Below are positions 1 to 64,000 of a DNA stretch of 64,000 nt, one piece after another. Every line of letters starts with the position of its first letter. Within the stretch, counting starts at the first letter, position 1. Source of the DNA: a virus; IMG/VR virus record IMGVR_UViG_3300020204_000006. One strand, given 5' to 3'. Both the position numbers and the translations under genes were made by a program. The notes under the pieces were generated by a model. That model was given only the letters and a program-made list of their open reading frames with translations. It was not told where the DNA came from and did no database searches.

Positions 1-2
1 TT

Positions 3-923
3 GACATTGGTATTGTTAGAAAATATTTGTCAATAAGTGATCAGGAAAAAAAACTTCCAAATAATAGTTTTTACATAGTGTCTACTTCGCATTTGTATAG
101 TAGTCAGGTTCTAATTTCAAAAAAAATAAAGTTTGCTTGCCATCCATTTGGCGAAAAATGCAACCATTTATTCCAGGGTATTAAGTGCTATGATTTGTGT
201 GAGTCTGACATGGTTGATCCCTCTTGGTGTTATAATAAAAGCCTAGAAAAAATATTTGACGTTATGTGTATAACAAATGATTCTATGCATGGAATAAGCT
301 GTAAAGGTTTCCATTACATACCCTGCCTATTTGAAGCCTGCAAAAAAGCTAATCTTTCTTTGTGTGTTGTTAATTATACGGGCAAGAAATACAGATCAAA
401 TGATTCTGAACTTCTATCAATAAGAAAATTTATTAAAAAAAATTCTTTGAATATGCAACAGAGTAAGCCAAAAATTTCACAAAAACAAGTTAATAAAATA
501 ATGCAGGGTGCAAGAATTTTATGTGTTCCAAATTACTTGGACGCTAGCCCCAAAATAATAACAGAATCAATTATAAGAGGAGTGCCTGTTGCTCTTGGAA
601 ATTGTATAGTTGGTGGCACTAAATATATAGATGGAGAAAATGGTAAAATTTTTGAATGTGCAAAATCTTATAAAGAGTTTTGTTCAAATAAAGATTATTA
701 TGTTGATAGTCTTAAAAATTGTCTTATATCTTTAACATCAAAAAAATCAGATAGAAAAATTATGGTAAAAAACTATATGTCAAAATGGGGTCTTGCATGT
801 ACGAGTCGCAGACTTGCAGATATTTTAAAAGAACATAATATGATACCTGGCAACATATCTTACGTTTTTTATCCTGAATTCAAAAAACAAATGGAGAATC
901 TTTATGAAATTTTTCATAAATGA
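3..923 (+). CDS. GT-B (GT4-like) glycosyltransferase, 5' end probably outside the window
   Basis: Frame is open from base 3 (DIGIVRKYLSISD...), so the TTG at 27 is probably internal. C-terminal PNYLDASPKIITESIIRGVPV...GGT resembles the GT4 nucleotide-sugar binding motif. Confidence 0.6.
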   Translation, partial: DIGIVRKYLSISDQEKKLPNNSFYIVSTSHLYSSQVLISKKIKFACHPFGEKCNHLFQGIKCYDLCESDMVDPSWCYNKSLEKIFDVMCITNDSMHGISCKGFHYIPCLFEACKKANLSLCVVNYTGKKYRSNDSELLSIRKFIKKNSLNMQQSKPKISQKQVNKIMQGARILCVPNYLDASPKIITESIIRGVPVALGNCIVGGTKYIDGENGKIFECAKSYKEFCSNKDYYVDSLKNCLISLTSKKSDRKIMVKNYMSKWGLACTSRRLADILKEHNMIPGNISYVFYPEFKKQMENLYEIFHK

Positions 924-1818
924 AAATTTTGAGGATAAAACAAGCGGCAAAATAAAATTTCTTGGATTGCTGTCTAGGTATCTTCAGGAAATGGGTTTAA
1001 AAATGGATAAAAATAACCCAGATGTTTTACTTCATATTGGCAGAGATTATAAAAATTATATTAAAAAAAGTAAATTAATATGTAGGCTAGATGGTCTTGC
1101 AATAAATACAGATCAGGACTACAGCTCATCCAATAATAAAATATATAAAGCTGTAAAAAATAGCAACGCGATTATTTATCAAAATGTATTTTGTAAAGAG
1201 TCTTATGAGTCTTTTTTTCCAAAACTTAAAAAACAAAAAAACAAATGTATATTAAACGGAAACGTTGTTAAATATCATGGTAATAAAGAATTTTCTTTTT
1301 TAGCAAATGTAAAGTGGAGGCCTCACAAGAGAGTAAAAGAAACTGCTATGTGTTTTGCTAGGGCCTGTGACATGGGACTTAATAGTAAGCTTTATATAAC
1401 CGGTGAGGTTTCTAAGGAAGATAGGATCGCGCATAGCTCTATAGTTTATGCTGGATGGGTTCAGGACGCCGTATTAGAACAGCTGCTTGCTAAATGCTCT
1501 TTTGGATTGCATCTTGCTTGGCTTGACTGGTGTCCCAATACTGTAGTTGAATATTTATGCAACGGAATGTCTGTTTTGTATTCTTCTAGTGGTGGTACAA
1601 AGCATGTCGTTCAAGATAGTGGCATTTCTTTTATTGATAAAGAGTGGGATTTCAAGCCACACAAACTTTACATTCCACCTAAAATAGACGTAGATCATGT
1701 CGCTAATAAAATTATAGATTTAACAAAAATTAAAAACGTCAATTCTGGTCATGTTGATATTTGCAGCATTGCAAATCAATATAGTTTATTTTTTAATGAG
1801 GTATGTAATGAAAAATGA
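904..1818 (+). CDS. GT4-family glycosyltransferase
   Basis: ICRLDG; WLDWCPNTVVEYLCNGMSVLYSSSGGTKHVV matches the GT4 (E/D)xxPxxxxExxxxGxPV...GG pattern. Confidence 0.75.
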   Translation: MKFFINENFEDKTSGKIKFLGLLSRYLQEMGLKMDKNNPDVLLHIGRDYKNYIKKSKLICRLDGLAINTDQDYSSSNNKIYKAVKNSNAIIYQNVFCKESYESFFPKLKKQKNKCILNGNVVKYHGNKEFSFLANVKWRPHKRVKETAMCFARACDMGLNSKLYITGEVSKEDRIAHSSIVYAGWVQDAVLEQLLAKCSFGLHLAWLDWCPNTVVEYLCNGMSVLYSSSGGTKHVVQDSGISFIDKEWDFKPHKLYIPPKIDVDHVANKIIDLTKIKNVNSGHVDICSIANQYSLFFNEVCNEK

Positions 1819-2548
1819 AATAGGTGTAAGTATAATAACTCCGCTGTATAACTATGCAAAATATATAGGTGAAAATATAAAATCAGTTAAAAAATCTGGT
1901 GATTATAGTGGTATAAATTATGAACATATAGTTGTAGATGATTGTTCAAGTGATAATCCTGGTCCTCATATTGAGAAGGGGTTTCACTCTAAACTAATAT
2001 ATATAAAAAGAGATAAAAACGGCGGTATGTCTGCTTCTAGAAATACAGGTCTTTTAAAATCTTCTTTTTGTTATGTTTGTTTTTTAGACTCAGATGACAT
2101 GCTAACTAAAAGTAGTGTGATTGACAGATTCAATAAGCTTGAAAAGGGATATGATTTTGTGCATGGTCCTGTTCTTTCTTGTTGCGAAAGAAAAAGGTCT
2201 ATAAATAAAGAGTGGAGTAAATGGCCTTCAAAATCTAAAACAGAGGAAGCATATAGATTTATACATGCCCAAGGAGTGTGCTGCAAAAAAGAATTATTCA
2301 CAAAATATGGAATGTTTGATGAAAATTTAGTATGGAAGGCTGATAGGGAAATGTGGTCTAGGCTTATTAATAGAGGAGTTAATATAGGTACTGTTTCCGA
2401 ACCAGTTGCTCTTTATAGGAGTCATGACAAGCAGTGGAGCAAGCATCCTGAAAAATTAAAAAACAATGAAAGACTTACTTTGGAATTAAAGAAATTAATA
2501 GAAGTCAGGAGATCAAACTTAAATAATTTGAAATTTTTAAATGAATAA
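1808..2548 (+). CDS. GT2-family glycosyltransferase
   Basis: VSIITPLYNYAKYIGE, IVVDDCSSD, NGGMSASRNTG, FLDSDD (DxD). Start moved to ATG 1808, 11-nt overlap with upstream gene. Confidence 0.9.
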   Translation: MKNEIGVSIITPLYNYAKYIGENIKSVKKSGDYSGINYEHIVVDDCSSDNPGPHIEKGFHSKLIYIKRDKNGGMSASRNTGLLKSSFCYVCFLDSDDMLTKSSVIDRFNKLEKGYDFVHGPVLSCCERKRSINKEWSKWPSKSKTEEAYRFIHAQGVCCKKELFTKYGMFDENLVWKADREMWSRLINRGVNIGTVSEPVALYRSHDKQWSKHPEKLKNNERLTLELKKLIEVRRSNLNNLKFLNE

Positions 2549-3176
2549 AATTATAAAAAACATCATATTTGATTTAGACGGAGTTTTAGTAGATGCTTGT
2601 GACTGGCACTATGAATCTTTAAACAGGGCTTTGACTAAAAATGGATTTGAAGAAATAAATATTTCCGATCATAAGAAGACTTTCAATGGCCTACCTACTA
2701 AAGTTAAATTAAAAATGCTTAATTTAAATGAAGAGCAAATTGAGATGGTATCAAAAGACAAACAGTATATAACTCTAAATGTTATACACGAAATGTGCTT
2801 GAGAGATAAGTCAAAAATAGATTTTATGTTTTATTTAAAAAATCATGGAGTCAAAATAGGTTGTGTTACAAATAGCATAAAAAAAACTACAATAGCAATG
2901 CTATCTAATTGTGGAATAATAGACTTCATAGACAAAATTATTACAAATGAAGATGTTGTTGTGCCTAAACCAGATCCAGAGGGCTATATTAAATGTATGA
3001 AAAGTTTTTCTGCATCTCCACAAGATACCGTGATTGTGGAAGATAGTGAAAAAGGTGTTATGGCTGCATCAAAAACAAATTCATATATTTGGGTTGTAAA
3101 AAATGCAAAAAGTGTTACGATTGAAGATTTTAACATGTTTTGTTCTTTTAATTCTTTAGGTATATTTGAAAAATGA
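2541..3176 (+). CDS. HAD-superfamily phosphatase (beta-PGM/CbbY-like)
   Basis: Motif I IIFDLDGVLVD, motif II VTNS, PKPDPEGY, motif IV IVEDSEKG. Confidence 0.9.
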   Translation: MNKIIKNIIFDLDGVLVDACDWHYESLNRALTKNGFEEINISDHKKTFNGLPTKVKLKMLNLNEEQIEMVSKDKQYITLNVIHEMCLRDKSKIDFMFYLKNHGVKIGCVTNSIKKTTIAMLSNCGIIDFIDKIITNEDVVVPKPDPEGYIKCMKSFSASPQDTVIVEDSEKGVMAASKTNSYIWVVKNAKSVTIEDFNMFCSFNSLGIFEK

Positions 3177-3892
3177 TAAACATAGTTATTCCTGCTGCTG
3201 GAAGAGGAAGTAGATTTTCTTCATTAACAAGCACACCCAAGCCATTTATAGACATAAAGGGCAGAATTATGATTGATCATGCCATATCCAGTCTTGTTTC
3301 TAATTATGTTGATACATTTCAAGTCCATGTGTGTTTTCATAAAGATCATATTAAATATGAAAATTTTCTTAGTGAATTAAAAAATAGATATGATTTACAC
3401 TTAACGTACATAGATTATGTGACGTCTGGTCAGGCAGAGACTGTAAATATACTAGTAAAAAAAATAAGTAATAATTATCCAATATTAATTGCTAATTGTG
3501 ATCAGATAATAGAATGGGATATTAATGATTTTATTTCTTATTGTTTTTTAAATAATCTAGATGGGTGCATTCCTGTTTTTAGTTCAGACTCAGATAAATG
3601 GTCTTATGCGCAAACTGATGATAACGGATTTGTTTTAAAAACTGTCGAAAAAAAAGTTATATCTAATAATGCAACTGTTGGTATTTATTATTGGAAAAAT
3701 AAAGAAATATGCATTAAGTCAATAGAAGACATGAAGAGTAGTAATGACATGACTAATAATGAGTATTATGTTTGTCCAGCTTATAATTATTTAATAAAAA
3801 ATGGTGGAAAAGTTATGATATGGAATGACATAATAATGCATGGAGTTGGGACTCCGAATGACCTCAAAAGTTATATTGAATTACAAGGATAG
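3173..3892 (+). CDS. Sugar/polyol-phosphate nucleotidyltransferase (NTP_transferase family)
   Basis: IVIPAAGRGSRF...PKPFI, SGQAETV, LIANCDQ, EKKVISNNATVGIYYW, NNEYYVCPAYN, GVGTPNDL. Confidence 0.85.
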   Translation: MINIVIPAAGRGSRFSSLTSTPKPFIDIKGRIMIDHAISSLVSNYVDTFQVHVCFHKDHIKYENFLSELKNRYDLHLTYIDYVTSGQAETVNILVKKISNNYPILIANCDQIIEWDINDFISYCFLNNLDGCIPVFSSDSDKWSYAQTDDNGFVLKTVEKKVISNNATVGIYYWKNKEICIKSIEDMKSSNDMTNNEYYVCPAYNYLIKNGGKVMIWNDIIMHGVGTPNDLKSYIELQG

Positions 3893-3898
3893 CAATTA

Positions 3899-4672
3899 AT
3901 GTTTTTTGTTACAACATTTAGTGAAAGAGGATACAGGGAGTATGGAGAAAATATGCTTAATTCGTATGTTAAAAACTGCGACATTCCTATTTATGTATAT
4001 TATGAAAATTTTAAACCAAACATAGTTAGTCAAAATATTAGATATGTAGACATATTTGAAGTCAATCCCGATCTTATTTCTTTTATAAAAAGGAACAAAG
4101 AAAGACCTGTTTCAAATTTTAAATTTGACGGAGTTAGATTTAGTTATAAAGTTTTTGCGATAACAAATGCTGGCGTGAATCATTCATCTGAATGGATGTT
4201 TTGGATAGACGCTGATACTGTATTTAAAGAAAAAGTTAATCCCAAACAGATGATAAAAAAAATGCAAGATTGTGCATCTCTAAAAGATTCTAAATGTATT
4301 GATAATTATGATTTGGCATGTTTTTCAAGAAGAAAGACACCAAAAAGGCCTCCAGAAAAGTGCTGGACAGAATGCGGATTAGTGGGATACAATCTGAGAA
4401 ATCATAACACTTTAAACTTTCTTAAATTATTTAGAAATTTTTATATTAAGGATAAAATATATCAAGAAAAACAGCAGCATGATTCATGGATATTTGATGT
4501 TGTAAGAAAAAATTTGTCGCTTACAAATAAATTAATTGTTTTGAATTTAAACCCACAAAATTATTCTCACCCAATAGTACAGAGTCCAATGGGTTCTTTA
4601 TTTGACCATCTTAAGGGCAAGTTAAGAAAAAGAAGAGGCTCTAGTCCTGAAAAAAGAAAAAATATTACCTAA
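3899..4672 (+). CDS. GT-A fold glycosyltransferase-like protein
   Basis: FVTTFS...Y, RFSYKVFAI, WMFWIDADT (DxD), WTECG, HDSWIFD, DHLKG. Confidence 0.6.
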   Translation: MFFVTTFSERGYREYGENMLNSYVKNCDIPIYVYYENFKPNIVSQNIRYVDIFEVNPDLISFIKRNKERPVSNFKFDGVRFSYKVFAITNAGVNHSSEWMFWIDADTVFKEKVNPKQMIKKMQDCASLKDSKCIDNYDLACFSRRKTPKRPPEKCWTECGLVGYNLRNHNTLNFLKLFRNFYIKDKIYQEKQQHDSWIFDVVRKNLSLTNKLIVLNLNPQNYSHPIVQSPMGSLFDHLKGKLRKRRGSSPEKRKNIT

Positions 4673-4992
4673 TGAGACATTTTAATATAAAAAATTTTGA
4701 TAGAGGATGGATAATAGGCAATTTTGATAATTCGGTGTTAAAAACAGAAGATTTTGAACTTGGTATTAAAAATTACAAATCTGGAGAATTTAATCCCAAT
4801 CATTTACATAAACTCTCAAAAGAAATAAATTTTATTGTAAGCGGTGTTGTAAAATTTAATAAAGAATATTTTAGTGCCGGTGATGTGGTAGTTGTCGAAG
4901 AAAATGAATGTAGCTTTTTTGAATGTATTGAAGATTGTTGTATTGTAGTAGCAAGAAATAAATCTATAAGCACAGATAAGTATGAATGCTAA
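4672..4992 (+). CDS. Cupin-domain protein
   Basis: GWIIGNF, NPNHLHKLSKEINFIVSG (HxH...E cupin motif), FSAGDVVVVE. Confidence 0.75.
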   Translation: MRHFNIKNFDRGWIIGNFDNSVLKTEDFELGIKNYKSGEFNPNHLHKLSKEINFIVSGVVKFNKEYFSAGDVVVVEENECSFFECIEDCCIVVARNKSISTDKYEC

Positions 4993-5467
4993 TTTTGACA
5001 TAATAAGCCATAGAGGATATATAGAAGGTTGCAATCAAGAATTTGAAAACAATCCAGATCATTTGGAACATTGTTTTGAAAGATATCCTTGGATGTTTTT
5101 TGAAATAGATGTATGGAAAATAGGAAATAATTTTTATCTTGGTCATGATGAGCCTATCTATAAGGTCTATCTTGATTTTTTATATAATAAAAAGTTTTAT
5201 ATTCATGCCAAAAATCTGAATGCCTTTGAGTTTTTATATCAAAATAAAAATGCCAATCTTTTTAGGGACATGTTTTATCATGATAAAGATGATGTTACTG
5301 TGACTTTATCTGGTAAAATATGGTGCAACAAGAAAATATGGGTTAAAAATTCAATACTTAATCAGGTTTCAGAGGAAACAATAAATTTATATGATTTAAA
5401 TTATATTGGTATTTGTACTGACTTTCCATTAAAAGTTAAAAAATATATGGACCATCAATATGGGTGA
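4982..5467 (+). CDS. Small PLC-like/GDPD-like phosphodiesterase-fold protein
   Basis: IISHRG, EN, FEIDVW, LGHDEP, IHAKN, GICTD. Confidence 0.65.
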   Translation: MNANFDIISHRGYIEGCNQEFENNPDHLEHCFERYPWMFFEIDVWKIGNNFYLGHDEPIYKVYLDFLYNKKFYIHAKNLNAFEFLYQNKNANLFRDMFYHDKDDVTVTLSGKIWCNKKIWVKNSILNQVSEETINLYDLNYIGICTDFPLKVKKYMDHQYG

Positions 5468-6548
5468 TAGGGGAGTTATTATTTTTACAAATCATGTTGC
5501 TCCATGGCATATTGGAGGCAGTGAAATTGTTGTAGATAAAATAGCTGAAAATTTAGCCAATTATGTTCCGGTTGTTGTATGTGGTAGTGATGTCCCTGGT
5601 TACAAAAAATATAAAAATTATTTTCAGCACCGCGTTACAGACACTAATGATTTGAATTCTGTCTTGTCAAAATACAAAAACTATGAAATATTTATTTACA
5701 GTGATGGATATTTTTTTACAAAATTTATTTTAGATTATTGCAAGTTAAGAAATAAAAAAGTCCATTTGGCTCCAGTCGGATTCAATATAACTAGGGAAAA
5801 GGAAGAACTTAAAAAGAGAATTTTATCATACAGCAATATAAAATATATATATCATGATGTTAATTATGTGGATTTTATATGGGGTAATGAAAATTTATCT
5901 ACCATGCCAAAATATTCTTATTCAATAATACCAAATGGATTTGATGATTTTGAATTTAGTGGTACAGAAAAAAGACAATTTGACAAAAAGTCAATTATTA
6001 CTATTGCTAATACTTTCCCATTTAAGGGTCATGATTTGTGCATTGATGTTCTTGATGGTCTAATACAGGAATTTGACTTTGAATATCATATTTTTTGCAC
6101 AACACCATCTTGGATTGTTGCTAAAAATAAAATGAAATGGCTTATTTCGGAGTGCAACAAAAGATCAAAGTGGATGAGCGTTCACGTTGATTCTAAAAGA
6201 GAAAAAATGATTAGCTACTTAAAGGGTTCATCACTTATGCTTTTTCTTTCTCAAAAAGAAGTAAGCCCACTTGTTTTAATAGAATCTTGTGCTGCTGGTG
6301 TTCCATGGATAGCTTTTAATGTTGGGAACTCAAGGTCAATACCATCTGGTGTTATTTTTGATGCAGAAGAAGATTTTAAGGGCAATAAGATAATGACCGA
6401 AAATTTGAAATTAAAAATCTCAAACTGCATAAAGAATGAAATATTTGATGGTAATTTAATTGTCGATAAAGCTATTTCAAATAATTTTTTATCCGAAAGA
6501 TCGTGGTCATCTATATCTAAAATGTATTATGATTTTATACTAAAATAA
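5460..6548 (+). CDS. GT4-family glycosyltransferase
   Basis: PWHIGGSEIVV, IIPNG, KGHD, KEVSPLVLIESCAAGVPWIAFNVG. Confidence 0.85.
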   Translation: MGDRGVIIFTNHVAPWHIGGSEIVVDKIAENLANYVPVVVCGSDVPGYKKYKNYFQHRVTDTNDLNSVLSKYKNYEIFIYSDGYFFTKFILDYCKLRNKKVHLAPVGFNITREKEELKKRILSYSNIKYIYHDVNYVDFIWGNENLSTMPKYSYSIIPNGFDDFEFSGTEKRQFDKKSIITIANTFPFKGHDLCIDVLDGLIQEFDFEYHIFCTTPSWIVAKNKMKWLISECNKRSKWMSVHVDSKREKMISYLKGSSLMLFLSQKEVSPLVLIESCAAGVPWIAFNVGNSRSIPSGVIFDAEEDFKGNKIMTENLKLKISNCIKNEIFDGNLIVDKAISNNFLSERSWSSISKMYYDFILK

Positions 6549-6549
6549 T

Positions 6550-7374
6550 ATGAAAGTTTCAGTTTGCATAGCAGTTAAAAATTGTAGTAATTTTATAAAA
6601 GATTCACTATTTAGTATTTTGAATCAAGATTTTAAAGAAGATTGGGAAATATTACTTGGAGATGATCTGTCTAGCGATGGCACTATAGATGTTGTTATAG
6701 GTGCACTTAAATATATTGGTGGGAAAATTCCTGTTAGGTTATATAAATCTGATAAAAATATTGGATGTGGTCTTAGAAGGAATTGTCTTGTTAATTTTTC
6801 TTTTGGTGATTATGTTGCTATAGCTGACGGAGATGACATATATCCTCCCAAAAGAATAAGTGAGCAGTACTCAATAGCTTCTTCTGATAGTGGAATATTT
6901 GCATTATCGGGATCCTGTAATGTTATTGATGAATTTGGAAAAAGTATTTCACATATACACAAAGACAACATGACAGATCGTGAAATATTATATGCTCTTT
7001 CAAATACCTATGAAAACCCAATATGTGATCCATGTTCATTTTTTGACAAAAAAATATTTTTTGAAATGGGAGGGTATTCTTGTTTAGATCAAAATAAGCT
7101 TATACCTGATCTTGATTTGTGGATGAGATTTTTTGAATTTTCAAGATACGGCATTATAAGCAACAAGACAATTTTGGTTTTTGAAAATACTTGGGTTGAT
7201 TACAGAAAAAACCCAAATGGTAATACCGTAAAATTTAGTCGAGAAATGATGCGTGCACATGGTTTAAGACGAAAGATATTTAACCACAGGCTTTTAAACG
7301 AAGCAAGTGTTGAATTTAAAAAAGATTTTTCAACCCCTGGAAGGATGGAACTGATATATGAGCAAGGTTACTAG
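6550..7374 (+). CDS. GT2-family glycosyltransferase
   Basis: KVSVCIAVKN, EILLGDDLSSDGT, NIGCGLRRN, IADGDD, DLDLW. Confidence 0.85.
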   Translation: MKVSVCIAVKNCSNFIKDSLFSILNQDFKEDWEILLGDDLSSDGTIDVVIGALKYIGGKIPVRLYKSDKNIGCGLRRNCLVNFSFGDYVAIADGDDIYPPKRISEQYSIASSDSGIFALSGSCNVIDEFGKSISHIHKDNMTDREILYALSNTYENPICDPCSFFDKKIFFEMGGYSCLDQNKLIPDLDLWMRFFEFSRYGIISNKTILVFENTWVDYRKNPNGNTVKFSREMMRAHGLRRKIFNHRLLNEASVEFKKDFSTPGRMELIYEQGY

Positions 7375-8563
7375 TTCTCAAAATTGGTCGGACGAAGATT
7401 TAGAGTATTTGTATAAGGCTAGAAGTGAAAGCATTCCATATGACGTTATAGGCAGAGAGTTAAACAGGACAGCCGAAGCCTGTAAAAGCAAGTGGTTAAA
7501 AACAGAGTGGGATAAAATGTCATTTTTTAGATCTAGCGACACCAGGGTTAAAAAATCAAAAATTGTAGCCTTTGAAGAAAAAATGAATAAGACGGTTGAG
7601 AATAAGCTAGAGATGTTTAGACTTCGTGCCGATGTGCTGGGAGATAGAATAGAGAGTGCAATCAAAAAGGCTCCTAAAATAAAATTAACTCAATGGTCTC
7701 CTAAAAATAAAAAATATAAAATTGATTCTGAGGACATAGGTTTGGTTATGAGTGACCTACATATAGGCCACTCTCACAGTTTAGAAGAAACGGGCGGATT
7801 AAGTGAATACAATCTTGACATATTTATAAATAGGTTGAGAAATTTGGAGAATAGTGTTGCTGATATATATGAGCTCCACACTAGTCTTTATAAAATACCG
7901 AAGCTTCATATATTTTGCCTTGGCGACATAGTTGACGGAATGAACAACGCAGGAAGTTGGAGTCCTGTATATATAAACACGCCAATTTATGATCAGATAA
8001 TGATAGGTTTTGAAAATCTTTGTCATTCAATATGCTATTGGCTTACTATATTTGAAGAAATTCATTTTTATGGGGTTAGGGGAAATCATGGTAGGATAGC
8101 TCCATCTGGAGCTGAAAAGGACTACGCCAACTGGGATAACCTTTGCTATGACATGTTGAAACTTAAATTTGCTGACAACCCTCGTATAAAATTTAATGTA
8201 CCTAAAACATGGTGGATAATGGGTGAAATAAAAACACATAAGTTCCTTCTTGTCCACGGAGATGATGTTAGAAATTCTGGTCACGCTATTAAGGGTCTTG
8301 AAAATTTTGTCCAATCAATGAGCGGAATTATAAATGATAAACCAGATTACACTATATGTGGACATTTTCACCAATCTTCTGAATTAAGCACTAATTTTGG
8401 AAAAATGATTATTAATGGAAGTTTTGTTGGGGGTGACGTTTATTCCATAAAAAACCTGCATAAATGCTCTAAAGCAGAGCAAAAAATATTCGGCATAAAT
8501 GAATCCAGAGGTATAACGTGGAGGTATGATATAGATTTAGATCGTAAAAGATCTAAGAGATAA
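7358..8563 (+). CDS. Calcineurin-like metallophosphoesterase with N-terminal Myb/HTH-like domain
   Basis: All five motifs present: SDLHIG, LGDIVDG, GNHG, HGD, GHFH. N-terminus WSDEDLEYL...IGRELNRTAEACKSKW is Myb-like. Confidence 0.8.
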   Translation: MSKVTSSQNWSDEDLEYLYKARSESIPYDVIGRELNRTAEACKSKWLKTEWDKMSFFRSSDTRVKKSKIVAFEEKMNKTVENKLEMFRLRADVLGDRIESAIKKAPKIKLTQWSPKNKKYKIDSEDIGLVMSDLHIGHSHSLEETGGLSEYNLDIFINRLRNLENSVADIYELHTSLYKIPKLHIFCLGDIVDGMNNAGSWSPVYINTPIYDQIMIGFENLCHSICYWLTIFEEIHFYGVRGNHGRIAPSGAEKDYANWDNLCYDMLKLKFADNPRIKFNVPKTWWIMGEIKTHKFLLVHGDDVRNSGHAIKGLENFVQSMSGIINDKPDYTICGHFHQSSELSTNFGKMIINGSFVGGDVYSIKNLHKCSKAEQKIFGINESRGITWRYDIDLDRKRSKR

Positions 8564-8566
8564 ACT

Positions 8567-9022
8567 ATGCTTAGACTACCTGAATGGGCTCAAAAATTTA
8601 TAGAAAACAAAGAATGTCCTTATTGTGGTCATTTTTTAAAAAGTTGTAAAATTTTACACATGGGTATTAAGCTCAGATCAGAAGAAAAGCCATCTGATGG
8701 TTGCTGTTTGTGTTTTGACGCAAGGTGTAAAAAATGTGAAAATATTGCTTCTACCACAATAGTTACAGATATAAATTTTAGTTCTTTGCAAATAGCTAAT
8801 GAGATATATAAGGCTTTAGAGGATCTTAGTGTAGTTAAGTCTACAGGAAAAAAAAGCAATAGAAATGTTTCTAGGGAAATATATAAGAAAAAATATAAAA
8901 TTCCAGAAAGCGAAAGCGGTGAACTTAAAAAATTTTTAAAACATAACGATGACTATGAAACTTTTTTAAAGTTTATAGGTGTTAGTGATTTTGAAATAAA
9001 AAAAAGTAGCTACGATGGCTGA
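8567..9022 (+). CDS. Zinc-ribbon hypothetical protein
   Basis: CPYCGH...CKKC cysteine pairs. Confidence 0.5.
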   Translation: MLRLPEWAQKFIENKECPYCGHFLKSCKILHMGIKLRSEEKPSDGCCLCFDARCKKCENIASTTIVTDINFSSLQIANEIYKALEDLSVVKSTGKKSNRNVSREIYKKKYKIPESESGELKKFLKHNDDYETFLKFIGVSDFEIKKSSYDG

Positions 9023-10028
9023 TATGTGCATTTCTGAAAATTTCCCTTTTGTTTTTTCTCTATTAAAATGTTTTTACAATAGTGAAAATATATCATTAGA
9101 AAATTATAAATTAAAATTTTTAGATAATGCTATTGGTACCATTTCAGATAACTGTATCATTTTGCCAAATTCAGATGTGGAAAGTAACAGTATAAGATTG
9201 GTTGATATAATGCTTTCAGAAGCATCTGCAAAAAAAATAAATTTAGATAAAACTCAACTTAATAATTTTTATGCATTTGCTATTGGTATTATAAAGTACA
9301 CCTACGCGAATTCTTATCTTAAGTCATTTAGCGAAGATGAAATATCTTCTTCAGTAAAAAGAGAAACTTTTTATTTGCCTTCTAGTTTATTTTTTGATAT
9401 TGCTTGTCCTGTTTTTGAAATTTCTCATTCTAATAAATTAGATTTGAATTTTGGAAAAAAAGTGCCTTATGAGGTTTGTATTAAAAATAAATGTGCTTAT
9501 TTGAGCATGATGAACATGCACAATCCAATAGGTGACTTTATTATACTTGAATCCATGATGCTTGCTAATCATTGTGACCCTAAACATGCTTTTAATAAAT
9601 TGATATCAAATGCCAAAATAAATAATATATTTTTTTCTTCAATAAAAGATTTTTATCAAGATGATTTTAGTTTTTCTTTATTTGTTTTTATTTGCTGTAT
9701 GAAATATGAAATATCGTACAATTTTGATTACTCTGTTTTATATTTAGAAAGTGGTATTAAGACTGCAAAAAAATTCCAAGATCCACCTTTTTGGATATTC
9801 GGATTAATAGAGAAAATGCTGGAGTCAGAAAGAGGTCCAGATTTTACTGTTAAAATGGTATGGGATCCATATGTTGCACAAACATATAAGATGATAGAGG
9901 ATGCAAGACGAGAAAAGAAAATTTCCGGTACAACTTTGGAGTTTATGTTACGTGTTTTAAATTCTAATGAAGATGGTAAAAAAGATCTTATTGAAAAAGT
10001 TCTTGAGGATAATAGATATGAAAAGTGA
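9015..10028 (+). CDS. Hypothetical protein
   Basis: 337-aa ORF, 8-nt overlap with upstream gene, no recognised motif. Confidence 0.6.
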   Translation: MADMCISENFPFVFSLLKCFYNSENISLENYKLKFLDNAIGTISDNCIILPNSDVESNSIRLVDIMLSEASAKKINLDKTQLNNFYAFAIGIIKYTYANSYLKSFSEDEISSSVKRETFYLPSSLFFDIACPVFEISHSNKLDLNFGKKVPYEVCIKNKCAYLSMMNMHNPIGDFIILESMMLANHCDPKHAFNKLISNAKINNIFFSSIKDFYQDDFSFSLFVFICCMKYEISYNFDYSVLYLESGIKTAKKFQDPPFWIFGLIEKMLESERGPDFTVKMVWDPYVAQTYKMIEDARREKKISGTTLEFMLRVLNSNEDGKKDLIEKVLEDNRYEK

Positions 10029-10209
10029 AAATAAAGAAAATCTAAAAAAACTTTTATACAAGACCGACTCGTGTCTTAATATGATGCAAAACGGAAAATT
10101 TATAGTAGCTTTTGAAAAGCTTCAAGGTATAAGACAAATTATACTAAATATGATAGTAGAAGACGGATTTGAAAACAAGGTAAATAAAGATGTACAAAAT
10201 ATCGAGTAA
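10018..10209 (+). CDS. Small hypothetical protein
   Basis: ATG 10018 preceded by GAGG; 11-nt overlap with upstream stop. Confidence 0.5.
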   Translation: MKSENKENLKKLLYKTDSCLNMMQNGKFIVAFEKLQGIRQIILNMIVEDGFENKVNKDVQNIE

Positions 10210-10378
10210 AATCAAGGAGTCTGATTATGGAGTTGATTTTGGAGAGTCTGGATTAGGTTATACTCATCAAAACGGGGGACTTTTATCGATATTCCGTAAA
10301 ACTAAAAAGAAAAATAAATATAAAAAAAAGAAGATATATCAACTGGGACGATACATTACTGATGCAGGAAAAGATTAA
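10190..10378 (+). CDS. Small basic hypothetical protein
   Basis: 62-aa ORF filling the gap and overlapping both neighbours; Lys-rich C-terminus. Confidence 0.4.
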   Translation: MYKISSKIKESDYGVDFGESGLGYTHQNGGLLSIFRKTKKKNKYKKKKIYQLGRYITDAGKD

Positions 10379-11888
10379 AGTCTCTTTGTCTGTCTACAAT
10401 ACTCATATAAGAATTGATCCGCCAATAAGAGGTCCTTTGTATCAGTCCTTTAAAAAAGCGCTTGGGTACAAGCCAGCTAATTCTGTATGGATGAGTAGTA
10501 GTAATCCAAATTGGGATGGTTGGATAACTCTTGTTTGTTTTGATAAAAAAAGATGCAAATGTAGTCTTAAAAAAGATGGCATGCATTTCCCTGCTGGTTT
10601 ATTTTCTCAAGCTAAATCTTTTTTTAAAGAAAATGGTATAGAGTATACCGCAATAGATTTAAGATCTAGCATAAATACTTTTGAAATAAATTTTAATAAT
10701 AAGTATTCATTAAGGGACTATCAGGACAGGATAGTTAATGATAGTTTTGCAAAAACAAGAGGAATAGTAAAAGCTGCAACTGGAGCAGGAAAAACCATAA
10801 TGGCGGCTGGCATATTTTCAAAAATCAAAGCTAATCCTAGTATATTTTTTGTTACAAGTAAAGACCTTATGAATCAGTCTTATGAGGAGTTTTGCAAATT
10901 TTTAGAGCCTTCAAAAATAGGTATAATAGGTGGTGGAAAATTTAAACCAGCAGAAATCAATGTTGTCACTGTTCAAACCGCCGTTAGAAGTCTTGGTCTT
11001 GATTGGACCGGAAGTTCTGAAGAAGATGGTGATTTTGATGACACATATGATGTTTCTTCTGAAAACAAGAAGTATATGTCTGAAATTATTAAAAACGCTG
11101 GTTGTATAGTTTGCGATGAAGTTCAGCATTGGGCTGCAAATACTTGCCAGATAATATCTGATTATTGCGTATCGGCCAAGTATAGATACGGCATATCGGC
11201 AACTCCGTGGAGAGACATGGATGATGACATCTTAATAGATTCTTGTTTTGGTAAAAAAATATGTGACATAGATGCAAGTTTTTTGATAGACAGGGGTGTT
11301 TTGGTCAAGCCACACATAAATATGATAAAGATTAGTTCAAAAATGGGTGGTACTTATGCTGATGTATACAAAACAGGTATAGTAGAAAATGATTTAAGAA
11401 ATGAGATAATTAAAAATTGTGCCGAATATCTTTCCTCATGTGGCAGAAAGGTTCTAATACTTGTTAGGCAGATAAAGCATGGTGAGTTTTTAGAATATTC
11501 AATACCTGGGAGTGTTTTTATTCACGGTTCTTGTTCCTCAAAAGATAGAGAAGAGCATATAAAAAAAATGAGATCTTCTAGTTATAGTTCAATTACCATA
11601 GCCTCCAGTATATTTGATGAGGGTATTGATGTAAAGCCTCTAGATGCTCTTATATTGGCAGGGGGAGGCAAATCCCAGACGAGAGCTCTTCAGAGAATAG
11701 GTCGCGTCATAAGGCCTTTTGACGGCAAGAAAGACGCAGTGGTTGTGGATTTTTTTGATGACATGAAATACATGAGAAACCACAGTAAAAAAAGAATTAA
11801 GATGTATGGTACGGAAAAAAGATTTAATATAAAAAATCTTGAAATAGAACAAATTGTGAAAAATCCATCCGTATTATATCAGGCTTGA
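10362..11888 (+). CDS. uvsW: Superfamily 2 DNA helicase, UvsW/XPB-like
   Basis: LRDYQ, ATGAGKT, DEVQH, SATP, DEGID, QRIGRVIR. Confidence 0.8.
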   Translation: MQEKIKVSLSVYNTHIRIDPPIRGPLYQSFKKALGYKPANSVWMSSSNPNWDGWITLVCFDKKRCKCSLKKDGMHFPAGLFSQAKSFFKENGIEYTAIDLRSSINTFEINFNNKYSLRDYQDRIVNDSFAKTRGIVKAATGAGKTIMAAGIFSKIKANPSIFFVTSKDLMNQSYEEFCKFLEPSKIGIIGGGKFKPAEINVVTVQTAVRSLGLDWTGSSEEDGDFDDTYDVSSENKKYMSEIIKNAGCIVCDEVQHWAANTCQIISDYCVSAKYRYGISATPWRDMDDDILIDSCFGKKICDIDASFLIDRGVLVKPHINMIKISSKMGGTYADVYKTGIVENDLRNEIIKNCAEYLSSCGRKVLILVRQIKHGEFLEYSIPGSVFIHGSCSSKDREEHIKKMRSSSYSSITIASSIFDEGIDVKPLDALILAGGGKSQTRALQRIGRVIRPFDGKKDAVVVDFFDDMKYMRNHSKKRIKMYGTEKRFNIKNLEIEQIVKNPSVLYQA

Positions 11889-12664
11889 TAATGAAAAAAG
11901 AAAAATTAAAAAAAGAAACTACGGAAGTAGGCACTGTTGAGTGGTCAGCTTTTTCCGTAAAAAAGAAGGATGAAGACGTATTGTCTTGGTCTCTTCAGGA
12001 CTTTATATCATATATAAAGCAAATATATTATTCAAAATATTGTACTCCACTTGCATATTCTCCAGCATTTACAAATATGGAGATGTCTAAATTAAGAGAC
12101 ATATTATCTCCTCATTCTAAAAAAAATAATGAGAATATTAATATGTTCATTAAAAACTATGTAGATTGGTATTTTGACAACAAGATATATCAGGATCATG
12201 TTAAGTATAAGACATGGTCTTTTAAAAATTTAAATAAACAATCGACAATATCTTTATTTTTAATTAATTCCGGATTAACTAGTTCTCCTCAGCCCATTAC
12301 GGTAAAAGAAAAAATTAAAAGAAAAAGCACTAGCTCTCTTGTTCTTAAGAAGTATATGAGCGGTGATGAAAAAGTTTTTATTAAAGATTACGGAATAATA
12401 GTCCCGTTTGCTTATCTTTTTGCTGCTTGTAATATGGATTGGCCAAGTGCACTGTCTTATATTAAGAGAGGTATCAGGAAATGTATAGATTCATCTATAA
12501 GCTTGGAGTTTATAGTTGATGTAACAAACCAGTATGGTCCCTATGACAAATTAAAAAAATTGGACATGTCTGGTCTTATTTCTGAGTTGTCATCAGAATT
12601 TAAATTCCCTTTTGCGAAAGTGAGGCTTTACGGTAATGTCAGAGAAGATATGGAAAATAAATAA
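11885..12664 (+). CDS. Hypothetical protein
   Basis: 259-aa ORF coupled to both neighbours; TTG 11885 or ATG 11891. Confidence 0.6.
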   Translation: MIMKKEKLKKETTEVGTVEWSAFSVKKKDEDVLSWSLQDFISYIKQIYYSKYCTPLAYSPAFTNMEMSKLRDILSPHSKKNNENINMFIKNYVDWYFDNKIYQDHVKYKTWSFKNLNKQSTISLFLINSGLTSSPQPITVKEKIKRKSTSSLVLKKYMSGDEKVFIKDYGIIVPFAYLFAACNMDWPSALSYIKRGIRKCIDSSISLEFIVDVTNQYGPYDKLKKLDMSGLISELSSEFKFPFAKVRLYGNVREDMENK

Positions 12665-13136
12665 TCAAATTAGAAATAGATTCGTTTTTGTAATAGACGA
12701 TGATGGTAGAAAAATTGGCTCTATGATAATAGATAGTGCTATCGATTATGCACGCAATAAGGGTATGGACCTAGTTCAGGTAAGCGAAGATTCTTCTTCG
12801 GAAGTTGTGTGCAGGGTCGCAGATTACGGAAAGATGAAATACCAATCTCAAAAAAACAAAAAGAGTGGCAATACCTCTTCTTTTAAGAAAAAAGAGATGT
12901 TTATTTCTATGACGATATCTGATCATGATTTAGAGACAAAGCTCAATAAGGTTCGTGAATTTATGAGCAAAAAATATGAAATAACTTTTGGAATAAAATT
13001 CAGAAGTTTTAAGGAAAGAAACAGTACTGAACAGGCTAGGCAAAAAATAATCAAGAGCCTTGATTCTCTTGGTGTTTCTCAGGATGGCCTTAAGTACAAC
13101 GTTACACACGAGAGGATATCGGTTGTTTTCAGATGA
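12636..13136 (+). CDS. infC: Translation initiation factor IF-3
   Basis: INNQIR..V.VIDDDG...G...A...A...GMDLVQV...VCRVADYGKMKY (IF3-N); KE...ISDHDLETKL...F (IF3-C). Confidence 0.9.
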   Translation: MSEKIWKINNQIRNRFVFVIDDDGRKIGSMIIDSAIDYARNKGMDLVQVSEDSSSEVVCRVADYGKMKYQSQKNKKSGNTSSFKKKEMFISMTISDHDLETKLNKVREFMSKKYEITFGIKFRSFKERNSTEQARQKIIKSLDSLGVSQDGLKYNVTHERISVVFR

Positions 13137-13924
13137 GTAACAAGCTTGAAAATCTATTTAATTACTTTGTGAATAAGAATAAGGCTTCCTGTAAGAGATA
13201 TATTAAGGAGAGTAACTCCTGTTGTGCTTCAAGGTGTGTTTGTTCTGCTCTTGCAGAAGTTTTCTCTTACATGGAGTATTGTCTTCCGCACAATACAAGC
13301 AAGCTTGAACTTTGTGATTTTACCGGGATATGCAATGGTGAAGAAATAATAGAAAAAGCAAGTGTAGATTTAGTGCTAAACAAGATATGTAAATACTGTT
13401 TTGATAAAGACAAAATAGACTTAAGTCAATCAAGAAATTATTTTAACTCTATATCTGTTATGGATAAAAGATATTCCATGGGTACAAATGTTATTATCCA
13501 CGGAAGCGAGAAAACCTCTAGCGATGGTATGAAAAAGAAAAGCGGCAAAACTCTTGTTGCCTCTCTTATAATGAAGGAGGCAATATGGAGAAGGCTGTTT
13601 AAGACAAACAAAGCTTTTACTTATTATTATTCTCCAATATCAAAAATAATAGATGATAGATTGTCAAAAAGAGAATCTGACATGTTGGTTACTCCAGTAA
13701 ATTGCGATTGGCTTGTTGTTGATGATATATATGACAAGAATAGGCAAATTCAGCCATCTATAATAGAAGATGTTTTTGTTTATAGGCAAATGAAAAGTCT
13801 ACCAACAATATTTGTTATTAAGTTTGATGCTTCAAGTCGAAATAGCTTGGAAGAGGTTTTGGGAGAAAGTTTGTCCAGATGTTTCTATGGAGATCCCAAT
13901 TCTTTTATTATAGATATATCTTAA
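13133..13924 (+). CDS. DnaC/DnaI/IstB-like AAA+ helicase loader
   Basis: Cys-rich N-terminus, SGKTLVASLIMKE Walker A end, WLVVDDI Walker B, directly upstream of dnaB. Confidence 0.6.
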   Translation: MSNKLENLFNYFVNKNKASCKRYIKESNSCCASRCVCSALAEVFSYMEYCLPHNTSKLELCDFTGICNGEEIIEKASVDLVLNKICKYCFDKDKIDLSQSRNYFNSISVMDKRYSMGTNVIIHGSEKTSSDGMKKKSGKTLVASLIMKEAIWRRLFKTNKAFTYYYSPISKIIDDRLSKRESDMLVTPVNCDWLVVDDIYDKNRQIQPSIIEDVFVYRQMKSLPTIFVIKFDASSRNSLEEVLGESLSRCFYGDPNSFIIDIS

Positions 13925-13925
13925 T

Positions 13926-15377
13926 ATGAATTCTTCATATAAACTACTGCACATTCTTCTTAACGATCTTTCTAAGGTTGAGAAGCTTAGTCATGACACA
14001 AGAGTGAATGAATTTTTTTTGGCAGATTATGAGTCTAATATATATAGGGCCATGATCTGGTGTTTCAATAAGAATAAATTACTTACGGAAGAACAGCTTG
14101 AATATTTTTTAAGAGAAGTTAGAGCTTCTTCTCCTGTATACATTTCTGAATGTGTTTCTATACTTAGAGAGATATCTTTTTTACAAAACATAAAGATTGA
14201 TGATTTTGATGTTATTTTTGCAGATTTAGAAAAAGAATTTATTACTAGATCAATTAAAAAAGGTCTTAAGGAATTAAAAGAAAAAGTTGAGCCTGATTTT
14301 AAGCAAAATGTTTTAGAATTCTGCAAAAAACTAGAAGATGTTGCATCTTCTTCAAATAAAGAATCAAATTTTGAGTTTTTTGATTCAGCGGAAAGTTATT
14401 TAAATATAGTTGATAAGCTAGAAAAGCAGAGTAAAGAGCCAGATAATAGAATAGCTTGTGGCATTAAGGAGATCGATGACTGTATGGTTGTCGGATTTAG
14501 GCCAGGTACTCTTACTTTAACTGTTGCTGATGTTGGTGGCGGTAAAACCACCATGATGCTCAATATGGCTTTTAATTTATTTAAAAGAAATCACAACGTT
14601 CTTTTTATTCCTCTGGAAATGCCTTTCGAGGAAATATTTAAAAAATTTATTTCCAGAGAGTGTCTTGTTGAGTTTGAAAAGCTGGCTCGTCCTCAACTAT
14701 TAGTAGATTCGGACTGGGCAATGATAAGGCAGCACGCAGAAGCTTTAAATAATGCAAAATCTAAATTTATGTGGGCTGATGTTAAAAGTAGACCCACCGT
14801 ATCTGAAATAAAAAGACAGATAGAGAGAAGGCTTTCTTATTTTAAGCCTGATATTATAGTTATTGATTATATAGCAAATATAAAACCGGAATCTAATTCA
14901 GATAATTGGCTTGCCATTGGAGATATACTAAAAGAGTTGAGAGCATTTGGCAAAAAACATAATTTTGCCATACTAAGTGCTGCTCAGTTAAGTAGAGATG
15001 GAATTAAAAAAATGAAGGGAGACAAGGATTCAAACAAGGCTCCTGGATCAGAGGACCTAAGAGGATCTCATGAATATAGTGCAGACGCTGACAATATATT
15101 TGCTCAAGTTCCATCTCAAGAGGACCCAAATAGAAAAATATTACTTTATTGTATAAAAGCTAGATACGGAAAGAAAACTTTTGGTGATAAAAATTATGCC
15201 ATTATGGATTTTTATCCAGAATTTTCTAAAATAGAATCTAGTAATAACTATTCTTTTGATTCCGATAGCGATGATTTAAAGGCTCAGATAGATGAGATGT
15301 TTAAATCAAAAGTTAATCAAAGTGAAGAATCTTCAGATTCTAAGTCTTCGGAAGATTTTGATTGGTTCTCTTTATGA
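13926..15377 (+). CDS. dnaB: Replicative DNA helicase DnaB
   Basis: CGIKEID, ADVGGGKTT, PLEM, IVIDYI, AAQLSR, DLRGS...SADAD, KARYG. Confidence 0.92.
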   Translation: MNSSYKLLHILLNDLSKVEKLSHDTRVNEFFLADYESNIYRAMIWCFNKNKLLTEEQLEYFLREVRASSPVYISECVSILREISFLQNIKIDDFDVIFADLEKEFITRSIKKGLKELKEKVEPDFKQNVLEFCKKLEDVASSSNKESNFEFFDSAESYLNIVDKLEKQSKEPDNRIACGIKEIDDCMVVGFRPGTLTLTVADVGGGKTTMMLNMAFNLFKRNHNVLFIPLEMPFEEIFKKFISRECLVEFEKLARPQLLVDSDWAMIRQHAEALNNAKSKFMWADVKSRPTVSEIKRQIERRLSYFKPDIIVIDYIANIKPESNSDNWLAIGDILKELRAFGKKHNFAILSAAQLSRDGIKKMKGDKDSNKAPGSEDLRGSHEYSADADNIFAQVPSQEDPNRKILLYCIKARYGKKTFGDKNYAIMDFYPEFSKIESSNNYSFDSDSDDLKAQIDEMFKSKVNQSEESSDSKSSEDFDWFSL

Positions 15378-15913
15378 GTAAAAATTCTTCCCAGCAAGCT
15401 GACGTGTTCTTTACTGTAAAGAAACTGTTATCTATAGACGAGTTTTTACAACAAAGGGGTTGTTCTCCATCCAGAAGATATGGAGACAAATCTGTATATT
15501 GCTGCCCAATACACAAAGATAAAACTCCTAGCTTTTATGTTTATAAAAAAAGCGATGGTGATGATTTTTATTGCTTTGGTTGTAAAAAAGGTGGTAGCGC
15601 AGTACACCTAAAAAGCTATCTTGATAATGAAAAATTCGGTAAAAGTTTATTATATTTTTGCGATAAGCTTAAAATTAAAACAAACTCAAAAATTAATATT
15701 GAAGACATATTAGATGATGAGCTATTTTCATTTAAAAAAGAAAGCTTTGATATAGACAAAAAATATGAATTATGTCTTTTTAGATATTCTTCTTCCCTTA
15801 ATATGGGTAACATATCAATATCTGATTTTCTAAACACTATTTCTGTTTTGCAGAAAATCTATGAAGAAAGAGACGAAATAAGAATAGGTAAAATGTTAAA
15901 TGGAAGAATTTGA
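15374..15913 (+). CDS. dnaG: Stand-alone DnaG-type CHC2 zinc-binding domain (primase N-terminal part)
   Basis: CPIHKDKTPSF...FYCFGCKKGG; ATGA overlap with dnaB stop; no TOPRIM domain in this ORF. Confidence 0.85.
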   Translation: MSKNSSQQADVFFTVKKLLSIDEFLQQRGCSPSRRYGDKSVYCCPIHKDKTPSFYVYKKSDGDDFYCFGCKKGGSAVHLKSYLDNEKFGKSLLYFCDKLKIKTNSKINIEDILDDELFSFKKESFDIDKKYELCLFRYSSSLNMGNISISDFLNTISVLQKIYEERDEIRIGKMLNGRI

Positions 15914-16316
15914 AAAAACAATATCCGTTATTTTTGGTCATCCCTTTACAAAAGAATGCGATTGTGATGAGGTATGTATTTCAAATAAAATGTTAAATGA
16001 AAAATTTACTAAAAGCTGGATGATTGAAGATGATCTATCCGTCAGTCACCAATTTGGCTCTTCGGTATTCACTGTTCATTTTTATCCTTCCAGGGAAGTA
16101 ATAATATATTCTTTTCATAAAAACAGACCAAATGGATCTGATATGATGGACCTTAGGGCTCTGGTCATATTTTTAATGAATAAAGGATGGAATCGACCAT
16201 CTCCAATATCAAGTGAGATAGATTATGCTATGGACTTTTGGAGAGAGGCATGGGAAACTGGTTTAGTAGATAGTGATTATCTTCAAAAGAAATTTGGAAA
16301 AAGAAAATTATTTTAA
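15900..16316 (+). CDS. Hypothetical protein
   Basis: 138-aa ORF, 14-nt overlap with upstream gene. Confidence 0.55.
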   Translation: MEEFEKTISVIFGHPFTKECDCDEVCISNKMLNEKFTKSWMIEDDLSVSHQFGSSVFTVHFYPSREVIIYSFHKNRPNGSDMMDLRALVIFLMNKGWNRPSPISSEIDYAMDFWREAWETGLVDSDYLQKKFGKRKLF

Positions 16317-16325
16317 GGAAAAAAT

Positions 16326-16907
16326 ATGCCAATAATATCAAAAAAACAAGAAATAAAAATGTCTTTTACTTCAATAATTCTTGATGGCGATGATGAATCA
16401 GAAATAGATTTTGATCTTTATGATAAAAATGGTAAACTTTATATAAAAGCATTTAAGAACAAAAAAACTATTTTTGATTGGCCCTTTGAGTCATTTCAGG
16501 AAATAGCAGATTTTATATTTGGAAAAATGAGTCTAATTTTTCCATCAAAAAACAGAGTAAATAAAAATATAGATTTCCCGCAAAAAGATAATTTATTTGA
16601 TGCTTCTCAGTCTCCTACTCCTAGTGTAATTCAGAATTCTGTTCCTGATAATTCTACTGCTAGTTTTGCTGGTGACGTATCTGATTTTGAAAATTATCTA
16701 AAGAACAAGAAGCCTTCTTTTTATGGAAACTCCTCATCACTTATATCCAATCCGGCATTTAGGGCAGCCATGAACTCTGATGAAAAAAATAATACAGTTG
16801 AAAAAGAAAGAATAAGTAGAATAGTAAATGGCATGGATGCTATAGAAATAGATTTAAATGACGACATTCAGGATGAAGCAGTTATAGAACAACAAAATGG
16901 AATATAA
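16326..16907 (+). CDS. Hypothetical protein
   Basis: 193-aa ORF with low-complexity central part. Confidence 0.55.
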   Translation: MPIISKKQEIKMSFTSIILDGDDESEIDFDLYDKNGKLYIKAFKNKKTIFDWPFESFQEIADFIFGKMSLIFPSKNRVNKNIDFPQKDNLFDASQSPTPSVIQNSVPDNSTASFAGDVSDFENYLKNKKPSFYGNSSSLISNPAFRAAMNSDEKNNTVEKERISRIVNGMDAIEIDLNDDIQDEAVIEQQNGI

Positions 16908-17142
16908 ATGTAATGTAAAACAGTTGACAAAGATATCAAGTGATGAGGGCTCTGGCAATTCTTTATCTCTTTGTTCTTCTTGTAAAAATTTAGATTGTAG
17001 GAACCCAATAGAATTTGTTAGTATTTCTGTGTTCGGAATAAATATGAAGGGTAGATTTTTTAAATCAAACAGTAATTTTTATTCTGTAACTTCTTGTGAA
17101 GGTTATCAGAAAGAGATCAAAAAAGAGGAAGAAGATGAATAA
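16897..17142 (+). CDS. Small Cys-rich hypothetical protein
   Basis: CSSCKNLDC...SC; overlaps both neighbours (11 and 8 nt). Confidence 0.5.
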   Translation: MEYKCNVKQLTKISSDEGSGNSLSLCSSCKNLDCRNPIEFVSISVFGINMKGRFFKSNSNFYSVTSCEGYQKEIKKEEEDE

Positions 17143-18424
17143 TTCTTGTTTTTGCCATATACATAATCACACTGAATTTAGTTCTTTTGATGGATTAAAT
17201 AAGGTTTCCGAGTTTCCTATGCTTGCAAGAGAAATGGGTTTTAGGGCTCTTGGTATAACGGATCACGGAAATATTGCTGGTACTTTAAAGTTTTTTAAAG
17301 AGTGTACAAAAACACATGATTCTGATGGCAATATTCTTCCTTACGATCCAATAACTCCCATACTTGGATGTGAATTTTACTTATGCAAAAATCGTCATGC
17401 TAGAAGTAAGGCAGAACAGCCTGACGGCAGAAAGGGCAATAGACATATACTCCTTCTGGCAAAAAATTTTGCTGGCTATAGAAACCTGTGTGCTCTTAGT
17501 GAGATTAGTTGGACTGAGGGTTTTTACGGTGATCCTAGAATAGATTTTGATCTTATTGAGAAGTACCGCGATGGCCTGATGTGTTCTTCTGCCTGTCTTA
17601 GTAGTGTTATAAATTCAAATTTACTTCATGGAAGATACGATATTGCAAAAAAGGTTGCTACTAGATTAAAAGATATATTTGGTGAAGATTTTTATCTTGA
17701 AGTCATGTTTCATGGAATAGACGCAGAAAGATATATTATTCCAGATATATTTAAGCTTGGTTCTGATCTAGGTATAAAATGTATAGGGACAAACGATTGT
17801 CACTATGCAAAAAAAGAAGATGGTAAAAGTCAAGAAATACTTATGTGTATGAGCACAAGCAGGTGCATCAAGGACACTAATAGATTAAAATTCCCATATC
17901 ATGAATTCTATTTAAAAAACGCGGATGAAATGTACTCTGTTTTTAAAGGCTATGAGCATGCTCTTCATAACACAAACGAAATTTACCAAAAGGTAAATAT
18001 AGAAGATTTAAAAATTAATTTTGGAGGAATGCGACTTCCAAAGTTTCCATTGCCAGATGGCTTTTCTGATCCGTATGAATACTTAAAGTTTCTTGCTTTT
18101 GAGGGTTTGAATAGGTGTAATTTGCAAAATTCTGAAAAGCATGTCGCTAGGTTAAACATGGAGCTTAACGACGTAAAAATTGCAAAAGATAGTAATAATT
18201 ATGACTTTGCAACATATTTTTTGATAGTAAGAGATTACATAAATTTTGCCAAAGATAATAACATTATGACTGGATGCGGAAGAGGTTCTGGATTTGGAAG
18301 TCTTCTTTTAAAGTGTCTTGGTATAACTTATGGAGTTGACCCTCTTGAATACGATTTGCTTTGGGAAAGATTTTTAGGTTTTGATTCAAAAAAATTTGTC
18401 AAGATGAGTGATTTTTATGAATGA
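17135..18424 (+). CDS. dnaE: DNA polymerase III alpha, N-terminal part (PHP domain plus first palm/thumb segment)
   Basis: HIHNHTEFSSFDG, ITDHGN, GCEFY, RHILLLAKN, TNDCHY, GRGS, LGIT.GVDP...LLWERFLG, then stops. Confidence 0.92.
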   Translation: MNNSCFCHIHNHTEFSSFDGLNKVSEFPMLAREMGFRALGITDHGNIAGTLKFFKECTKTHDSDGNILPYDPITPILGCEFYLCKNRHARSKAEQPDGRKGNRHILLLAKNFAGYRNLCALSEISWTEGFYGDPRIDFDLIEKYRDGLMCSSACLSSVINSNLLHGRYDIAKKVATRLKDIFGEDFYLEVMFHGIDAERYIIPDIFKLGSDLGIKCIGTNDCHYAKKEDGKSQEILMCMSTSRCIKDTNRLKFPYHEFYLKNADEMYSVFKGYEHALHNTNEIYQKVNIEDLKINFGGMRLPKFPLPDGFSDPYEYLKFLAFEGLNRCNLQNSEKHVARLNMELNDVKIAKDSNNYDFATYFLIVRDYINFAKDNNIMTGCGRGSGFGSLLLKCLGITYGVDPLEYDLLWERFLGFDSKKFVKMSDFYE

Positions 18425-20360
18425 AAAAATAAAAGAATTATTATTAGAAATAAAAAAGAAGTGCAGTGATGCATCAAAAATAGAAATATGCACAAAAGAA
18501 TTAATGGATATGGATGAAACAGATTCTGTTTCTAAGGGGACTGTATTGGATGAATTTTATAAAGTTTGGAAAAACAAAAAAGATCAACTTGGTGTAAAAA
18601 ATGAAATAAATTCATGGTCAGCATATTACTTGGATATTACTTCTGTAAAACCAAAAGAAAACAATATTTTTTTGCCATCAAGGCGCATATTTGCTAGAGC
18701 TGGATTTCCTGATATAGATGCCGATTTTGAATTTGAAAAAAGACAACAAGTTTACGATTATTTAATAAATAAGTACGGTAGAGAAAGAGTTGGCAATATA
18801 GGGACATATGGAACATTAAAATTAAAATCATACGTTACTAGGGTGGTTAAGGCCCTAGACTTGGCAAATAGTTTTCATAAAGGCAAAGATTCATACGTTA
18901 AAGAAAATAACATTTTAGTAAGAAAAATTATAGACTCTCTTCCTGAGCAAAAAGGAGCCTTTTTAAAGGTATGGGACGAAGATGGAGATGAGCACGTCAT
19001 TAAGAGTCTTCAGGATGCATATGACCATTGCCACTCTTTTAAGTCTTATTTAGATGAATTCCCAGATATAAAAGTGCATGCTGATGCTATAGAGGGTTTA
19101 TCTAGTAATTTTGGTGTTCACGCTGCTGGTGTAGTTATAAGCGATGATCCCTTAAAGACAATAGCTCCTTTGAGATCGACATCTGGTGGCTCCTCCGGTA
19201 AATCAGTTGATTATGCCACTCAATTTCCATATGAAGATTTGGAATATCTTGGTCTAATAAAATTTGACATACTTGCGCTTAGCACCTTATCAGTAATATC
19301 AAAAACTGTTAAATTAATTAAAGAAAGAAATTCTATTGACTTGGATATGGAAAATCTTAATTTAAATGATGAAAGAACTTTTGAGCTTTATAGATCTGGT
19401 AATTTAATAGGTGTTTTCCAGTGTGAAGAAAAAGGCATGCAGAAAACGATGATGGAAATGAGAGTTGACAGATTTGAAGATATATGTGCAGGTATAGCCT
19501 TGTTTAGGCCTGGTCCCATGGCTTCAATTCCAAAGTATTGTTCAAGAAAAAAGGGTAAGGAAAAAATAGAATATTTTCATCCTTCAATTGAGCCTTTTGT
19601 TAAAGACATTCTGGAGCCAACATATGGTGTTCTCTGTTATCAAGAGAGCATTATGCAGCTTTGCAATAAGCTTGCTGGTCTTTCAATAAGCGATGGATAT
19701 GTTATAATAAAAGCAGTAGGTAAAAAGAAAGAAGATTTACTCAAGAGGTACAGGTCAAAATTTGTACATGGTTGTGTTAAAAATGGTATAAAAGAAAAAA
19801 TTGCAGGTGATTATTGGGAAAAATTTATTATGCCCTTTGCTGCTTATGGTTTTAATAAGTCTCACTCATTTTGTTATGGTTTATTAAGTTATCAAACTGC
19901 CTATTTAAAAGCAAATTTTCCACATGAATTTATTCTTAGCTATTTGAATGTAGAACTTGGGCAAAAGAAATGGGAGAGAATAGAAATTTTAGAAAAAGAG
20001 TGTCAAAGAATGGGTATTAAAATTTCTTCTAGAAACATAAATGTATCAAAAGAAGAATATTCAATGAGAATGAAAAAGGATTTAAGCGGAGAAATTTGTC
20101 TTTTTGTTCCTCCATTATATTGCAAGGGTATAACTGCTGAGGCGGTCTATGATATTTGCAGAAACCAGCCTTTTAAAGATTTGAAAGATTTTGCTTTCAA
20201 GACATCTAAGTCTAGTGTCGATATAGAAAGTCTTCAAGCTCTTGTTGACAATGGGTATTTCCCGGGCGTAGAAGACGTGGTTTCAAAATTTGAAAATTAT
20301 AGAGAGTATTTTATTAAATCTAAAAAAAGAGGAGTCAGCGGATTAGATCTTTTTGGCTGA
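18417..20360 (+). CDS. dnaE: DNA polymerase III alpha, C-terminal part (catalytic palm, fingers, HhH)
   Basis: FPDIDADF, GVHAAGVVIS, LIKFDILAL, GVFQ, ALFRPGP, YQE, YGFNKSH, YLKANFP. Ends after the HhH-like region. Confidence 0.92.
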   Translation: MNEKIKELLLEIKKKCSDASKIEICTKELMDMDETDSVSKGTVLDEFYKVWKNKKDQLGVKNEINSWSAYYLDITSVKPKENNIFLPSRRIFARAGFPDIDADFEFEKRQQVYDYLINKYGRERVGNIGTYGTLKLKSYVTRVVKALDLANSFHKGKDSYVKENNILVRKIIDSLPEQKGAFLKVWDEDGDEHVIKSLQDAYDHCHSFKSYLDEFPDIKVHADAIEGLSSNFGVHAAGVVISDDPLKTIAPLRSTSGGSSGKSVDYATQFPYEDLEYLGLIKFDILALSTLSVISKTVKLIKERNSIDLDMENLNLNDERTFELYRSGNLIGVFQCEEKGMQKTMMEMRVDRFEDICAGIALFRPGPMASIPKYCSRKKGKEKIEYFHPSIEPFVKDILEPTYGVLCYQESIMQLCNKLAGLSISDGYVIIKAVGKKKEDLLKRYRSKFVHGCVKNGIKEKIAGDYWEKFIMPFAAYGFNKSHSFCYGLLSYQTAYLKANFPHEFILSYLNVELGQKKWERIEILEKECQRMGIKISSRNINVSKEEYSMRMKKDLSGEICLFVPPLYCKGITAEAVYDICRNQPFKDLKDFAFKTSKSSVDIESLQALVDNGYFPGVEDVVSKFENYREYFIKSKKRGVSGLDLFG

Positions 20361-20661
20361 AAAACTTATGAATATAAAAACAAATCTATCTTTAGAAAGA
20401 AAAATATCTACTGGTCAATATGAAAATATAACAATTAGAATGGAAATGGATTCGGATATATCATCCGATCACATAGATGAGTTTAATAACAAATTTGATT
20501 TGTTCAGGGCTCAATTCTTAAATAAATTTTCAGAAACTCAGGTAAAAGTTATAGAGGAGCTTTCTATACAGGAAAAAGTTGCTTTTTTTAATTCTCCCAA
20601 CAATTCAAATAAGACTTTTAAATTAAATGAAATGGATCTAAAGGAGGTGTTAGGTGATTGA
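20353..20661 (+). CDS. Hypothetical protein
   Basis: TTG 20353 or ATG 20368; ISTGQYENITI segment; coupled to neighbours. Confidence 0.55.
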   Translation: MAEKLMNIKTNLSLERKISTGQYENITIRMEMDSDISSDHIDEFNNKFDLFRAQFLNKFSETQVKVIEELSIQEKVAFFNSPNNSNKTFKLNEMDLKEVLGD

Positions 20662-21688
20662 CAATAAGGAACTTGAAGAAATTTTCGGTATACCGCAAGA
20701 TGGATCAAATATATCAGAAGAGTCTCATGACTCTGCGTATATAGATGTATGTGGCTCTAGGAGTAACAATTCTTTTGATGATGAATTGTTGAAATTACAA
20801 AAAGACATGGAGCAAAAAAATGTCAAACCTTCAGCGAATGAAAATGTTTGTATCAGTAATGAGACAGAGTATGAAAAGCAAAATCAAAATGATATCAATA
20901 ACCATAGCGGGTTCGAAGGTAGTTCGGCTTGCGTCTCCGAATCCGATGATTTTTTGGGAGACAAAATTCTACAGCATGAAAATAAGAAGAAAATGGATGA
21001 TAGCGGGGAAAAAATTACAAATGCTTCAGTCTTTTCTGCCCAAAAGAAAAAAGAAAGATGGAAATTAGAAAATTCAGATTTGACTTTTGAAAAATTTTAC
21101 ACCTATAAAAGAGAGGCATTAAGTGATTGGTTACTAACCGGAGGTGCTATAGATTTTGATTTCATAAATAGTCAGCTTATAGAGTCAAGAGTTGATCTTT
21201 CAAATGTTAATTTTGCTGATTTTTCAACACTTTTTGATATATTAAAACAAATACAAAGATATAAAGATAATATTACACAGCTGGAACTTATTTGCAATAA
21301 TCAGTATTTTTGCTGGAAGCGTGCTATTGATCTCTTTCAGGGCGTATTGGCACAGTGTTATTATGAAAAACCAGCAGCAAAACAAGATGGTGTTGTGTAT
21401 GAGCATATGAATGATTTTGTTAGTTATTTTACAAAGATTGAATCTCTTCACCACAACATACAATCTGTAATTAAAAATTTAGATCAAGCTTTTGATACTG
21501 TATCTAGACAAATAACTCTTTCTATGCCTTCTAGGGATTACGAATCCGTAGAAAATAGGACAAACAAAAATATTTCTGTTGGTACAGAAAAAAATGATAT
21601 AAACAAAATAAACATTAACAGACAGCCGGTTCGTAATTCTGTCGATACTATTAAGACAGGAACTGTTGACTGGATCGTCTTCAAATAA
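20654..21688 (+). CDS. Hypothetical protein with acidic disordered N-half and coiled-coil C-half
   Basis: GTG start after GGAGG; helical C-half sits directly upstream of SSB and RecA. Confidence 0.6.
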   Translation: MIDNKELEEIFGIPQDGSNISEESHDSAYIDVCGSRSNNSFDDELLKLQKDMEQKNVKPSANENVCISNETEYEKQNQNDINNHSGFEGSSACVSESDDFLGDKILQHENKKKMDDSGEKITNASVFSAQKKKERWKLENSDLTFEKFYTYKREALSDWLLTGGAIDFDFINSQLIESRVDLSNVNFADFSTLFDILKQIQRYKDNITQLELICNNQYFCWKRAIDLFQGVLAQCYYEKPAAKQDGVVYEHMNDFVSYFTKIESLHHNIQSVIKNLDQAFDTVSRQITLSMPSRDYESVENRTNKNISVGTEKNDINKININRQPVRNSVDTIKTGTVDWIVFK

Positions 21689-21705
21689 AAAGAAAGGAAG
21701 CACAT

Positions 21706-22371
21706 ATGGGTTTAGTTGATTGGACATCTTTGAGCGGGAAAAAAGAGGGAAATGGTGTTAAGTATTTAAAGCTAGAGCCAGGTAAGACCTATAGGGTCAG
21801 ACCTGTAATGAAGCCGCATATAATTTGGAAGTATTATCTTGAGCGTCCAAATGGCGGATTTGGAAAGGCAATAACAGAGGATCCTAATAACTGTGTTATA
21901 GTAAAGAAGTATAACGAAAAGCCCAAGCAGAGATTTGCTGTCAATGTAATTGATAGGGCTGATGGTCAATTGAAGGTTCTTGAGGGACCAATAAGCATTC
22001 TTAAGCAGATAGGAACCTGGGCTTCAGAAACAAATGTAGATCCTGGGTCAAATCAGGGTGGAGAGTTTGCCATAAGAGTTGAATGCCCAGGAAATGACAG
22101 GAAAAAGACTAGATATCTTGTTCAATTTATTAATTATGCGCAGTTCACTGATTCAGAAAAGAAGATGTTAAGGGAAAATATTTACAATTTAGCTGAAGTT
22201 TTCAAGCCAGCTCCTCAGGACAAGATTGAATCTTGGCTTTTCGGTGAGGAAAACTCTGGATCTTCTGAGTCCTCTGATTCTGATTCAGAGGAAGATGTTG
22301 TTCAGAAGTCTCCAGTCAAGCATGGCAAGTCTAAGTCAACAGACAGTCTTAACGAAGACTTGGATTGGTGA
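21706..22371 (+). CDS. Phage single-stranded DNA-binding protein (T4 gp32-like)
   Basis: YLKLEPGKTYRVRP, RFAVNVIDR, DP...G.EF.I, KTRY, acidic tail ending EDLDW; AAGGA upstream. Confidence 0.75.
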   Translation: MGLVDWTSLSGKKEGNGVKYLKLEPGKTYRVRPVMKPHIIWKYYLERPNGGFGKAITEDPNNCVIVKKYNEKPKQRFAVNVIDRADGQLKVLEGPISILKQIGTWASETNVDPGSNQGGEFAIRVECPGNDRKKTRYLVQFINYAQFTDSEKKMLRENIYNLAEVFKPAPQDKIESWLFGEENSGSSESSDSDSEEDVVQKSPVKHGKSKSTDSLNEDLDW

Positions 22372-22383
22372 TTGGAGTAATTA

Positions 22384-23580
22384 ATGAAATCAAAAAATAT
22401 AGGTCTAGAAAATCTTAAGGGATTTAAAATTGGTGCTGATTCAGATGTTAAGGATCTAATTCCTTCTGGTCACGCCGAATTAGATCACGCTATTAGTTCT
22501 GGTATAGTTCAAGGAACCTCCAAATTTAAATTTGGAGGTTTTCCACTTGGAAGAGTTATACTTTTTTATGGAAATGAAGGTAGCGGAAAAAGTTCTCTTG
22601 CATACAGATTGGTTGGTAGTGCTCAAAGAATGAATTACAGGTGTGCGTGGATTGACACAGAGCATTCTTTTAGTGATCAGCTTGCTCTTGTTAATGGTGT
22701 TGATAAGTCTGTTCTTTATTACAATAATTTGATTAATGAGGAAAATCCAGATGAAATAGCAACAGCAGAGAATGTAATGGATACCATGATATCTGCTTGC
22801 TCTAGTGGTCAAATTAATGTTATAGTTCTTGATTCTATAGCTAATCTTGTGCCATATCGTGTTATGGAAAATGGTGCAGACAAGGAAACGGTCGCTGAGC
22901 TTGCTAGAGTTCTTTCTAGAACGATGGGAAAGCTTCTTAGTTATGCGGCAAGCAATAATGTTCTTGTAATACTTATAAATCAACTTAGAGAAAAGGTTGG
23001 TGTGATGTTTGGCAGTCCAGACACTATGCCTGGTGGCAAGGCTCTTAAACATGCTTGTTCTTGCATATTGAAGGTTACCAAACTTGAAAGTTCTTCTCAC
23101 TGTATTTCTATACAGGATGATGGTGGCACAGAAAGAATAATTGGCAAATATTCAAGTGTTATAATTGAAAAGAACAGATTTGCTAAGCCGCATTTTGGAT
23201 CTATGAAAGTTCCAATATACTATGAGCCATACTTTCCTAATATAGAAGATGTTTGCTTTAATTCTGGAAGAGATCTTAAGATAATTAAGGTTCGTAATAA
23301 TGTATATTCTTGGAAGAATCTTAAATCTGAGGGCAGATCTTCTTTTGTTGAAATGATTAAAAATCCAGAAGTTATCGATGAGTTAGTTTCATCAATAAAA
23401 GATGAAGCAAAAAAGCAATCTATGAGTTTGCCTATAGAGATTATCAATTTTGATATATCTGATTATAAAAAGAACTCTAAAAAGTTTGTTAATAAAAAAC
23501 CTGTATCAGATGAAAAAGAAGAAATAAAAAATGAAGTCTCTGAAGAAGTAGAAGATTTTGATATAGATTCAAATGAATAA
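22384..23580 (+). CDS. recA: RecA recombinase
   Basis: IPSG...LD.AI, GGFPLGRV, GNEGSGKS, WIDTEH, VLDSIA, INQLREKVGVMFGSPDTMPGGKALK, EKNR. Confidence 0.93.
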   Translation: MKSKNIGLENLKGFKIGADSDVKDLIPSGHAELDHAISSGIVQGTSKFKFGGFPLGRVILFYGNEGSGKSSLAYRLVGSAQRMNYRCAWIDTEHSFSDQLALVNGVDKSVLYYNNLINEENPDEIATAENVMDTMISACSSGQINVIVLDSIANLVPYRVMENGADKETVAELARVLSRTMGKLLSYAASNNVLVILINQLREKVGVMFGSPDTMPGGKALKHACSCILKVTKLESSSHCISIQDDGGTERIIGKYSSVIIEKNRFAKPHFGSMKVPIYYEPYFPNIEDVCFNSGRDLKIIKVRNNVYSWKNLKSEGRSSFVEMIKNPEVIDELVSSIKDEAKKQSMSLPIEIINFDISDYKKNSKKFVNKKPVSDEKEEIKNEVSEEVEDFDIDSNE

Positions 23581-24313
23581 TTTTTCTAGTGTAGAAAGAA
23601 GTAAAATATTTAATCTCTCTCAAGAGTCCCTTCACGAAGATAGTGAGGGGGCTTTTTCTTGTAGAGAATATTTAAAGTCTAGAGGGGTATCAAAGCAGTG
23701 TGCACATGACTTCTGTCTTGGCTATGTACCAGAAAGAGTCGGCCACTATCTTTCAGACAGGCTAATACTTCCTCTTAAATATGCCAATGGAGAGCTTGCG
23801 TACTTGACTTCTAGAAAGTTTAGAGATGCTTCACTTAATAGAGGGCATTGGCATGAAAGCTTTGATAAAAGTTTGTTTTTATTTTCTCATCCAAATTCTT
23901 TTTTGACTTCTTTTGAAAAAAAATATTCCATAGTTGTTGAGGGTCAATTTGATTGCATGTCTGTATCATCTGTTGGCTTTCAAAATACTTATTCCATATT
24001 GGGTTCTAATTTTTCTAAAAAACAATTACTTCTGCTTTTCGGAATATCTAAAAACATAATACTTTTTTTTGATAATGACGAAGCTGGTGAGGCTGCAAAT
24101 AAAAAGGTTTTTGATATATTTTTTAAAGAGAAGATGTTTAAAAAAGGTTATAGTTTAGCAAAATGGCCAAAATATCCTGAAAAAGATCCAGATGATTTGT
24201 GTCGATCAAGAGGTAGAGAAAACTCTATTAAATACATTAGTGGAGTAGTTGATAAAATACTAGGAGAAATCAATGTCAGAAGAAATAACGAAACAGGTAT
24301 ATTCGATTTCTAA
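23573..24313 (+). CDS. dnaG: DNA primase catalytic core (TOPRIM) without zinc-binding domain
   Basis: YLKSRG...LGY, RLILP, IVVEGQFD, LGSNF, FFDNDEAG, KDPDD. Confidence 0.88.
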   Translation: MNNFSSVERSKIFNLSQESLHEDSEGAFSCREYLKSRGVSKQCAHDFCLGYVPERVGHYLSDRLILPLKYANGELAYLTSRKFRDASLNRGHWHESFDKSLFLFSHPNSFLTSFEKKYSIVVEGQFDCMSVSSVGFQNTYSILGSNFSKKQLLLLFGISKNIILFFDNDEAGEAANKKVFDIFFKEKMFKKGYSLAKWPKYPEKDPDDLCRSRGRENSIKYISGVVDKILGEINVRRNNETGIFDF

Positions 24314-25223
24314 AATCGTAGATGAGTTTTTTCAATTTAAAAATGCAAGTTCTTCTAGCGATAGAAGCTATTCTGTTTATCATCCAAGTGCATTTGGTAA
24401 GTGCCTTAGAAAGATGCAATATCAAAGATATGCATCGGATGGCATAATAGAAAAACCTCAAATCCAAGACCCAGAATCTAAAATGATTCGCATATGGGAT
24501 ACTGGACATTCTTTGCATGCTAGATGGGCCAAGTACATGGAGGATCTTGGCATACTTCGTGGCGTTTGGATATGTTCTAATCCTACATGCAAGTTAAAGT
24601 ATGGAGAAGACGACAAGATTGGCATATTTAAGCCTTCTTCTTGTAAATCCTGTGGTTGCAATTGCTTTAACTATGAAGAAATAACTCTTAAGGATCGTTC
24701 TTTAAATTTTTATGGTCATTGTGATCAGATATTAGATTTTTCAAATTTAAGTTCAAAATTTTTAAGCTGGGTTGAAAACAAATGGGGTTCTCAGATATTT
24801 TCAAATAATATACCTAGCAAGCCAATTGTTGTTGACATGAAAAGCATAAACAAAGCACAATGGGCCAAAATTCAAAATGAAGCTCATTTCTACTATGTTA
24901 TTCAAATAACCATATACATACATATGCTTAATCTTGATTATGGACTTATAATTTATGAGAAAAAAGATGATTCTGAAATTAAAATTTTTAAAGTTTTAAG
25001 AAATGATGATTTATGGAACGCTATTAAAAAACAGGCTGACATTATGAATAAAATGTTTGAAAAGAAAAGTTTGCCTCCACCAAGACCTGATTCAAAAGGT
25101 TCTTTTGAGTGTAGGTTTTGCGAGTTTTCTTCCACGTGTCATAATTCTGGTATTTGGGATGTCGATAACCTAAATGAGCTTCGTAGTAAGTTCTATAATT
25201 TTGATAATGAATATGGAGATTAA
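24273..25223 (+). CDS. Cas4/AddB-like PD-(D/E)xK exonuclease with Fe-S cysteines
   Basis: HPSAFGKC.RK, GHCD, VDMKS, QITIY, CRFCEFSSTC (1+3 Cys); extra CSNPTC...CKSC insertion. Confidence 0.75.
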   Translation: MSEEITKQVYSISKIVDEFFQFKNASSSSDRSYSVYHPSAFGKCLRKMQYQRYASDGIIEKPQIQDPESKMIRIWDTGHSLHARWAKYMEDLGILRGVWICSNPTCKLKYGEDDKIGIFKPSSCKSCGCNCFNYEEITLKDRSLNFYGHCDQILDFSNLSSKFLSWVENKWGSQIFSNNIPSKPIVVDMKSINKAQWAKIQNEAHFYYVIQITIYIHMLNLDYGLIIYEKKDDSEIKIFKVLRNDDLWNAIKKQADIMNKMFEKKSLPPPRPDSKGSFECRFCEFSSTCHNSGIWDVDNLNELRSKFYNFDNEYGD

Positions 25224-25225
25224 AA

Positions 25226-25564
25226 ATGGAAAACACAGAACAGAAGAAGGGTAATTTGTTGAAGGTAAGAGGAGAGCAGGATGGTTCTAACGGTGGAATA
25301 TCAAATAGAGCATATATTAAAAAGGTTGCCTCTGCTATACTTACCGTTCTAGATAAATTTGACGAAGTAAAGCTAAAGGCAGTTGGTGCAAGCTCTGTAA
25401 ATAATGCTGTGAAGGCATTTATAGTTGCCAAAAATATGTCTAGTAAAAAAAATAAGTCTAAAAAGATAGAGCTTGTCTGTACTGCTGATTTTGATATCGC
25501 TAAGTTTGATCAGTCTGAAAAGACTGCAATTGTATTTACTGTTTTTTCTGAAGAGGTTGAATGA
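25226..25564 (+). CDS. spoVS: SpoVS-family (Alba-like) protein
   Basis: LLKV...KKVASAI...V.LKAVGASSVNNAVKAFIVAK...ELVC...F...EKTAIVF aligns by eye along the length of SpoVS (VLKV...VAGAL...IQAIGAGALNQAVKAVAIAR...DLIC...EERTAI). Confidence 0.85.
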   Translation: MENTEQKKGNLLKVRGEQDGSNGGISNRAYIKKVASAILTVLDKFDEVKLKAVGASSVNNAVKAFIVAKNMSSKKNKSKKIELVCTADFDIAKFDQSEKTAIVFTVFSEEVE

Positions 25565-26094
25565 TGATTGATGATTTTATTGAAAACTCTCTTTCTTCAA
25601 TTAAATCTTTAAACACAGAGATAGAGGATATCTCTTCAAAAAAGAAAGAAATAGAAGAACGTCTTTCTTCTAAAAGAAAAGCTCTAGAAGAGATAAGAAA
25701 CAACATATTGATGCATATGAACCAGAATAGCGTAAAGTATTATTCAAATGGAGAATCTGAAGTGGTAGTAAAGAATTCTCCCAAAACATATGAAATACAG
25801 GATGAAAATAATTTAATAGAATATTTGAAATCCGTTGGCGAATACAAGAAGTGCTGCAAGGAAGAAATAAAGATAGATAAAAGGAAATTAAATCAAATTC
25901 TTGCAGACATGTCAAGCAGCGATAGTGTACCTTCTTGTATCAAAGTAGTTTCTGGTGAACCTTCACTTCAAATTAAAAGTGCAATTACTATTCAGTCTGA
26001 TTCAGGGTATGAAGAAAAGAATTTTTCAAAAAAATTAGCATCAAAATCAAATTCTAATCAGGATTTAGATATAGACTCTTTTGATTCTTTATAA
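25561..26094 (+). CDS. Siphovirus gp157/Gam-like coiled-coil protein
   Basis: Long N-terminal coiled coil, KNSPKTYEIQDE, KIDKRKL...L, C-terminal SLQIK. Confidence 0.55.
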   Translation: MMIDDFIENSLSSIKSLNTEIEDISSKKKEIEERLSSKRKALEEIRNNILMHMNQNSVKYYSNGESEVVVKNSPKTYEIQDENNLIEYLKSVGEYKKCCKEEIKIDKRKLNQILADMSSSDSVPSCIKVVSGEPSLQIKSAITIQSDSGYEEKNFSKKLASKSNSNQDLDIDSFDSL

Positions 26095-26095
26095 T

Positions 26096-26332
26096 ATGCA
26101 AAAGTCTTATAAAGTTAAATGCGTAGAATCAAAATATGATTCTGGAAATGATATGCTCGTATGGAAGCTTTATTTTTTAGAAAAAAGCGCAGAAAGAACT
26201 TTTGTATTTCCAGCTGATGATTTTAAAAAAGCAAGGAATATAAGTCACTCAGTTTCAGAAGAAGATTGGAATTATTTTTGTAGAGCCATAACTGGAAAAG
26301 AATTTAATTTCATTATGGAAGAGGAAAATTAA
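26096..26332 (+). CDS. Small hypothetical protein
   Basis: ATG 26096 two bases after upstream stop. Confidence 0.5.
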   Translation: MQKSYKVKCVESKYDSGNDMLVWKLYFLEKSAERTFVFPADDFKKARNISHSVSEEDWNYFCRAITGKEFNFIMEEEN

Positions 26333-26334
26333 AT

Positions 26335-26706
26335 TTGGATAAACTTATTAAAATAAGAATATTTGGCAGTAGTACTTGCGATCTTTGTAACAGATCAAAG
26401 ACAGAATTAAATTCTATGTCTATGGAATATGAATTTATTGATGCACTTTCAGATGAAAATCAAGATTTATGTGATCTTCATTCCGTAGAAAAATTACCTC
26501 ATATTCAAATGTATTTTGCAGATACTGGTAAAATTATAAGAGAGCACAGAGGGTATATAAGTCCAATAATTTTTATAAGTAATATTGTTAGTAAAAGTAG
26601 TAAAAAAGCAATTGTAAAAAATTATTTTAATAAAAAATGCAACGGATGTGGGAGCAAGAATATTAAAGATAACGAAATAAAACCAGATATGGACTTTTTA
26701 AACTAA
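26335..26706 (+). CDS. Glutaredoxin/thioredoxin-fold protein
   Basis: IFGSSTCDLC (CxxC) and KLPHI cis-Pro loop; extra C-terminal CNGC; TTG start after GAGG. Confidence 0.65.
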   Translation: MDKLIKIRIFGSSTCDLCNRSKTELNSMSMEYEFIDALSDENQDLCDLHSVEKLPHIQMYFADTGKIIREHRGYISPIIFISNIVSKSSKKAIVKNYFNKKCNGCGSKNIKDNEIKPDMDFLN

Positions 26707-26707
26707 T

Positions 26708-28591
26708 ATGTTAAATAAAGAGCAACAAGATGCTGTTTCCCATATAGATGGACCATGCTTGGTAACTGCGTGTCCAGGAAGTGGCAAAACTAGAGTTATA
26801 GTTCACAGAGCTTGTCATATGATAAAATCTGGAATAGATCCATCTTCTATATTGATGCTTACATTTACCAATAAGGCTGCTAAGGAAATGAAGAACAGAT
26901 TGAGTGAAATGCTAGGTTCTGAGCAGTCTGAAAAAATTAGTTGCTCAACTTTTCATTCTTTGTGTGTTAAAATACTTAGAAAATATTATTCTTTATGCGG
27001 TGTGCACAAAAACTTTAATATATCGGATGAAGACGATTGCATGGTTATAGCTCAGTCTTTAGTTGATTCAAAGAAAATCAACCTTGATTCAGAAGAAATA
27101 AAATCTTTTATAAGAAAAGTTAATTCAAGCAGGGAAAATAATGATATTTCTATGGAGCGTATTTATGAATGGTTTCCAGGTGATGATATATTGTCTTCCT
27201 TAATACTTGAATATATAGATTCAATTAAAAAGTCTGGGAATATAGATTTTACAGGTATACTTCATGAAGTTTATATGCTATTAAAAAGTAACGAAGAGTG
27301 TAAAAATTTTATAAATAGCAGATTTAAATATGTCATGGTAGATGAGGTGCAAGACACAAATCTTTTACAATTTGAGCTTTTAAAGCTTATGGCATCTCAT
27401 AATAATCTTTTTATGGTTGGAGACCTAGATCAATCTATTTATAAATTTAGAGGTGCAAGACCTGAAAATATGATTAAATTTTGTGAAGAAAGAAGCGCAA
27501 AAATAATCAGATTAACTTCTAATTATAGATGTGGGCCGCATATAATAAAACTTGCTAACAGCATTATAGAAAAAAATTCAAATAGAATGAATGAAAAAAT
27601 TATTGGAGCAAAAAATAATGGCCACGAAGTTGTAAAATATATAGCTCTTACTAGAGAGGAAGAATCTGAGGCTGTTGCAAAAAGTATTAAAAATTTGTAT
27701 CATTCCGGGACTAGGTTAAATGAAATAGCAATTTTATTTAGGACTAGTTATATATCTAGGTCTTTTGAACTCAGCTGTTCTAAATTTGGAATTCCATATG
27801 ATCTTGTTGGTGCTTTTAAATTCTTTGAAAGAGAAGAAATTAGAGATACTATAAGCATGTTAAAATTTCTTAATAATCCAAATGACACTATGAGTTTATT
27901 TAGATTTGTAAATAAGCCTAAAAAGGGCATAGGTCCTAAGATGTTTGGAAAATTTTTAGAAAATTTTAAAAGTAATAACCAGGATAGAAGTGGAGATTTT
28001 TCAGGCATATATGCTCTTGTAGACTCTTTTTCTTCGTATGATAATAGAACTGTAGTTTCCGAATGCATAGATTTTGTTATAAAGGCAACTTCTTACGAAG
28101 AATATCTTAAAAAGTCTCATAAGGATACATATGAAGATAGAATGGACAACATAAGAGAGCTCAAAAACTCATGTATTAATTTTGATAATAAACCAAATGC
28201 CAATTTAAATAATTGGTTACTTAATCTAATGCTTATGGATTCTCAAGATTCTGATGATAGCAATGGATTTAAGGTTAAGCTTATGAGTATGCATGCTGCA
28301 AAGGGGCTAGAGTTTGATTGTGTATTTGCAGTTGGTCTTGAAGACGGCGTTTGTCCTCATAAGAGATCTATACAGGAAGATCCGTCCAATATTGAAGAGG
28401 AGCGCAGACTTCTTTATGTCGCTACTACAAGAGCAAAAGAAAGATTATTTTTGTCTATGAGTGCTGTTACGGATTTAAGAACAAATAATATAAGCATGCC
28501 AAGTAGATTTTTGGTAGAATCTGGATATATAAATTTAGAAAAATACTATGAGCACGTTAGCGGACTTGTCAAAAAAAATCAATCCTATTGA
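26708..28591 (+). CDS. pcrA: PcrA/UvrD superfamily 1 helicase
   Basis: LNKEQ, ACPGSGKT, TFTNKAA, TFHS, VDEVQD, VGDLDQSIY.FRGA, NYR, SMHAAKGLEFD, EERRLLYVATTRAK. Confidence 0.93.
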   Translation: MLNKEQQDAVSHIDGPCLVTACPGSGKTRVIVHRACHMIKSGIDPSSILMLTFTNKAAKEMKNRLSEMLGSEQSEKISCSTFHSLCVKILRKYYSLCGVHKNFNISDEDDCMVIAQSLVDSKKINLDSEEIKSFIRKVNSSRENNDISMERIYEWFPGDDILSSLILEYIDSIKKSGNIDFTGILHEVYMLLKSNEECKNFINSRFKYVMVDEVQDTNLLQFELLKLMASHNNLFMVGDLDQSIYKFRGARPENMIKFCEERSAKIIRLTSNYRCGPHIIKLANSIIEKNSNRMNEKIIGAKNNGHEVVKYIALTREEESEAVAKSIKNLYHSGTRLNEIAILFRTSYISRSFELSCSKFGIPYDLVGAFKFFEREEIRDTISMLKFLNNPNDTMSLFRFVNKPKKGIGPKMFGKFLENFKSNNQDRSGDFSGIYALVDSFSSYDNRTVVSECIDFVIKATSYEEYLKKSHKDTYEDRMDNIRELKNSCINFDNKPNANLNNWLLNLMLMDSQDSDDSNGFKVKLMSMHAAKGLEFDCVFAVGLEDGVCPHKRSIQEDPSNIEEERRLLYVATTRAKERLFLSMSAVTDLRTNNISMPSRFLVESGYINLEKYYEHVSGLVKKNQSY

Positions 28592-29192
28592 CATAGAAGA
28601 AGTTTTTATAATAGGTTCTGGTGTTTCGTTATGTGAATGCGATATTGCCAAATTTAAAAATAGAACATGTATTTTTATTAATAGCTCAGTAATACTAAAA
28701 GAAATATTAAAGCCCAGTATTTCTTTTTTTGTTTCTACCGATAGCCTTATTTTAAGATGGGATTACTCTTCAATTTTAGACAAATGTGATTATTTGATGC
28801 TTAGAAAGAATGAAAATTTTTATAAAAAATTTAAAGATAATGCTTATTATTTTGAGTGTGGAGACGACTATGAATCTTTATACAATCTATTTGAATCTGA
28901 TAAAATAATAGGATGTTCTTCTATAATTTCAGCAACTCATATTTTTTTGCAATTAGGGTCGAAATATATTAATATAATAGGCTTCGATCTTTCGTTAGAA
29001 GAAAATGGCTTTTTATATTTTTGGCAAAAGTGCTACAATAATATTAGGCCTTATTTCTTAGGCAATACAAATCTGATTTCAACTGATTCTGGTAATTTAG
29101 AAAAAAATTGGGACATACAGAGAAACTTTATGTCAAACATCTTGTTAAATAATAAATTTAGAATTAATATTAATGGAAAATTTAATAAATAA
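28548..29192 (+). CDS. GT42/Maf/DUF115-like putative nonulosonate transferase (paralog 1)
   Basis: [46 protein letters not shown]. Confidence 0.6.
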
Positions 29193-29919
29193 TTTAAATT
29201 ATTTTAATAATAATCATATAGATAAGATGGGTTTTTTAATAGGCAGTGGACCATCGCTAAAAGATGTTGACTTTAATCTTATATCCCCTTATGTGTCTAT
29301 GACTGTAAATTCAAGTATAATAGCTATGCCAGAGTGTGACTATTTTGTTAGTGACGATGATGACATATGCAATTGGACATACTTTAATTATGAGCTTCCA
29401 AGATCAAATTGCACTAAATTTCTTTTTAGGAAAAAATTTATTGGAAAATCCAATAATTTTAAAAAGCATCAAACGGTTTATTTTGATCACGACTGGTACT
29501 ACGCTCCCGAGCTTAAAAAGTTTAATTTGCCTGGTCTGAAAATGCACAAAAACCCTGTTAGACCGCTTATAGGAGCCAGGACAAGTTCTGCCACAGGTCT
29601 ACATATACTTTATCTTATGGGCTGCAATCCTATAGTTATGCTTGGCATGGATGGCAAATGTACTGATGATAAATGCTATTTTTGGGAATTTTCTGGTAAT
29701 GGTAGAAAAAAACCTGTTAGACTTGAGGGTAGACCAAAAAGCACTGCTTATCATAAGCATTCTTGTAGCGATATTATTTCTTACTGGAGGCTTTTTAAGC
29801 AAGTAAATTCTTCTTTAAATACTAAAATAATAGATTGCTCTTTTGGTAGTTTGGCTGGAATATTTGAACAGGAAAAACTAGAAAATGTTTTGTCTAAATA
29901 TGGGGTCAGAAAAAAATGA
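29173..29919 (+). CDS. GT42/Maf/DUF115-like putative nonulosonate transferase (paralog 2)
   Basis: [51 protein letters not shown]; resembles CstII motifs GNGPSL, TSG...LGY..IYLSGID, HSKNTDI. Confidence 0.68.
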
Positions 29920-30647
29920 TATATGAAAAATGTTTTTTTATTCCAGCAAGATCTGGATCAAAAGGTTTAGTTAATAAAAATATTTCTATGTTGAACAACA
30001 AAATGCTTTTTGAATGGTCTTTTTTGGCGGCTAATTCTATCCTGGGAGAAAAAGACTGCATTATTATATCAACAAACTGTAATGTTATAAAGAATTGGTT
30101 TTATAGTAATTGTAATAAATTTAAAAATGTATATTTGAGAGATAGGCCGATTGATCTCTGTGGCGACAGAAGTTCAACAGAAAGTGCCTTAGTAGATTCT
30201 TTGGAGTACATGAAACTAAGCAATAATGATATAGAAAATTTTATACTTTTGCAGCCTACTAGTCCATTTAGACTTGATGATATTATTAGTAAATGTTTAA
30301 ATTATTTTTATGATAATGGTAAAAAAAGATCTGTTTTTACCGGATCCAAACATACTCCTTTTTTATGGAAGAATTGCGACGGGTTTTTTTCTCCAATTTA
30401 TAAAATAGGTGACAGAAAAATGAGACAAGATATTAGAAATGAAGATTTTTATTATCATGAAGACGGTAATGTATATGTATTTTCTGCCGATAATTTATTA
30501 TATAAAAATAATAGACTTACAGATGAATGTTTAGTGGTTGAAAATTCTTTTATAAATTCAATTCAAATAGATAGTATTGACGATTTTAATATGTGTGTTA
30601 ATATAGCAAAAGAAGAAAGAGTTTTATCTTGGATGAATGCCCTGTAA
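29916..30647 (+). CDS. neuA: CMP-nonulosonate synthetase (NeuA family cytidylyltransferase)
   Basis: [46 protein letters not shown]. Confidence 0.9.
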
Positions 30648-31471
30648 AATTAGTAGCTGAAATAGGTTGTGTTCACGGCGGTTCTGAAGAAAGAGCAATT
30701 ATGCTATGCGAACTTGCTTGCTCTTGTGGCGCTGATGTCATAAAGTCTCAAAAAAGGAATCCAGAAGAAAGTATTTCTCCGTTAATGAAAAATAGTCCTC
30801 ATCCTAATTCTTTTTATTCATATGGTTCAACTTATTTAGAACACAGAAAAAACTTAGAATTAGACATATCTTCTCACATAAAAATGAAAAATATTTGCCA
30901 AAATATGGGCAAGGAGTATGCTTGCAGTGTATGGGACGTAACTAGCGCAAAAGAAATTATATCAATACATCCAGATTATATAAAAATTCCAAGTGCTTGT
31001 AATTTAAATTTCGAACTTATAGATTTTGTCTTATCTAATTTTAATAGAAGTGTGCATATAAGTCTCGGTATGCTTTCTTTTATGGACAGAGAAATTCTTT
31101 TTGACAGATACTTTTGCGAAAAAAAGATTGTATATTACCACTGCACTTCCGAGTATCCTTGTAAATTTGATAATTTATATTTAAATGAAATTAAATACTT
31201 GAAAGAAAGATTTAGATCACATGTTGGTTTTTCAAACCATGGATATGGTATAGCATCAGATATGGTAGCTATGGCTTTTGGTGCTAGTTTTATAGAGCGA
31301 CATTTTGTTGACGACAGGACATTTAGGCATACTGATGCTGCTGCTAGTATTGAGCCAAATGGTTTAAGACAGCTAAAAAGAGACATTGTTAACGTGTATT
31401 CTGGCTTTAAATATAGGCCATATTTGATATCCGAAGAAGAGCATAATCAATCTATAAAAATGAGGTATTAA
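30629..31471 (+). CDS. neuB: NeuB-family nonulosonate(-9-phosphate) synthase lacking the C-terminal AFP-like domain
   Basis: VAEIG..HGG, GADVIKSQKR, SVWD, IKIPSA, ISLGM, HCTSEYP, GFSNH, IERHF, DAAASIEP; only 280 aa. Confidence 0.88.
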   Translation: MDECPVKLVAEIGCVHGGSEERAIMLCELACSCGADVIKSQKRNPEESISPLMKNSPHPNSFYSYGSTYLEHRKNLELDISSHIKMKNICQNMGKEYACSVWDVTSAKEIISIHPDYIKIPSACNLNFELIDFVLSNFNRSVHISLGMLSFMDREILFDRYFCEKKIVYYHCTSEYPCKFDNLYLNEIKYLKERFRSHVGFSNHGYGIASDMVAMAFGASFIERHFVDDRTFRHTDAAASIEPNGLRQLKRDIVNVYSGFKYRPYLISEEEHNQSIKMRY

Positions 31472-31950
31472 TGTTTAGCTATATATTTTGTGATGTAGAT
31501 GGAGTTCTTACTGATGGTGGATATTTAATTGATCATCAAGGTAATATATCTAAATCTTTTCATACTAGAGACATGCATATGCTTTCTTTGTTGTCCCAAA
31601 AGGGCTATAAAGTTTTTTGTATAACCGGTTCTAATGATGAATGTACATTAAAAAAAATGGAAATAATGAACATACAATTAATTCAAAACTGTTCCGACAA
31701 AAAAACATACATACAAAATATGTTTATTGAAAAATTTTCTTGCAGTTGGGATGAAATTCTTTTTATAGGTGACGGTATTAATGACATAGAATGTTTAAAA
31801 AATTCTAGATATAAAGCCTGTCCTTCAGATTCAAGTCCATTTGTTTTAGATATAGATGGTATTTTTATTAGTAAAATTGAAGGTGGTAGTGGTTGCGTAG
31901 AAGATATAGTTTATAATTTATTTTTAAAAAATGGCAATAGAATTACATGA
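31471..31950 (+). CDS. KdsC-family (C0) HAD phosphatase, probable KDN/Neu5Ac-9-phosphate phosphatase
   Basis: DVDGVLTDG, F..RD, ITG, K, FIGDGINDI, CPSDS, GGSGCV. Confidence 0.85.
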   Translation: MFSYIFCDVDGVLTDGGYLIDHQGNISKSFHTRDMHMLSLLSQKGYKVFCITGSNDECTLKKMEIMNIQLIQNCSDKKTYIQNMFIEKFSCSWDEILFIGDGINDIECLKNSRYKACPSDSSPFVLDIDGIFISKIEGGSGCVEDIVYNLFLKNGNRIT

Positions 31951-34031
31951 TTAACTTATATCATATAATAGATAAAACATTTAACAGTGGAGCTTATAGC
32001 CAGCTTAAGTACCTATACAATGCTCTTAAATATTTTTATTCCGATAGAGTAAATCAAAAAATATTGCTAATTGATATTACGCAAAAACATAAAATTGATA
32101 AGTCTTTTGATCTGCCTTACTCTGTGTATAATTTTAAAAAACTTCAATCTTTAGATAAAAACAATAGTCTTTTTTTGTACCACAAATTAATGTGTTCCCC
32201 TGTTGTTAAAATGGTTTCTTCTCTGAAGCCAATTAGAATTCCAATATTAGTTCTTAATCACACTTACAGTGTAAATGACAAATTTATGAATGTTGGTAAT
32301 CCTGATGCTTGTATATCCGTTAGCTCTCATATGTCTGAAAAAATTTCTTCGTGTTCTTCTGTCAAAAAAATATTTACTATAAAAAATTGGTGCGACATAC
32401 AGTATATCAATTCGTTACCCGTTGTTGGTGTTGATTTACCAAAAGAAGAATTGGTTTTTGGAAGAATAAATGGATTTAATGACATCAAATATAGTAAGGT
32501 TTTTATGAAATGGTTTTTAAAAGCAGATTTTGGCAAAAAAGCTATACTGCAGTATGTGGGATCTGGTCATAAATTAAAAGATGCTAAAGATTTGGTTGAC
32601 AAGCTAAAAAATGAATCAATAAATACCATTGAATTTTTAGGTCAAGTAAATGACGATGCAAAAAAGTTTTCTTTAATAAAATCATGGGATGCTTTTTTAT
32701 ATCATATAAATATGCCTGAGGGCACTAGTATGAGTGTTGTTGAAAGTTTAGTTTGCGGTACTCCAGTAATATGTAATTTACCAGGTAATACAGAATTAAT
32801 TAAAAATAATATAAATGGAATTGTTTACAAAGATTTTTCTGCAATAGAATCTTTTGTAAAAGATCATGGAAAAATTGGTTTAAAATCTTTAAAAGAGAAG
32901 TGCGCATTAGACTCAAATTCTTATTCTGCAAAGCATTGGGTTTCTAATTATATAAATGCATTTGAAGAATGTATTTCTGTTAGCAAGTATTTTAATTGTA
33001 ATTCTGACATACCCAATAGAAATAAGTCTTCAAATGTATTTGTATCAAAAGATAAAAATTCTGTAAAAAATTCAAATAATCAGATTAGTTTAAATAGAGA
33101 TAAAAAAATCAAATCAATTAAGGTTCATAGTCCAATTAGAACAAATAAATTTAATTTTCCACTTAAAAAAACTGTAGAAAATAAAAATTTATTTGCCATG
33201 GACAAACCAAGAGTTGTAACAAGACTTAAAAATAATAGTATAAAAAATCCACAAAACAAATATGCAAATTTGGTAAATCAGGGGAAATTTTCTATATTAA
33301 CAGCCAGCTACAATAATGAAAAATATCTTGATTTTTATTTTAACACTATTATTAAGCAGTCATATCGTCCTTTAGAAGTAATTTTTATTGATGACCAAAG
33401 TAAAGACAATACTTCTGGTAAAGTTTTGGAATGGGAAAAAAAGCTTCAAGATAATGGAATAGATCTGGTGTACAACAAGCCTAAACAAAAACTTTACTGT
33501 GGAGATTCTTATAATTTGGCATTAAGTCTAGCTAGTGGAGATTTTTGCGGAGTTATTGACTCTGATGATGGCATCATAGACAATGCTGTATCTATGATGG
33601 TTGAGAGATACATTTTAAAACCCAATTGTCTTTACATTTGGTCTAATTTTTATGTTTGCGATGAAAGTATGAAAATAATAAAAAATGGCTTTAGTTCTCA
33701 CCCTGCATTTAATAGAAGCTTGCTGTTAAGCGAGTATTATACAAGAAAAAGACATTGTTTTTCCCACTGGAGAACATTTAGAAAAAATTCAGATATACCG
33801 GATAATCTTTTTGGTAAAAATTTAAAAAGTAGTGTTGATAAGTATATGGGGTATAGACTTGAGGAGTGTGGGATAGGACACTTTTTTGATTCTATGCTTT
33901 ATCTGTACAGATCTGGAGTTAAGCATGGTATAACCGCTAATCAGCCACAAAGAAGTCAGTGGGGAGAAATAAGGAAAGATGCACAAAAAAGAAGAAGAAT
34001 TAATAGGTTTTTTTCTCATGGCTTTTCTTAA
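31947..34031 (+). CDS. Bifunctional GT4 + GT2 glycosyltransferase fusion
   Basis: N-half: SGAYSQ, FGRI, EGTSMSVVESLVCGTPVI. Asn/Lys-rich linker. C-half: SILTASYN, IFIDDQSKD, IDSDD. Confidence 0.85.
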   Translation: MINLYHIIDKTFNSGAYSQLKYLYNALKYFYSDRVNQKILLIDITQKHKIDKSFDLPYSVYNFKKLQSLDKNNSLFLYHKLMCSPVVKMVSSLKPIRIPILVLNHTYSVNDKFMNVGNPDACISVSSHMSEKISSCSSVKKIFTIKNWCDIQYINSLPVVGVDLPKEELVFGRINGFNDIKYSKVFMKWFLKADFGKKAILQYVGSGHKLKDAKDLVDKLKNESINTIEFLGQVNDDAKKFSLIKSWDAFLYHINMPEGTSMSVVESLVCGTPVICNLPGNTELIKNNINGIVYKDFSAIESFVKDHGKIGLKSLKEKCALDSNSYSAKHWVSNYINAFEECISVSKYFNCNSDIPNRNKSSNVFVSKDKNSVKNSNNQISLNRDKKIKSIKVHSPIRTNKFNFPLKKTVENKNLFAMDKPRVVTRLKNNSIKNPQNKYANLVNQGKFSILTASYNNEKYLDFYFNTIIKQSYRPLEVIFIDDQSKDNTSGKVLEWEKKLQDNGIDLVYNKPKQKLYCGDSYNLALSLASGDFCGVIDSDDGIIDNAVSMMVERYILKPNCLYIWSNFYVCDESMKIIKNGFSSHPAFNRSLLLSEYYTRKRHCFSHWRTFRKNSDIPDNLFGKNLKSSVDKYMGYRLEECGIGHFFDSMLYLYRSGVKHGITANQPQRSQWGEIRKDAQKRRRINRFFSHGFS

Positions 34032-34049
34032 TATTCTAAAAATTTCAAT

Positions 34050-34078
34050 TTAACATTTTTTAATTTACGATATATTAT
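34050..34078 (+). promoter_or_regulatory. Possible sigma70-type promoter
   Basis: TTAACA-N17-TATTAT in one of the few ~50-nt intergenic gaps. AT-rich background makes chance matches likely, and the -10 box lies very close to the ATG. Confidence 0.2.
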
Positions 34079-34080
34079 AT

Positions 34081-34374
34081 ATGGGAAGAAAAAGTAAAAT
34101 AAAAAAAGTTAGATTTAAAAAATCAATAATAGACGTTACTGAAGTTTTAAAATATGTGAGTTATACTCAGCTTACTGGTAGCATAACAAAATTTTATATA
34201 GATAAAAAAGATGACGTTGTTGTAAAAAACATAATACAGGATGCTTTTGTTGATTTTATAAGAGTAGAATTTAAAAATAATGTAAGATATACAATTAGAC
34301 CTCATAAGAAAGACGATAAAAACGTGATACCTGATACGCTTTCTGATTTTTTTAACCTTTTTAAAACGGAGTAA
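34081..34374 (+). CDS. Hypothetical protein
   Basis: 97-aa ORF, basic N-terminus. Confidence 0.5.
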   Translation: MGRKSKIKKVRFKKSIIDVTEVLKYVSYTQLTGSITKFYIDKKDDVVVKNIIQDAFVDFIRVEFKNNVRYTIRPHKKDDKNVIPDTLSDFFNLFKTE

Positions 34375-34376
34375 AC

Positions 34377-34667
34377 ATGTACTGGAAATTAGATACCTTT
34401 GTAAGTAATGCTGGAGTTAAAGTTGAAGTTTTAAAGTCTGCAGATGAATCATTTAACTTGCCAACAAAATTTGTTGGAGTCGCTCACATGATGAGCGAAT
34501 ATGGTATAAGTGATGTTAGATTTGAAATACCTGCAATTTCAGTAGAAGAGGCTTTTGAAAAATATGATGAATATCTCAAGATATTTAGTGACAATATGAA
34601 AAAGCAGATGGAAGAAAGACAATCAAAAATAGAAATTCCAAAGCCAGAGTTGGTAGTACCACAATAA
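34377..34667 (+). CDS. Hypothetical protein
   Basis: 96-aa ORF preceded by GGAG. Confidence 0.55.
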   Translation: MYWKLDTFVSNAGVKVEVLKSADESFNLPTKFVGVAHMMSEYGISDVRFEIPAISVEEAFEKYDEYLKIFSDNMKKQMEERQSKIEIPKPELVVPQ

Positions 34668-34677
34668 GAATTATTTG

Positions 34678-35337
34678 ATGAAAATAGGCGTTGTAACAGA
34701 TTGTTTTGAAAATTTGCCAAGCATTGATGAAAGCTTTGATGTTTTCATAGTGCTTGGTAATTTTTTACCTATTTATGATACAAGACTGGTTACATGGAAC
34801 ATAGTAAATCAAGTTGATTATATTGATAATTTATTTAATCCATGGCTTAATAAAATAAAATCTGACTATAAAATAATACTTGGTGGCAAAAATGACCACT
34901 TGGCTCAATTCTATGGATCTCAAACCAGTTTTTATCTTGCTGGAGATTATTTGCAAGATGAAATTATGACAATAAAAGGTATTAATTTTTATGGTATGCC
35001 ATGGATGCCTTCTCATTACTACGACAGAGAACTATCTATCGCGTTTAGAAGCAGAGAAGGCAATTTTTTTAACTTAGCCGTAGAGTCAATTCACGAAAAC
35101 GTTGATATATTATTGACAAATGTTCCGCCAAAATTAAATTTTACATCAGACAATCACAAATTTGACGGTGACATTTTTCTTTCTAAAAAAATAGACAGTT
35201 TAAAAAAAATAAAATTTCATTTATTTTCTATGTGTACCGATGTTGATGAGAATATTGAAAAAACGATAAAGCATGCATCGTTGTGCTGTTCTAAATCAGC
35301 ACTTTCTTCTCGCAATTTTTTAAGTTTTGAGGTTTAG
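34678..35337 (+). CDS. Degenerate calcineurin-like phosphoesterase (probable pseudoenzyme)
   Basis: Fold pattern MKIGVVTD, VLGNF, GGKND, YLQDE...I.GINFYGMPW.P, VDILLTNVPP, but the metal-binding His/Asp residues are replaced. Confidence 0.6.
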   Translation: MKIGVVTDCFENLPSIDESFDVFIVLGNFLPIYDTRLVTWNIVNQVDYIDNLFNPWLNKIKSDYKIILGGKNDHLAQFYGSQTSFYLAGDYLQDEIMTIKGINFYGMPWMPSHYYDRELSIAFRSREGNFFNLAVESIHENVDILLTNVPPKLNFTSDNHKFDGDIFLSKKIDSLKKIKFHLFSMCTDVDENIEKTIKHASLCCSKSALSSRNFLSFEV

Positions 35338-35341
35338 CAAT

Positions 35342-35671
35342 ATGAGACCAGATGAGTTAGCAAGATTTATTTGTGGTGATTTTGAAAAGATTTCATCAAA
35401 AGATGAAAAAGACGGCTTTGCAGGTATAGTAATAGCAAAGAATTTTTTAGATGGTAAAAACATAGACGAGCATTATTTTTCAAAGTCCACGAAGATACCG
35501 CTTGAATATTTTGGAAGGGCCTTGGAGAGACTTGACAGGTCCGGTTTATTTCTTCACTATTCTTGGTTCTGCAATAATGCTGGTTCTTTAAAGAAAGATC
35601 CAGCAAAAAATTATGATTGCATGATTGATTGGTGCTACGTTGCTGCTAAGGCAAGTGGATTTACAATATAA
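35342..35671 (+). CDS. Hypothetical protein
   Basis: 109-aa ORF from ATG 35342. Confidence 0.5.
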   Translation: MRPDELARFICGDFEKISSKDEKDGFAGIVIAKNFLDGKNIDEHYFSKSTKIPLEYFGRALERLDRSGLFLHYSWFCNNAGSLKKDPAKNYDCMIDWCYVAAKASGFTI

Positions 35672-35672
35672 T

Positions 35673-36173
35673 ATGAGCAAGAAATCAATTAATTCTGTTA
35701 TTCCATTTTTGGAAAATATCGTTGATCACAGTCTTAATCAAGATAGAATCAAAAAAATGTTGACAGAGGAGACTGGAGTCGGATCAAAAGATTTGCCGCC
35801 AGAGGCAGAAATTTTTGTATCTGCATGGATTGATTCTATGATGCATGGGATATATGACAATAAAGAAAAATTCAAAAATGATTTTATTGTTGACTATGTA
35901 CTATGTGTCATGAAATATTTTGAATCAATTCAGTCAAAATCTTCTTTAGAAAATTTTGATGAGCATTTTGAATCTTTGATGTCAAACCCTCTTTTTAGAG
36001 AAATTATGAAGGATAAGAGTTTTGTTGAATCTTTAATGAAAGTGAAGGAAGAGCATGTTTCAAAAATTTTGGAGCTACTTAAGTCAGAAGAAAATATGGA
36101 ACATTTCAAGAAAAACATCTCAAAAATCATGCCAGGATTTAGATTTGTCGATAAAGACATGTTCGGCTTATAA
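35673..36173 (+). CDS. Hypothetical helical protein
   Basis: ATG 35673 two bases after upstream stop. Confidence 0.55.
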   Translation: MSKKSINSVIPFLENIVDHSLNQDRIKKMLTEETGVGSKDLPPEAEIFVSAWIDSMMHGIYDNKEKFKNDFIVDYVLCVMKYFESIQSKSSLENFDEHFESLMSNPLFREIMKDKSFVESLMKVKEEHVSKILELLKSEENMEHFKKNISKIMPGFRFVDKDMFGL

Positions 36174-36180
36174 ACACAAA

Positions 36181-36186
36181 AAGGAG
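36181..36186 (+). promoter_or_regulatory. Strong Shine-Dalgarno site
   Basis: AAGGAG 9 nt upstream of ATG 36196. Confidence 0.6.
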
Positions 36187-36195
36187 ATAAAGCAA

Positions 36196-36477
36196 ATGAA
36201 CGTACTAAAGAGAATCGTTTCAACCAAGCGCCACACAGTTGGCTATATCGTTTCAGGCATGGGTAGAGTAAGTAGGACAAACGCAGTGCAACTTGCACGT
36301 CGTTCCAAGCTCCGTGGTGTTAGGGTCATGAATGGACCTAGCGGTGCTTACCTCGTCAGTGAGACTGGTCGATCACTTTACAATCTTCCAGTCGTTGTTG
36401 ATCGTGATGCTATCAGATCTGATAGTCCAAAGTCACGCAGGAACAATCGTCGTCAGACTGCAACAAGAAGTCGCTGA
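36196..36477 (+). CDS. Small Arg-rich protein, DUF3892-like
   Basis: 93 aa; G.VSRTNAVQLA...L.GV.V...G.YL.S...LYNLP resembles DUF3892. GC is 48-55% in two counted 60-nt lines vs 22% in the next gene. Confidence 0.55.
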   Translation: MNVLKRIVSTKRHTVGYIVSGMGRVSRTNAVQLARRSKLRGVRVMNGPSGAYLVSETGRSLYNLPVVVDRDAIRSDSPKSRRNNRRQTATRSR

Positions 36478-36499
36478 AATATTCAGCCGAACATTAACC

Positions 36500-36536
36500 G
36501 ATAAACAAGGAGACAAGTCTCCTTGTTTATCTTTTT
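36500..36536 (+). terminator. Rho-independent terminator
   Basis: Perfect 15-nt inverted repeat GATAAACAAGGAGAC-aa-GTCTCCTTGTTTATC followed by TTTTT, 22 nt after the stop. Confidence 0.85.
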
Positions 36537-36539
36537 ATT

Positions 36540-37523
36540 ATGAAAAATATATTAATTACAGATTCTTTTGATTCTCTTGATAAACTTTCAAATAAGTACG
36601 ATATTGCCAATTTTGACGTTATGAGAATGGCAAATTATTCTGGATCTTGGGGTGAAACATTTCCTTTTGATCCATCAAAAAAATTTAATTTATTAATAAA
36701 AAAAGATAATTATTTTACTCAATTCTGTAAAAATAAAAAAATAATTGTAGACATTTGTTTTTTTACACCATTTGAAAAAATAGGTTTAATGCTTATAGAC
36801 TTTAATGATTCTGGGATAAGAGACATAGTAATAAATTATGACAAAAAAAAGTTTAAAGAATGTTCTTCTACATATGTGGAAAAAATAACAAATAAAGATT
36901 ATCTTAAAAAATTTGCTATTTGTAAAAGGCTTTTAAATGCTAGAATTTTTACCAATAAACCTATGATAAAAAACATACATCATTTAAATCTTTTTTCTAA
37001 TTTTTTGTCATCTGGTTTAGATAAAACAATATATCAAAAATTAGTTGACAAAAAAATTGTTCATTCTATGAGTAATAAAGATAAAAGTGGGATATTTTGG
37101 CCAATACTTGATGTTTGTGCTGATGATATTCCAGTTTACAATTCTTATTTTAATAAATATGAAAAGTGTTTTTTTGAAGCAGAGTCTTCGTATAATCGCA
37201 TGATATTTAATAATAGGATTATGAATTTAATTAGAGATGAAGATTTAAAATTTTCATTTGAAGAATATGATGATTGGTATTTAGATACTTATTTTGATTT
37301 TTTATATCTTGAGTCTATGTCTATATTTTCATTATACAGAGGCGCAATAGTTCCATCTTTATCAGAATTATACAAGATGAATTCTTTAAATAAAGATAGT
37401 ATTTTTGTATACAATTCATTTATGTCAAATTGTCATTATTACTTTAATTCTTGTCGAGAGATATTAAATAAAAATTATAGTACTTTAGATTTTTGCAAAA
37501 AATTATGGAATATTAAATTATGA
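36540..37523 (+). CDS. Hypothetical protein
   Basis: 327-aa ORF, no recognised motif. Confidence 0.6.
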   Translation: MKNILITDSFDSLDKLSNKYDIANFDVMRMANYSGSWGETFPFDPSKKFNLLIKKDNYFTQFCKNKKIIVDICFFTPFEKIGLMLIDFNDSGIRDIVINYDKKKFKECSSTYVEKITNKDYLKKFAICKRLLNARIFTNKPMIKNIHHLNLFSNFLSSGLDKTIYQKLVDKKIVHSMSNKDKSGIFWPILDVCADDIPVYNSYFNKYEKCFFEAESSYNRMIFNNRIMNLIRDEDLKFSFEEYDDWYLDTYFDFLYLESMSIFSLYRGAIVPSLSELYKMNSLNKDSIFVYNSFMSNCHYYFNSCREILNKNYSTLDFCKKLWNIKL

Positions 37524-37969
37524 ATATAAAAACGTCAGAAAAGTATGTTGAGCTTCCCAAAATTATTGAAATAGGAAAAGAGCTTTGTAAAAAGTATCCC
37601 GCGCAGTTCTCTGATATCCCGTTTGATGGCATAAGATGCTATGCGAATCTTGAGTCCAAGGATCCTAAGAAGGGCGGTAAAAAGGCAACGCAGCCTTGGG
37701 GCGTTAGTTTTTTACCTTTACCCTTAATAGATTTACTTAATATGCACGCAGTTATTTTTATAGAATTCGATTATTATTCTTCTTTAAATGATGCTCAGGT
37801 GTCTCTGCTTTGTGCCGATATATTTATGTCATTTGCTTTTGAAAAATCACTTTTCCTAAAGCCATTTGATGTTAAGGATCACTTTGAGATGTTGAATAAT
37901 TTTGGATTCAATTATCTAGAAAATCCTGATTCGCCTGATATTTTAAAAACAAATTGGAACTGGAGGTAA
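37520..37969 (+). CDS. Phage metallopeptidase-like protein with degenerate HExxH site
   Basis: Layout AVIFIE...Y..LNDAQ..LL...LKPFDV.DHF.ML..FG resembles putative phage metallopeptidases, but HELxH reads ADIFM. Confidence 0.4.
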   Translation: MNIKTSEKYVELPKIIEIGKELCKKYPAQFSDIPFDGIRCYANLESKDPKKGGKKATQPWGVSFLPLPLIDLLNMHAVIFIEFDYYSSLNDAQVSLLCADIFMSFAFEKSLFLKPFDVKDHFEMLNNFGFNYLENPDSPDILKTNWNWR

Positions 37970-37970
37970 T

Positions 37971-38378
37971 ATGAAGATTCAAGTTTGGATGAGAGACGGT
38001 TATGGCCAGGGTTCTATCTTAAAGACCCTTGACACTGTTGATGATGCTTTAGATTTTGCAAAAAAGCATGTAAGTGATACTAATTTTGACAATGCTCTTA
38101 CTCCACAAGAGAGGAGAAGAAATTGGGAGCTTTACTTGCCTTTGTTCGAAAGTAATTCTTTCCTTTATTGCGGCAAGTTTGCAAACAATCATACTTTGTT
38201 TTCTTGCGAAAGTGACTCTATTTCCGATGTAAATAATTCTAATAAATTTAGGCTTTATATTGGCAATATGTCTGGACAGTCGTTTTATGTAGAAGACCAA
38301 AAAAACAGAGAAGTTTTAAATTTAGATAGTGATTCCTTAAGAAACAAGGGTTTTGTATTCTTTAAGATAGTAAAATGA
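37971..38378 (+). CDS. Hypothetical protein
   Basis: 135-aa ORF preceded by GGAGG. Confidence 0.55.
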   Translation: MKIQVWMRDGYGQGSILKTLDTVDDALDFAKKHVSDTNFDNALTPQERRRNWELYLPLFESNSFLYCGKFANNHTLFSCESDSISDVNNSNKFRLYIGNMSGQSFYVEDQKNREVLNLDSDSLRNKGFVFFKIVK

Positions 38379-39247
38379 AAAAAGTAATAGCATTAACTGG
38401 TAAAAAGGGTACTGGTAAGACTACCCTTGCTATGTATATCAAATCATTGCTAATGAGGCATAGTGGCTTGATAGAAAACGACAGCTTGCATTGCATTTTT
38501 TCTTCAGACGGTATATGTCAAAAAATCAATGACCCTTACAATATATATGTCAATAATACAAATTTAAAAATTGATTTGTGCGACAGTATAAAAATATGCA
38601 GTTTTGCATATGGCGTTAAAAAAGTTGCCACTGACATACTTGGTTTAAATGAAAATCAGGTTTATGGTACTCAAGAAGAAAAAAACAGCATTACCGAATA
38701 TTTTTGGGAAAATATGCCCTTATGGATAAGGTGGGAAAACTCAAAAAGAAAATCAATTTTTTCTTCAAATGAAAAAAATAATATAAAAATTAAAGAACTT
38801 AATGTTGTTGCTGGTATAAAAAGCGAACAAGATTTATGGAATTGCTGTTTTGATTTTAATGCTTTTCCTATTAATTTGAAATCTGGACCGATGTCCTCAA
38901 GAGAGGTTTTACAAATACTGGGAACAGACATATTTAGAAAAATGTTTGATGAAAATGTATGGGTTAATTGCGTAAAAAATTACATTCAAAAGTCTGATGC
39001 CAAATATTTCATAATAGATGATATGAGATTTGAATCTGAATTAAATGTAATATCAAAAAATTTTGATCATTTAGTAATAAACCTAAATAGGTATGTTGAT
39101 TCAGAAGATTTGCATCCATCAGAAATAGGGCTAAGCGAAGTGCTTAAAAATAGCAAGTCTAATCATGTAGGTATTATATCTAATTCAATGGAAGAAAAAA
39201 ATGCTATAGCTTTTGAATTTGTAAAGGAGTACATAATTGGAAAATAA
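38375..39247 (+). CDS. Deoxynucleoside monophosphate kinase
   Basis: IALTGKKGTGKTT, SFAYGVK, REVLQILGTDIFR, WV, IIDDMRFESE, HPSE. Confidence 0.82.
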   Translation: MKKVIALTGKKGTGKTTLAMYIKSLLMRHSGLIENDSLHCIFSSDGICQKINDPYNIYVNNTNLKIDLCDSIKICSFAYGVKKVATDILGLNENQVYGTQEEKNSITEYFWENMPLWIRWENSKRKSIFSSNEKNNIKIKELNVVAGIKSEQDLWNCCFDFNAFPINLKSGPMSSREVLQILGTDIFRKMFDENVWVNCVKNYIQKSDAKYFIIDDMRFESELNVISKNFDHLVINLNRYVDSEDLHPSEIGLSEVLKNSKSNHVGIISNSMEEKNAIAFEFVKEYIIGK

Positions 39248-40349
39248 TTCCTCTTTTACTAGTTTGGCAAACAAGTATAGACCTAAGAAGCTAGAAGACA
39301 TAATAGGGCAAGATCACGTAAGGTCAATCATAAAGTCTTCTATAAAAAATAATAAATGTCATTCTACTTATTTATTTTATGGTCCAGCTGGAACTGGCAA
39401 AACATCATCTGCAAGAATATTTGCTGCTTGCTTTAATTCAAAAAGTATTTCTGAAAATGAAGATTATACTAAAATAATAGAGCAAAAGTCAGTTGATCTT
39501 GTTGAGATTGATGCGGCTTCAAATAGAAGTATAGATGATATAAGAAATCTTAGAAATGAGATAAGGTATATGCCATCTGAATTTACTAAGAGATTCATTA
39601 TAATTGACGAGGCTCACGGTTTAACTGGTCATGCCGCAGAGGCAAGTCTTAAGATGCTCGAAGAGCCGCCCTCTCATAATGTTTTTATACTTTGCACTAC
39701 AGAGAAAGACAAAATAAAAGACACAATATTATCAAGATGTATTGAGGTTCCTTTTATAACACCTCATATAGATGACATGTCAGATCATTTAATTAAAATA
39801 TCAAAGATTGAAGGTTTTGATATAAGCAAGAGAAGCTCAAAGAAAATAGTTAAGTTATCTAATTTTTGTTTACGTTCTTGTATGCAAAATATTGAAAAAT
39901 TGATTTCTTGTTCTCCTGTTAAGACAATAACAGATGACTACGTAAATAAAATGTTTTGTATAATGGAGGAAGATATTATAATTAATCTTTTTATGACTTT
40001 CTTAAATAAGGATACTCATAATGGCATATTTATAATATCAGAAATGCTTAGGGTTTCTAATTCTCACGAAGTTGTATTTGACGGGATTTTAGAATTTATT
40101 AAAAATATTCTTACAATAAAGACAACAAAAAATCCGAATAGCCTTATTGATACTGATTTATCTAATTCAAATATTAAAGTTATATGTCAAAATATAAATT
40201 TGATAACTTTTTTTGAAATTATTTCGATAATAAAAGAGTCCCAAGAGCATATAAAACTTGGGGCTCCGCCTGAAAATGTTCTACATTTTATGTATTTAAA
40301 AATATTCATGAGTATTCAAACTAATGCCAAAAAAGAAAAGCAAAGTTAA
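39237..40349 (+). CDS. dnaX: Clamp loader DnaX, gamma-length
   Basis: LANKYRP....IIGQ, GPAGTGKTS.AR, EIDAASN, IIDEAHGL, LK.LEEPP, ILCTTE, TILSRC; TTG start after AAGGAG. Confidence 0.92.
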   Translation: MENNSSFTSLANKYRPKKLEDIIGQDHVRSIIKSSIKNNKCHSTYLFYGPAGTGKTSSARIFAACFNSKSISENEDYTKIIEQKSVDLVEIDAASNRSIDDIRNLRNEIRYMPSEFTKRFIIIDEAHGLTGHAAEASLKMLEEPPSHNVFILCTTEKDKIKDTILSRCIEVPFITPHIDDMSDHLIKISKIEGFDISKRSSKKIVKLSNFCLRSCMQNIEKLISCSPVKTITDDYVNKMFCIMEEDIIINLFMTFLNKDTHNGIFIISEMLRVSNSHEVVFDGILEFIKNILTIKTTKNPNSLIDTDLSNSNIKVICQNINLITFFEIISIIKESQEHIKLGAPPENVLHFMYLKIFMSIQTNAKKEKQS

Positions 40350-41061
40350 GAAAAAGCCCCAAAAAGTTATATTGGCAAAAAAAGAAAAAAAATCTTTATC
40401 CCAAGAAAGCTTGGCTTTTAAGGTTATAGAGTTCCAAAAAAGTAAAGATGTTGAATTTCAAGAAAAACTATTTAAAGAAATAGTTGATCAGATAAATCCA
40501 CTTATAACAAAAATAGTAAATAAATTTAATATACCAGGGTATGAGCAAACAGATCTTTATCAAGAAGCACTTATGGCTTTAAGGTTCAAGGCAATTAAAG
40601 ATTTTAAAACAGACAGAATAATTGGGGATGACATGATAGGTTTTGAAAAATTTGCAGCCCTGTGTACCAAAAGACATTTAAGTACACTTCTTAAAACAAG
40701 TTTTCAAAATAAAAAATTTGCACTTAATAGTAGTATATCTATACATACAGAAAGTAAAGATAATGAAAATGATTTTAATTTAGCTGATATAATGGATTCT
40801 GGTGAAGCAGATAGTCTTGAAAGGGCAGAAAGAAAAGAAGAATTTAGAATATTGCTTGCTCGATTAATTGAAGGTTTATCTGATTTTGAAAAGAAAGTTT
40901 TAATGTTATATGCTCAGAAATTTTCATATAAAGAAATATCTGATTTTATCAATTCTTCAAATTCTAGTATGAAGGTCAACATCAAGGGAGTCGATAATGC
41001 TCTTAGTAGAATTAAAACTAAAGCAAAAGATTTACTTGATGAAATGGACCTAGAATTATGA
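40324..41061 (+). CDS. sigH: Sigma-70 family factor, SigH (Spo0H)-like
   Basis: DLYQE..MAL..AIKDF, FEKFAALC.KR, ALNSSISI, LSDFEKKVL.LY...SYKEIS, KGVDNALSRIK; the VDNAL.R motif is typical of SigH. Confidence 0.8.
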   Translation: MPKKKSKVKKKPQKVILAKKEKKSLSQESLAFKVIEFQKSKDVEFQEKLFKEIVDQINPLITKIVNKFNIPGYEQTDLYQEALMALRFKAIKDFKTDRIIGDDMIGFEKFAALCTKRHLSTLLKTSFQNKKFALNSSISIHTESKDNENDFNLADIMDSGEADSLERAERKEEFRILLARLIEGLSDFEKKVLMLYAQKFSYKEISDFINSSNSSMKVNIKGVDNALSRIKTKAKDLLDEMDLEL

Positions 41062-42182
41062 AGAAATTACAAGAACTTTTTTCAAAAATAAACAACTTTG
41101 TAAACAAAAATTACTTTATAGTAAATAACCCGCCAGTAATAACATTTACCGTAAAAGACGGATTTAAAAGCGCTTACATAAACGTACCTGGTTTTAATAT
41201 GCAGATATTAAATAATCCCATATGGGAAGATGTTAAATTTGAAATGGATGAGTGTAATTTTTCTGTTAGAGTAAGCGATCTTAATAATGTTTTCTCTTCA
41301 ATGAGAAATAAAGACGGAACTTTAATATCAAAAAGTGATAATAATATAAAATTTGAGTCTATTGATGGAGAGATTGTTGAAATCCCTCAATGCGAATCAG
41401 TAAAGCCAAAGGGAATAAGAAAATGTTCAGATGAATGTGTTGTTGTGCCCGTTGATTTGATTGATTCAGTTTTATATCGTGCTAGAGCATGTTTTTATAC
41501 CGTCAATCACACTCCTGTTTACAATACAATTAAGGTTGTGTCTTCTTCTGGTGCTTCTAGGTTTGTTTCTGGTAATGGCTCAATATTCTGCATACAGGAC
41601 ATAAAATGTGAAGTTCCTGACGGCAAATATTGCATACCTTATTCTTGTCTATCTTTTTTGCATGAATTAAATAAAATAACTAGAGATAAAAAAGTAAAAT
41701 TTATTTCTAAAGAAAATAGTTTTCATGTAGAAAACGACTATTTTATAATGAATCAGGAAGTTGATTTGGATTTTTCTAAATGGCCAGATGAAAACAAAAT
41801 ACTTGATATGTCTAGGGAAATAAGTTTATTGATGTCAAGTGATGTTCTTAAGGGAATAAGAGATAATCTTCAGCTTTCGATGATATATAAAAAGGATGAC
41901 GAGCTTCTTATTACCGATTTTTCTGCTGACAAATCTTTTTCATTTATTACAGATGGTAAAATAAAAACAAAAAATTCAGTAGAACACAAATCTTGCTCAT
42001 CTCCTTTTAGTGGTAGGATATACACTAGACTTTTGTTGGACTTAGTTAACAGTATGCCAGATGATGATGTTGAAGCTCTTTTTACTACAAGTAGTTCTGG
42101 ATTTAGGGGAAAAAATTTCCCGTTAATTTGTGAATTCAATGACGGCGATGCCATGGTTAGCATAATATGTACTCAGGTTTAA
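41058..42182 (+). CDS. Divergent beta sliding clamp-like protein
   Basis: 374 aa (DnaN size), beta-rich; segment LIDSVL...FVSGNGSIF matches the position of the clamp VATDGHRL region; WPDENKIL echoes FPDY.RVI; lies in the dnaX block. Confidence 0.5.
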   Translation: MKKLQELFSKINNFVNKNYFIVNNPPVITFTVKDGFKSAYINVPGFNMQILNNPIWEDVKFEMDECNFSVRVSDLNNVFSSMRNKDGTLISKSDNNIKFESIDGEIVEIPQCESVKPKGIRKCSDECVVVPVDLIDSVLYRARACFYTVNHTPVYNTIKVVSSSGASRFVSGNGSIFCIQDIKCEVPDGKYCIPYSCLSFLHELNKITRDKKVKFISKENSFHVENDYFIMNQEVDLDFSKWPDENKILDMSREISLLMSSDVLKGIRDNLQLSMIYKKDDELLITDFSADKSFSFITDGKIKTKNSVEHKSCSSPFSGRIYTRLLLDLVNSMPDDDVEALFTTSSSGFRGKNFPLICEFNDGDAMVSIICTQV

Positions 42183-43033
42183 ATGGTAAAAAAATTATAA
42201 TAGAGGGAGACTTTTGGTTTTTTTGTTTTTCTCACTCTTTTATAAGTTTTAAAATGAGTTATAATTTAACTAGCGTATCAAATAAAAAAGATTTATCAAG
42301 CGACATATTTGATAATTGTAATTACTGCTGTTCTTTTTCTTTATTGACAAAAGAAGACTGTGATTATATATTAAAAAATTGTATTTTTATTGGTTCTTCT
42401 GGAAAAACAGAAACAAAAAAAATATTAAAGTTTATTGAAGAAAAAAACACTATAATAATTACTAAGGAAAATTTTTGTGAAATTATGTGTTCTTCTTTGT
42501 CAAAACAAGATAAAGATTACTATGGCGAAATATTATCTATAGCTAATAATAAAATAATGTATATGAAATACATTGGTTGCCCTGAGGAGCTATATGACGT
42601 AAATTTTAGTACCAAAAGTTTTAATTTTGATCTTGTTGACAAAGTCGATTTTTCTAATGAGGCAAATAAACTTGCTCTATTTTCAAAACTTAAAAATTCT
42701 AAACTTAATTTTTTAATTCATTCAATTTTAAAATCTAACAATGAAATGATGTGCGAAGAAATTATAAAGAACAATACAAAAAATATGTTTTCAGACAGAC
42801 ATATTTCTTATGCGATTAAAAGTTTTTCTAAATCTAAAAGCTATACAGAAGAATTTATAATATATCTTATGATTATTATAAATAGATATAAGTACAATTT
42901 TAGTAAATCTTGGTTTAATATTATTTTTGTACTTATTGGTATTCTGCATAATAAAAATAAATTGACTAATGACGAAAAAATTAGAGTCAGGAAAACCATT
43001 AAATATATTTTTAATCAAAAGCAGTATGTCTGA
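42167..43033 (+). CDS. Hypothetical protein (possible degenerate clamp-loader delta/HolA-like)
   Basis: IIIEGDFWF at N-terminus and FNFDLVDKV...KLAL in C-half loosely echo HolA; adjacent to clamp-like gene. Confidence 0.4.
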   Translation: MYSGLNGKKIIIEGDFWFFCFSHSFISFKMSYNLTSVSNKKDLSSDIFDNCNYCCSFSLLTKEDCDYILKNCIFIGSSGKTETKKILKFIEEKNTIIITKENFCEIMCSSLSKQDKDYYGEILSIANNKIMYMKYIGCPEELYDVNFSTKSFNFDLVDKVDFSNEANKLALFSKLKNSKLNFLIHSILKSNNEMMCEEIIKNNTKNMFSDRHISYAIKSFSKSKSYTEEFIIYLMIIINRYKYNFSKSWFNIIFVLIGILHNKNKLTNDEKIRVRKTIKYIFNQKQYV

Positions 43034-43334
43034 AAAAAAACAACCAATTGATGACTACGGTTTCAAAAATGATCAAATTGTAGATTGTCTAGAAAAAATT
43101 ATAGATCATGTTTGGTCAAATCTTCATGAAAATCAATCTAAAAAAATTGATACAAAAGAACTACTAGAGCTTACTGTTATACTTAGCACTTCTTGGTCTC
43201 TTGTTGAATCCATGATTAACTTTCATGAAGACCTATATGGCGATAGTTTAGTTTCCGATTCATCATTGGATGATGAATCGGAAGAAGATTCTGATGACGA
43301 GGACGAAGATAATTTAGATGAAGAAGAAAAGTAA
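43026..43334 (+). CDS. Hypothetical protein with acidic tail
   Basis: ATG 43026, 8-nt overlap; ends DDESEEDSDDEDEDNLDEEEK. Confidence 0.55.
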   Translation: MSEKKQPIDDYGFKNDQIVDCLEKIIDHVWSNLHENQSKKIDTKELLELTVILSTSWSLVESMINFHEDLYGDSLVSDSSLDDESEEDSDDEDEDNLDEEEK

Positions 43335-43353
43335 TTTTATTGAAAGGATAAAA

Positions 43354-44355
43354 ATGAAAAAAACTATTACTTCTAATAATATTGAAATTTTGAATTCTAA
43401 TGTTAAGAAAAAGGTTTTGGTTACTGGTGCTACTGGCTTTATTGGCTCAAACTTAGTTATGGATCTATGCTCCAATCCAAACAATACTGTCATTGGCGTT
43501 GATTTTTCAGAAGAAAATAATAAAATGTTTAAGAGCGACTTTTTAGATTCAAATAAAAATTTTACACTTATTGAGGGTGATTATTCTTCTGAAGAGTTTT
43601 TAGATATAGTAAAGAATGAAAGTGGAGTTGATTGTATAGTTCATCTTGCGGCCATACCTCGTGTCGCATATTCAGTGGAAAATCCTGCTGAAACTTGCTA
43701 CGAAAACGAGTTTAAAACCGTTAAGCTTTTAGAAGCTGCTTCTTCCAGAAAAATGAGATTTATTTTTGCTGGTAGCAGCAGCGTTTATGGAAACATAAAA
43801 AGCTTCCCTACAAAAGAAAAAGATGAAAAAAATCCTCAGAGTCCATATGCTATACAAAAACTTGTTGGTGAAATGTATATGAAAAATTTTAATTCTATTC
43901 ATGGCCTTGATTGTGTTTCTTTGAGATTTTTTAATGTATTTGGTCCAAGACAACTAGGCAATAGCCCTTATTCTTGTGTTATATCTGCTTGGTGCCATGC
44001 CATAAAAGACGGTAGGTCTTTAAGGATAGATGGCGATGGAACTCAAGAAAGAGACTTTTGCTATGTTGACAATGTTGTTGATTCCATAAAAAGATGCATG
44101 TACAGTGAAGAAAGATTTGATTTTAAGGTGTACAATGTGGCATGTGGTAGCTTTAATTCCCTAAATTCAATAAAATGTGTTTTTGAACAAAAATTTGGAG
44201 ATAGAATAAAATTTGTTGAAGCTCCCACTAGACTTGGTGATGTGAAAAAGACTCATGCTGACATATCCTTAATATCAAAAGATCTTAATTATTCTCCAAA
44301 GTTTGATCTTTGGGGCGGTCTAGAAAGAACTATAGAGTGGTGGAAAATATTGTAA
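43354..44355 (+). CDS. NAD-dependent nucleotide-sugar epimerase/dehydratase (extended SDR)
   Basis: VLVTGATGFIGS, HLAA, GSSSVYG, PQSPYAIQK (YxxxK), LRFFNVFGP, GDGTQERDF.YV; ATG 43354 follows AAGGA (alternative ATG 43318). Confidence 0.92.
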   Translation: MKKTITSNNIEILNSNVKKKVLVTGATGFIGSNLVMDLCSNPNNTVIGVDFSEENNKMFKSDFLDSNKNFTLIEGDYSSEEFLDIVKNESGVDCIVHLAAIPRVAYSVENPAETCYENEFKTVKLLEAASSRKMRFIFAGSSSVYGNIKSFPTKEKDEKNPQSPYAIQKLVGEMYMKNFNSIHGLDCVSLRFFNVFGPRQLGNSPYSCVISAWCHAIKDGRSLRIDGDGTQERDFCYVDNVVDSIKRCMYSEERFDFKVYNVACGSFNSLNSIKCVFEQKFGDRIKFVEAPTRLGDVKKTHADISLISKDLNYSPKFDLWGGLERTIEWWKIL

Positions 44356-44909
44356 TTGTAGGTATTGATCCAGGACTTTCTGGTGGTATTTGTTTTTTAT
44401 ATGAAAATGATTGTAAAATTTTAAAAATACCCACAAAAACAATACAAAAAAATAACAAAAATAAAAGAGATTATGACTCAAAAGTCATGAGTTGTGATTT
44501 TTATTCAAATATTAAAGGCTTTAATGGTCATGTATTTCAGGAATTGACACATGCCATGCCCGGAAATGGAGGAGTTAGTATGTACTCATTTGGAAGAGGG
44601 CATGGCATCTGGGAAGGTATATGCTCATCATATGACGTATCATATAGCTTGGTTACTCCTCAGTCCTGGAAAAAAATGTACCCCTCAATAGATTTAATTA
44701 AAAAAAATAACAATGGCTTAATTGAAAAAAAGAAAATTAAGGTAATGCAAAAACAGGCTGCAATAGAACTTGTAAAAAATATTCTTCCTTCATACGAAAA
44801 GTCTTTGTGTAAAACTTGTGATGGTTTGGCTGAAAGTTGTCTAATTGCACTATATGGATGGTTTAAAATTACAGGTAATATGCATAAAATTACGAATAAT
44901 AAATTATGA
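44340..44909 (+). CDS. ruvC: RuvC-like Holliday junction resolvase
   Basis: VGIDPGLSGG, FQE, MYSFGRGHG, VTPQSWKK, DGLAESCLIALYG; probable GTG start. Confidence 0.8.
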   Translation: MENIVIVGIDPGLSGGICFLYENDCKILKIPTKTIQKNNKNKRDYDSKVMSCDFYSNIKGFNGHVFQELTHAMPGNGGVSMYSFGRGHGIWEGICSSYDVSYSLVTPQSWKKMYPSIDLIKKNNNGLIEKKKIKVMQKQAAIELVKNILPSYEKSLCKTCDGLAESCLIALYGWFKITGNMHKITNNKL

Positions 44910-45160
44910 AGTGCGAAGATTTTTATGTAAACAAATTTTTATCTGATATTGAGTTCTGTTCTAAGCATGTAGAAAGAGACCCAATGTCTGTAAAAAAAAT
45001 AATAAACCAATATGTAAACTTTAATCAAATAGGCACATGTGATATAAGAAATATTTTAGAAATGATGTCTCAGATTTGCTTAGACAATCCCCAAAAGGTT
45101 AAAAAAATGTGCTTATATATGCTTCATAGTTTAAATAGTGAAAAAATAGTTTGTGAATAG
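44906..45160 (+). CDS. Small hypothetical protein
   Basis: 84-aa ORF, ATGA overlap. Confidence 0.5.
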   Translation: MKCEDFYVNKFLSDIEFCSKHVERDPMSVKKIINQYVNFNQIGTCDIRNILEMMSQICLDNPQKVKKMCLYMLHSLNSEKIVCE

Positions 45161-45165
45161 ATATC

Positions 45166-45804
45166 ATGTCAAATAACATAGAAAAATACAATATTGATAA
45201 ATATAGTTTGGATGGTCTAATAGAAGATCAGACAAAACTTATTCATAGTTCTTCTTGCAAGCTTTGTAATTGTGAATTTAGAATAGAATGCGAAGAGCTT
45301 TGGGAAAAAACAAATAATATTAATGCTGTCTATAGATTTGTTGAATCTAAGGGTGAAAAAATAAGTTATCCAGCAATAAGATCCCACTTAATAAATCATT
45401 ATAAAAAACAAGAAAATTTAGATAAATTAAGTAATTATGTAAAAAGTTTAGATTCTTGGAGAAAATCCAAAATAGAAAAAGAACAAAGATTAGAGCTATT
45501 AATGTCTATACTTGAAAAAAGAATAATTGAAATTGCCGCAGAGCAGGATGGTAATTCTGATGATTCGGGAAGAAAAATGGCTGACACTATGGTAAAGCTT
45601 ATACAACAGCTTCTTTCCTGTCAGTCTGCTCTAGACGACCATAAGCAGCTTATGGAGCCAGTTAAACTAATAGTGTCTAGATTGCAAACAATAGTAAAGG
45701 AAGAGATACAGACTAATTCTGGTAAGGATGTAAGGAGTGCTCTTATAAATGTCGTATCGTCTTTGGAAAAAGATGTTCATGAAATAATGAAAAATGGAAA
45801 ATAA
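45166..45804 (+). CDS. Putative Zn-binding/HTH protein with coiled-coil C-terminus
   Basis: CKLC...IRSHLINH, then helical coiled coil; a terminase-small-subunit-like role is possible but unproven. Confidence 0.5.
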   Translation: MSNNIEKYNIDKYSLDGLIEDQTKLIHSSSCKLCNCEFRIECEELWEKTNNINAVYRFVESKGEKISYPAIRSHLINHYKKQENLDKLSNYVKSLDSWRKSKIEKEQRLELLMSILEKRIIEIAAEQDGNSDDSGRKMADTMVKLIQQLLSCQSALDDHKQLMEPVKLIVSRLQTIVKEEIQTNSGKDVRSALINVVSSLEKDVHEIMKNGK

Positions 45805-45967
45805 AAACTTTAATAAACAAATAGGTATTTTGTCTAAAAAAATAAATAATCCATCATTTTTGCCTCCTAAAAATGATGAAAAAATTGATTCTATAGTTTC
45901 TAACAGGCAAATTATTAAAAAATCTTGTAATAGCTGTTCAAGGAAGGTAAATGTTAAAAGATATTAA
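45794..45967 (+). CDS. 57-aa basic protein absent from the ORF track
   Basis: ATG 45794 to TAA 45967: MENKNFNKQ...KKSCNSCSRKVNVKRY; fills the gap with 11- and 17-nt overlaps. Confidence 0.55.
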   Translation: MENKNFNKQIGILSKKINNPSFLPPKNDEKIDSIVSNRQIIKKSCNSCSRKVNVKRY

Positions 45968-46577
45968 TACAAAATCAAGTTTTTCAATATCTGAAGATGC
46001 GGAAGTTTTTTTAAAAAAATTTCCTTCATTTTATAATATCTATAATAAATATACAAAATCTTTTAATAGTTTTGTATTGTCTTCTAGTAAAATAAGAGAT
46101 ACTTTACCTCTTACTCCATTAGAGGCTATATCTTTTTTTCAAAATGGGGATGTTTATTTTGATTGCTCACCTGTTTTTTTTGATTTACACGAGGCAATAA
46201 AGTACATTTTTGATAGCGAAGTATTTGTGCAAATTAAGGTTCCATCGCATGCCTGTAATGAAAAATTAAATTCTCTTGTAAAAAGAGTCATTGTTACAAA
46301 TAACGATCTTTATAGTAAATTAAAAAAAGAAATGGAACTTAATTTTGATGTTTCTGTCCTTCAATTTTACAACAAAAATTCTATAGGTGATTCCGCTATA
46401 TCTTGCTGCGTCGGAGATATTGTGAAATTTAAAGACTCTAACGGTGTTAGGTCATATGATCTTGGAATGGTAATTTGGGTTGATAGTGATAGGATTTCTG
46501 TGGTTTTTAAAAACGGCAAAAAGATAGATTTTAACAAAAAAGATCCTCTTTCAATAGGTCAAATAATAAAGGTTTAA
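45951..46577 (+). CDS. Hypothetical protein with SH3-like C-terminus
   Basis: VGDIVKF...GMVIWVDSDRISVVF. Confidence 0.5.
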   Translation: MLKDINTKSSFSISEDAEVFLKKFPSFYNIYNKYTKSFNSFVLSSSKIRDTLPLTPLEAISFFQNGDVYFDCSPVFFDLHEAIKYIFDSEVFVQIKVPSHACNEKLNSLVKRVIVTNNDLYSKLKKEMELNFDVSVLQFYNKNSIGDSAISCCVGDIVKFKDSNGVRSYDLGMVIWVDSDRISVVFKNGKKIDFNKKDPLSIGQIIKV

Positions 46578-46583
46578 TTTGCT

Positions 46584-52739
<6,156 letters not shown>

Positions 52740-52783
52740 GTAGATAGGACAAAGTTTATTTTTTTTGAAATTAAATAATAATT

Positions 52784-55700
52784 ATGATTTCTTTATTAAA
52801 AAAAATATATTGGCATGTCTACGTATATACTACCGATGGTATGCCAAATCCATCAAATGGCCCAACTTCTGGACAGATAGGTACACTTTCTTCATCAAAT
52901 ATATCTGGGTCTGAAAATGAAAACATATTTGCATTTAAAAATTGTTCTTCTTTTAGGTATTTTAATCTTACCATAGATGGAAACAGTAAAGTAACTGACG
53001 AAAGCGGAGTAAGGGCAAACGATTCAAGCATCGCTCCGGGTAAAATAATATTTGATATTCCATTCAGTGATTTAGTTCAGTTGTTTGGAGATCCCAAAAC
53101 AATATCAGATATTTCTGAAATAAATTCACCGCAAAACAGAAAACCACTTCGTTATGTTCTTTTTGCAACATATAGTTCTGCTGATGAAAACTGTAATGAT
53201 AGAAATGTTCCAGACAAATGGTTCTCTTATGAAAGTGTACCTGAAGAGATAGCAACTGGAACTCAGTCAAATAATCTAAAAGAAAGCATGAGGCCTTTTT
53301 TTGATTTGGCCACTACTGGTTTAAATACCGGTTTTTTCTTTAAACTTAAGGAATCTAGCGAAATTTCCAACATAGGTTGCTGTAATATAGAGCCTCAACA
53401 GCCTCCATCTTCATCATCTTCATCATCTTCATCATCATCTTCATCTTCTGGATCCTCTTCATCATCGTCTGTAAATAGTTCTAGTTCTTCTTCTACAAGC
53501 TTGCCTTCAGAAGAATTAAGAGAAAGAAGTGCAGATCTTACAAATAATTTCAATTCAATATGGATTGTAAGGCAATCTGTTGATAATAGAATAAATTCTC
53601 ATAGATATTCTGGTCCTGGAATGCCAGCAGAATTACTAAGGGGATCAGTAGATCCAACCTCTGGTTTTGATGTATCTTGGGAGCATGCTGGTTTTATTAA
53701 TTACGGAGAACAGAATCCACTTTCGTATGAGGATGTGGTTAGTAATGATTCACTTGCTAATTCTGCATTTGTAACTGATAGTAATCCTAAGTCTGTAGTT
53801 TTAGGCAGGCTTAGAAACCCCCTGACAAATCAGATAATAGATGTTCAGGATATATTTTGGGATTCAAGGGGTTTCTTGTGGGCGTACTGTTCCGGCGAGG
53901 CAGAAGATTCAGGCATAGCAACCTCTGATGGAAGAATTGACATCACTGAAACAACCGAGGGTATATACAGGCTTCTTCCTGGAGGTTATACAAAAACATC
54001 ATTTGATACTGTTGCTTTTGGTTCTGATGGGCAATCAAGCAATGACACAAGGCTTGAAATTCATTCTGAAAATTTCTTTGGCCCTAAAGTTGGAGCTGTT
54101 TCTAAAATATCATGTGGAGACGATTATTTTACCTGCATGATAGGATACAAATATGGTGAATTGAAATTTTCCAAGACATCAAAATCTGTTTCCATGTCAA
54201 ATCCTCCAGCAGGCGTGCTTTCTAAGACCGGAATAAAAGATGTTGCAAGTGGCTTGGATCATGCTTGTATAGTAGATTCAAATGGTTCTCTTGCTGCTTG
54301 GGGAGGAGGAGGCGCAAACAGAGCTTGTGTATTGGGTCCCAATCAGACTAGTGGATCTACTTTTTATATTAAGGTTGCTTGCGGCAATGGTTTTACAGTT
54401 GCCATAGACAATCAAAACAATATAAAGATGTGGGCTGACAATCAGAATATGAAGGCATATGCAGACCTTGAAGATTTTTTACAAAGTGTTTCTGATTATG
54501 CAACTGTGGAAAATCTTTCTTATCAGTATACTGAGATAAAAGCAAAAGGTAATATGGTTGCTGTTAGAATTATGTTTACTCCTACTTCTGGGGGTGAGAC
54601 ATTTAATAAACTTGGAGTTCTGGGAGAAAACAATGACGGGTCTGTTGATGTTGGTTTTTCCGCAAATACTTCTGGGCAGTTTGACAACACTTTTGAATCG
54701 GCAATTGATGTAATAGATTTTTCTTGTGGATATCATAATTTTGCATATTTAAAATCTTCTGCATCAACTGGTGGTGGACAGCAGGTATTCATATGGTCTG
54801 ACGGAAGTAATTTTGGAGACATTATACTTAATCTTGCTCCAACAACTGGCACTTATAATAAAATATGTTTATCAGAGCAGTCATTTTATTTAGTAGACAA
54901 TAGTCAAAAGAAAGTATCTCATTATTACGATTCATCATATAAGAACTTTACTGACGTTAACAATAACGACAGAACTTGGAAAGATTCTGTAAATAGTTAT
55001 TACACTATTGACTGTGCAAAAAATTATGCTGTAGGTCAAAGCATAAATGGTTATTATTACAAATATAATTACGCTCGTTTGGTTGAAAGGTCTATAATAG
55101 AAAGTCCCATCAATGAGTTGCACCCGGTTGCTAAATTATTAATAAACCCCGTTGATGGGACAAACGTATCTTCTAAATTTTTAGATGGAGCATCTTTTTA
55201 TAGGAAAGGGGAAAACCCACCTTCAGATGTTTCTGTTGCCAACATGCCTCTATATATAGACGCATTGAAAACTGTTAGAAATTTTCAGTGGATGTTTAAG
55301 CCATATAAAGTTGTTGGTCACAGGTTGCCAAGCGGTCAATTTGAATCTCATCAGCTTGATGTTGCTTCTTGCTACGAAGGCAGCGGCTCTTTGATGTTCT
55401 CTCCATTGCACTATGTAGATGGAGTTCTTCAAAATGACGGATTTGACCAGACGATAGGCACAGATAATTTTCAACAAAGTTCTAAAACTCATGTTGAAAC
55501 TGCCATAATTAATACTCAAGGCAATTCTGCTGCGTATGCGATAGAAGACACTGCAAATACAATTCTTAATCAATTAACAGACAATCAAAAAGGAACTCAA
55601 TTTTTTGATGCTAATGCGGGTGAAGCAACTTTGGATTTACGCAAGTCTGTCTTAAAAGCAAATAACTGGTATCAGTCTGGTATATTTGATTTTTCAGACA

Positions 55701-58700
55701 AGGACTATCTTCTTTATTCTAAAATTGTTGTATTTAAAAGAGCATACAAAATATATCAATTCAATAGCCTTGCTCAAAAACATGACAAGTTTGCAGGAAT
55801 AAAATCTTCATTTTTAGCTGGTAGTCAACCTTATAATGGTTTTATTCTCCCATCCAAAATAATTAATATTAATCCAGAGTCATCAGTTACTAACATTGTA
55901 CGTGAAATAATGCCGTTATCTTCTAATGGTACTACACTTTCTGGAAGAGAAAAATTTAAAGCAGGCTCTATAGCAGGCGCTAACCCATCTAAATCTACAT
56001 ATTTATCTGGAGGTTGGGGTACGGTTGCGCCAATAAGCAATATTGATCGCTATTTAGGTGGCAACTGTTTGCCATTTAACGTTAACAGTATAAAATATTG
56101 TGTACCAGAATCTTCTGTTGTTTTGGTTGCATATAGATACTCTTTTGAGAATGAATTTGCAGAAGAAAACAAAATTTACTCTTTTAGTATGAGATGGAGA
56201 GATCATTTAGGCTCATTCGAAAATGAATACATTGAAGATGAGTCTGGAATAGAAAATACTGAAGTTGGTAAACAAAATTGTTATTTATATGATGTCCCAG
56301 TAAGCGGTAGTGATTTTTTTGTGGCTCCACCTGCTTCAAATCCTGTTGTATATATTGATTATACTGGCAGTAGTGGCCAAGATTTAAAAAAAATGAAGGT
56401 AATAAAAGGAAGATCGTATGGTTGTATTTTAGATTACAGTTTTGACTCTTGTGAAATAGAAAGTTCTTCCGGTGGAGATTCTTCAGGAAAAGAAATATCT
56501 GTATGTTCAAAAGTTATGTCAGTGTGTGATTTAATTTTTGGCTATTGGAGAATATCTCCCTCTTATAACGAAGAAACCCTTTATCCATATTTTCAAAATT
56601 TGTATGAAGAAAACATAAATAGTGCAATAAATTATTACAAGGAAGTTCCTGAAGATCAAATTTGTAATAATCAAACTAATATACCTGTTCATGAAATAAT
56701 GCGTCCATCTTTATGCAATAAATGTTACAGTCTTGCTTATAGTATGTTTTCAAGGACAGATTTTGGTAATCCAAATTACGCTACCACTCCAGTTAGAGAC
56801 TTTATTTATACAAAAACTTTTGTTACTTTTGAATTTAAGAAAACTGATGGCCAGGGTGCTGAAACTTCCAAAAAATATCCATTTTCTAAATTTGATAATT
56901 TTTCATGTTTTGCAAATTCGGACTCTTCATCAATAGGTTCTAATGATTTTTTTGCCATAGATTTAAGAGAAATTTTTGGCATAGAAGCTTATCCAGCTGC
57001 CGCAATAAAAGCTTGTCCCATGGGTACTAATGGAGGTTTTGCTAGAACCGCTCAAGACCCGCAAAACTCAAATACTCGTCCATACGGACTTGTTCTTTGG
57101 AGAAGTTTAACAGGTATATGTGCTAATGATGATTCTGCTATTATATCCGGCTGGAAAACTTCTTTCCCCAATTATTCTAATACTGGTTCTGTTGATACTT
57201 GTCTTTTTACAAGACAAACTGGTAATCCTAATTTCGGCATGGGCGCTATAAGGGCTTATTTTGGTACTATGCAAAGTAATCAAACTGGGCCGAGTAGGGT
57301 TGGAATCGTAAAATCTATGGTTGGTTTTGGCTCAATAGTTCCAGGTACTAATGAAGACCAGACAACTATTGCTTTATTCCCAGAAAAAATAACAACTGTA
57401 GATAATACAAAAACACACTGGCAAGACAAGATAATTTCAAAAAGACTTATAGAGAGATCTTCTAAATGCATTTTGCTCAAAACAAGTACAGAGACCGATG
57501 TTTCTGAACAGGCTCTTGTTTTTGTTGCAGTAAATAGAATTTACGCTATTGACGACTCTGGATCTCCATTTATAGAAAATAATGAAAATTGGAATTCTAA
57601 AGACTATTACTTTGAGTCTTTAAGGACTGTTTCTGGAGTTGCAGAGCCGCTGATTGTAGGAGATGGCGTAAAAATTGAGTTTAAAATAAATAATCAATTT
57701 TATGGCTTTATTTGGGCTGAAGGAAATTTGTATAGAATAAGAAGAAGGTCTTCTCTTGCTCCTGGTTCGCACATTAGACTCGATAGCAGTACAACAATAA
57801 ATTACAATTTTAATTTAGATAGCACTCCTGGTTCAAATATTACTACATCAAATACTGAAAGAATACAAAGAAATACTAATCACATTAAAAAAAGCTGGGA
57901 AGAAGGCAATCTCTCAGTATCGTCTTGCGGTCAGTATTTAGTTATATTAAACTGTATATCTACTAACAGAACTCAGGGTACTGGTGGTGGTTCAATTTAT
58001 GCTAATGATATAAATAATTATGTTGTCGTTTATAAAATAAATCCAAACTCATCTGGTACTTCTTATAGTATAGATTTTTGGGGTTTTGCTGGAATTGACA
58101 GTGTCACAGGGGGGTGTAGTTTTGCAAGTCAACAAAATGATAGTGAAGCTCCCAAAAGAGGTCATGAAAACTCCGCAAATATATATTCTTATTCTGCTTC
58201 TATATCTGAAGATGGCAGAGATATATTTATATCTGGTCATAAAATAGCGGACGATTTTGTACAAATGAAAGAGTTTGAACCCATCAAAGAAACAATAGTA
58301 TGTCTGGAAAGAAATGCAAACACTAAAAGATTTGAATTTAGGAATTCATATAAAACAAGAAATGACCAAGTTCAGTGGGATGGGACTACAAATTTAAAAA
58401 CCTCTCCACTACAAATTGAAAATGAACAAGTTAAAAATTCTTCTAAATGTGATTCAATAATTCAATGCAAGGGATCTGATGTCGGATTACCAAATAAAAG
58501 AAGAGTTATAGTTTCATCTTTTGTTGGTCTTAGTTCTGGAAATACTCCTTGTTCTTTCCTGAATCAGCTTAATTATGACAGAACTATTTCTGCACCTGAG
58601 TATATAGAGTGTGAAAATCTTTTTGATGACAGCTCCACTCCGCCAACAACAGACAATACAAAAAATAGCGCTTATTCAAATCTAAATTTCTGGTGTGCTA

Positions 58701-60733
58701 CTCCCATATCATCCAGGAACGGATCTCAATCTGCAGTTGCATTTGGAAACGATGCCTATGTTACTTCAGGTGGACACGCAATTTGTCTAGCACCTGTAAG
58801 TAAATCAAATAATTGGGTTATAAAATCTATATCTCCCTTGGGCATACCGAAGGGTGAAGCAAGTAGATTGAGCACATCCTTTGTTGGTATATCAGAGGGA
58901 ATTTGCAGTAATCTTTCTGGATGTTCAATTGATGTTTTTCAGTCTCTTGTTCCTCCAGATGTAATGTCTTCTGCTGCTAGAAACAATACTAATATAGTAA
59001 GATCCATGGTTTCAATAGACAATCAAAAAATGATTGGACTGAGTCACTATGTTGGAAGCGCAACTTTTTCTGGTGGTTTCACCTCAATACAGTCATCTTC
59101 TTTCCAGAGATTGTATAATTATGTCCCTTATCTTTCAAAACTAAATAATATAAATAAAGATGGAGAGGATTTTAAGTTCAATCCTTCACTGAGACTTTTT
59201 GTTTCAAAATTTGATCCATTTACATCATCTAGTTCTAATTTTGGATTTAGTGCACCGCTATCTATAAATTCAGTAAATTATATAAATATGTTACCTGATT
59301 TTAATTTTGATCAAACTTTTAATGGATATGGTAATTCATCTCAGGAAAGAACTTGGCTTAATGCATATATGGGTTTTGTTAGAGCTAGCATAGATCATCC
59401 CTTGTATTCTTCTTCTGTAATTTTACCAAGATTTGGTAGAGATTTATCTGACAATGAGGGAGCTCTTGTTTCTTTGGTTAGCGTTGACGTTGGCGCAATG
59501 TGCTATCTTTCTGGAATTCAATCTGGCTCTGTGAGAAAAATTATAGTTGTAAGAGACTTGGTGAAAACTGGTCAATTAGATGGTTCAAATGATTCTCAAA
59601 TAAGCACTTCTTCTATACTTCCTGCTTCAGATTCAGTTAAAAGTGATTTGCAGGCAAATATTGATACTGGTGGAATGATTGAAGTTTTAAATATGGATCA
59701 AAATGATATTCTTGCTATATCTGCCAATAAAAATAATATATTTAATTCTGCTAGTGCCATGGAGCATAGGCCCCTTATAGGGAATGATACTTGCATAACT
59801 AGAGGCGGATGTGGTTCTTCAAATCATCACATGGACATATCAAAACAAAAATCAAATCCTTTTGGTTTTACTTTGTATAATAATTCCAGCCAAAATGTTT
59901 CACTGTCTCCAGTTGGAATATTTATAGATCAAAATGGTTTTGATTCTCAAAATTCTTTTGTTCATTACATTGGAAGGACAATAGGCTTAAGCGAAGGTGA
60001 GATTAAAAATTTTATAGGAGTACCCAATATAGTTGATGCAAATTTTCCAAATAATATATTCGAAAAATCTTCTTTACCTCTCAGTTCAGTGGCCCCTCGT
60101 GCTAAATATGAAATATTGATAGATTATTTAGCATCTATTATAGACCCTTTCTTTGGAGAAATTTATAGAAATGAACAAATAAGTATCTCTGTAATGCAAT
60201 CTTTGAGGGATAAATTTGATGGAGTTTCAGGTGCTTCTATATTTGGATATGACGAGGGAACTTCGGCTAATGTTTTCTTAAAAACTTGCAGCAGTACAGG
60301 CGACCTAAATTCAATAAGAAGTTGGATGTCTTCAAAATTAAATAAAAAGTTATCAACAAGCCTTCCATCCCAGCTATTTTACTGTTTAGATAAAAATTCT
60401 ATTACAAATTCTACATCTCAAAATATTGAAATAAGCCCCATGACTGATGTTAATATAATTCCTGATAAATATAAAAATATTGTTATAATAACTGCCGCAG
60501 AAGAACTTAATATAAATCAAAACTATTGGGGTTATTCAGAAAGTAATAGAATTTCTTGGGTCGAAAAAATTATTGCCAACCTGAGAAATAATACTATGAC
60601 AAATGATTATTATCAAATACATATTGTTGATTTTAAGCCAGGAAGGGTAAATCCAGTATATACGGAAATAATTAAATTATTATCCGAAAAATCTGGCGGA
60701 ACTTACATACCCGTACTCCTTGATACAGTTTAA
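52784..60733 (+). CDS. Giant 2649-aa putative tail fibre/adhesin with RCC1/BLIP-II-like repeats
   Basis: KISCGDDYF, DVASGLDHACIV..NGSLAAWG, KVACGNGFTVAI, DFSCGYHN, KICLSEQSF; poly-Ser linker; later propeller-like strands. Confidence 0.65.
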   Translation: MISLLKKIYWHVYVYTTDGMPNPSNGPTSGQIGTLSSSNISGSENENIFAFKNCSSFRYFNLTIDGNSKVTDESGVRANDSSIAPGKIIFDIPFSDLVQLFGDPKTISDISEINSPQNRKPLRYVLFATYSSADENCNDRNVPDKWFSYESVPEEIATGTQSNNLKESMRPFFDLATTGLNTGFFFKLKESSEISNIGCCNIEPQQPPSSSSSSSSSSSSSSGSSSSSSVNSSSSSSTSLPSEELRERSADLTNNFNSIWIVRQSVDNRINSHRYSGPGMPAELLRGSVDPTSGFDVSWEHAGFINYGEQNPLSYEDVVSNDSLANSAFVTDSNPKSVVLGRLRNPLTNQIIDVQDIFWDSRGFLWAYCSGEAEDSGIATSDGRIDITETTEGIYRLLPGGYTKTSFDTVAFGSDGQSSNDTRLEIHSENFFGPKVGAVSKISCGDDYFTCMIGYKYGELKFSKTSKSVSMSNPPAGVLSKTGIKDVASGLDHACIVDSNGSLAAWGGGGANRACVLGPNQTSGSTFYIKVACGNGFTVAIDNQNNIKMWADNQNMKAYADLEDFLQSVSDYATVENLSYQYTEIKAKGNMVAVRIMFTPTSGGETFNKLGVLGENNDGSVDVGFSANTSGQFDNTFESAIDVIDFSCGYHNFAYLKSSASTGGGQQVFIWSDGSNFGDIILNLAPTTGTYNKICLSEQSFYLVDNSQKKVSHYYDSSYKNFTDVNNNDRTWKDSVNSYYTIDCAKNYAVGQSINGYYYKYNYARLVERSIIESPINELHPVAKLLINPVDGTNVSSKFLDGASFYRKGENPPSDVSVANMPLYIDALKTVRNFQWMFKPYKVVGHRLPSGQFESHQLDVASCYEGSGSLMFSPLHYVDGVLQNDGFDQTIGTDNFQQSSKTHVETAIINTQGNSAAYAIEDTANTILNQLTDNQKGTQFFDANAGEATLDLRKSVLKANNWYQSGIFDFSDKDYLLYSKIVVFKRAYKIYQFNSLAQKHDKFAGIKSSFLAGSQPYNGFILPSKIININPESSVTNIVREIMPLSSNGTTLSGREKFKAGSIAGANPSKSTYLSGGWGTVAPISNIDRYLGGNCLPFNVNSIKYCVPESSVVLVAYRYSFENEFAEENKIYSFSMRWRDHLGSFENEYIEDESGIENTEVGKQNCYLYDVPVSGSDFFVAPPASNPVVYIDYTGSSGQDLKKMKVIKGRSYGCILDYSFDSCEIESSSGGDSSGKEISVCSKVMSVCDLIFGYWRISPSYNEETLYPYFQNLYEENINSAINYYKEVPEDQICNNQTNIPVHEIMRPSLCNKCYSLAYSMFSRTDFGNPNYATTPVRDFIYTKTFVTFEFKKTDGQGAETSKKYPFSKFDNFSCFANSDSSSIGSNDFFAIDLREIFGIEAYPAAAIKACPMGTNGGFARTAQDPQNSNTRPYGLVLWRSLTGICANDDSAIISGWKTSFPNYSNTGSVDTCLFTRQTGNPNFGMGAIRAYFGTMQSNQTGPSRVGIVKSMVGFGSIVPGTNEDQTTIALFPEKITTVDNTKTHWQDKIISKRLIERSSKCILLKTSTETDVSEQALVFVAVNRIYAIDDSGSPFIENNENWNSKDYYFESLRTVSGVAEPLIVGDGVKIEFKINNQFYGFIWAEGNLYRIRRRSSLAPGSHIRLDSSTTINYNFNLDSTPGSNITTSNTERIQRNTNHIKKSWEEGNLSVSSCGQYLVILNCISTNRTQGTGGGSIYANDINNYVVVYKINPNSSGTSYSIDFWGFAGIDSVTGGCSFASQQNDSEAPKRGHENSANIYSYSASISEDGRDIFISGHKIADDFVQMKEFEPIKETIVCLERNANTKRFEFRNSYKTRNDQVQWDGTTNLKTSPLQIENEQVKNSSKCDSIIQCKGSDVGLPNKRRVIVSSFVGLSSGNTPCSFLNQLNYDRTISAPEYIECENLFDDSSTPPTTDNTKNSAYSNLNFWCATPISSRNGSQSAVAFGNDAYVTSGGHAICLAPVSKSNNWVIKSISPLGIPKGEASRLSTSFVGISEGICSNLSGCSIDVFQSLVPPDVMSSAARNNTNIVRSMVSIDNQKMIGLSHYVGSATFSGGFTSIQSSSFQRLYNYVPYLSKLNNINKDGEDFKFNPSLRLFVSKFDPFTSSSSNFGFSAPLSINSVNYINMLPDFNFDQTFNGYGNSSQERTWLNAYMGFVRASIDHPLYSSSVILPRFGRDLSDNEGALVSLVSVDVGAMCYLSGIQSGSVRKIIVVRDLVKTGQLDGSNDSQISTSSILPASDSVKSDLQANIDTGGMIEVLNMDQNDILAISANKNNIFNSASAMEHRPLIGNDTCITRGGCGSSNHHMDISKQKSNPFGFTLYNNSSQNVSLSPVGIFIDQNGFDSQNSFVHYIGRTIGLSEGEIKNFIGVPNIVDANFPNNIFEKSSLPLSSVAPRAKYEILIDYLASIIDPFFGEIYRNEQISISVMQSLRDKFDGVSGASIFGYDEGTSANVFLKTCSSTGDLNSIRSWMSSKLNKKLSTSLPSQLFYCLDKNSITNSTSQNIEISPMTDVNIIPDKYKNIVIITAAEELNINQNYWGYSESNRISWVEKIIANLRNNTMTNDYYQIHIVDFKPGRVNPVYTEIIKLLSEKSGGTYIPVLLDTV
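53408..53500 (+). repeat. Poly-Ser tract with (TCTTCATCA)n repeat
   Basis: TCT TCA TCA x3 plus further Ser codons, giving PPSSSSSSSSSSSSSSGSSSSSSVNSSSSSSTS. Confidence 0.9.
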
Positions 60734-60744
60734 GCTTAATTTCA

Positions 60745-63700
60745 ATGAAAAATCCCTTTGATATTACTCAATATTCAAATAATCTTACAATAAAATCAGA
60801 TATTAACTTATCTGGTATTGGAGTAAGTGGTATAGGTTCTATATTTTCTTTTCTTATAAGAGAAATAAAAATAAGACAAGAATCTATACGTTCTGGCTAT
60901 ATAAGTGGAATTGCTGATGAAACTTTAAGATTTGTGGATGTTGATAAAATATCTTGGGATACTCCAGATTCTATATCTAATTCTTGTAACATAATAATAT
61001 CTTCCATAAAGCAATTTTATAAAAGCGGTAATGGTTTTTGGGACAAGTATGCTACTGTGTATTGTGATTCTGGTTCGTATTATTCTACTGGTTTTTTTCA
61101 CAAACAAAATGGATCTTCTTGTGCAGATAGCTATGTCGTAGATTTTGTTGACATGCAATTGCCTCCTAATGTAGAGAGTTCTTTTTTAAATATACCTACT
61201 TTTTCATCAGATGCAAATTTATTTGTTGCTCATTTTGGCGCATGGGCAAATAGTGTTATACTTATATTAAATAAACTTAGGTACATACACCGCAAGCTTG
61301 TGTATGAATATTTTTCAGTTAATTGTGCAAATGAATTTTCTGGTTGTACTTTAACTCCTTTTTATGCTGAAGGCGCGAACGAAAACGGGCCAATAGATAT
61401 AGTTATTGATGTAAGAGACGCGCTAGTATGTTATGAAAATGATGTATCTTATGGTCTTTTGTGTATTGCATGGAATAGTTATATATCTCCATCAAGAATG
61501 TATGTATTAAAAACAAAAATAGATATACCAAGTTCTAGTTCTAGTAGTTCTGGTATTTCTGTTTCAAGTAGCTCTAGTTCTTCAATAATCTCTAGCTCAT
61601 CTAGCAGTTCCAGTTTATCGAGTAGTAGTAGTGATGACGGATTAAGTTCTTCTAGTAGTAGTGATTCTTCTAGTAGTAGTAGTGATTCTTCTAGTAGTAG
61701 TAGTGATTCTTCTAGTAGTAGTAGTGAGGAAGATTCTAGTAGTAGTAGTGGGCTTGAGGGACCACCTGGAGGAGTATCTTTATTTATAGAAGATAAAAGA
61801 TATTTAAGATTTCCGCTTTTGGGATTTGTTTCAACGGATACTAGTGGTCAACCAATTAACTGCTCGATTGGCAATGGAACGGGATATTGTGATTCTTCAT
61901 ATTACGAAAGTGTTTCTTCTGAAAATTCCTTTTCTAATAATTCTGGTCATCCAATATTTGACGTTAACGGTGTTTCTGTATCATGTTCTTATGATGACAT
62001 AATAGCCGATACCACTTGCATAGACACTTTAAATAATAATCCTCCATCTCCATGGAGAAATGGCCAAGGCTCTTCTGATTATTTGTGTTTAAAAATAGAT
62101 TCAACTATGTTTACTACTGATACTGGTAGTGAGTGGGATTATAAAATTAGAGTAGTTATATTTAATAACTGCTCTGGATCTGGTTCTTCTGATAGTGGTT
62201 GGTCTTTAGCTATAAATTGCCTCGGCTGTAATTGTAATAGTGATTTTTGTGGCGGAGAAGATGATGTTCAAATATCAAGTTTTTCTACCGGTTCTAGTTC
62301 AAGCTCTTCTTCAAGTAGTTCTATATCTACAGAAATAATAGTAGAAAATGTTATTTTGTTGAAATCGGGTTCAAATGAAAATTTGACTCTTTCTTATCCC
62401 TCAAGAACCAATCCTGCCACATTAACACTGATTCCTCGTGTAGGGGTTTTTAATGACACACCTTTCAAGTTTATAAAATTGTCCAACTCTCAAAGTAGTC
62501 TGTATTTTGAGGGAGAATGGGGAGAATCTGAAAATAAACCTTTTGAATTTATATTAGATCTTCCAGTCGATTCTGCTCCTGGTCAAAAATTCTTTTGCAA
62601 TTATGATTATTATGCAAACGAAGATTTTGGCATTTTGTGGATATTGATGAATACTGCTAGAATAAGTGATCGTGCATTTGTCATTGCAACAGGATCCTCT
62701 AGTATCATAGAAAATGTAAGATTAAAAAATCAGCTTTGGGGCTATGGTAATTATGCAAATCAGGAGTCTTTTAGACCTCAAAGTCCAACTACAAATCCCA
62801 TATATGGATATGCTGATACTCAAAACTTTGCACAACAAATACTTCCAGCGTCTGCTCCTCAAGATTTTTCTTATCAATTTTCTTTTGATTTAAGTTCTTT
62901 TACGGGAAACGTATCATCCAATATATTTCATCCAAGACTTTGGAATAGGTCTTTCCATAATCCTGATACACATCAGGGTGAATATTATGTAGGAAATAGA
63001 AACATATTATTTGATACTGGTAAGCAAGCTAGTGGTACTCTTTCTGCAAGAGTCTTCCCAATACCAGTCTATAGAAATCAAGTAGAAAGAAATTCTGGTG
63101 GATTGTTAAATAAAATTAGAATTTTGCTGTATCCTGGAATTAGCTATGTTTTGCAGCAGAATCCACCTAGTCCATCCGCTTCAAAATTCTTTATTTCGTT
63201 TGGTTATTGTTCTGCAAACAATTTGCCATCGCCTTCTACCAATTTAGTCTCATATCTTTCTTCTATTCCGGAATACAAGCATATTGTTTCTAGGGCCATT
63301 GCTCTTACCGAAGATTGTCCCGGTCTTTGCATTAATAATAATTTTGACCTTTCTTCTGTAAGTGGTGCTTCTTATTTAAGGTCTGTTTTTGAAGGAAATC
63401 CAAATGTTTCTCTAGAAGCATTTGGTCTTTGTTCCTATGTCCCGACATTTGAGGAATATCCCCTTAACGAAGTTTTTGTAAATACTCAATCTTATCTTGA
63501 GTTTTTTGACATATTTATAAGACTTCTTGATTCTGATCCAAATTTGTCTCTGTACATATCTGAAGTGAAAAATGTTTTTGAACCAAATGACTGGTTGTAT
63601 CTTGTCCCATCTTATAATTATATATGCGGTGCAAATAGTGTTTGTGTAAGAACGTTATATTTTGGCAAGAAGATGATATGCTATCTAAAATGCAAGGGAT

Positions 63701-64000
63701 TTTCTGATATATTTGCTAGTGGAAGTTCAGGAATAAACTCTTCTTTATGTTGCCAGGATTTATCGTGTTCTATATTCTCCAGCTCAAGCAGCTCAAGCAG
63801 CTCAAGCAGTATTAGTAGTTCAAGTTCTAGCCAATCAAGTAGTTCAAGTCTTTCTAGTAGCAGCAGTAGTAGATCAAGTTCCAGTAGCAGTAGCTCCAGT
63901 AGTAGCAGTCAGTCCAGCAGTAGCAGTGATTCCAGCAGTAGTAGCGGTTCCAGCAGTAGCAGTCAGTCCAGCAGTAGCAGTGATTCCAGCAGTGCTAGCA
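60745..64000 (+). CDS. Giant Ser-rich, Cys-containing putative virion protein, truncated by window end (>1085 aa)
   Basis: ATG 60745, 11 nt after upstream stop, begins MKNPFDITQYSNN. Frame read open to base 64000; missing from the ORF track because it has no stop here. Confidence 0.8.
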   Translation, partial: MKNPFDITQYSNNLTIKSDINLSGIGVSGIGSIFSFLIREIKIRQESIRSGYISGIADETLRFVDVDKISWDTPDSISNSCNIIISSIKQFYKSGNGFWDKYATVYCDSGSYYSTGFFHKQNGSSCADSYVVDFVDMQLPPNVESSFLNIPTFSSDANLFVAHFGAWANSVILILNKLRYIHRKLVYEYFSVNCANEFSGCTLTPFYAEGANENGPIDIVIDVRDALVCYENDVSYGLLCIAWNSYISPSRMYVLKTKIDIPSSSSSSSGISVSSSSSSSIISSSSSSSSLSSSSSDDGLSSSSSSDSSSSSSDSSSSSSDSSSSSSEEDSSSSSGLEGPPGGVSLFIEDKRYLRFPLLGFVSTDTSGQPINCSIGNGTGYCDSSYYESVSSENSFSNNSGHPIFDVNGVSVSCSYDDIIADTTCIDTLNNNPPSPWRNGQGSSDYLCLKIDSTMFTTDTGSEWDYKIRVVIFNNCSGSGSSDSGWSLAINCLGCNCNSDFCGGEDDVQISSFSTGSSSSSSSSSSISTEIIVENVILLKSGSNENLTLSYPSRTNPATLTLIPRVGVFNDTPFKFIKLSNSQSSLYFEGEWGESENKPFEFILDLPVDSAPGQKFFCNYDYYANEDFGILWILMNTARISDRAFVIATGSSSIIENVRLKNQLWGYGNYANQESFRPQSPTTNPIYGYADTQNFAQQILPASAPQDFSYQFSFDLSSFTGNVSSNIFHPRLWNRSFHNPDTHQGEYYVGNRNILFDTGKQASGTLSARVFPIPVYRNQVERNSGGLLNKIRILLYPGISYVLQQNPPSPSASKFFISFGYCSANNLPSPSTNLVSYLSSIPEYKHIVSRAIALTEDCPGLCINNNFDLSSVSGASYLRSVFEGNPNVSLEAFGLCSYVPTFEEYPLNEVFVNTQSYLEFFDIFIRLLDSDPNLSLYISEVKNVFEPNDWLYLVPSYNYICGANSVCVRTLYFGKKMICYLKCKGFSDIFASGSSGINSSLCCQDLSCSIFSSSSSSSSSSSISSSSSSQSSSSSLSSSSSSRSSSSSSSSSSSSQSSSSSDSSSSSGSSSSSQSSSSSDSSSAS
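61648..61728 (+). repeat. Tandem 18/21-nt repeat TCTTCT(AGT)3-4GA(T/G) encoding S5-6-(D/E)
   Basis: Four units at 61648, 61666, 61687, 61708 inside a Ser tract spanning 61531-61749. Confidence 0.9.
63781..63999 (+). repeat. Poly-Ser tract with 9-nt and 18-nt tandem repeats
   Basis: (AGCTCAAGC)3 at 63781; 18-nt units [CAG/GAT/GGT]TCCAGCAGTAG(C/T)AG(T/C) at 63910-63999 with Q,D,G,Q,D order (last unit has one Ser-to-Ala change). Confidence 0.9.

Follow-up and report, generated by a model that had tools for sequence, protein, structure and literature searches.

We propose, with a probability of roughly 0.8, that two overlapping viral genes encode the halves of a DnaE-type replicative polymerase, which would work as an obligate heterodimer, held together non-covalently, whose active site is composite. 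The genes lie in a 64,000-nucleotide stretch of DNA (the window; IMG/VR record IMGVR_UViG_3300020204_000006) whose source is probably a huge phage. The two polypeptides would associate without covalent joining. ORF1 would contribute the PHP domain and that half of the Pol-beta-like palm which binds the nucleotide (R383/G384/S385 and R412), and ORF2 the metal-binding D99, D101 and D284, the Arg/Lys pair of the fingers, a DNA-binding HhH domain and a clamp-like C-terminus. Because the nucleotide-binding half sits on one chain and the metal-binding Asp residues on the other, the active site would be composite. It is most likely that the two proteins join without splicing, since the same arrangement occurs in thousands of uncultured relatives. 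An earlier note on this DNA had claimed two chains, no intein and a palm built from both, and the conserved layout and invariant motifs support that claim comparatively.

To our knowledge, a replicative polymerase is nearly always one catalytic chain, and split dnaE genes, as in cyanobacteria, are re-ligated by an intein. Here, a large uncultured clade of huge phages (contigs up to ~500 kb) has a near-complete DnaE as two proteins, and the nucleotide pocket and the metal ligands are on different proteins. The clade includes natural controls, namely fused forms with and without an insert, split forms that overlap and split forms with genes in between. It also raises testable questions: how a Pol-beta-like active site tolerates a cut, how assembly is regulated (for example, whether the supply of the proofreading domain is coupled to polymerase activity) and how the gene fission originated. 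Current annotation labels each half either "PHP domain protein" or "DNA polymerase III alpha, partial"; the halves might also be taken for pseudogenes.

The two genes and their junction

In the ORF list, ORF1 starts at an ATG (17135; alternative upstream GTG at 17096) and so does ORF2 (18417; alternative GTG at 18408). The features discussed below are the following:

17135..18424, + strand: ORF1, N-half of DnaE (429 aa), with PHP and nucleotide-binding palm subdomain (ORF list, Pfam, Taq alignment)
17156..17707, + strand: PHP domain, ORF1 residues 8-191 (Pfam PF02811, E 6e-42)
18080..18394, + strand: nucleotide-binding palm subdomain, copy 1, ORF1 residues 316-420 (PF07733 positions 2-100)
18377..18421, + strand: ORF1 C-terminal tail, residues 415-429 (F416, F421, D426 and F427 conserved)
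18417..18424, + strand: 8-nt stop/start overlap ATGAATGA, ORF2 in +1 frame (same in four independent contigs)
18417..20360, + strand: ORF2, C-half of DnaE (647 aa), with head, catalytic palm, fingers, HhH and clamp-like C-terminus
18417..18695, + strand: ORF2 head, residues 1-93, helical, putative copy 2 (degenerate) of the palm's nucleotide-binding subdomain
18708..18728, + strand: catalytic strand PDIDADF, with D99/D101 equivalent to E. coli D401/D403 (Taq alignment)
19266..19268, + strand: third catalytic Asp, D284, equivalent to Taq D618 and E. coli D555 (Taq alignment; invariant)
19284..19787, + strand: fingers domain, including R377 and K378 (PF17657, E 9e-50)
20013..20264, + strand: HhH / beta-binding-type domain (PF14579, E 9e-6, score 26.2 bits, cut-off 25.6)
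20337..20357, + strand: C-terminal clamp-binding-like motif, ...D-L-F-G (conserved pattern)

ORF1 ends with WERFL, 15 further residues and a TGA. The ORF2 ATG starts 8 nt before the end of this stop, in the +1 frame relative to ORF1; the overlap in different frames described in the earlier note is thus borne out by the ORF list and the junction sequence. The same note had placed the catalytic motif stretch about 95 residues into ORF2, which is accurate: PDIDADF starts at residue 98, and the ARAGF stretch therefore begins at A93. The overlap probably couples translation, so that the two chains would be made together. Just upstream, the ORF2 frame is shut by a TGA at 18405-18407, 10 nt before the ATG. 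Two homopolymer runs adjoin the junction, A7 (18386-18392) and T5 (18412-18416). Slippage at the A7 run was rejected, as the downstream TGA shuts the ORF2 frame, and so was read-through of TGA as Trp, which fails to fuse the frames because an in-frame TAA comes next.

Homopolymer runs beside a junction could point to a sequencing or assembly error, or the split could be a recently broken pseudogene, but there is hardly any chance of either. Samples in NCBI, ENA and Logan yield 21 contigs that carry a 96%-identical relative. The 429-aa and 647-aa ORFs and their 8-nt overlap recur in all four contig loci fetched (different samples and pipelines), whose junction DNA equals that of the window over 18369-18399 and 18401-18445. 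The split is not an assembly error, because the junction recurs in 21 independent contigs; the indel error that the earlier note had considered, one that fuses the frames, is absent from the four fetched loci. A broken gene is also at odds with a split that is kept down to ~50% identity and with catalytic residues that are invariant in both halves.

Two halves of a proposed composite active site

Pfam assigns to ORF1 the PHP domain and positions 2-100 of PF07733, and to ORF2 positions 69-260 of the same family, the fingers and HHH_6. All nine canonical PHP metal ligands are present in ORF1 (H8, H10, D19, H44, E80, H104, C154, D221 and H223) and invariant in 63 sequences of the N-half family. 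By analogy with M. tuberculosis DnaE1, this domain is probably an active proofreading exonuclease. The palm segment of ORF1 aligns to Taq 398-456 (hhalign against the bacterial segment, E 8e-19). It carries GRGS at 18278-18289 (residues 382-385, including R383, G384 and S385) and WERFL at 18362-18376, where R412 corresponds to E. coli R390. G382-G386, W410, R412, F413 and L414 are invariant across the N-half family.

In ORF2, R94 is the equivalent of R396, and P98, D99, I100, D101, D103 and F104 are invariant in the C-half family, as are R377 and K378. The Arg pair equivalent to R377/K378 contacts dNTP (PMC4374717). The structural match of the HhH region reaches E. coli residue ~911-927, and the end of ORF2 is equivalent to Taq ~975 or E. 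coli ~889-927. ORF2 stops where E. coli alpha carries its internal QADMF motif. Split and fused members of the clade alike keep a KKG-x-x-x-x-D-[LIM]-F pattern at their C-terminus, with F646 of ORF2 invariant, which suggests that the ORF2 C-terminus may bind the clamp. The OB fold and tau-binding domain are absent, with no PF01336 match in ORF2, unlike in bacterial homologues.

The Taq alignment agrees with the distribution of residues given in the earlier note, with GRGS and the R390 equivalent in ORF1 and the R396 equivalent and three Asp in ORF2. As for the roles ascribed to them in E. coli, the literature consulted supports those of G363/S364, R390 and D401/D403/D555, but does not confirm dNTP contact by R396; it also supports R362 alongside R390. 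Neither half looks vestigial, because GRGS, WERFL, the PHP ligands, the Asp triad and R377/K378 are all invariant.

Break site, putative duplicated segment and relatives

The cut falls in the flexible linker of a clade-specific insert of ~110 aa, which separates ERFL from the DxD strand. The spacing from GRGS to PDxD is 39 in bacterial DnaE, and 49-50 or 152-160 in the one-chain orthologues of the clade. The earlier note had described an unbroken ERFLNPER-to-PDxDxDF stretch in intact DnaE; this is correct for bacterial DnaE but not for these one-chain orthologues. Similarly, the view that DnaE is split through the active site holds in that palm parts lie on two chains, but the break itself is in the insert linker, outside any conserved motif. 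AF2 models one of the fused orthologues with a pLDDT of 94, and the model's sole weak stretch (pLDDT 73-74), residues 431-450, is at the position of the window's cut. The residues equivalent to the ORF1 tail form a beta-strand (421-424) in this model, just before the weak linker. Judging from secondary structure and pLDDT, the tail is a predicted beta-strand that would dock onto the C-half.

When ORF2 is modelled alone, helices 3-15, 19-34, 43-53 and 67-71 of its head have pLDDT values of 86-93, and residues 91-100, which include the catalytic strand, drop to 41; the same stretch reaches 89-92 in the fused model. In phmmer, ORF2 residues 65-97 align to Taq 429-461, a stretch that the ORF1 tail matches too. 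In hhalign, the head matches bacterial DnaE over 14 columns (probability 94%), extending to 67-76 collinear columns (93.5%), and the clade's own N-half tail over only 10 columns (E 0.02). On this short signal (~93-94% in hhalign), the head resembles a degenerate duplicate of the closing subdomain of ORF1. The core of this copy is at 18612-18653 (residues 66-79), and GRGS is lost. Whole-model structural alignments of ORF2 placed the head on no known fold and did not superpose it on the canonical nucleotide-binding position.

Tentatively, and with rather less than an even chance of being right, we suggest that a tandem duplication in the palm enabled the split, copy 1 keeping the dNTP pocket and copy 2 becoming a docking module. 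Having lost the pocket, copy 2 would remain joined to the metal-binding strand and serve for docking within the protein itself, which would allow the enzyme to be cut and re-joined repeatedly in evolution. If true, this could explain why split, fused-with-insert and fused-without-insert forms are interleaved on the tree. It would also represent a natural case of duplication-degeneration-complementation within a single enzyme domain, and a replicase in two ready-made pieces, with an active site that takes shape only upon assembly. In the heterodimer proposed above, the likely docking surfaces are the predicted beta-strand tail of ORF1 and the ~90-aa helical head of ORF2; we infer this role, together with physical association and polymerase activity, from sequence and models.

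Each half has thousands of homologues, and the two-gene layout is kept from 96% to about 50% identity. N-half homologues are 430-480 aa long (100% coverage) and C-half homologues 645-680 aa. Clustered at 50%, they reduce to about 20 representatives in a compact clade, which stands clear of bacterial DnaE (~40% identity). The search for the same breakpoint in related phages, which the earlier note had called for, thus finds the layout in thousands of homologues, with variable spacing. One relative (L001) has an 8-nt overlap, a TTG start and no homopolymer run at the junction. Two others have spacers with closed frames, of 4 nt (L009) and of 14 nt with its own AGGT (L008), and in two ~500-kb contigs (L003, L004) three genes, 1.6 kb, lie between the halves. 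No junction sequence or recoding site is common to the relatives. One-chain orthologues, with or without the insert, share the gene order DnaE, RecA, Toprim. Those with the insert match the ORF1 tail followed by the ORF2 head collinearly, and those without copy 2 (991-999 aa) keep copy 1. Fission and fusion appear to be labile, because one-chain and split orthologues are interleaved on the tree. Among reference collections, the INPHARED nucleotide search and a peptide-pattern scan of IMG/VR gave no match, and protein searches of the GenBank phage set returned only ordinary DnaE at <=41% identity and no clade member.

These relatives also bear on whether the two frames end up in one chain. A +1 frameshift or transcriptional slippage at the T5 run would yield a chain of ~1,075 aa: a 1-nt skip at TTT_T links ORF1 ...S-D-F to ORF2 M-N-E-K, and a natural fused orthologue has the same reading at that spot. 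We nevertheless regard joining at the level of expression as very unlikely, given the relatives that lack the run, carry closed-frame spacers or have three genes in between. In the window, the zero frame has no rare or stop codon after the slip site, T5 is short for slippage, the RNA fold around the junction is ordinary (z -1.5) and the upstream TGA shuts the ORF2 frame. Neither a shared junction sequence nor an Rfam element, as in a prfB-like programmed +1 frameshift, was found; Rfam gave no match in 17000-20500 at E<=1, a search that covers group I/II introns as well as recoding elements. A minor fused product, collinear with the fused orthologues, may still arise in this particular phage through a +1 slip at T5. 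We give almost no chance to an unrecognised or atypical split intein that would ligate the two proteins once translated, or to the break being an intein scar. Atypical split inteins with very short N-parts do exist, and the clade is an intein hot spot with six sites (ORF1 ~79, ~155, ~222 and ~384; ORF2 ~427 and ~484), some of those at ~484 (NKSH motif) looking like split inteins. However, all of these are at conserved catalytic motifs and none is in this variable linker, and in fused orthologues the insert is read without interruption. The earlier note had seen no intein end motifs, and no intein or Hint Pfam family matches either ORF at E<=0.01. In addition, the tail and head minus the DnaE-like part are far too short for a HINT fold, and splicing would leave the same helix twice.

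A different possibility is that the halves work independently, ORF2 being self-sufficient with copy 2 and ORF1 a separate PHP exonuclease with a vestigial palm fragment. Copy 2 does have some invariant residues (E28, N62, P79 and R89), and proofreading by a separate subunit has a precedent in E. coli epsilon. We consider this unlikely, as copy 2 has no GRGS and so no nucleotide pocket, whereas the invariance of copy 1 in ORF1 would be unexpected for a vestige. The one-chain orthologues that retain copy 1 in the absence of copy 2, and the poorly ordered catalytic strand of ORF2 modelled alone, likewise argue against it.

Known two-piece polymerases

Of the published systems, the one nearest to the window is a split "minimal" Pol III alpha encoded by group 2.2 (T4-like) jumbo phages (Iyer, Anantharaman, Krishnan, Burroughs and Aravind, 2021; Viruses 13:63; PMC7824862). 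It consists of an N-terminal NTP-binding and a C-terminal Mg2+/DNA-binding protein without inteins, which the authors predict to reconstitute one enzyme. Compared by published description, the boundary between NTP-binding and Mg2+/DNA-binding parts is of the same kind as in the window. However, the jumbo-phage enzyme is reduced to a minimal core, lacks PHP and the other DnaE domains, is encoded by genes distant from each other and accompanies a family B polymerase. The window has a near-full DnaE (PHP, palm, fingers and HhH) in overlapping genes within a DnaB/primase/RecA module, and no family B polymerase was seen among the window ORFs scanned. Its break is in an insert with an apparently duplicated segment, and fused orthologues exist.

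Fold and domain order are those of M. tuberculosis DnaE1 (PDB 7pu7/5lew) and Thermus aquaticus (Taq) Pol III alpha (2hpi/3e0d), against which the fused-orthologue model gives Z scores of 43-48 over ~880-898 aligned residues. The nine PHP ligands, GRGS, the Asp triad and the basic pair of the fingers are shared with bacterial DnaE1; the two chains, the ERFL-to-DxD insert and the lack of C-terminal OB fold and tau-binding domains are not. As a member of the C family, the window's polymerase thus has the PHP domain, the GS pocket with three Asp, the fingers and the HhH, but neither the OB fold/tau-binding domain nor a single-polypeptide catalytic core.

The cyanobacterial split DnaE (Ssp/Npu) and the "fractured" metagenomic dnaE genes, which include marine phage-like loci (Dassa et al., 2009; PMC2677866), resemble the window in having dnaE as two genes. 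Their halves carry split inteins and are trans-spliced, and the cyanobacterial break is elsewhere, whereas the window has no intein: its ORF1 tail is 15 aa long and its ORF2 head aligns to DnaE itself. The intein at ORF2 ~484 in some clade relatives is an additional break, distinct from the window's. Nothing on a split DnaE was found in the Pseudomonas phage PaBG paper or in a 2026 survey of bacterial polymerases.

A Bacillus phage whose two DnaE CDS flank an HNH gene was set aside, being split elsewhere, with an N-piece of 691 aa. The replicative family B polymerase of Methanothermobacter thermautotrophicus is reportedly made of two polypeptides without an intein, as Kelman and colleagues are said to have shown biochemically in 1999. 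That enzyme is archaeal and differs in family and fold, and the heterodimer of the window is proposed from sequence comparison and models.

A DnaE divided between two genes

The DnaE polymerase of this virus is split in two frames, with the GRGS side in ORF1 and the catalytic aspartates in ORF2. The earlier note had described it accurately, since the gene layout, the Pfam matches, the alignment to Thermus aquaticus Pol III alpha (Taq) and the published residue roles agree.

The two genes and their junction in the window
17135-18424: ORF1, 429 aa, counted from an ATG that is also the start in relatives
18417-20360: ORF2, 647 aa, +1 frame
ORF1/ORF2 overlap: ATGAATGA
18405-18407: TGA that shuts the ORF2 frame just upstream

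In the Pfam scan, the Pol III alpha palm model matched ORF1 with positions 2-100 and ORF2 with positions 69-260; ORF1 also has the PHP domain, and ORF2 the fingers and HHH_6. In the alignment to Taq, GRGS and ERFL lie at the end of ORF1 (matching Taq 398-456), the DxD strand corresponds to ORF2 residues 98-104 and the third catalytic Asp is ORF2 D284. In E. coli Pol III alpha, G363/S364 make the nucleotide pocket, dNTP contacts come from R362/R390 and from the pair R709/R710 of the fingers (finger role: PMC4374717), and D401/D403/D555 are the catalytic residues. The literature thus agrees with the roles that had been assigned to G363/S364, R390 and the three aspartates.

An N-half of 96% identity is present on 21 contigs, whose samples and assemblers differ. 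All four loci fetched encode 429 and 647 aa with the same 8-nt overlap and identical junction DNA, and the split is kept in distant homologues. Homologues of either half number in the thousands: those of the N-half (430-480 aa) cover ORF1 fully at identities down to ~53%, and those of the C-half (645-680 aa) reach down to ~48%. Clustering at 50% identity reduces the clade to ~20 representatives, clearly apart from bacterial DnaE (~40% identity). No members were found in the GenBank phage collection or by a peptide-pattern scan of IMG/VR, and no published description of this split-DnaE clade was found in the literature.

Junctions between the DnaE halves at relatives' loci
L001: 8-nt overlap, TTG start
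L009: 4-nt spacer
L008: 14-nt spacer with its own AGGT
L003/L004: three genes, 1.6 kb between the halves (~500-kb contigs, one named as circular)

Because these junctions vary and may even include intervening genes, it is certain that part of the clade makes two separate polypeptides, and no recoding signal is common to the junctions compared (L001, L003/L004, L008, L009 and the window). The three genes separating the halves in L003/L004 (7439-9015) include one for a methyltransferase-like protein, and two N6/N4 DNA methyltransferases are encoded just upstream of the N-half.

The insert that carries the break

One-chain orthologues with 50-57% identity to ORF1 also occur inside the clade, one of them surrounded by the same gene order. 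GRGS and DxD lie 39 residues apart in bacterial DnaE; the spacing is 49-50 in the "short" type of fused orthologue (991-999 aa) and 152-160 in the "long" type (1082-1117 aa), and fused forms of intermediate spacing were also found. As the ORF1 tail (the residues after WERFL) followed by the ORF2 head (residues 1-93) is collinear with the long fused type, the sequences place the window's break within a clade-specific insert of ~110 aa. An AlphaFold2 model of a fused orthologue (pLDDT 94, pTM 0.90) has the DnaE fold (Z 43-48). Its confidence drops only at residues 431-450, the linker in which the break of the window falls. In this model the tail forms a short strand just before the linker, and four helices separate the linker from the catalytic strands.

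A quick maximum-likelihood tree was built from the N-terminal region that all these forms have in common (67 rows, intein-bearing sequences left out). In it the clade had 99% support with fused forms basal, and the short-tail split group including the window was monophyletic (94%). Split forms are mixed with fused-long and fused-short ones, a pattern that needs 11-12 state changes; therefore, fission, fusion and insert loss look evolutionarily labile.

Two segments match Taq 429-456: one is the end of ORF1, the other ORF2 residues 65-92. In profile comparisons, the ORF2-head family matched the bacterial segment over a 14-column core (probability 94%, E 1e-7), and the match extends collinearly over 67-76 columns at 93.5%, from ~50 residues before GRGS through ERFL. 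GRGS itself has been lost from this second copy, which gave a weak signal against the clade's own first copy at the end of ORF1. These comparisons moderately support the ORF2 head being a duplicate of the nucleotide-binding palm segment.

Two types of N-half tail occur. In the short type, which the window has, 14-18 aa follow ERFL; the long type measures 38-57 aa, is acidic and carries the conserved terminal motif G-G-V-D-R-Y. Most of the clade has the long tail, in N-halves of 459-483 aa (e.g., P0040, P0048 and P0067; L003 and L008); neither the subclade of the window nor the fused forms have it. This long tail is reminiscent of the C-tails of SSBs, which are also acidic, carry a terminal aromatic residue and serve to dock on partners.

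Two chains and a putative composite active site

Judged by their conserved residues, neither half is decaying. The N-half family keeps invariant the nine PHP metal ligands, G382-G386, W410/R412/F413/L414 and also F416, D426 and F427 of the tail. Invariant in the C-half family are D99, D101, D284 and R377/K378, together with E28, N62, P79 and R89 of the head. ORF2 lacks OB and tau-binding domains and ends at a C-terminal motif, kept across split and fused members, that looks like the clamp-binding motif found internally in E. coli alpha. When ORF2 was modeled alone, its helical head was confident and did not superpose on the canonical nucleotide-binding position, and catalytic strand residues 91-100 had pLDDT 41 versus 89-92 in the fused model, a hint that the C-half needs the N-half.

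We favor a model in which one message would yield both chains through coupled translation, and the ORF1 tail strand and ORF2 head would mediate their association. Together the chains would form a composite, presumably active site, with ORF1 contributing the triphosphate pocket and PHP proofreading, while ORF2 would bring in the metals and the basic pair of the fingers, bind DNA and contact the clamp. That the halves act independently instead, each as a protein of its own, is improbable: GRGS is missing from copy 2, whereas copy 1 is invariant and is retained even by fused orthologues without copy 2. A recoding event that joins the frames at the T5 run (18412-18416) is less probable still. Its product would be sensible, and around this run the fused orthologue that was modeled reads like the window after what is equivalent to a single-base frame change; however, no stimulator, Rfam match or unusual structure was found there, and the mechanism is inapplicable to most relatives. 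An error or pseudogene is effectively excluded for a junction and halves conserved to this extent.

Reconstitution of one chain by trans-splicing is likewise effectively excluded. The earlier note had claimed that there is no intein at the split, and indeed the Pfam scan found no intein family in ORF1 or ORF2, and no relative has one at the break. Relatives carry up to two inteins per protein at ORF1 positions ~79, ~155, ~222 and ~384 (within GRGS) and ORF2 positions ~427 and ~484 (within NKSH). The clade's DnaE is an intein hot spot, the relatives concerned being P0241-P0300, P0124, P0152, P0153, P0181, P0183, P0191, P0221, P0223 and P0233. An intein origin of the split, or trans-splicing, is disfavored because all six sites fall in catalytic motifs that are conserved, and the break in a variable linker. 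P0181, P0183 and P0191 terminate in the N-part of an intein ~120 aa past residue 484, pointing to a split intein and a polymerase made of three pieces in some relatives.

In the literature, the nearest parallel is the split "minimal" Pol III alpha that was predicted for T4-like jumbo phages, likewise an NTP-binding protein plus a Mg2+/DNA-binding protein (Iyer et al., 2021; PMC7824862). Unlike that form, the enzyme described here is a near-full DnaE with PHP, appears to be its module's replicase, is cut within an insert holding a duplicated segment and has natural fused orthologues.

The replication module

Assignments across the scanned ORFs place the split DnaE within a replication module. 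The window has ~30% G+C, nearly all its ORFs of at least 120 aa are on the + strand, and three giant ORFs lie at its end.

Other genes of the module, in order
before the DnaE pieces: SF2 helicase
12636-13136: IF3-like protein, 166 aa (IF3_N, E 1e-21; IF3_C weak, below cut-off)
13926-15377: DnaB
15362-15913: primase zinc-ribbon protein
between the zinc-ribbon gene and the DnaE pieces: three small ORFs
between DnaE-C and the SSB-like gene: two ORFs without assignment
before RecA/UvsX: SSB-like protein
22384-23580: RecA/UvsX
23573-24313: Toprim primase core

The ORF after DnaE-C (20353-20661, 102 aa; ~97-116 aa in relatives) and the next one (20654-21688, 344 aa; ~344-416 aa in relatives) stand at the same places in all relatives examined. 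Pfam and PHROG gave no match for either, and both are candidate accessory replisome subunits.

The DnaG-type primase is likewise in two genes, 7.7 kb apart: the zinc-ribbon gene overlaps the end of dnaB, and the Toprim catalytic core gene overlaps the end of recA. This arrangement is also present in three relatives (L001, L007 and L010). Overlaps of 4-20 nt are found between many neighboring genes of the module, and the ORF upstream of ORF1 (16897-17142) overlaps its start (17135) by 8 nt. From the gene layout, translational coupling looks to extend across the whole module. The IF3-like protein is kept in the 70%-identity relative L001, and a phage IF3 could bear on TTG/GTG start use and coupled reinitiation in these operons.

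Follow-up and report, generated by a model that had tools for sequence, protein, structure and literature searches.

A phosphorylated route to CMP-KDN has been described in Bacteroides thetaiotaomicron (BT1714, BT1713 and a CMP-KDN synthetase) and in Prymnesium parvum, where it depends on a clustered NeuB-family synthase, a C0 KdsC-family HAD phosphatase and a CMP-sugar synthetase (PMC6200933). The Bacteroides route needs no epimerase, and its substrate, mannose-6-phosphate, is a central metabolite. Maf proteins O-glycosylate Ser/Thr residues of flagellin ahead of its export. Among viruses, jumbo cyanophages have clusters for sugars and polysaccharides, in which phage-encoded enzymes of nucleotide-sugar synthesis accompany several glycosyltransferases (Iyer et al. 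2021, PMC7824862). This study focused on a six-gene cassette that employs the same three enzyme types as the KDN routes, within a window of 64,000 nt (the whole stretch of viral DNA analysed, from IMG/VR record IMGVR_UViG_3300020204_000006); a literature search found no publication on it. It is probably an operon of a huge-phage clade, inherited vertically, that produces a nine-carbon ulosonic acid in CMP-activated form by a phosphorylated route and then transfers it. Genes, families, catalytic motifs, folds, synteny and co-divergence were computed directly, and from these we infer every substrate, product and target. If this is right, the phage, which is very large and uncultured, would build an activated sialic-acid-type sugar from ordinary host metabolites.

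The six ORFs lie on the plus strand between 28548 and 34031 (Table 1), exactly where the earlier note had placed six coupled genes. Each overlaps the next, by 20, 4, 19, 1 and 4 nt in order, and the upstream gene for a UvrD-like helicase overlaps the P1 gene by 44 nt. The cassette sits in a replication and nucleotide block, between this helicase and the genes for a dNMP kinase and clamp loader, among early/replication genes rather than structural genes. No transmembrane segment was found in any of the six proteins. Among the window ORFs scanned there was no NanE and no NeuC/Epimerase_2, the latter in agreement with the earlier note.

Table 1. Genes of the nonulosonate cassette, with positions in the window.
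Feature	Coordinates	Strand	Product and remarks
P1, short DUF115/Maf-like paralogue	28548..29192	+	214 aa
P2, DUF115/Maf-like putative CMP-nonulosonate transferase	29173..29919	+	248 aa
NeuA-like CMP-nonulosonate synthetase	29916..30647	+	243 aa
SAF-less NeuB-family synthase	30629..31471	+	280 aa, TTG start
KdsC-family (C0) HAD phosphatase	31471..31950	+	159 aa; predicted nonulosonate-9-P phosphatase
GT4-GT2 fusion glycosyltransferase, soluble	31947..34031	+	694 aa

The order UvrD, Maf-like (one to three copies), NeuA, NeuB, HAD was seen in most of 20 huge-phage loci from IMG/VR, taken from contigs of 100–498 kb. Direct terminal repeats were seen in two of these relatives, G003 and G004, which are classed as complete; the two complete genomes measure 488 and 498 kb. 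Pairwise identities of NeuB and UvrD are closely correlated (r 0.89; Mantel 0/2000), with NeuB (47–58% identity) more conserved than UvrD (34–40%), and because the divergence of NeuB tracks that of UvrD the cassette appears to be inherited vertically. Many relatives carry a gene for an N6/N4 DNA methylase between UvrD and the Maf-like genes. Poly-Ser tracts did not co-occur with the cassette.

In the proposed pathway, the SAF-less NeuB-type synthase would condense PEP with a host hexose-6-phosphate, most likely mannose-6-phosphate, to give KDN-9-P, the HAD phosphatase would strip the 9-phosphate, and the NeuA-like enzyme would form CMP-KDN. One or both of the minimal DUF115/Maf-like proteins may then move the sugar onto an acceptor in the cytoplasm, alongside which the GT4-GT2 fusion could build or extend the underlying glycan.

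The synthase matches PF03102 (E 4e-53) and gives no match to the SAF domain, which upholds the earlier description of a 280-aa NeuB lacking an AFP-like domain. Its catalytic and metal residues are conserved (E11, K39, Q41, K119, S122, S145, Y176, H204, E223, H225 and D236), and the predicted reaction is that of a sugar-6-phosphate with PEP to a nonulosonate-9-phosphate. The KSQKR motif at residues 39–43, listed in the earlier note, is not diagnostic, since K and R are also the most frequent residues at positions 42 and 43 of the nearest NeuBs that do bear SAF. In the NeuB phylogeny suggested by the earlier note, here of 153 sequences and drawn without BT1714, the Prymnesium KDN-9-P synthase and animal NANS, the phage proteins form a single clade (SH-aLRT 99) within a SAF-less group of 111 rows (SH-aLRT 82; inner nodes 98 and 97), while the 28 sequences with a SAF domain, E. 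coli K1 NeuB among them, all fall outside it. Each of the three HAD fusions belongs to the SAF-less group, as do three of four NeuA fusions and one PMI(PF01050)-NeuB fusion. Across Mucilaginibacter, the HAD-NeuB fusion is present as a bona fide chromosomal gene, and the PMI-NeuB fusion is one metagenomic protein on a 5.8-kb contig. Taken with the HAD gene, which adjoins NeuB in nearly all related loci, the SAF-less grouping and the HAD and PMI fusions support a predicted 9-phosphate route, most simply one leading to CMP-KDN from mannose-6-phosphate.

A 9-phosphatase is sensible only where the hexose was 6-phosphorylated, and the 6-deoxy precursors of pseudaminic and legionaminic acids are therefore excluded. 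It is highly improbable that the cassette encodes a classical unphosphorylated bacterial pathway (to Neu5Ac, legionaminic or pseudaminic acid) in which the HAD protein has an unrelated job. The best NCBIfam matches do lie in that direction, being NeuB_NnaB and PseI for the synthase (158.8 bits to TIGR03569, cut-off 399.65; 100.3 bits to the PseI model, cut-off 340.25) and PseF for the cytidylyltransferase, but all are far under cut-off. The synthase stands outside the clade of E. coli K1 NeuB, the HAD protein is not only conserved beside it but fused to it in related lineages, and the cassette has no genes for NeuC, PseB/C/H/G or LegB/C/H/G; G004 is also without Epimerase_2. The appearance of a classical set in these phages can be seen in G003, where a second, separate NeuB is accompanied by a NeuC-like epimerase.

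The phosphatase keeps the motifs DxDG, T/S, K and GDxxND, as do 17 phage homologues. KdsC and KDN-9-P phosphatase models score it similarly, at 75–82 bits (82.5 for NF058599, the BT1713 equivalog model with a cut-off of 180 bits, and 77.2 for KdsC, both under cut-off), and its matches in the PDB are KdsC 3n07 (E 1e-17) and chains 4hgr/3e81 (E ~1e-15). Where BT1713 has E56 and K67, which we take to set its specificity for KDN, the phage protein carries Ser and Ile. The NeuA-like protein matches CTP_transf_3 (E 9e-10), and its motifs PARxGSKG..KN, LQPTSP.R, RxMRQ and NG are kept in 15 phage homologues. Among solved structures it comes closest to two CMP-Neu5Ac synthetases, 6ifd (E 2e-14) and 1eyr (E 1e-8); KdsB gave no match.

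These CMP-Neu5Ac synthetase relatives and the substituted HAD residues would also suit a product other than KDN, namely Neu5Ac or another 5-substituted nonulosonate made by the same 9-phosphate route from host ManNAc-6-P (for example via host NanE). Human NANS takes both ManNAc-6-P and mannose-6-phosphate (PMC6200933), and no sequence feature examined separates the use of one from that of the other. Such a product is nevertheless unlikely. A virus-encoded source of ManNAc-6-P was not seen, NanE being absent from four relatives and Epimerase_2 from beside the cassette; in the complete relative G004 both NanE and NeuC are missing, which argues that the precursor is a common host metabolite. Mannose-6-phosphate is universal and ManNAc-6-P is not, and one close relative of the synthase carries a fused mannose-6-phosphate isomerase domain. 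In G002, a gene for a PMI-like cupin lies ~7.5 kb downstream. KDN remains the preferred product, and the original proposal of a KDN/Neu5Ac-9-P pathway holds for its set of synthase, phosphatase and cytidylyltransferase, though no cassette enzyme reaches an NCBIfam equivalog cut-off.

The two proteins encoded upstream are DUF115/Maf-like and not GT42. P2 weakly matches PF01973 (MptE-like/DUF115; E 1e-4) and PHROG 4603, annotated as alpha-2,3-sialyltransferase (E 4e-7). P1 has no family match in profile searches; it is a paralogue of P2 (BLASTP E 2e-7) that retains 12 of 12 invariant family residues. PF01973 is matched by 27 of 29 family members (best E 1e-10) and PF06002 (GT42) by one (E 0.009). 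The AF2 model of P2 (pLDDT 90.2) is closest to Maf 5mu5 (VIA, Z 15.9 over 201 residues), followed by MptE (Z 12.0 over 157 residues), with GT29/GT42 at Z 8.2–9.4 (Cst-I, Z 9.3); Foldseek agrees (5mu5, E 2e-5; CstII and 9c08, ~4e-4). The weaker model of P1 (pLDDT 79.7) gives MptE HPPK (Z 11.8), Maf (Z 10.9) and GT29 (Z 10.0). Of the first description of both proteins as GT42/Maf-like and sialyltransferase-like, these profile and structure searches thus bear out the fold and the Maf/DUF115 relationship, and GT42 membership falls away. The CstII-like catalytic His proposed for P2 in HKHSCSDI (residues 194–201) is not conserved: most family members have His at the aligned position, the closest orthologues (L002–L004) have Glu or Gln, and P2 itself has Ser, with a His one residue before. 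P2 is a type A copy. P1 is type B, in which Gln replaces the family His, and its C-terminus is shorter than in relatives; type-B copies occur in L002–L004 and L014–L019. Overall, the first interpretation of the locus is partly supported.

It could be argued that the DUF115 proteins are either (pyro)phosphokinases of the MptE type or partners without catalytic activity, and that transfer falls to the GT4-GT2 protein or to the product of another gene located elsewhere. The matched Pfam family bears the MptE name, MptE ranks first for P1 and second for P2, the invariant GxGxS, N, D and GxD are common to the entire superfamily, and no conserved catalytic base such as His can be named in the family alignment. 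We consider this improbable, as P2 is clearly nearer the Maf core, one to three copies always stand directly upstream of NeuA-NeuB-HAD, just as Maf stands with Pse/Leg genes, and a pterin kinase would serve no purpose in this setting. The GT4-GT2 protein contains Glycos_transf_1 (E 9e-12, residues 197–304) and Glycos_transf_2 (E 8e-18, residues 449–614) domains, with no TM-like segment (maximum KD19 1.31); L016 and L019 have the same fusion, and in L009, L011 and L014 the GT4 and GT2 parts are encoded by two genes that follow HAD. We know of no use of CMP-nonulosonates by either the GT4 or the GT2 family.

If the DUF115/Maf-like proteins are the transferases, the acceptor is most likely a protein, by analogy with Maf and flagellin, and probably one of the phage particle. 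Attachment to a protein of the host or to a glycoconjugate on its surface (LPS, capsule, teichoic acid, S-layer, flagellin or pili), masking receptors and blocking superinfection during a long infection, seems rather less probable. In its favour, the sugar clusters of jumbo cyanophages have been read in this way (PMC7824862), Maf naturally modifies a host protein, flagellin (bioRxiv 10.1101/2023.12.03.569772), and the operon is placed with early or replication genes and not with structural ones. Two points against it, neither decisive, are that the cassette encodes six soluble proteins with no flippase, polymerase, lipid-carrier transferase or membrane protein, and that it is retained in phages whose hosts must differ, a pattern that a phage-borne acceptor fits better. 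The surrounding replication genes and the adjacent methylase of many relatives might instead suggest hypermodification of phage DNA bases against host nucleases, and phage glycosyltransferases are reported to place an ulosonic acid (Kdo) on 5hmC (bioRxiv 10.1101/2023.12.21.572611). The DNA glycosyltransferases of that report are, however, GT-B enzymes acting on 5hmC. Tet/JBP was not found in four relatives, a weak test as the same family matched no control genome either, and a ThyA-family gene occurs in G004 only. To our knowledge the DUF115/sialyltransferase fold has no DNA-modifying member, and a DNA target is very improbable.

Compared with the CMP-KDN pathway of B. thetaiotaomicron, the phage cassette is virus-encoded and joined to its own transferases, and its substrates are predicted from genes. 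The HAD-NeuB protein of Mucilaginibacter (e.g., WP_166090020.1) is a cellular, chromosomal counterpart in the same large SAF-less group, 35% identical to the phage NeuB, and its covalent fusion to a YrbI/KdsC-family phosphatase supports the coupling of the two activities. The animal Neu5Ac-9-P route (NANS, NANP and CMAS) likewise runs from a phosphorylated hexose through a 9-phosphate and a dedicated phosphatase to a CMP-sugar. NANS carries a SAF/antifreeze-like domain that the phage synthase lacks, and NANP belongs to a different HAD subfamily; the likeness appears to be one of analogy, not homology of the whole route. The Maf flagellin O-glycosyltransferases (DUF115/PF01973; Magnetospirillum Maf 5mu5, Shewanella Maf-1/Maf-2) share with the phage proteins a cytoplasmic, soluble nature, linkage to CMP-nonulosonate genes and the frequent occurrence of paralogous pairs. 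At 214–266 aa, the phage proteins correspond to the catalytic core only, without the N- and C-terminal (TPR) acceptor-binding domains or a recognisable GlfM partner, and their predicted donor is of KDN/Neu5Ac type rather than Pse/Leg. With GT42 (Campylobacter Cst-I/Cst-II, Pasteurella 9c08) they share the GT-A-variant sialyltransferase fold, the N-terminal G-x-G-P/E-S-L nucleotide loop and the G-x-D..Y/F-x-F region, but the likeness is moderate (Z ~9) and the Cst-II catalytic His has no conserved counterpart. Finally, the jumbo cyanophage clusters are sporadic and polymorphic (PMC7824862), whereas the present cassette is conserved in a syntenic arrangement, diverges in step with a backbone gene and has a predicted nonulosonate product.

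The sugar cassette consists of six successive genes encoding two transferase-like proteins (P1, 214 aa, and P2, 248 aa), NeuA, NeuB of 280 aa, a HAD phosphatase and a GT4-GT2 fusion. The earlier note had placed them exactly: all lie on the plus strand, successive ORFs overlap by 20, 4, 19, 1 and 4 nt, and a UvrD/PcrA-like helicase gene upstream has its stop inside the first, with an overlap of 44 nt. Its family calls for NeuA (CTP_transf_3), NeuB, the KdsC-like HAD and the GT4-GT2 fusion were borne out by family scans. No membrane-like segment was found in any of the six proteins. The window is phage-like, with 30% G+C and genes nearly all on one strand, and encodes DnaB, a split DNA polymerase, UvsX, a clamp loader and a dNMP kinase, with giant ORFs at its 3' end. 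A second sugar block, at the other end, shows that the phage has a wider glycan-building capacity. A nucleotide-sugar gene of the GalE/TviC type follows a sigma-factor-like gene some 9 kb downstream of the cassette. Directly 3' of the cassette are five small genes (97, 96, 220, 114 and 182 aa) which had no family match and whose order is kept only in the closest relatives (IMG/VR loci L002-L004); they may serve the glycosylation system, for instance by determining acceptor specificity.

Features of the window and of related huge-phage loci and genomes
Feature	Location	Strand	Remark
Cassette, six genes	window 28548-34031	+	
P1	window 28548-29192	+	first cassette gene
P2	window 29173-29919	+	second cassette gene
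NeuB	window 30629-31471	+	fourth cassette gene
GT4-GT2 fusion		+	sixth cassette gene; family scan
Five small genes	window 34081-36173		
Second sugar block	window 1-7374		three GT4-like and two GT2 genes, plus HAD and nucleotidyltransferase
Beta-phosphoglucomutase-family (beta-PGM-type) HAD	window 2541-3176		in second sugar block
RmlA-like sugar-1-P nucleotidyltransferase	window 3173-3892		in second sugar block
Metallophosphoesterase	window 7358-8563		listed with second sugar block
SDR nucleotide-sugar 4-epimerase or dehydratase, GalE/TviC-like	window 43318-44355		best NCBIfam models TviC and GalE, below cut-off
Homing endonuclease genes adjoining neuB	L008:7417-7995; L015/L017:10385-11197; L020:6830-7816		
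N6/N4 DNA methyltransferase	L005:5028-6023; L009:3960-4982		PF01555, E 3e-44
Second NeuB (ORF L026)	G003:226367-226990		very divergent
NeuC/WecB-type epimerase (ORF L032)	G003:231638-232639		PF02350, E 4e-56

Scanning IMG/VR with an alignment of NeuB homologues recovered 20 loci, on contigs reaching 498 kb, two of which (G003 and G004) are genomes rated complete, both with direct terminal repeats. By tblastn and ORF mapping, most of the 20 carry UvrD, one to three Maf-like genes, NeuA, NeuB and the HAD in the same order, often followed by GT4/GT2 genes. Pairwise identities of NeuB and UvrD are correlated across 15 phages (r 0.89; Mantel 0/2000), and NeuB is the more conserved of the two, with 47-58% identity to the window protein against 34-40% for UvrD. 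Judged by these comparisons, the cassette is evidently an old, vertically inherited and strongly constrained component of the clade and not a sporadic pickup. Since it is clade-wide and better conserved than the neighbouring backbone helicase, its function is likely to be important to the virus itself. No cultured relative is apparent, as GenBank phages gave no match to the window by DNA similarity and only three distant NeuB matches, with no close relative, at the protein level. Single-sequence scans of IMG/VR and GTDB genomes had no match, and an alignment-based scan of GTDB returned a single distant bacterial locus.

In several of the related huge phages, homing endonuclease genes adjoin neuB, some of the HNH, PacI-like kind (E 9e-5 to 3ldy) and one of the LAGLIDADG kind. 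An ORF between NeuA and NeuB in L008 and the extra N-terminal domain of the database protein P0146 were both considered as pathway parts and rejected, each being an HNH (PacI-like) homing endonuclease; P0146 reads as an HNH-NeuB fusion. Selfish elements seem to use the conserved cassette as a landing site. In many relatives (L005, L009, and equivalents in L007 and L011-L014) a DNA methyltransferase gene lies between UvrD and the Maf-like genes; it is absent from the same place in the window.

The synthase is a clear member of its family (PF03102, 180.7 bits against a cut-off of 22.1, E 4e-53), with conserved residues E11, K39, Q41, K119, S122, S145, Y176, H204, E223, H225 and D236, and it retains every position with a known PEP, metal or catalytic role in the Neisseria enzyme. 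It had been described as a short NeuB without an antifreeze-like (SAF) domain, and indeed the protein stops after the barrel, with no SAF detected. Assignment to the N-acetylneuraminate synthase equivalog TIGR03569 was rejected (158.8 bits against 399.65, and no C-terminal SAF), as was assignment to the PseI equivalog TIGR03586 (100.3 bits against 340.25). An exhaustive HMMER search gave 8990 relatives. A tree of 153 NeuB domains drew on four sources: the 150 best representatives, the phage loci, the NeuB of E. coli K1 (taken from UTI89) and, as outgroup, one NeuB of Phascolarctobacterium. In it the phage enzymes make up a single clade (SH-aLRT 99) that sits within a larger SAF-less group (111 rows; support 82, with 98 and 97 at inner nodes), and all 28 sequences with a detectable SAF, E. 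coli K1 NeuB among them, fall outside that group. The phylogenetic check proposed earlier thus sets the phage clade apart from the E. coli enzyme, in a tree that does not include the KDN-9-P synthases (BT1714 and that of Prymnesium) or NANS.

The SAF-less group holds three independent fusions to KdsC-type HADs (P0277, P0198 and P0161) and three to NeuA; a fourth NeuA fusion, P0288, bears a SAF and lies outside. The 427-aa metagenomic protein P0153, with 42% identity to the phage enzyme, joins a mannose-6-phosphate isomerase (PMI) cupin (PF01050, E 2e-29) to a SAF-less NeuB. The HAD and PMI fusions within this group lend indirect support to a KDN-9-P synthase of the BT1714/Prymnesium type. Across Mucilaginibacter the HAD-NeuB fusion is encoded on the chromosome, and searching with it matched only that genus. 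This P0277 family (478 aa; YrbI/KdsC phosphatase plus SAF-less NeuB), conserved across the whole genus, carries conflicting annotations, either 'KDO 8-P phosphatase' or 'NeuB family', and is likely to be an uncharacterised bifunctional synthase-phosphatase for KDN or a related sugar. The position of residue 124 of the window NeuB is Asp or Glu in 32 of 36 SAF-bearing enzymes, and Cys, Leu, Lys, Met or Ser in the SAF-less ones, including all phage copies. Absence of the acid accompanies absence of the SAF domain, and indicates a remodelled sugar pocket. The KSQKR motif, previously singled out, is present but not diagnostic, K42 and R43 being majority residues in the nearest SAF-bearing enzymes as well, and it was rejected as a marker of phosphate binding.

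By its motifs the HAD is placed among the KdsC/YrbI-type C0 phosphatases, and the capless core motifs (DxDG, T/S, K, GDxxND) are intact in all 17 phage copies, that is, the window protein and 16 homologues. It reaches the cut-off of neither the KDN-9-P phosphatase model NF058599, the BT1713 equivalog (82.5 bits, cut-off 180), nor KdsC NF007019 (77.2, cut-off 208), and is also below that of the subfamily model TIGR01670 (74.7, cut-off 106.95). As the first two scores are nearly equal and all PDB matches are to the KdsC family, its substrate cannot be read from sequence alone. Alignment of the HAD to chain 4hgr, apparently a mutant, has Ser and Ile at BT1713 positions 56 and 67, where Glu and Lys are what we take to be the KDN specificity residues. 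NeuA matches PF02348 (CTP_transf_3) with 39.2 bits against a cut-off of 22.6, retains its nucleotide-binding motifs, and has CMP-Neu5Ac synthetases, not KdsB, as its best solved relatives.

A dedicated phosphatase is thus fixed beside, or fused to, the SAF-less type of synthase, and context, fusions and motifs together give good support for a 9-phosphate route. A 9-phosphate arises only from a hexose 6-phosphate, which rules out the 6-deoxy sugars from which Pse and Leg are made. In the complete relative G004 no NanE and no epimerase of the NeuC type was found, and in G003 the NeuC-like gene adjoins a second, separate NeuB and not the cassette, so the precursor has to be a general host metabolite. 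This, the PMI fusion and the PMI-like cupin encoded close to the cassette in another relative, G002, make mannose 6-phosphate the simplest substrate and KDN the most economical predicted product; the PMI part of P0153 found no match in the window. The same route could also make Neu5Ac from ManNAc-6-P supplied by the host, which we regard as unlikely. The interpretation in the earlier note is supported in part: a phage-borne, clade-wide set for 9-phosphate synthesis, activation and transfer holds up well, while all of the chemistry is still inferred. The second NeuB of G003, a 498-kb genome, lies about 12 kb downstream of its cassette, and the epimerase gene about 5 kb beyond that; this phage may carry a second, classical nonulosonate pathway.

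The putative TRANSFERASES, P1 and P2, had been called GT42/Maf-like, and only the second half of that name was upheld. P1 had no match in family scans; it is paralogous to P2, from which it has diverged (27% identity, E 2e-7). P2 matches MptE-like/DUF115 PF01973 below the gathering score (22.7 bits against 34.6, E 1e-4) and PHROG 4603 'alpha-2,3-sialyltransferase' (E 4e-7). PF01973 is matched by 27 of 29 phage homologues at E <= 0.01 (best 1.2e-10), whereas the GT42 family PF06002 (CST-I) is matched by just one (E 0.009) and by none of the window proteins, which argues that P1 and P2 are DUF115/Maf-like and not GT42. On the GT42 side, a profile search of PDB sequences gave 9c08 only (E 0.008). 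In a model of P2 built from the alignment of the 29 homologues (pLDDT 90.2), the best predicted fold match among 48,161 chains is the central domain of the Maf flagellin glycosyltransferase 5mu5 (Z 15.9, rmsd 3.7 over 201 residues), followed by the MptE pyrophosphokinase (Z 12.0), SteA, and GT29 and GT42 sialyltransferases (Z 8.2-9.4). The P1 model (pLDDT 79.7) has the same set of matches, with Maf (Z 10.9) and MptE (Z 11.8) not separated. No pterin genes occur near the cassette, the neighbours being nonulosonate genes in every locus, and no GlfM partner was identified.

Two subfamilies run through the clade: the P2-like proteins (type A) and the P1-like ones (type B). Most type A proteins have a His just before a conserved Cys; P2 has Ser there and a His one residue earlier, in the closest orthologues, those of L002-L004, the position is Glu or Gln, and in type B it is Gln. 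The Cst-II-like catalytic His ascribed to P2 is therefore not conserved, and from these alignments no catalytic base is nameable in either protein. Short DUF115 proteins of this kind, uncharacterised, are common both in uncultured phages and in some giant viruses.

Soluble enzymes and the lack of lipid-carrier or export genes favour a cytoplasmic acceptor, and analogy with Maf would favour protein Ser/Thr. The window and the related genome G001 are rich in long tracts coding for Ser/Thr, but such tracts are nearly missing from three genomes with the cassette (G002, G003 and G004); poly-Ser linkers in the giant proteins were accordingly rejected as the conserved acceptor. The sugar might instead be placed on the host surface, as has been proposed for jumbo cyanophages (PMC7824862), although we consider this rather doubtful. 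Glycosylation of DNA, for which Kdo on 5hmC is a reported precedent (bioRxiv 10.1101/2023.12.21.572611), appears very improbable: a hydroxymethylation route was not found in the relatives, where the Tet/JBP family is uninformative, having matched no control genome either.

A full-text literature search found no published description of a phage cassette of this kind. The enzymes are of known kinds; it is the carrier that is unexpected. Sialic-acid-type sugars are usually seen as surface markers of animals and of animal-interacting bacteria, and here a full set for making, activating and transferring one is among the conserved, vertically inherited genes of a phage clade with genomes of 200-500 kb. 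From the SAF-less NeuB group and its HAD and PMI fusions one can also draw a testable rule for predicting which NeuB homologues act on phosphorylated sugars. We tentatively put forward the possibility that these huge phages sialylate their own particle, phage-made KDN being attached to Ser/Thr of virion proteins by a minimal Maf-type transferase pair. The transfer would take place in the cytoplasm, before or during virion assembly. If particle sialylation is true, it would be the first virus-encoded protein O-sialylation system in a bacteriophage and would give the particle an acidic glycan coat. A virion target would extend phage particle glycosylation to nonulosonates, and provide a natural minimal Maf-type transferase for studying acceptor choice in these poorly understood enzymes. 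P1 and P2 would then represent a catalytic-core-only pair, possibly a heteromer of types A and B: they match only residues 257-519 of the 632-residue Maf chain, and lack the N-terminal domain and the C-terminal TPR domain with which Maf binds its acceptor.
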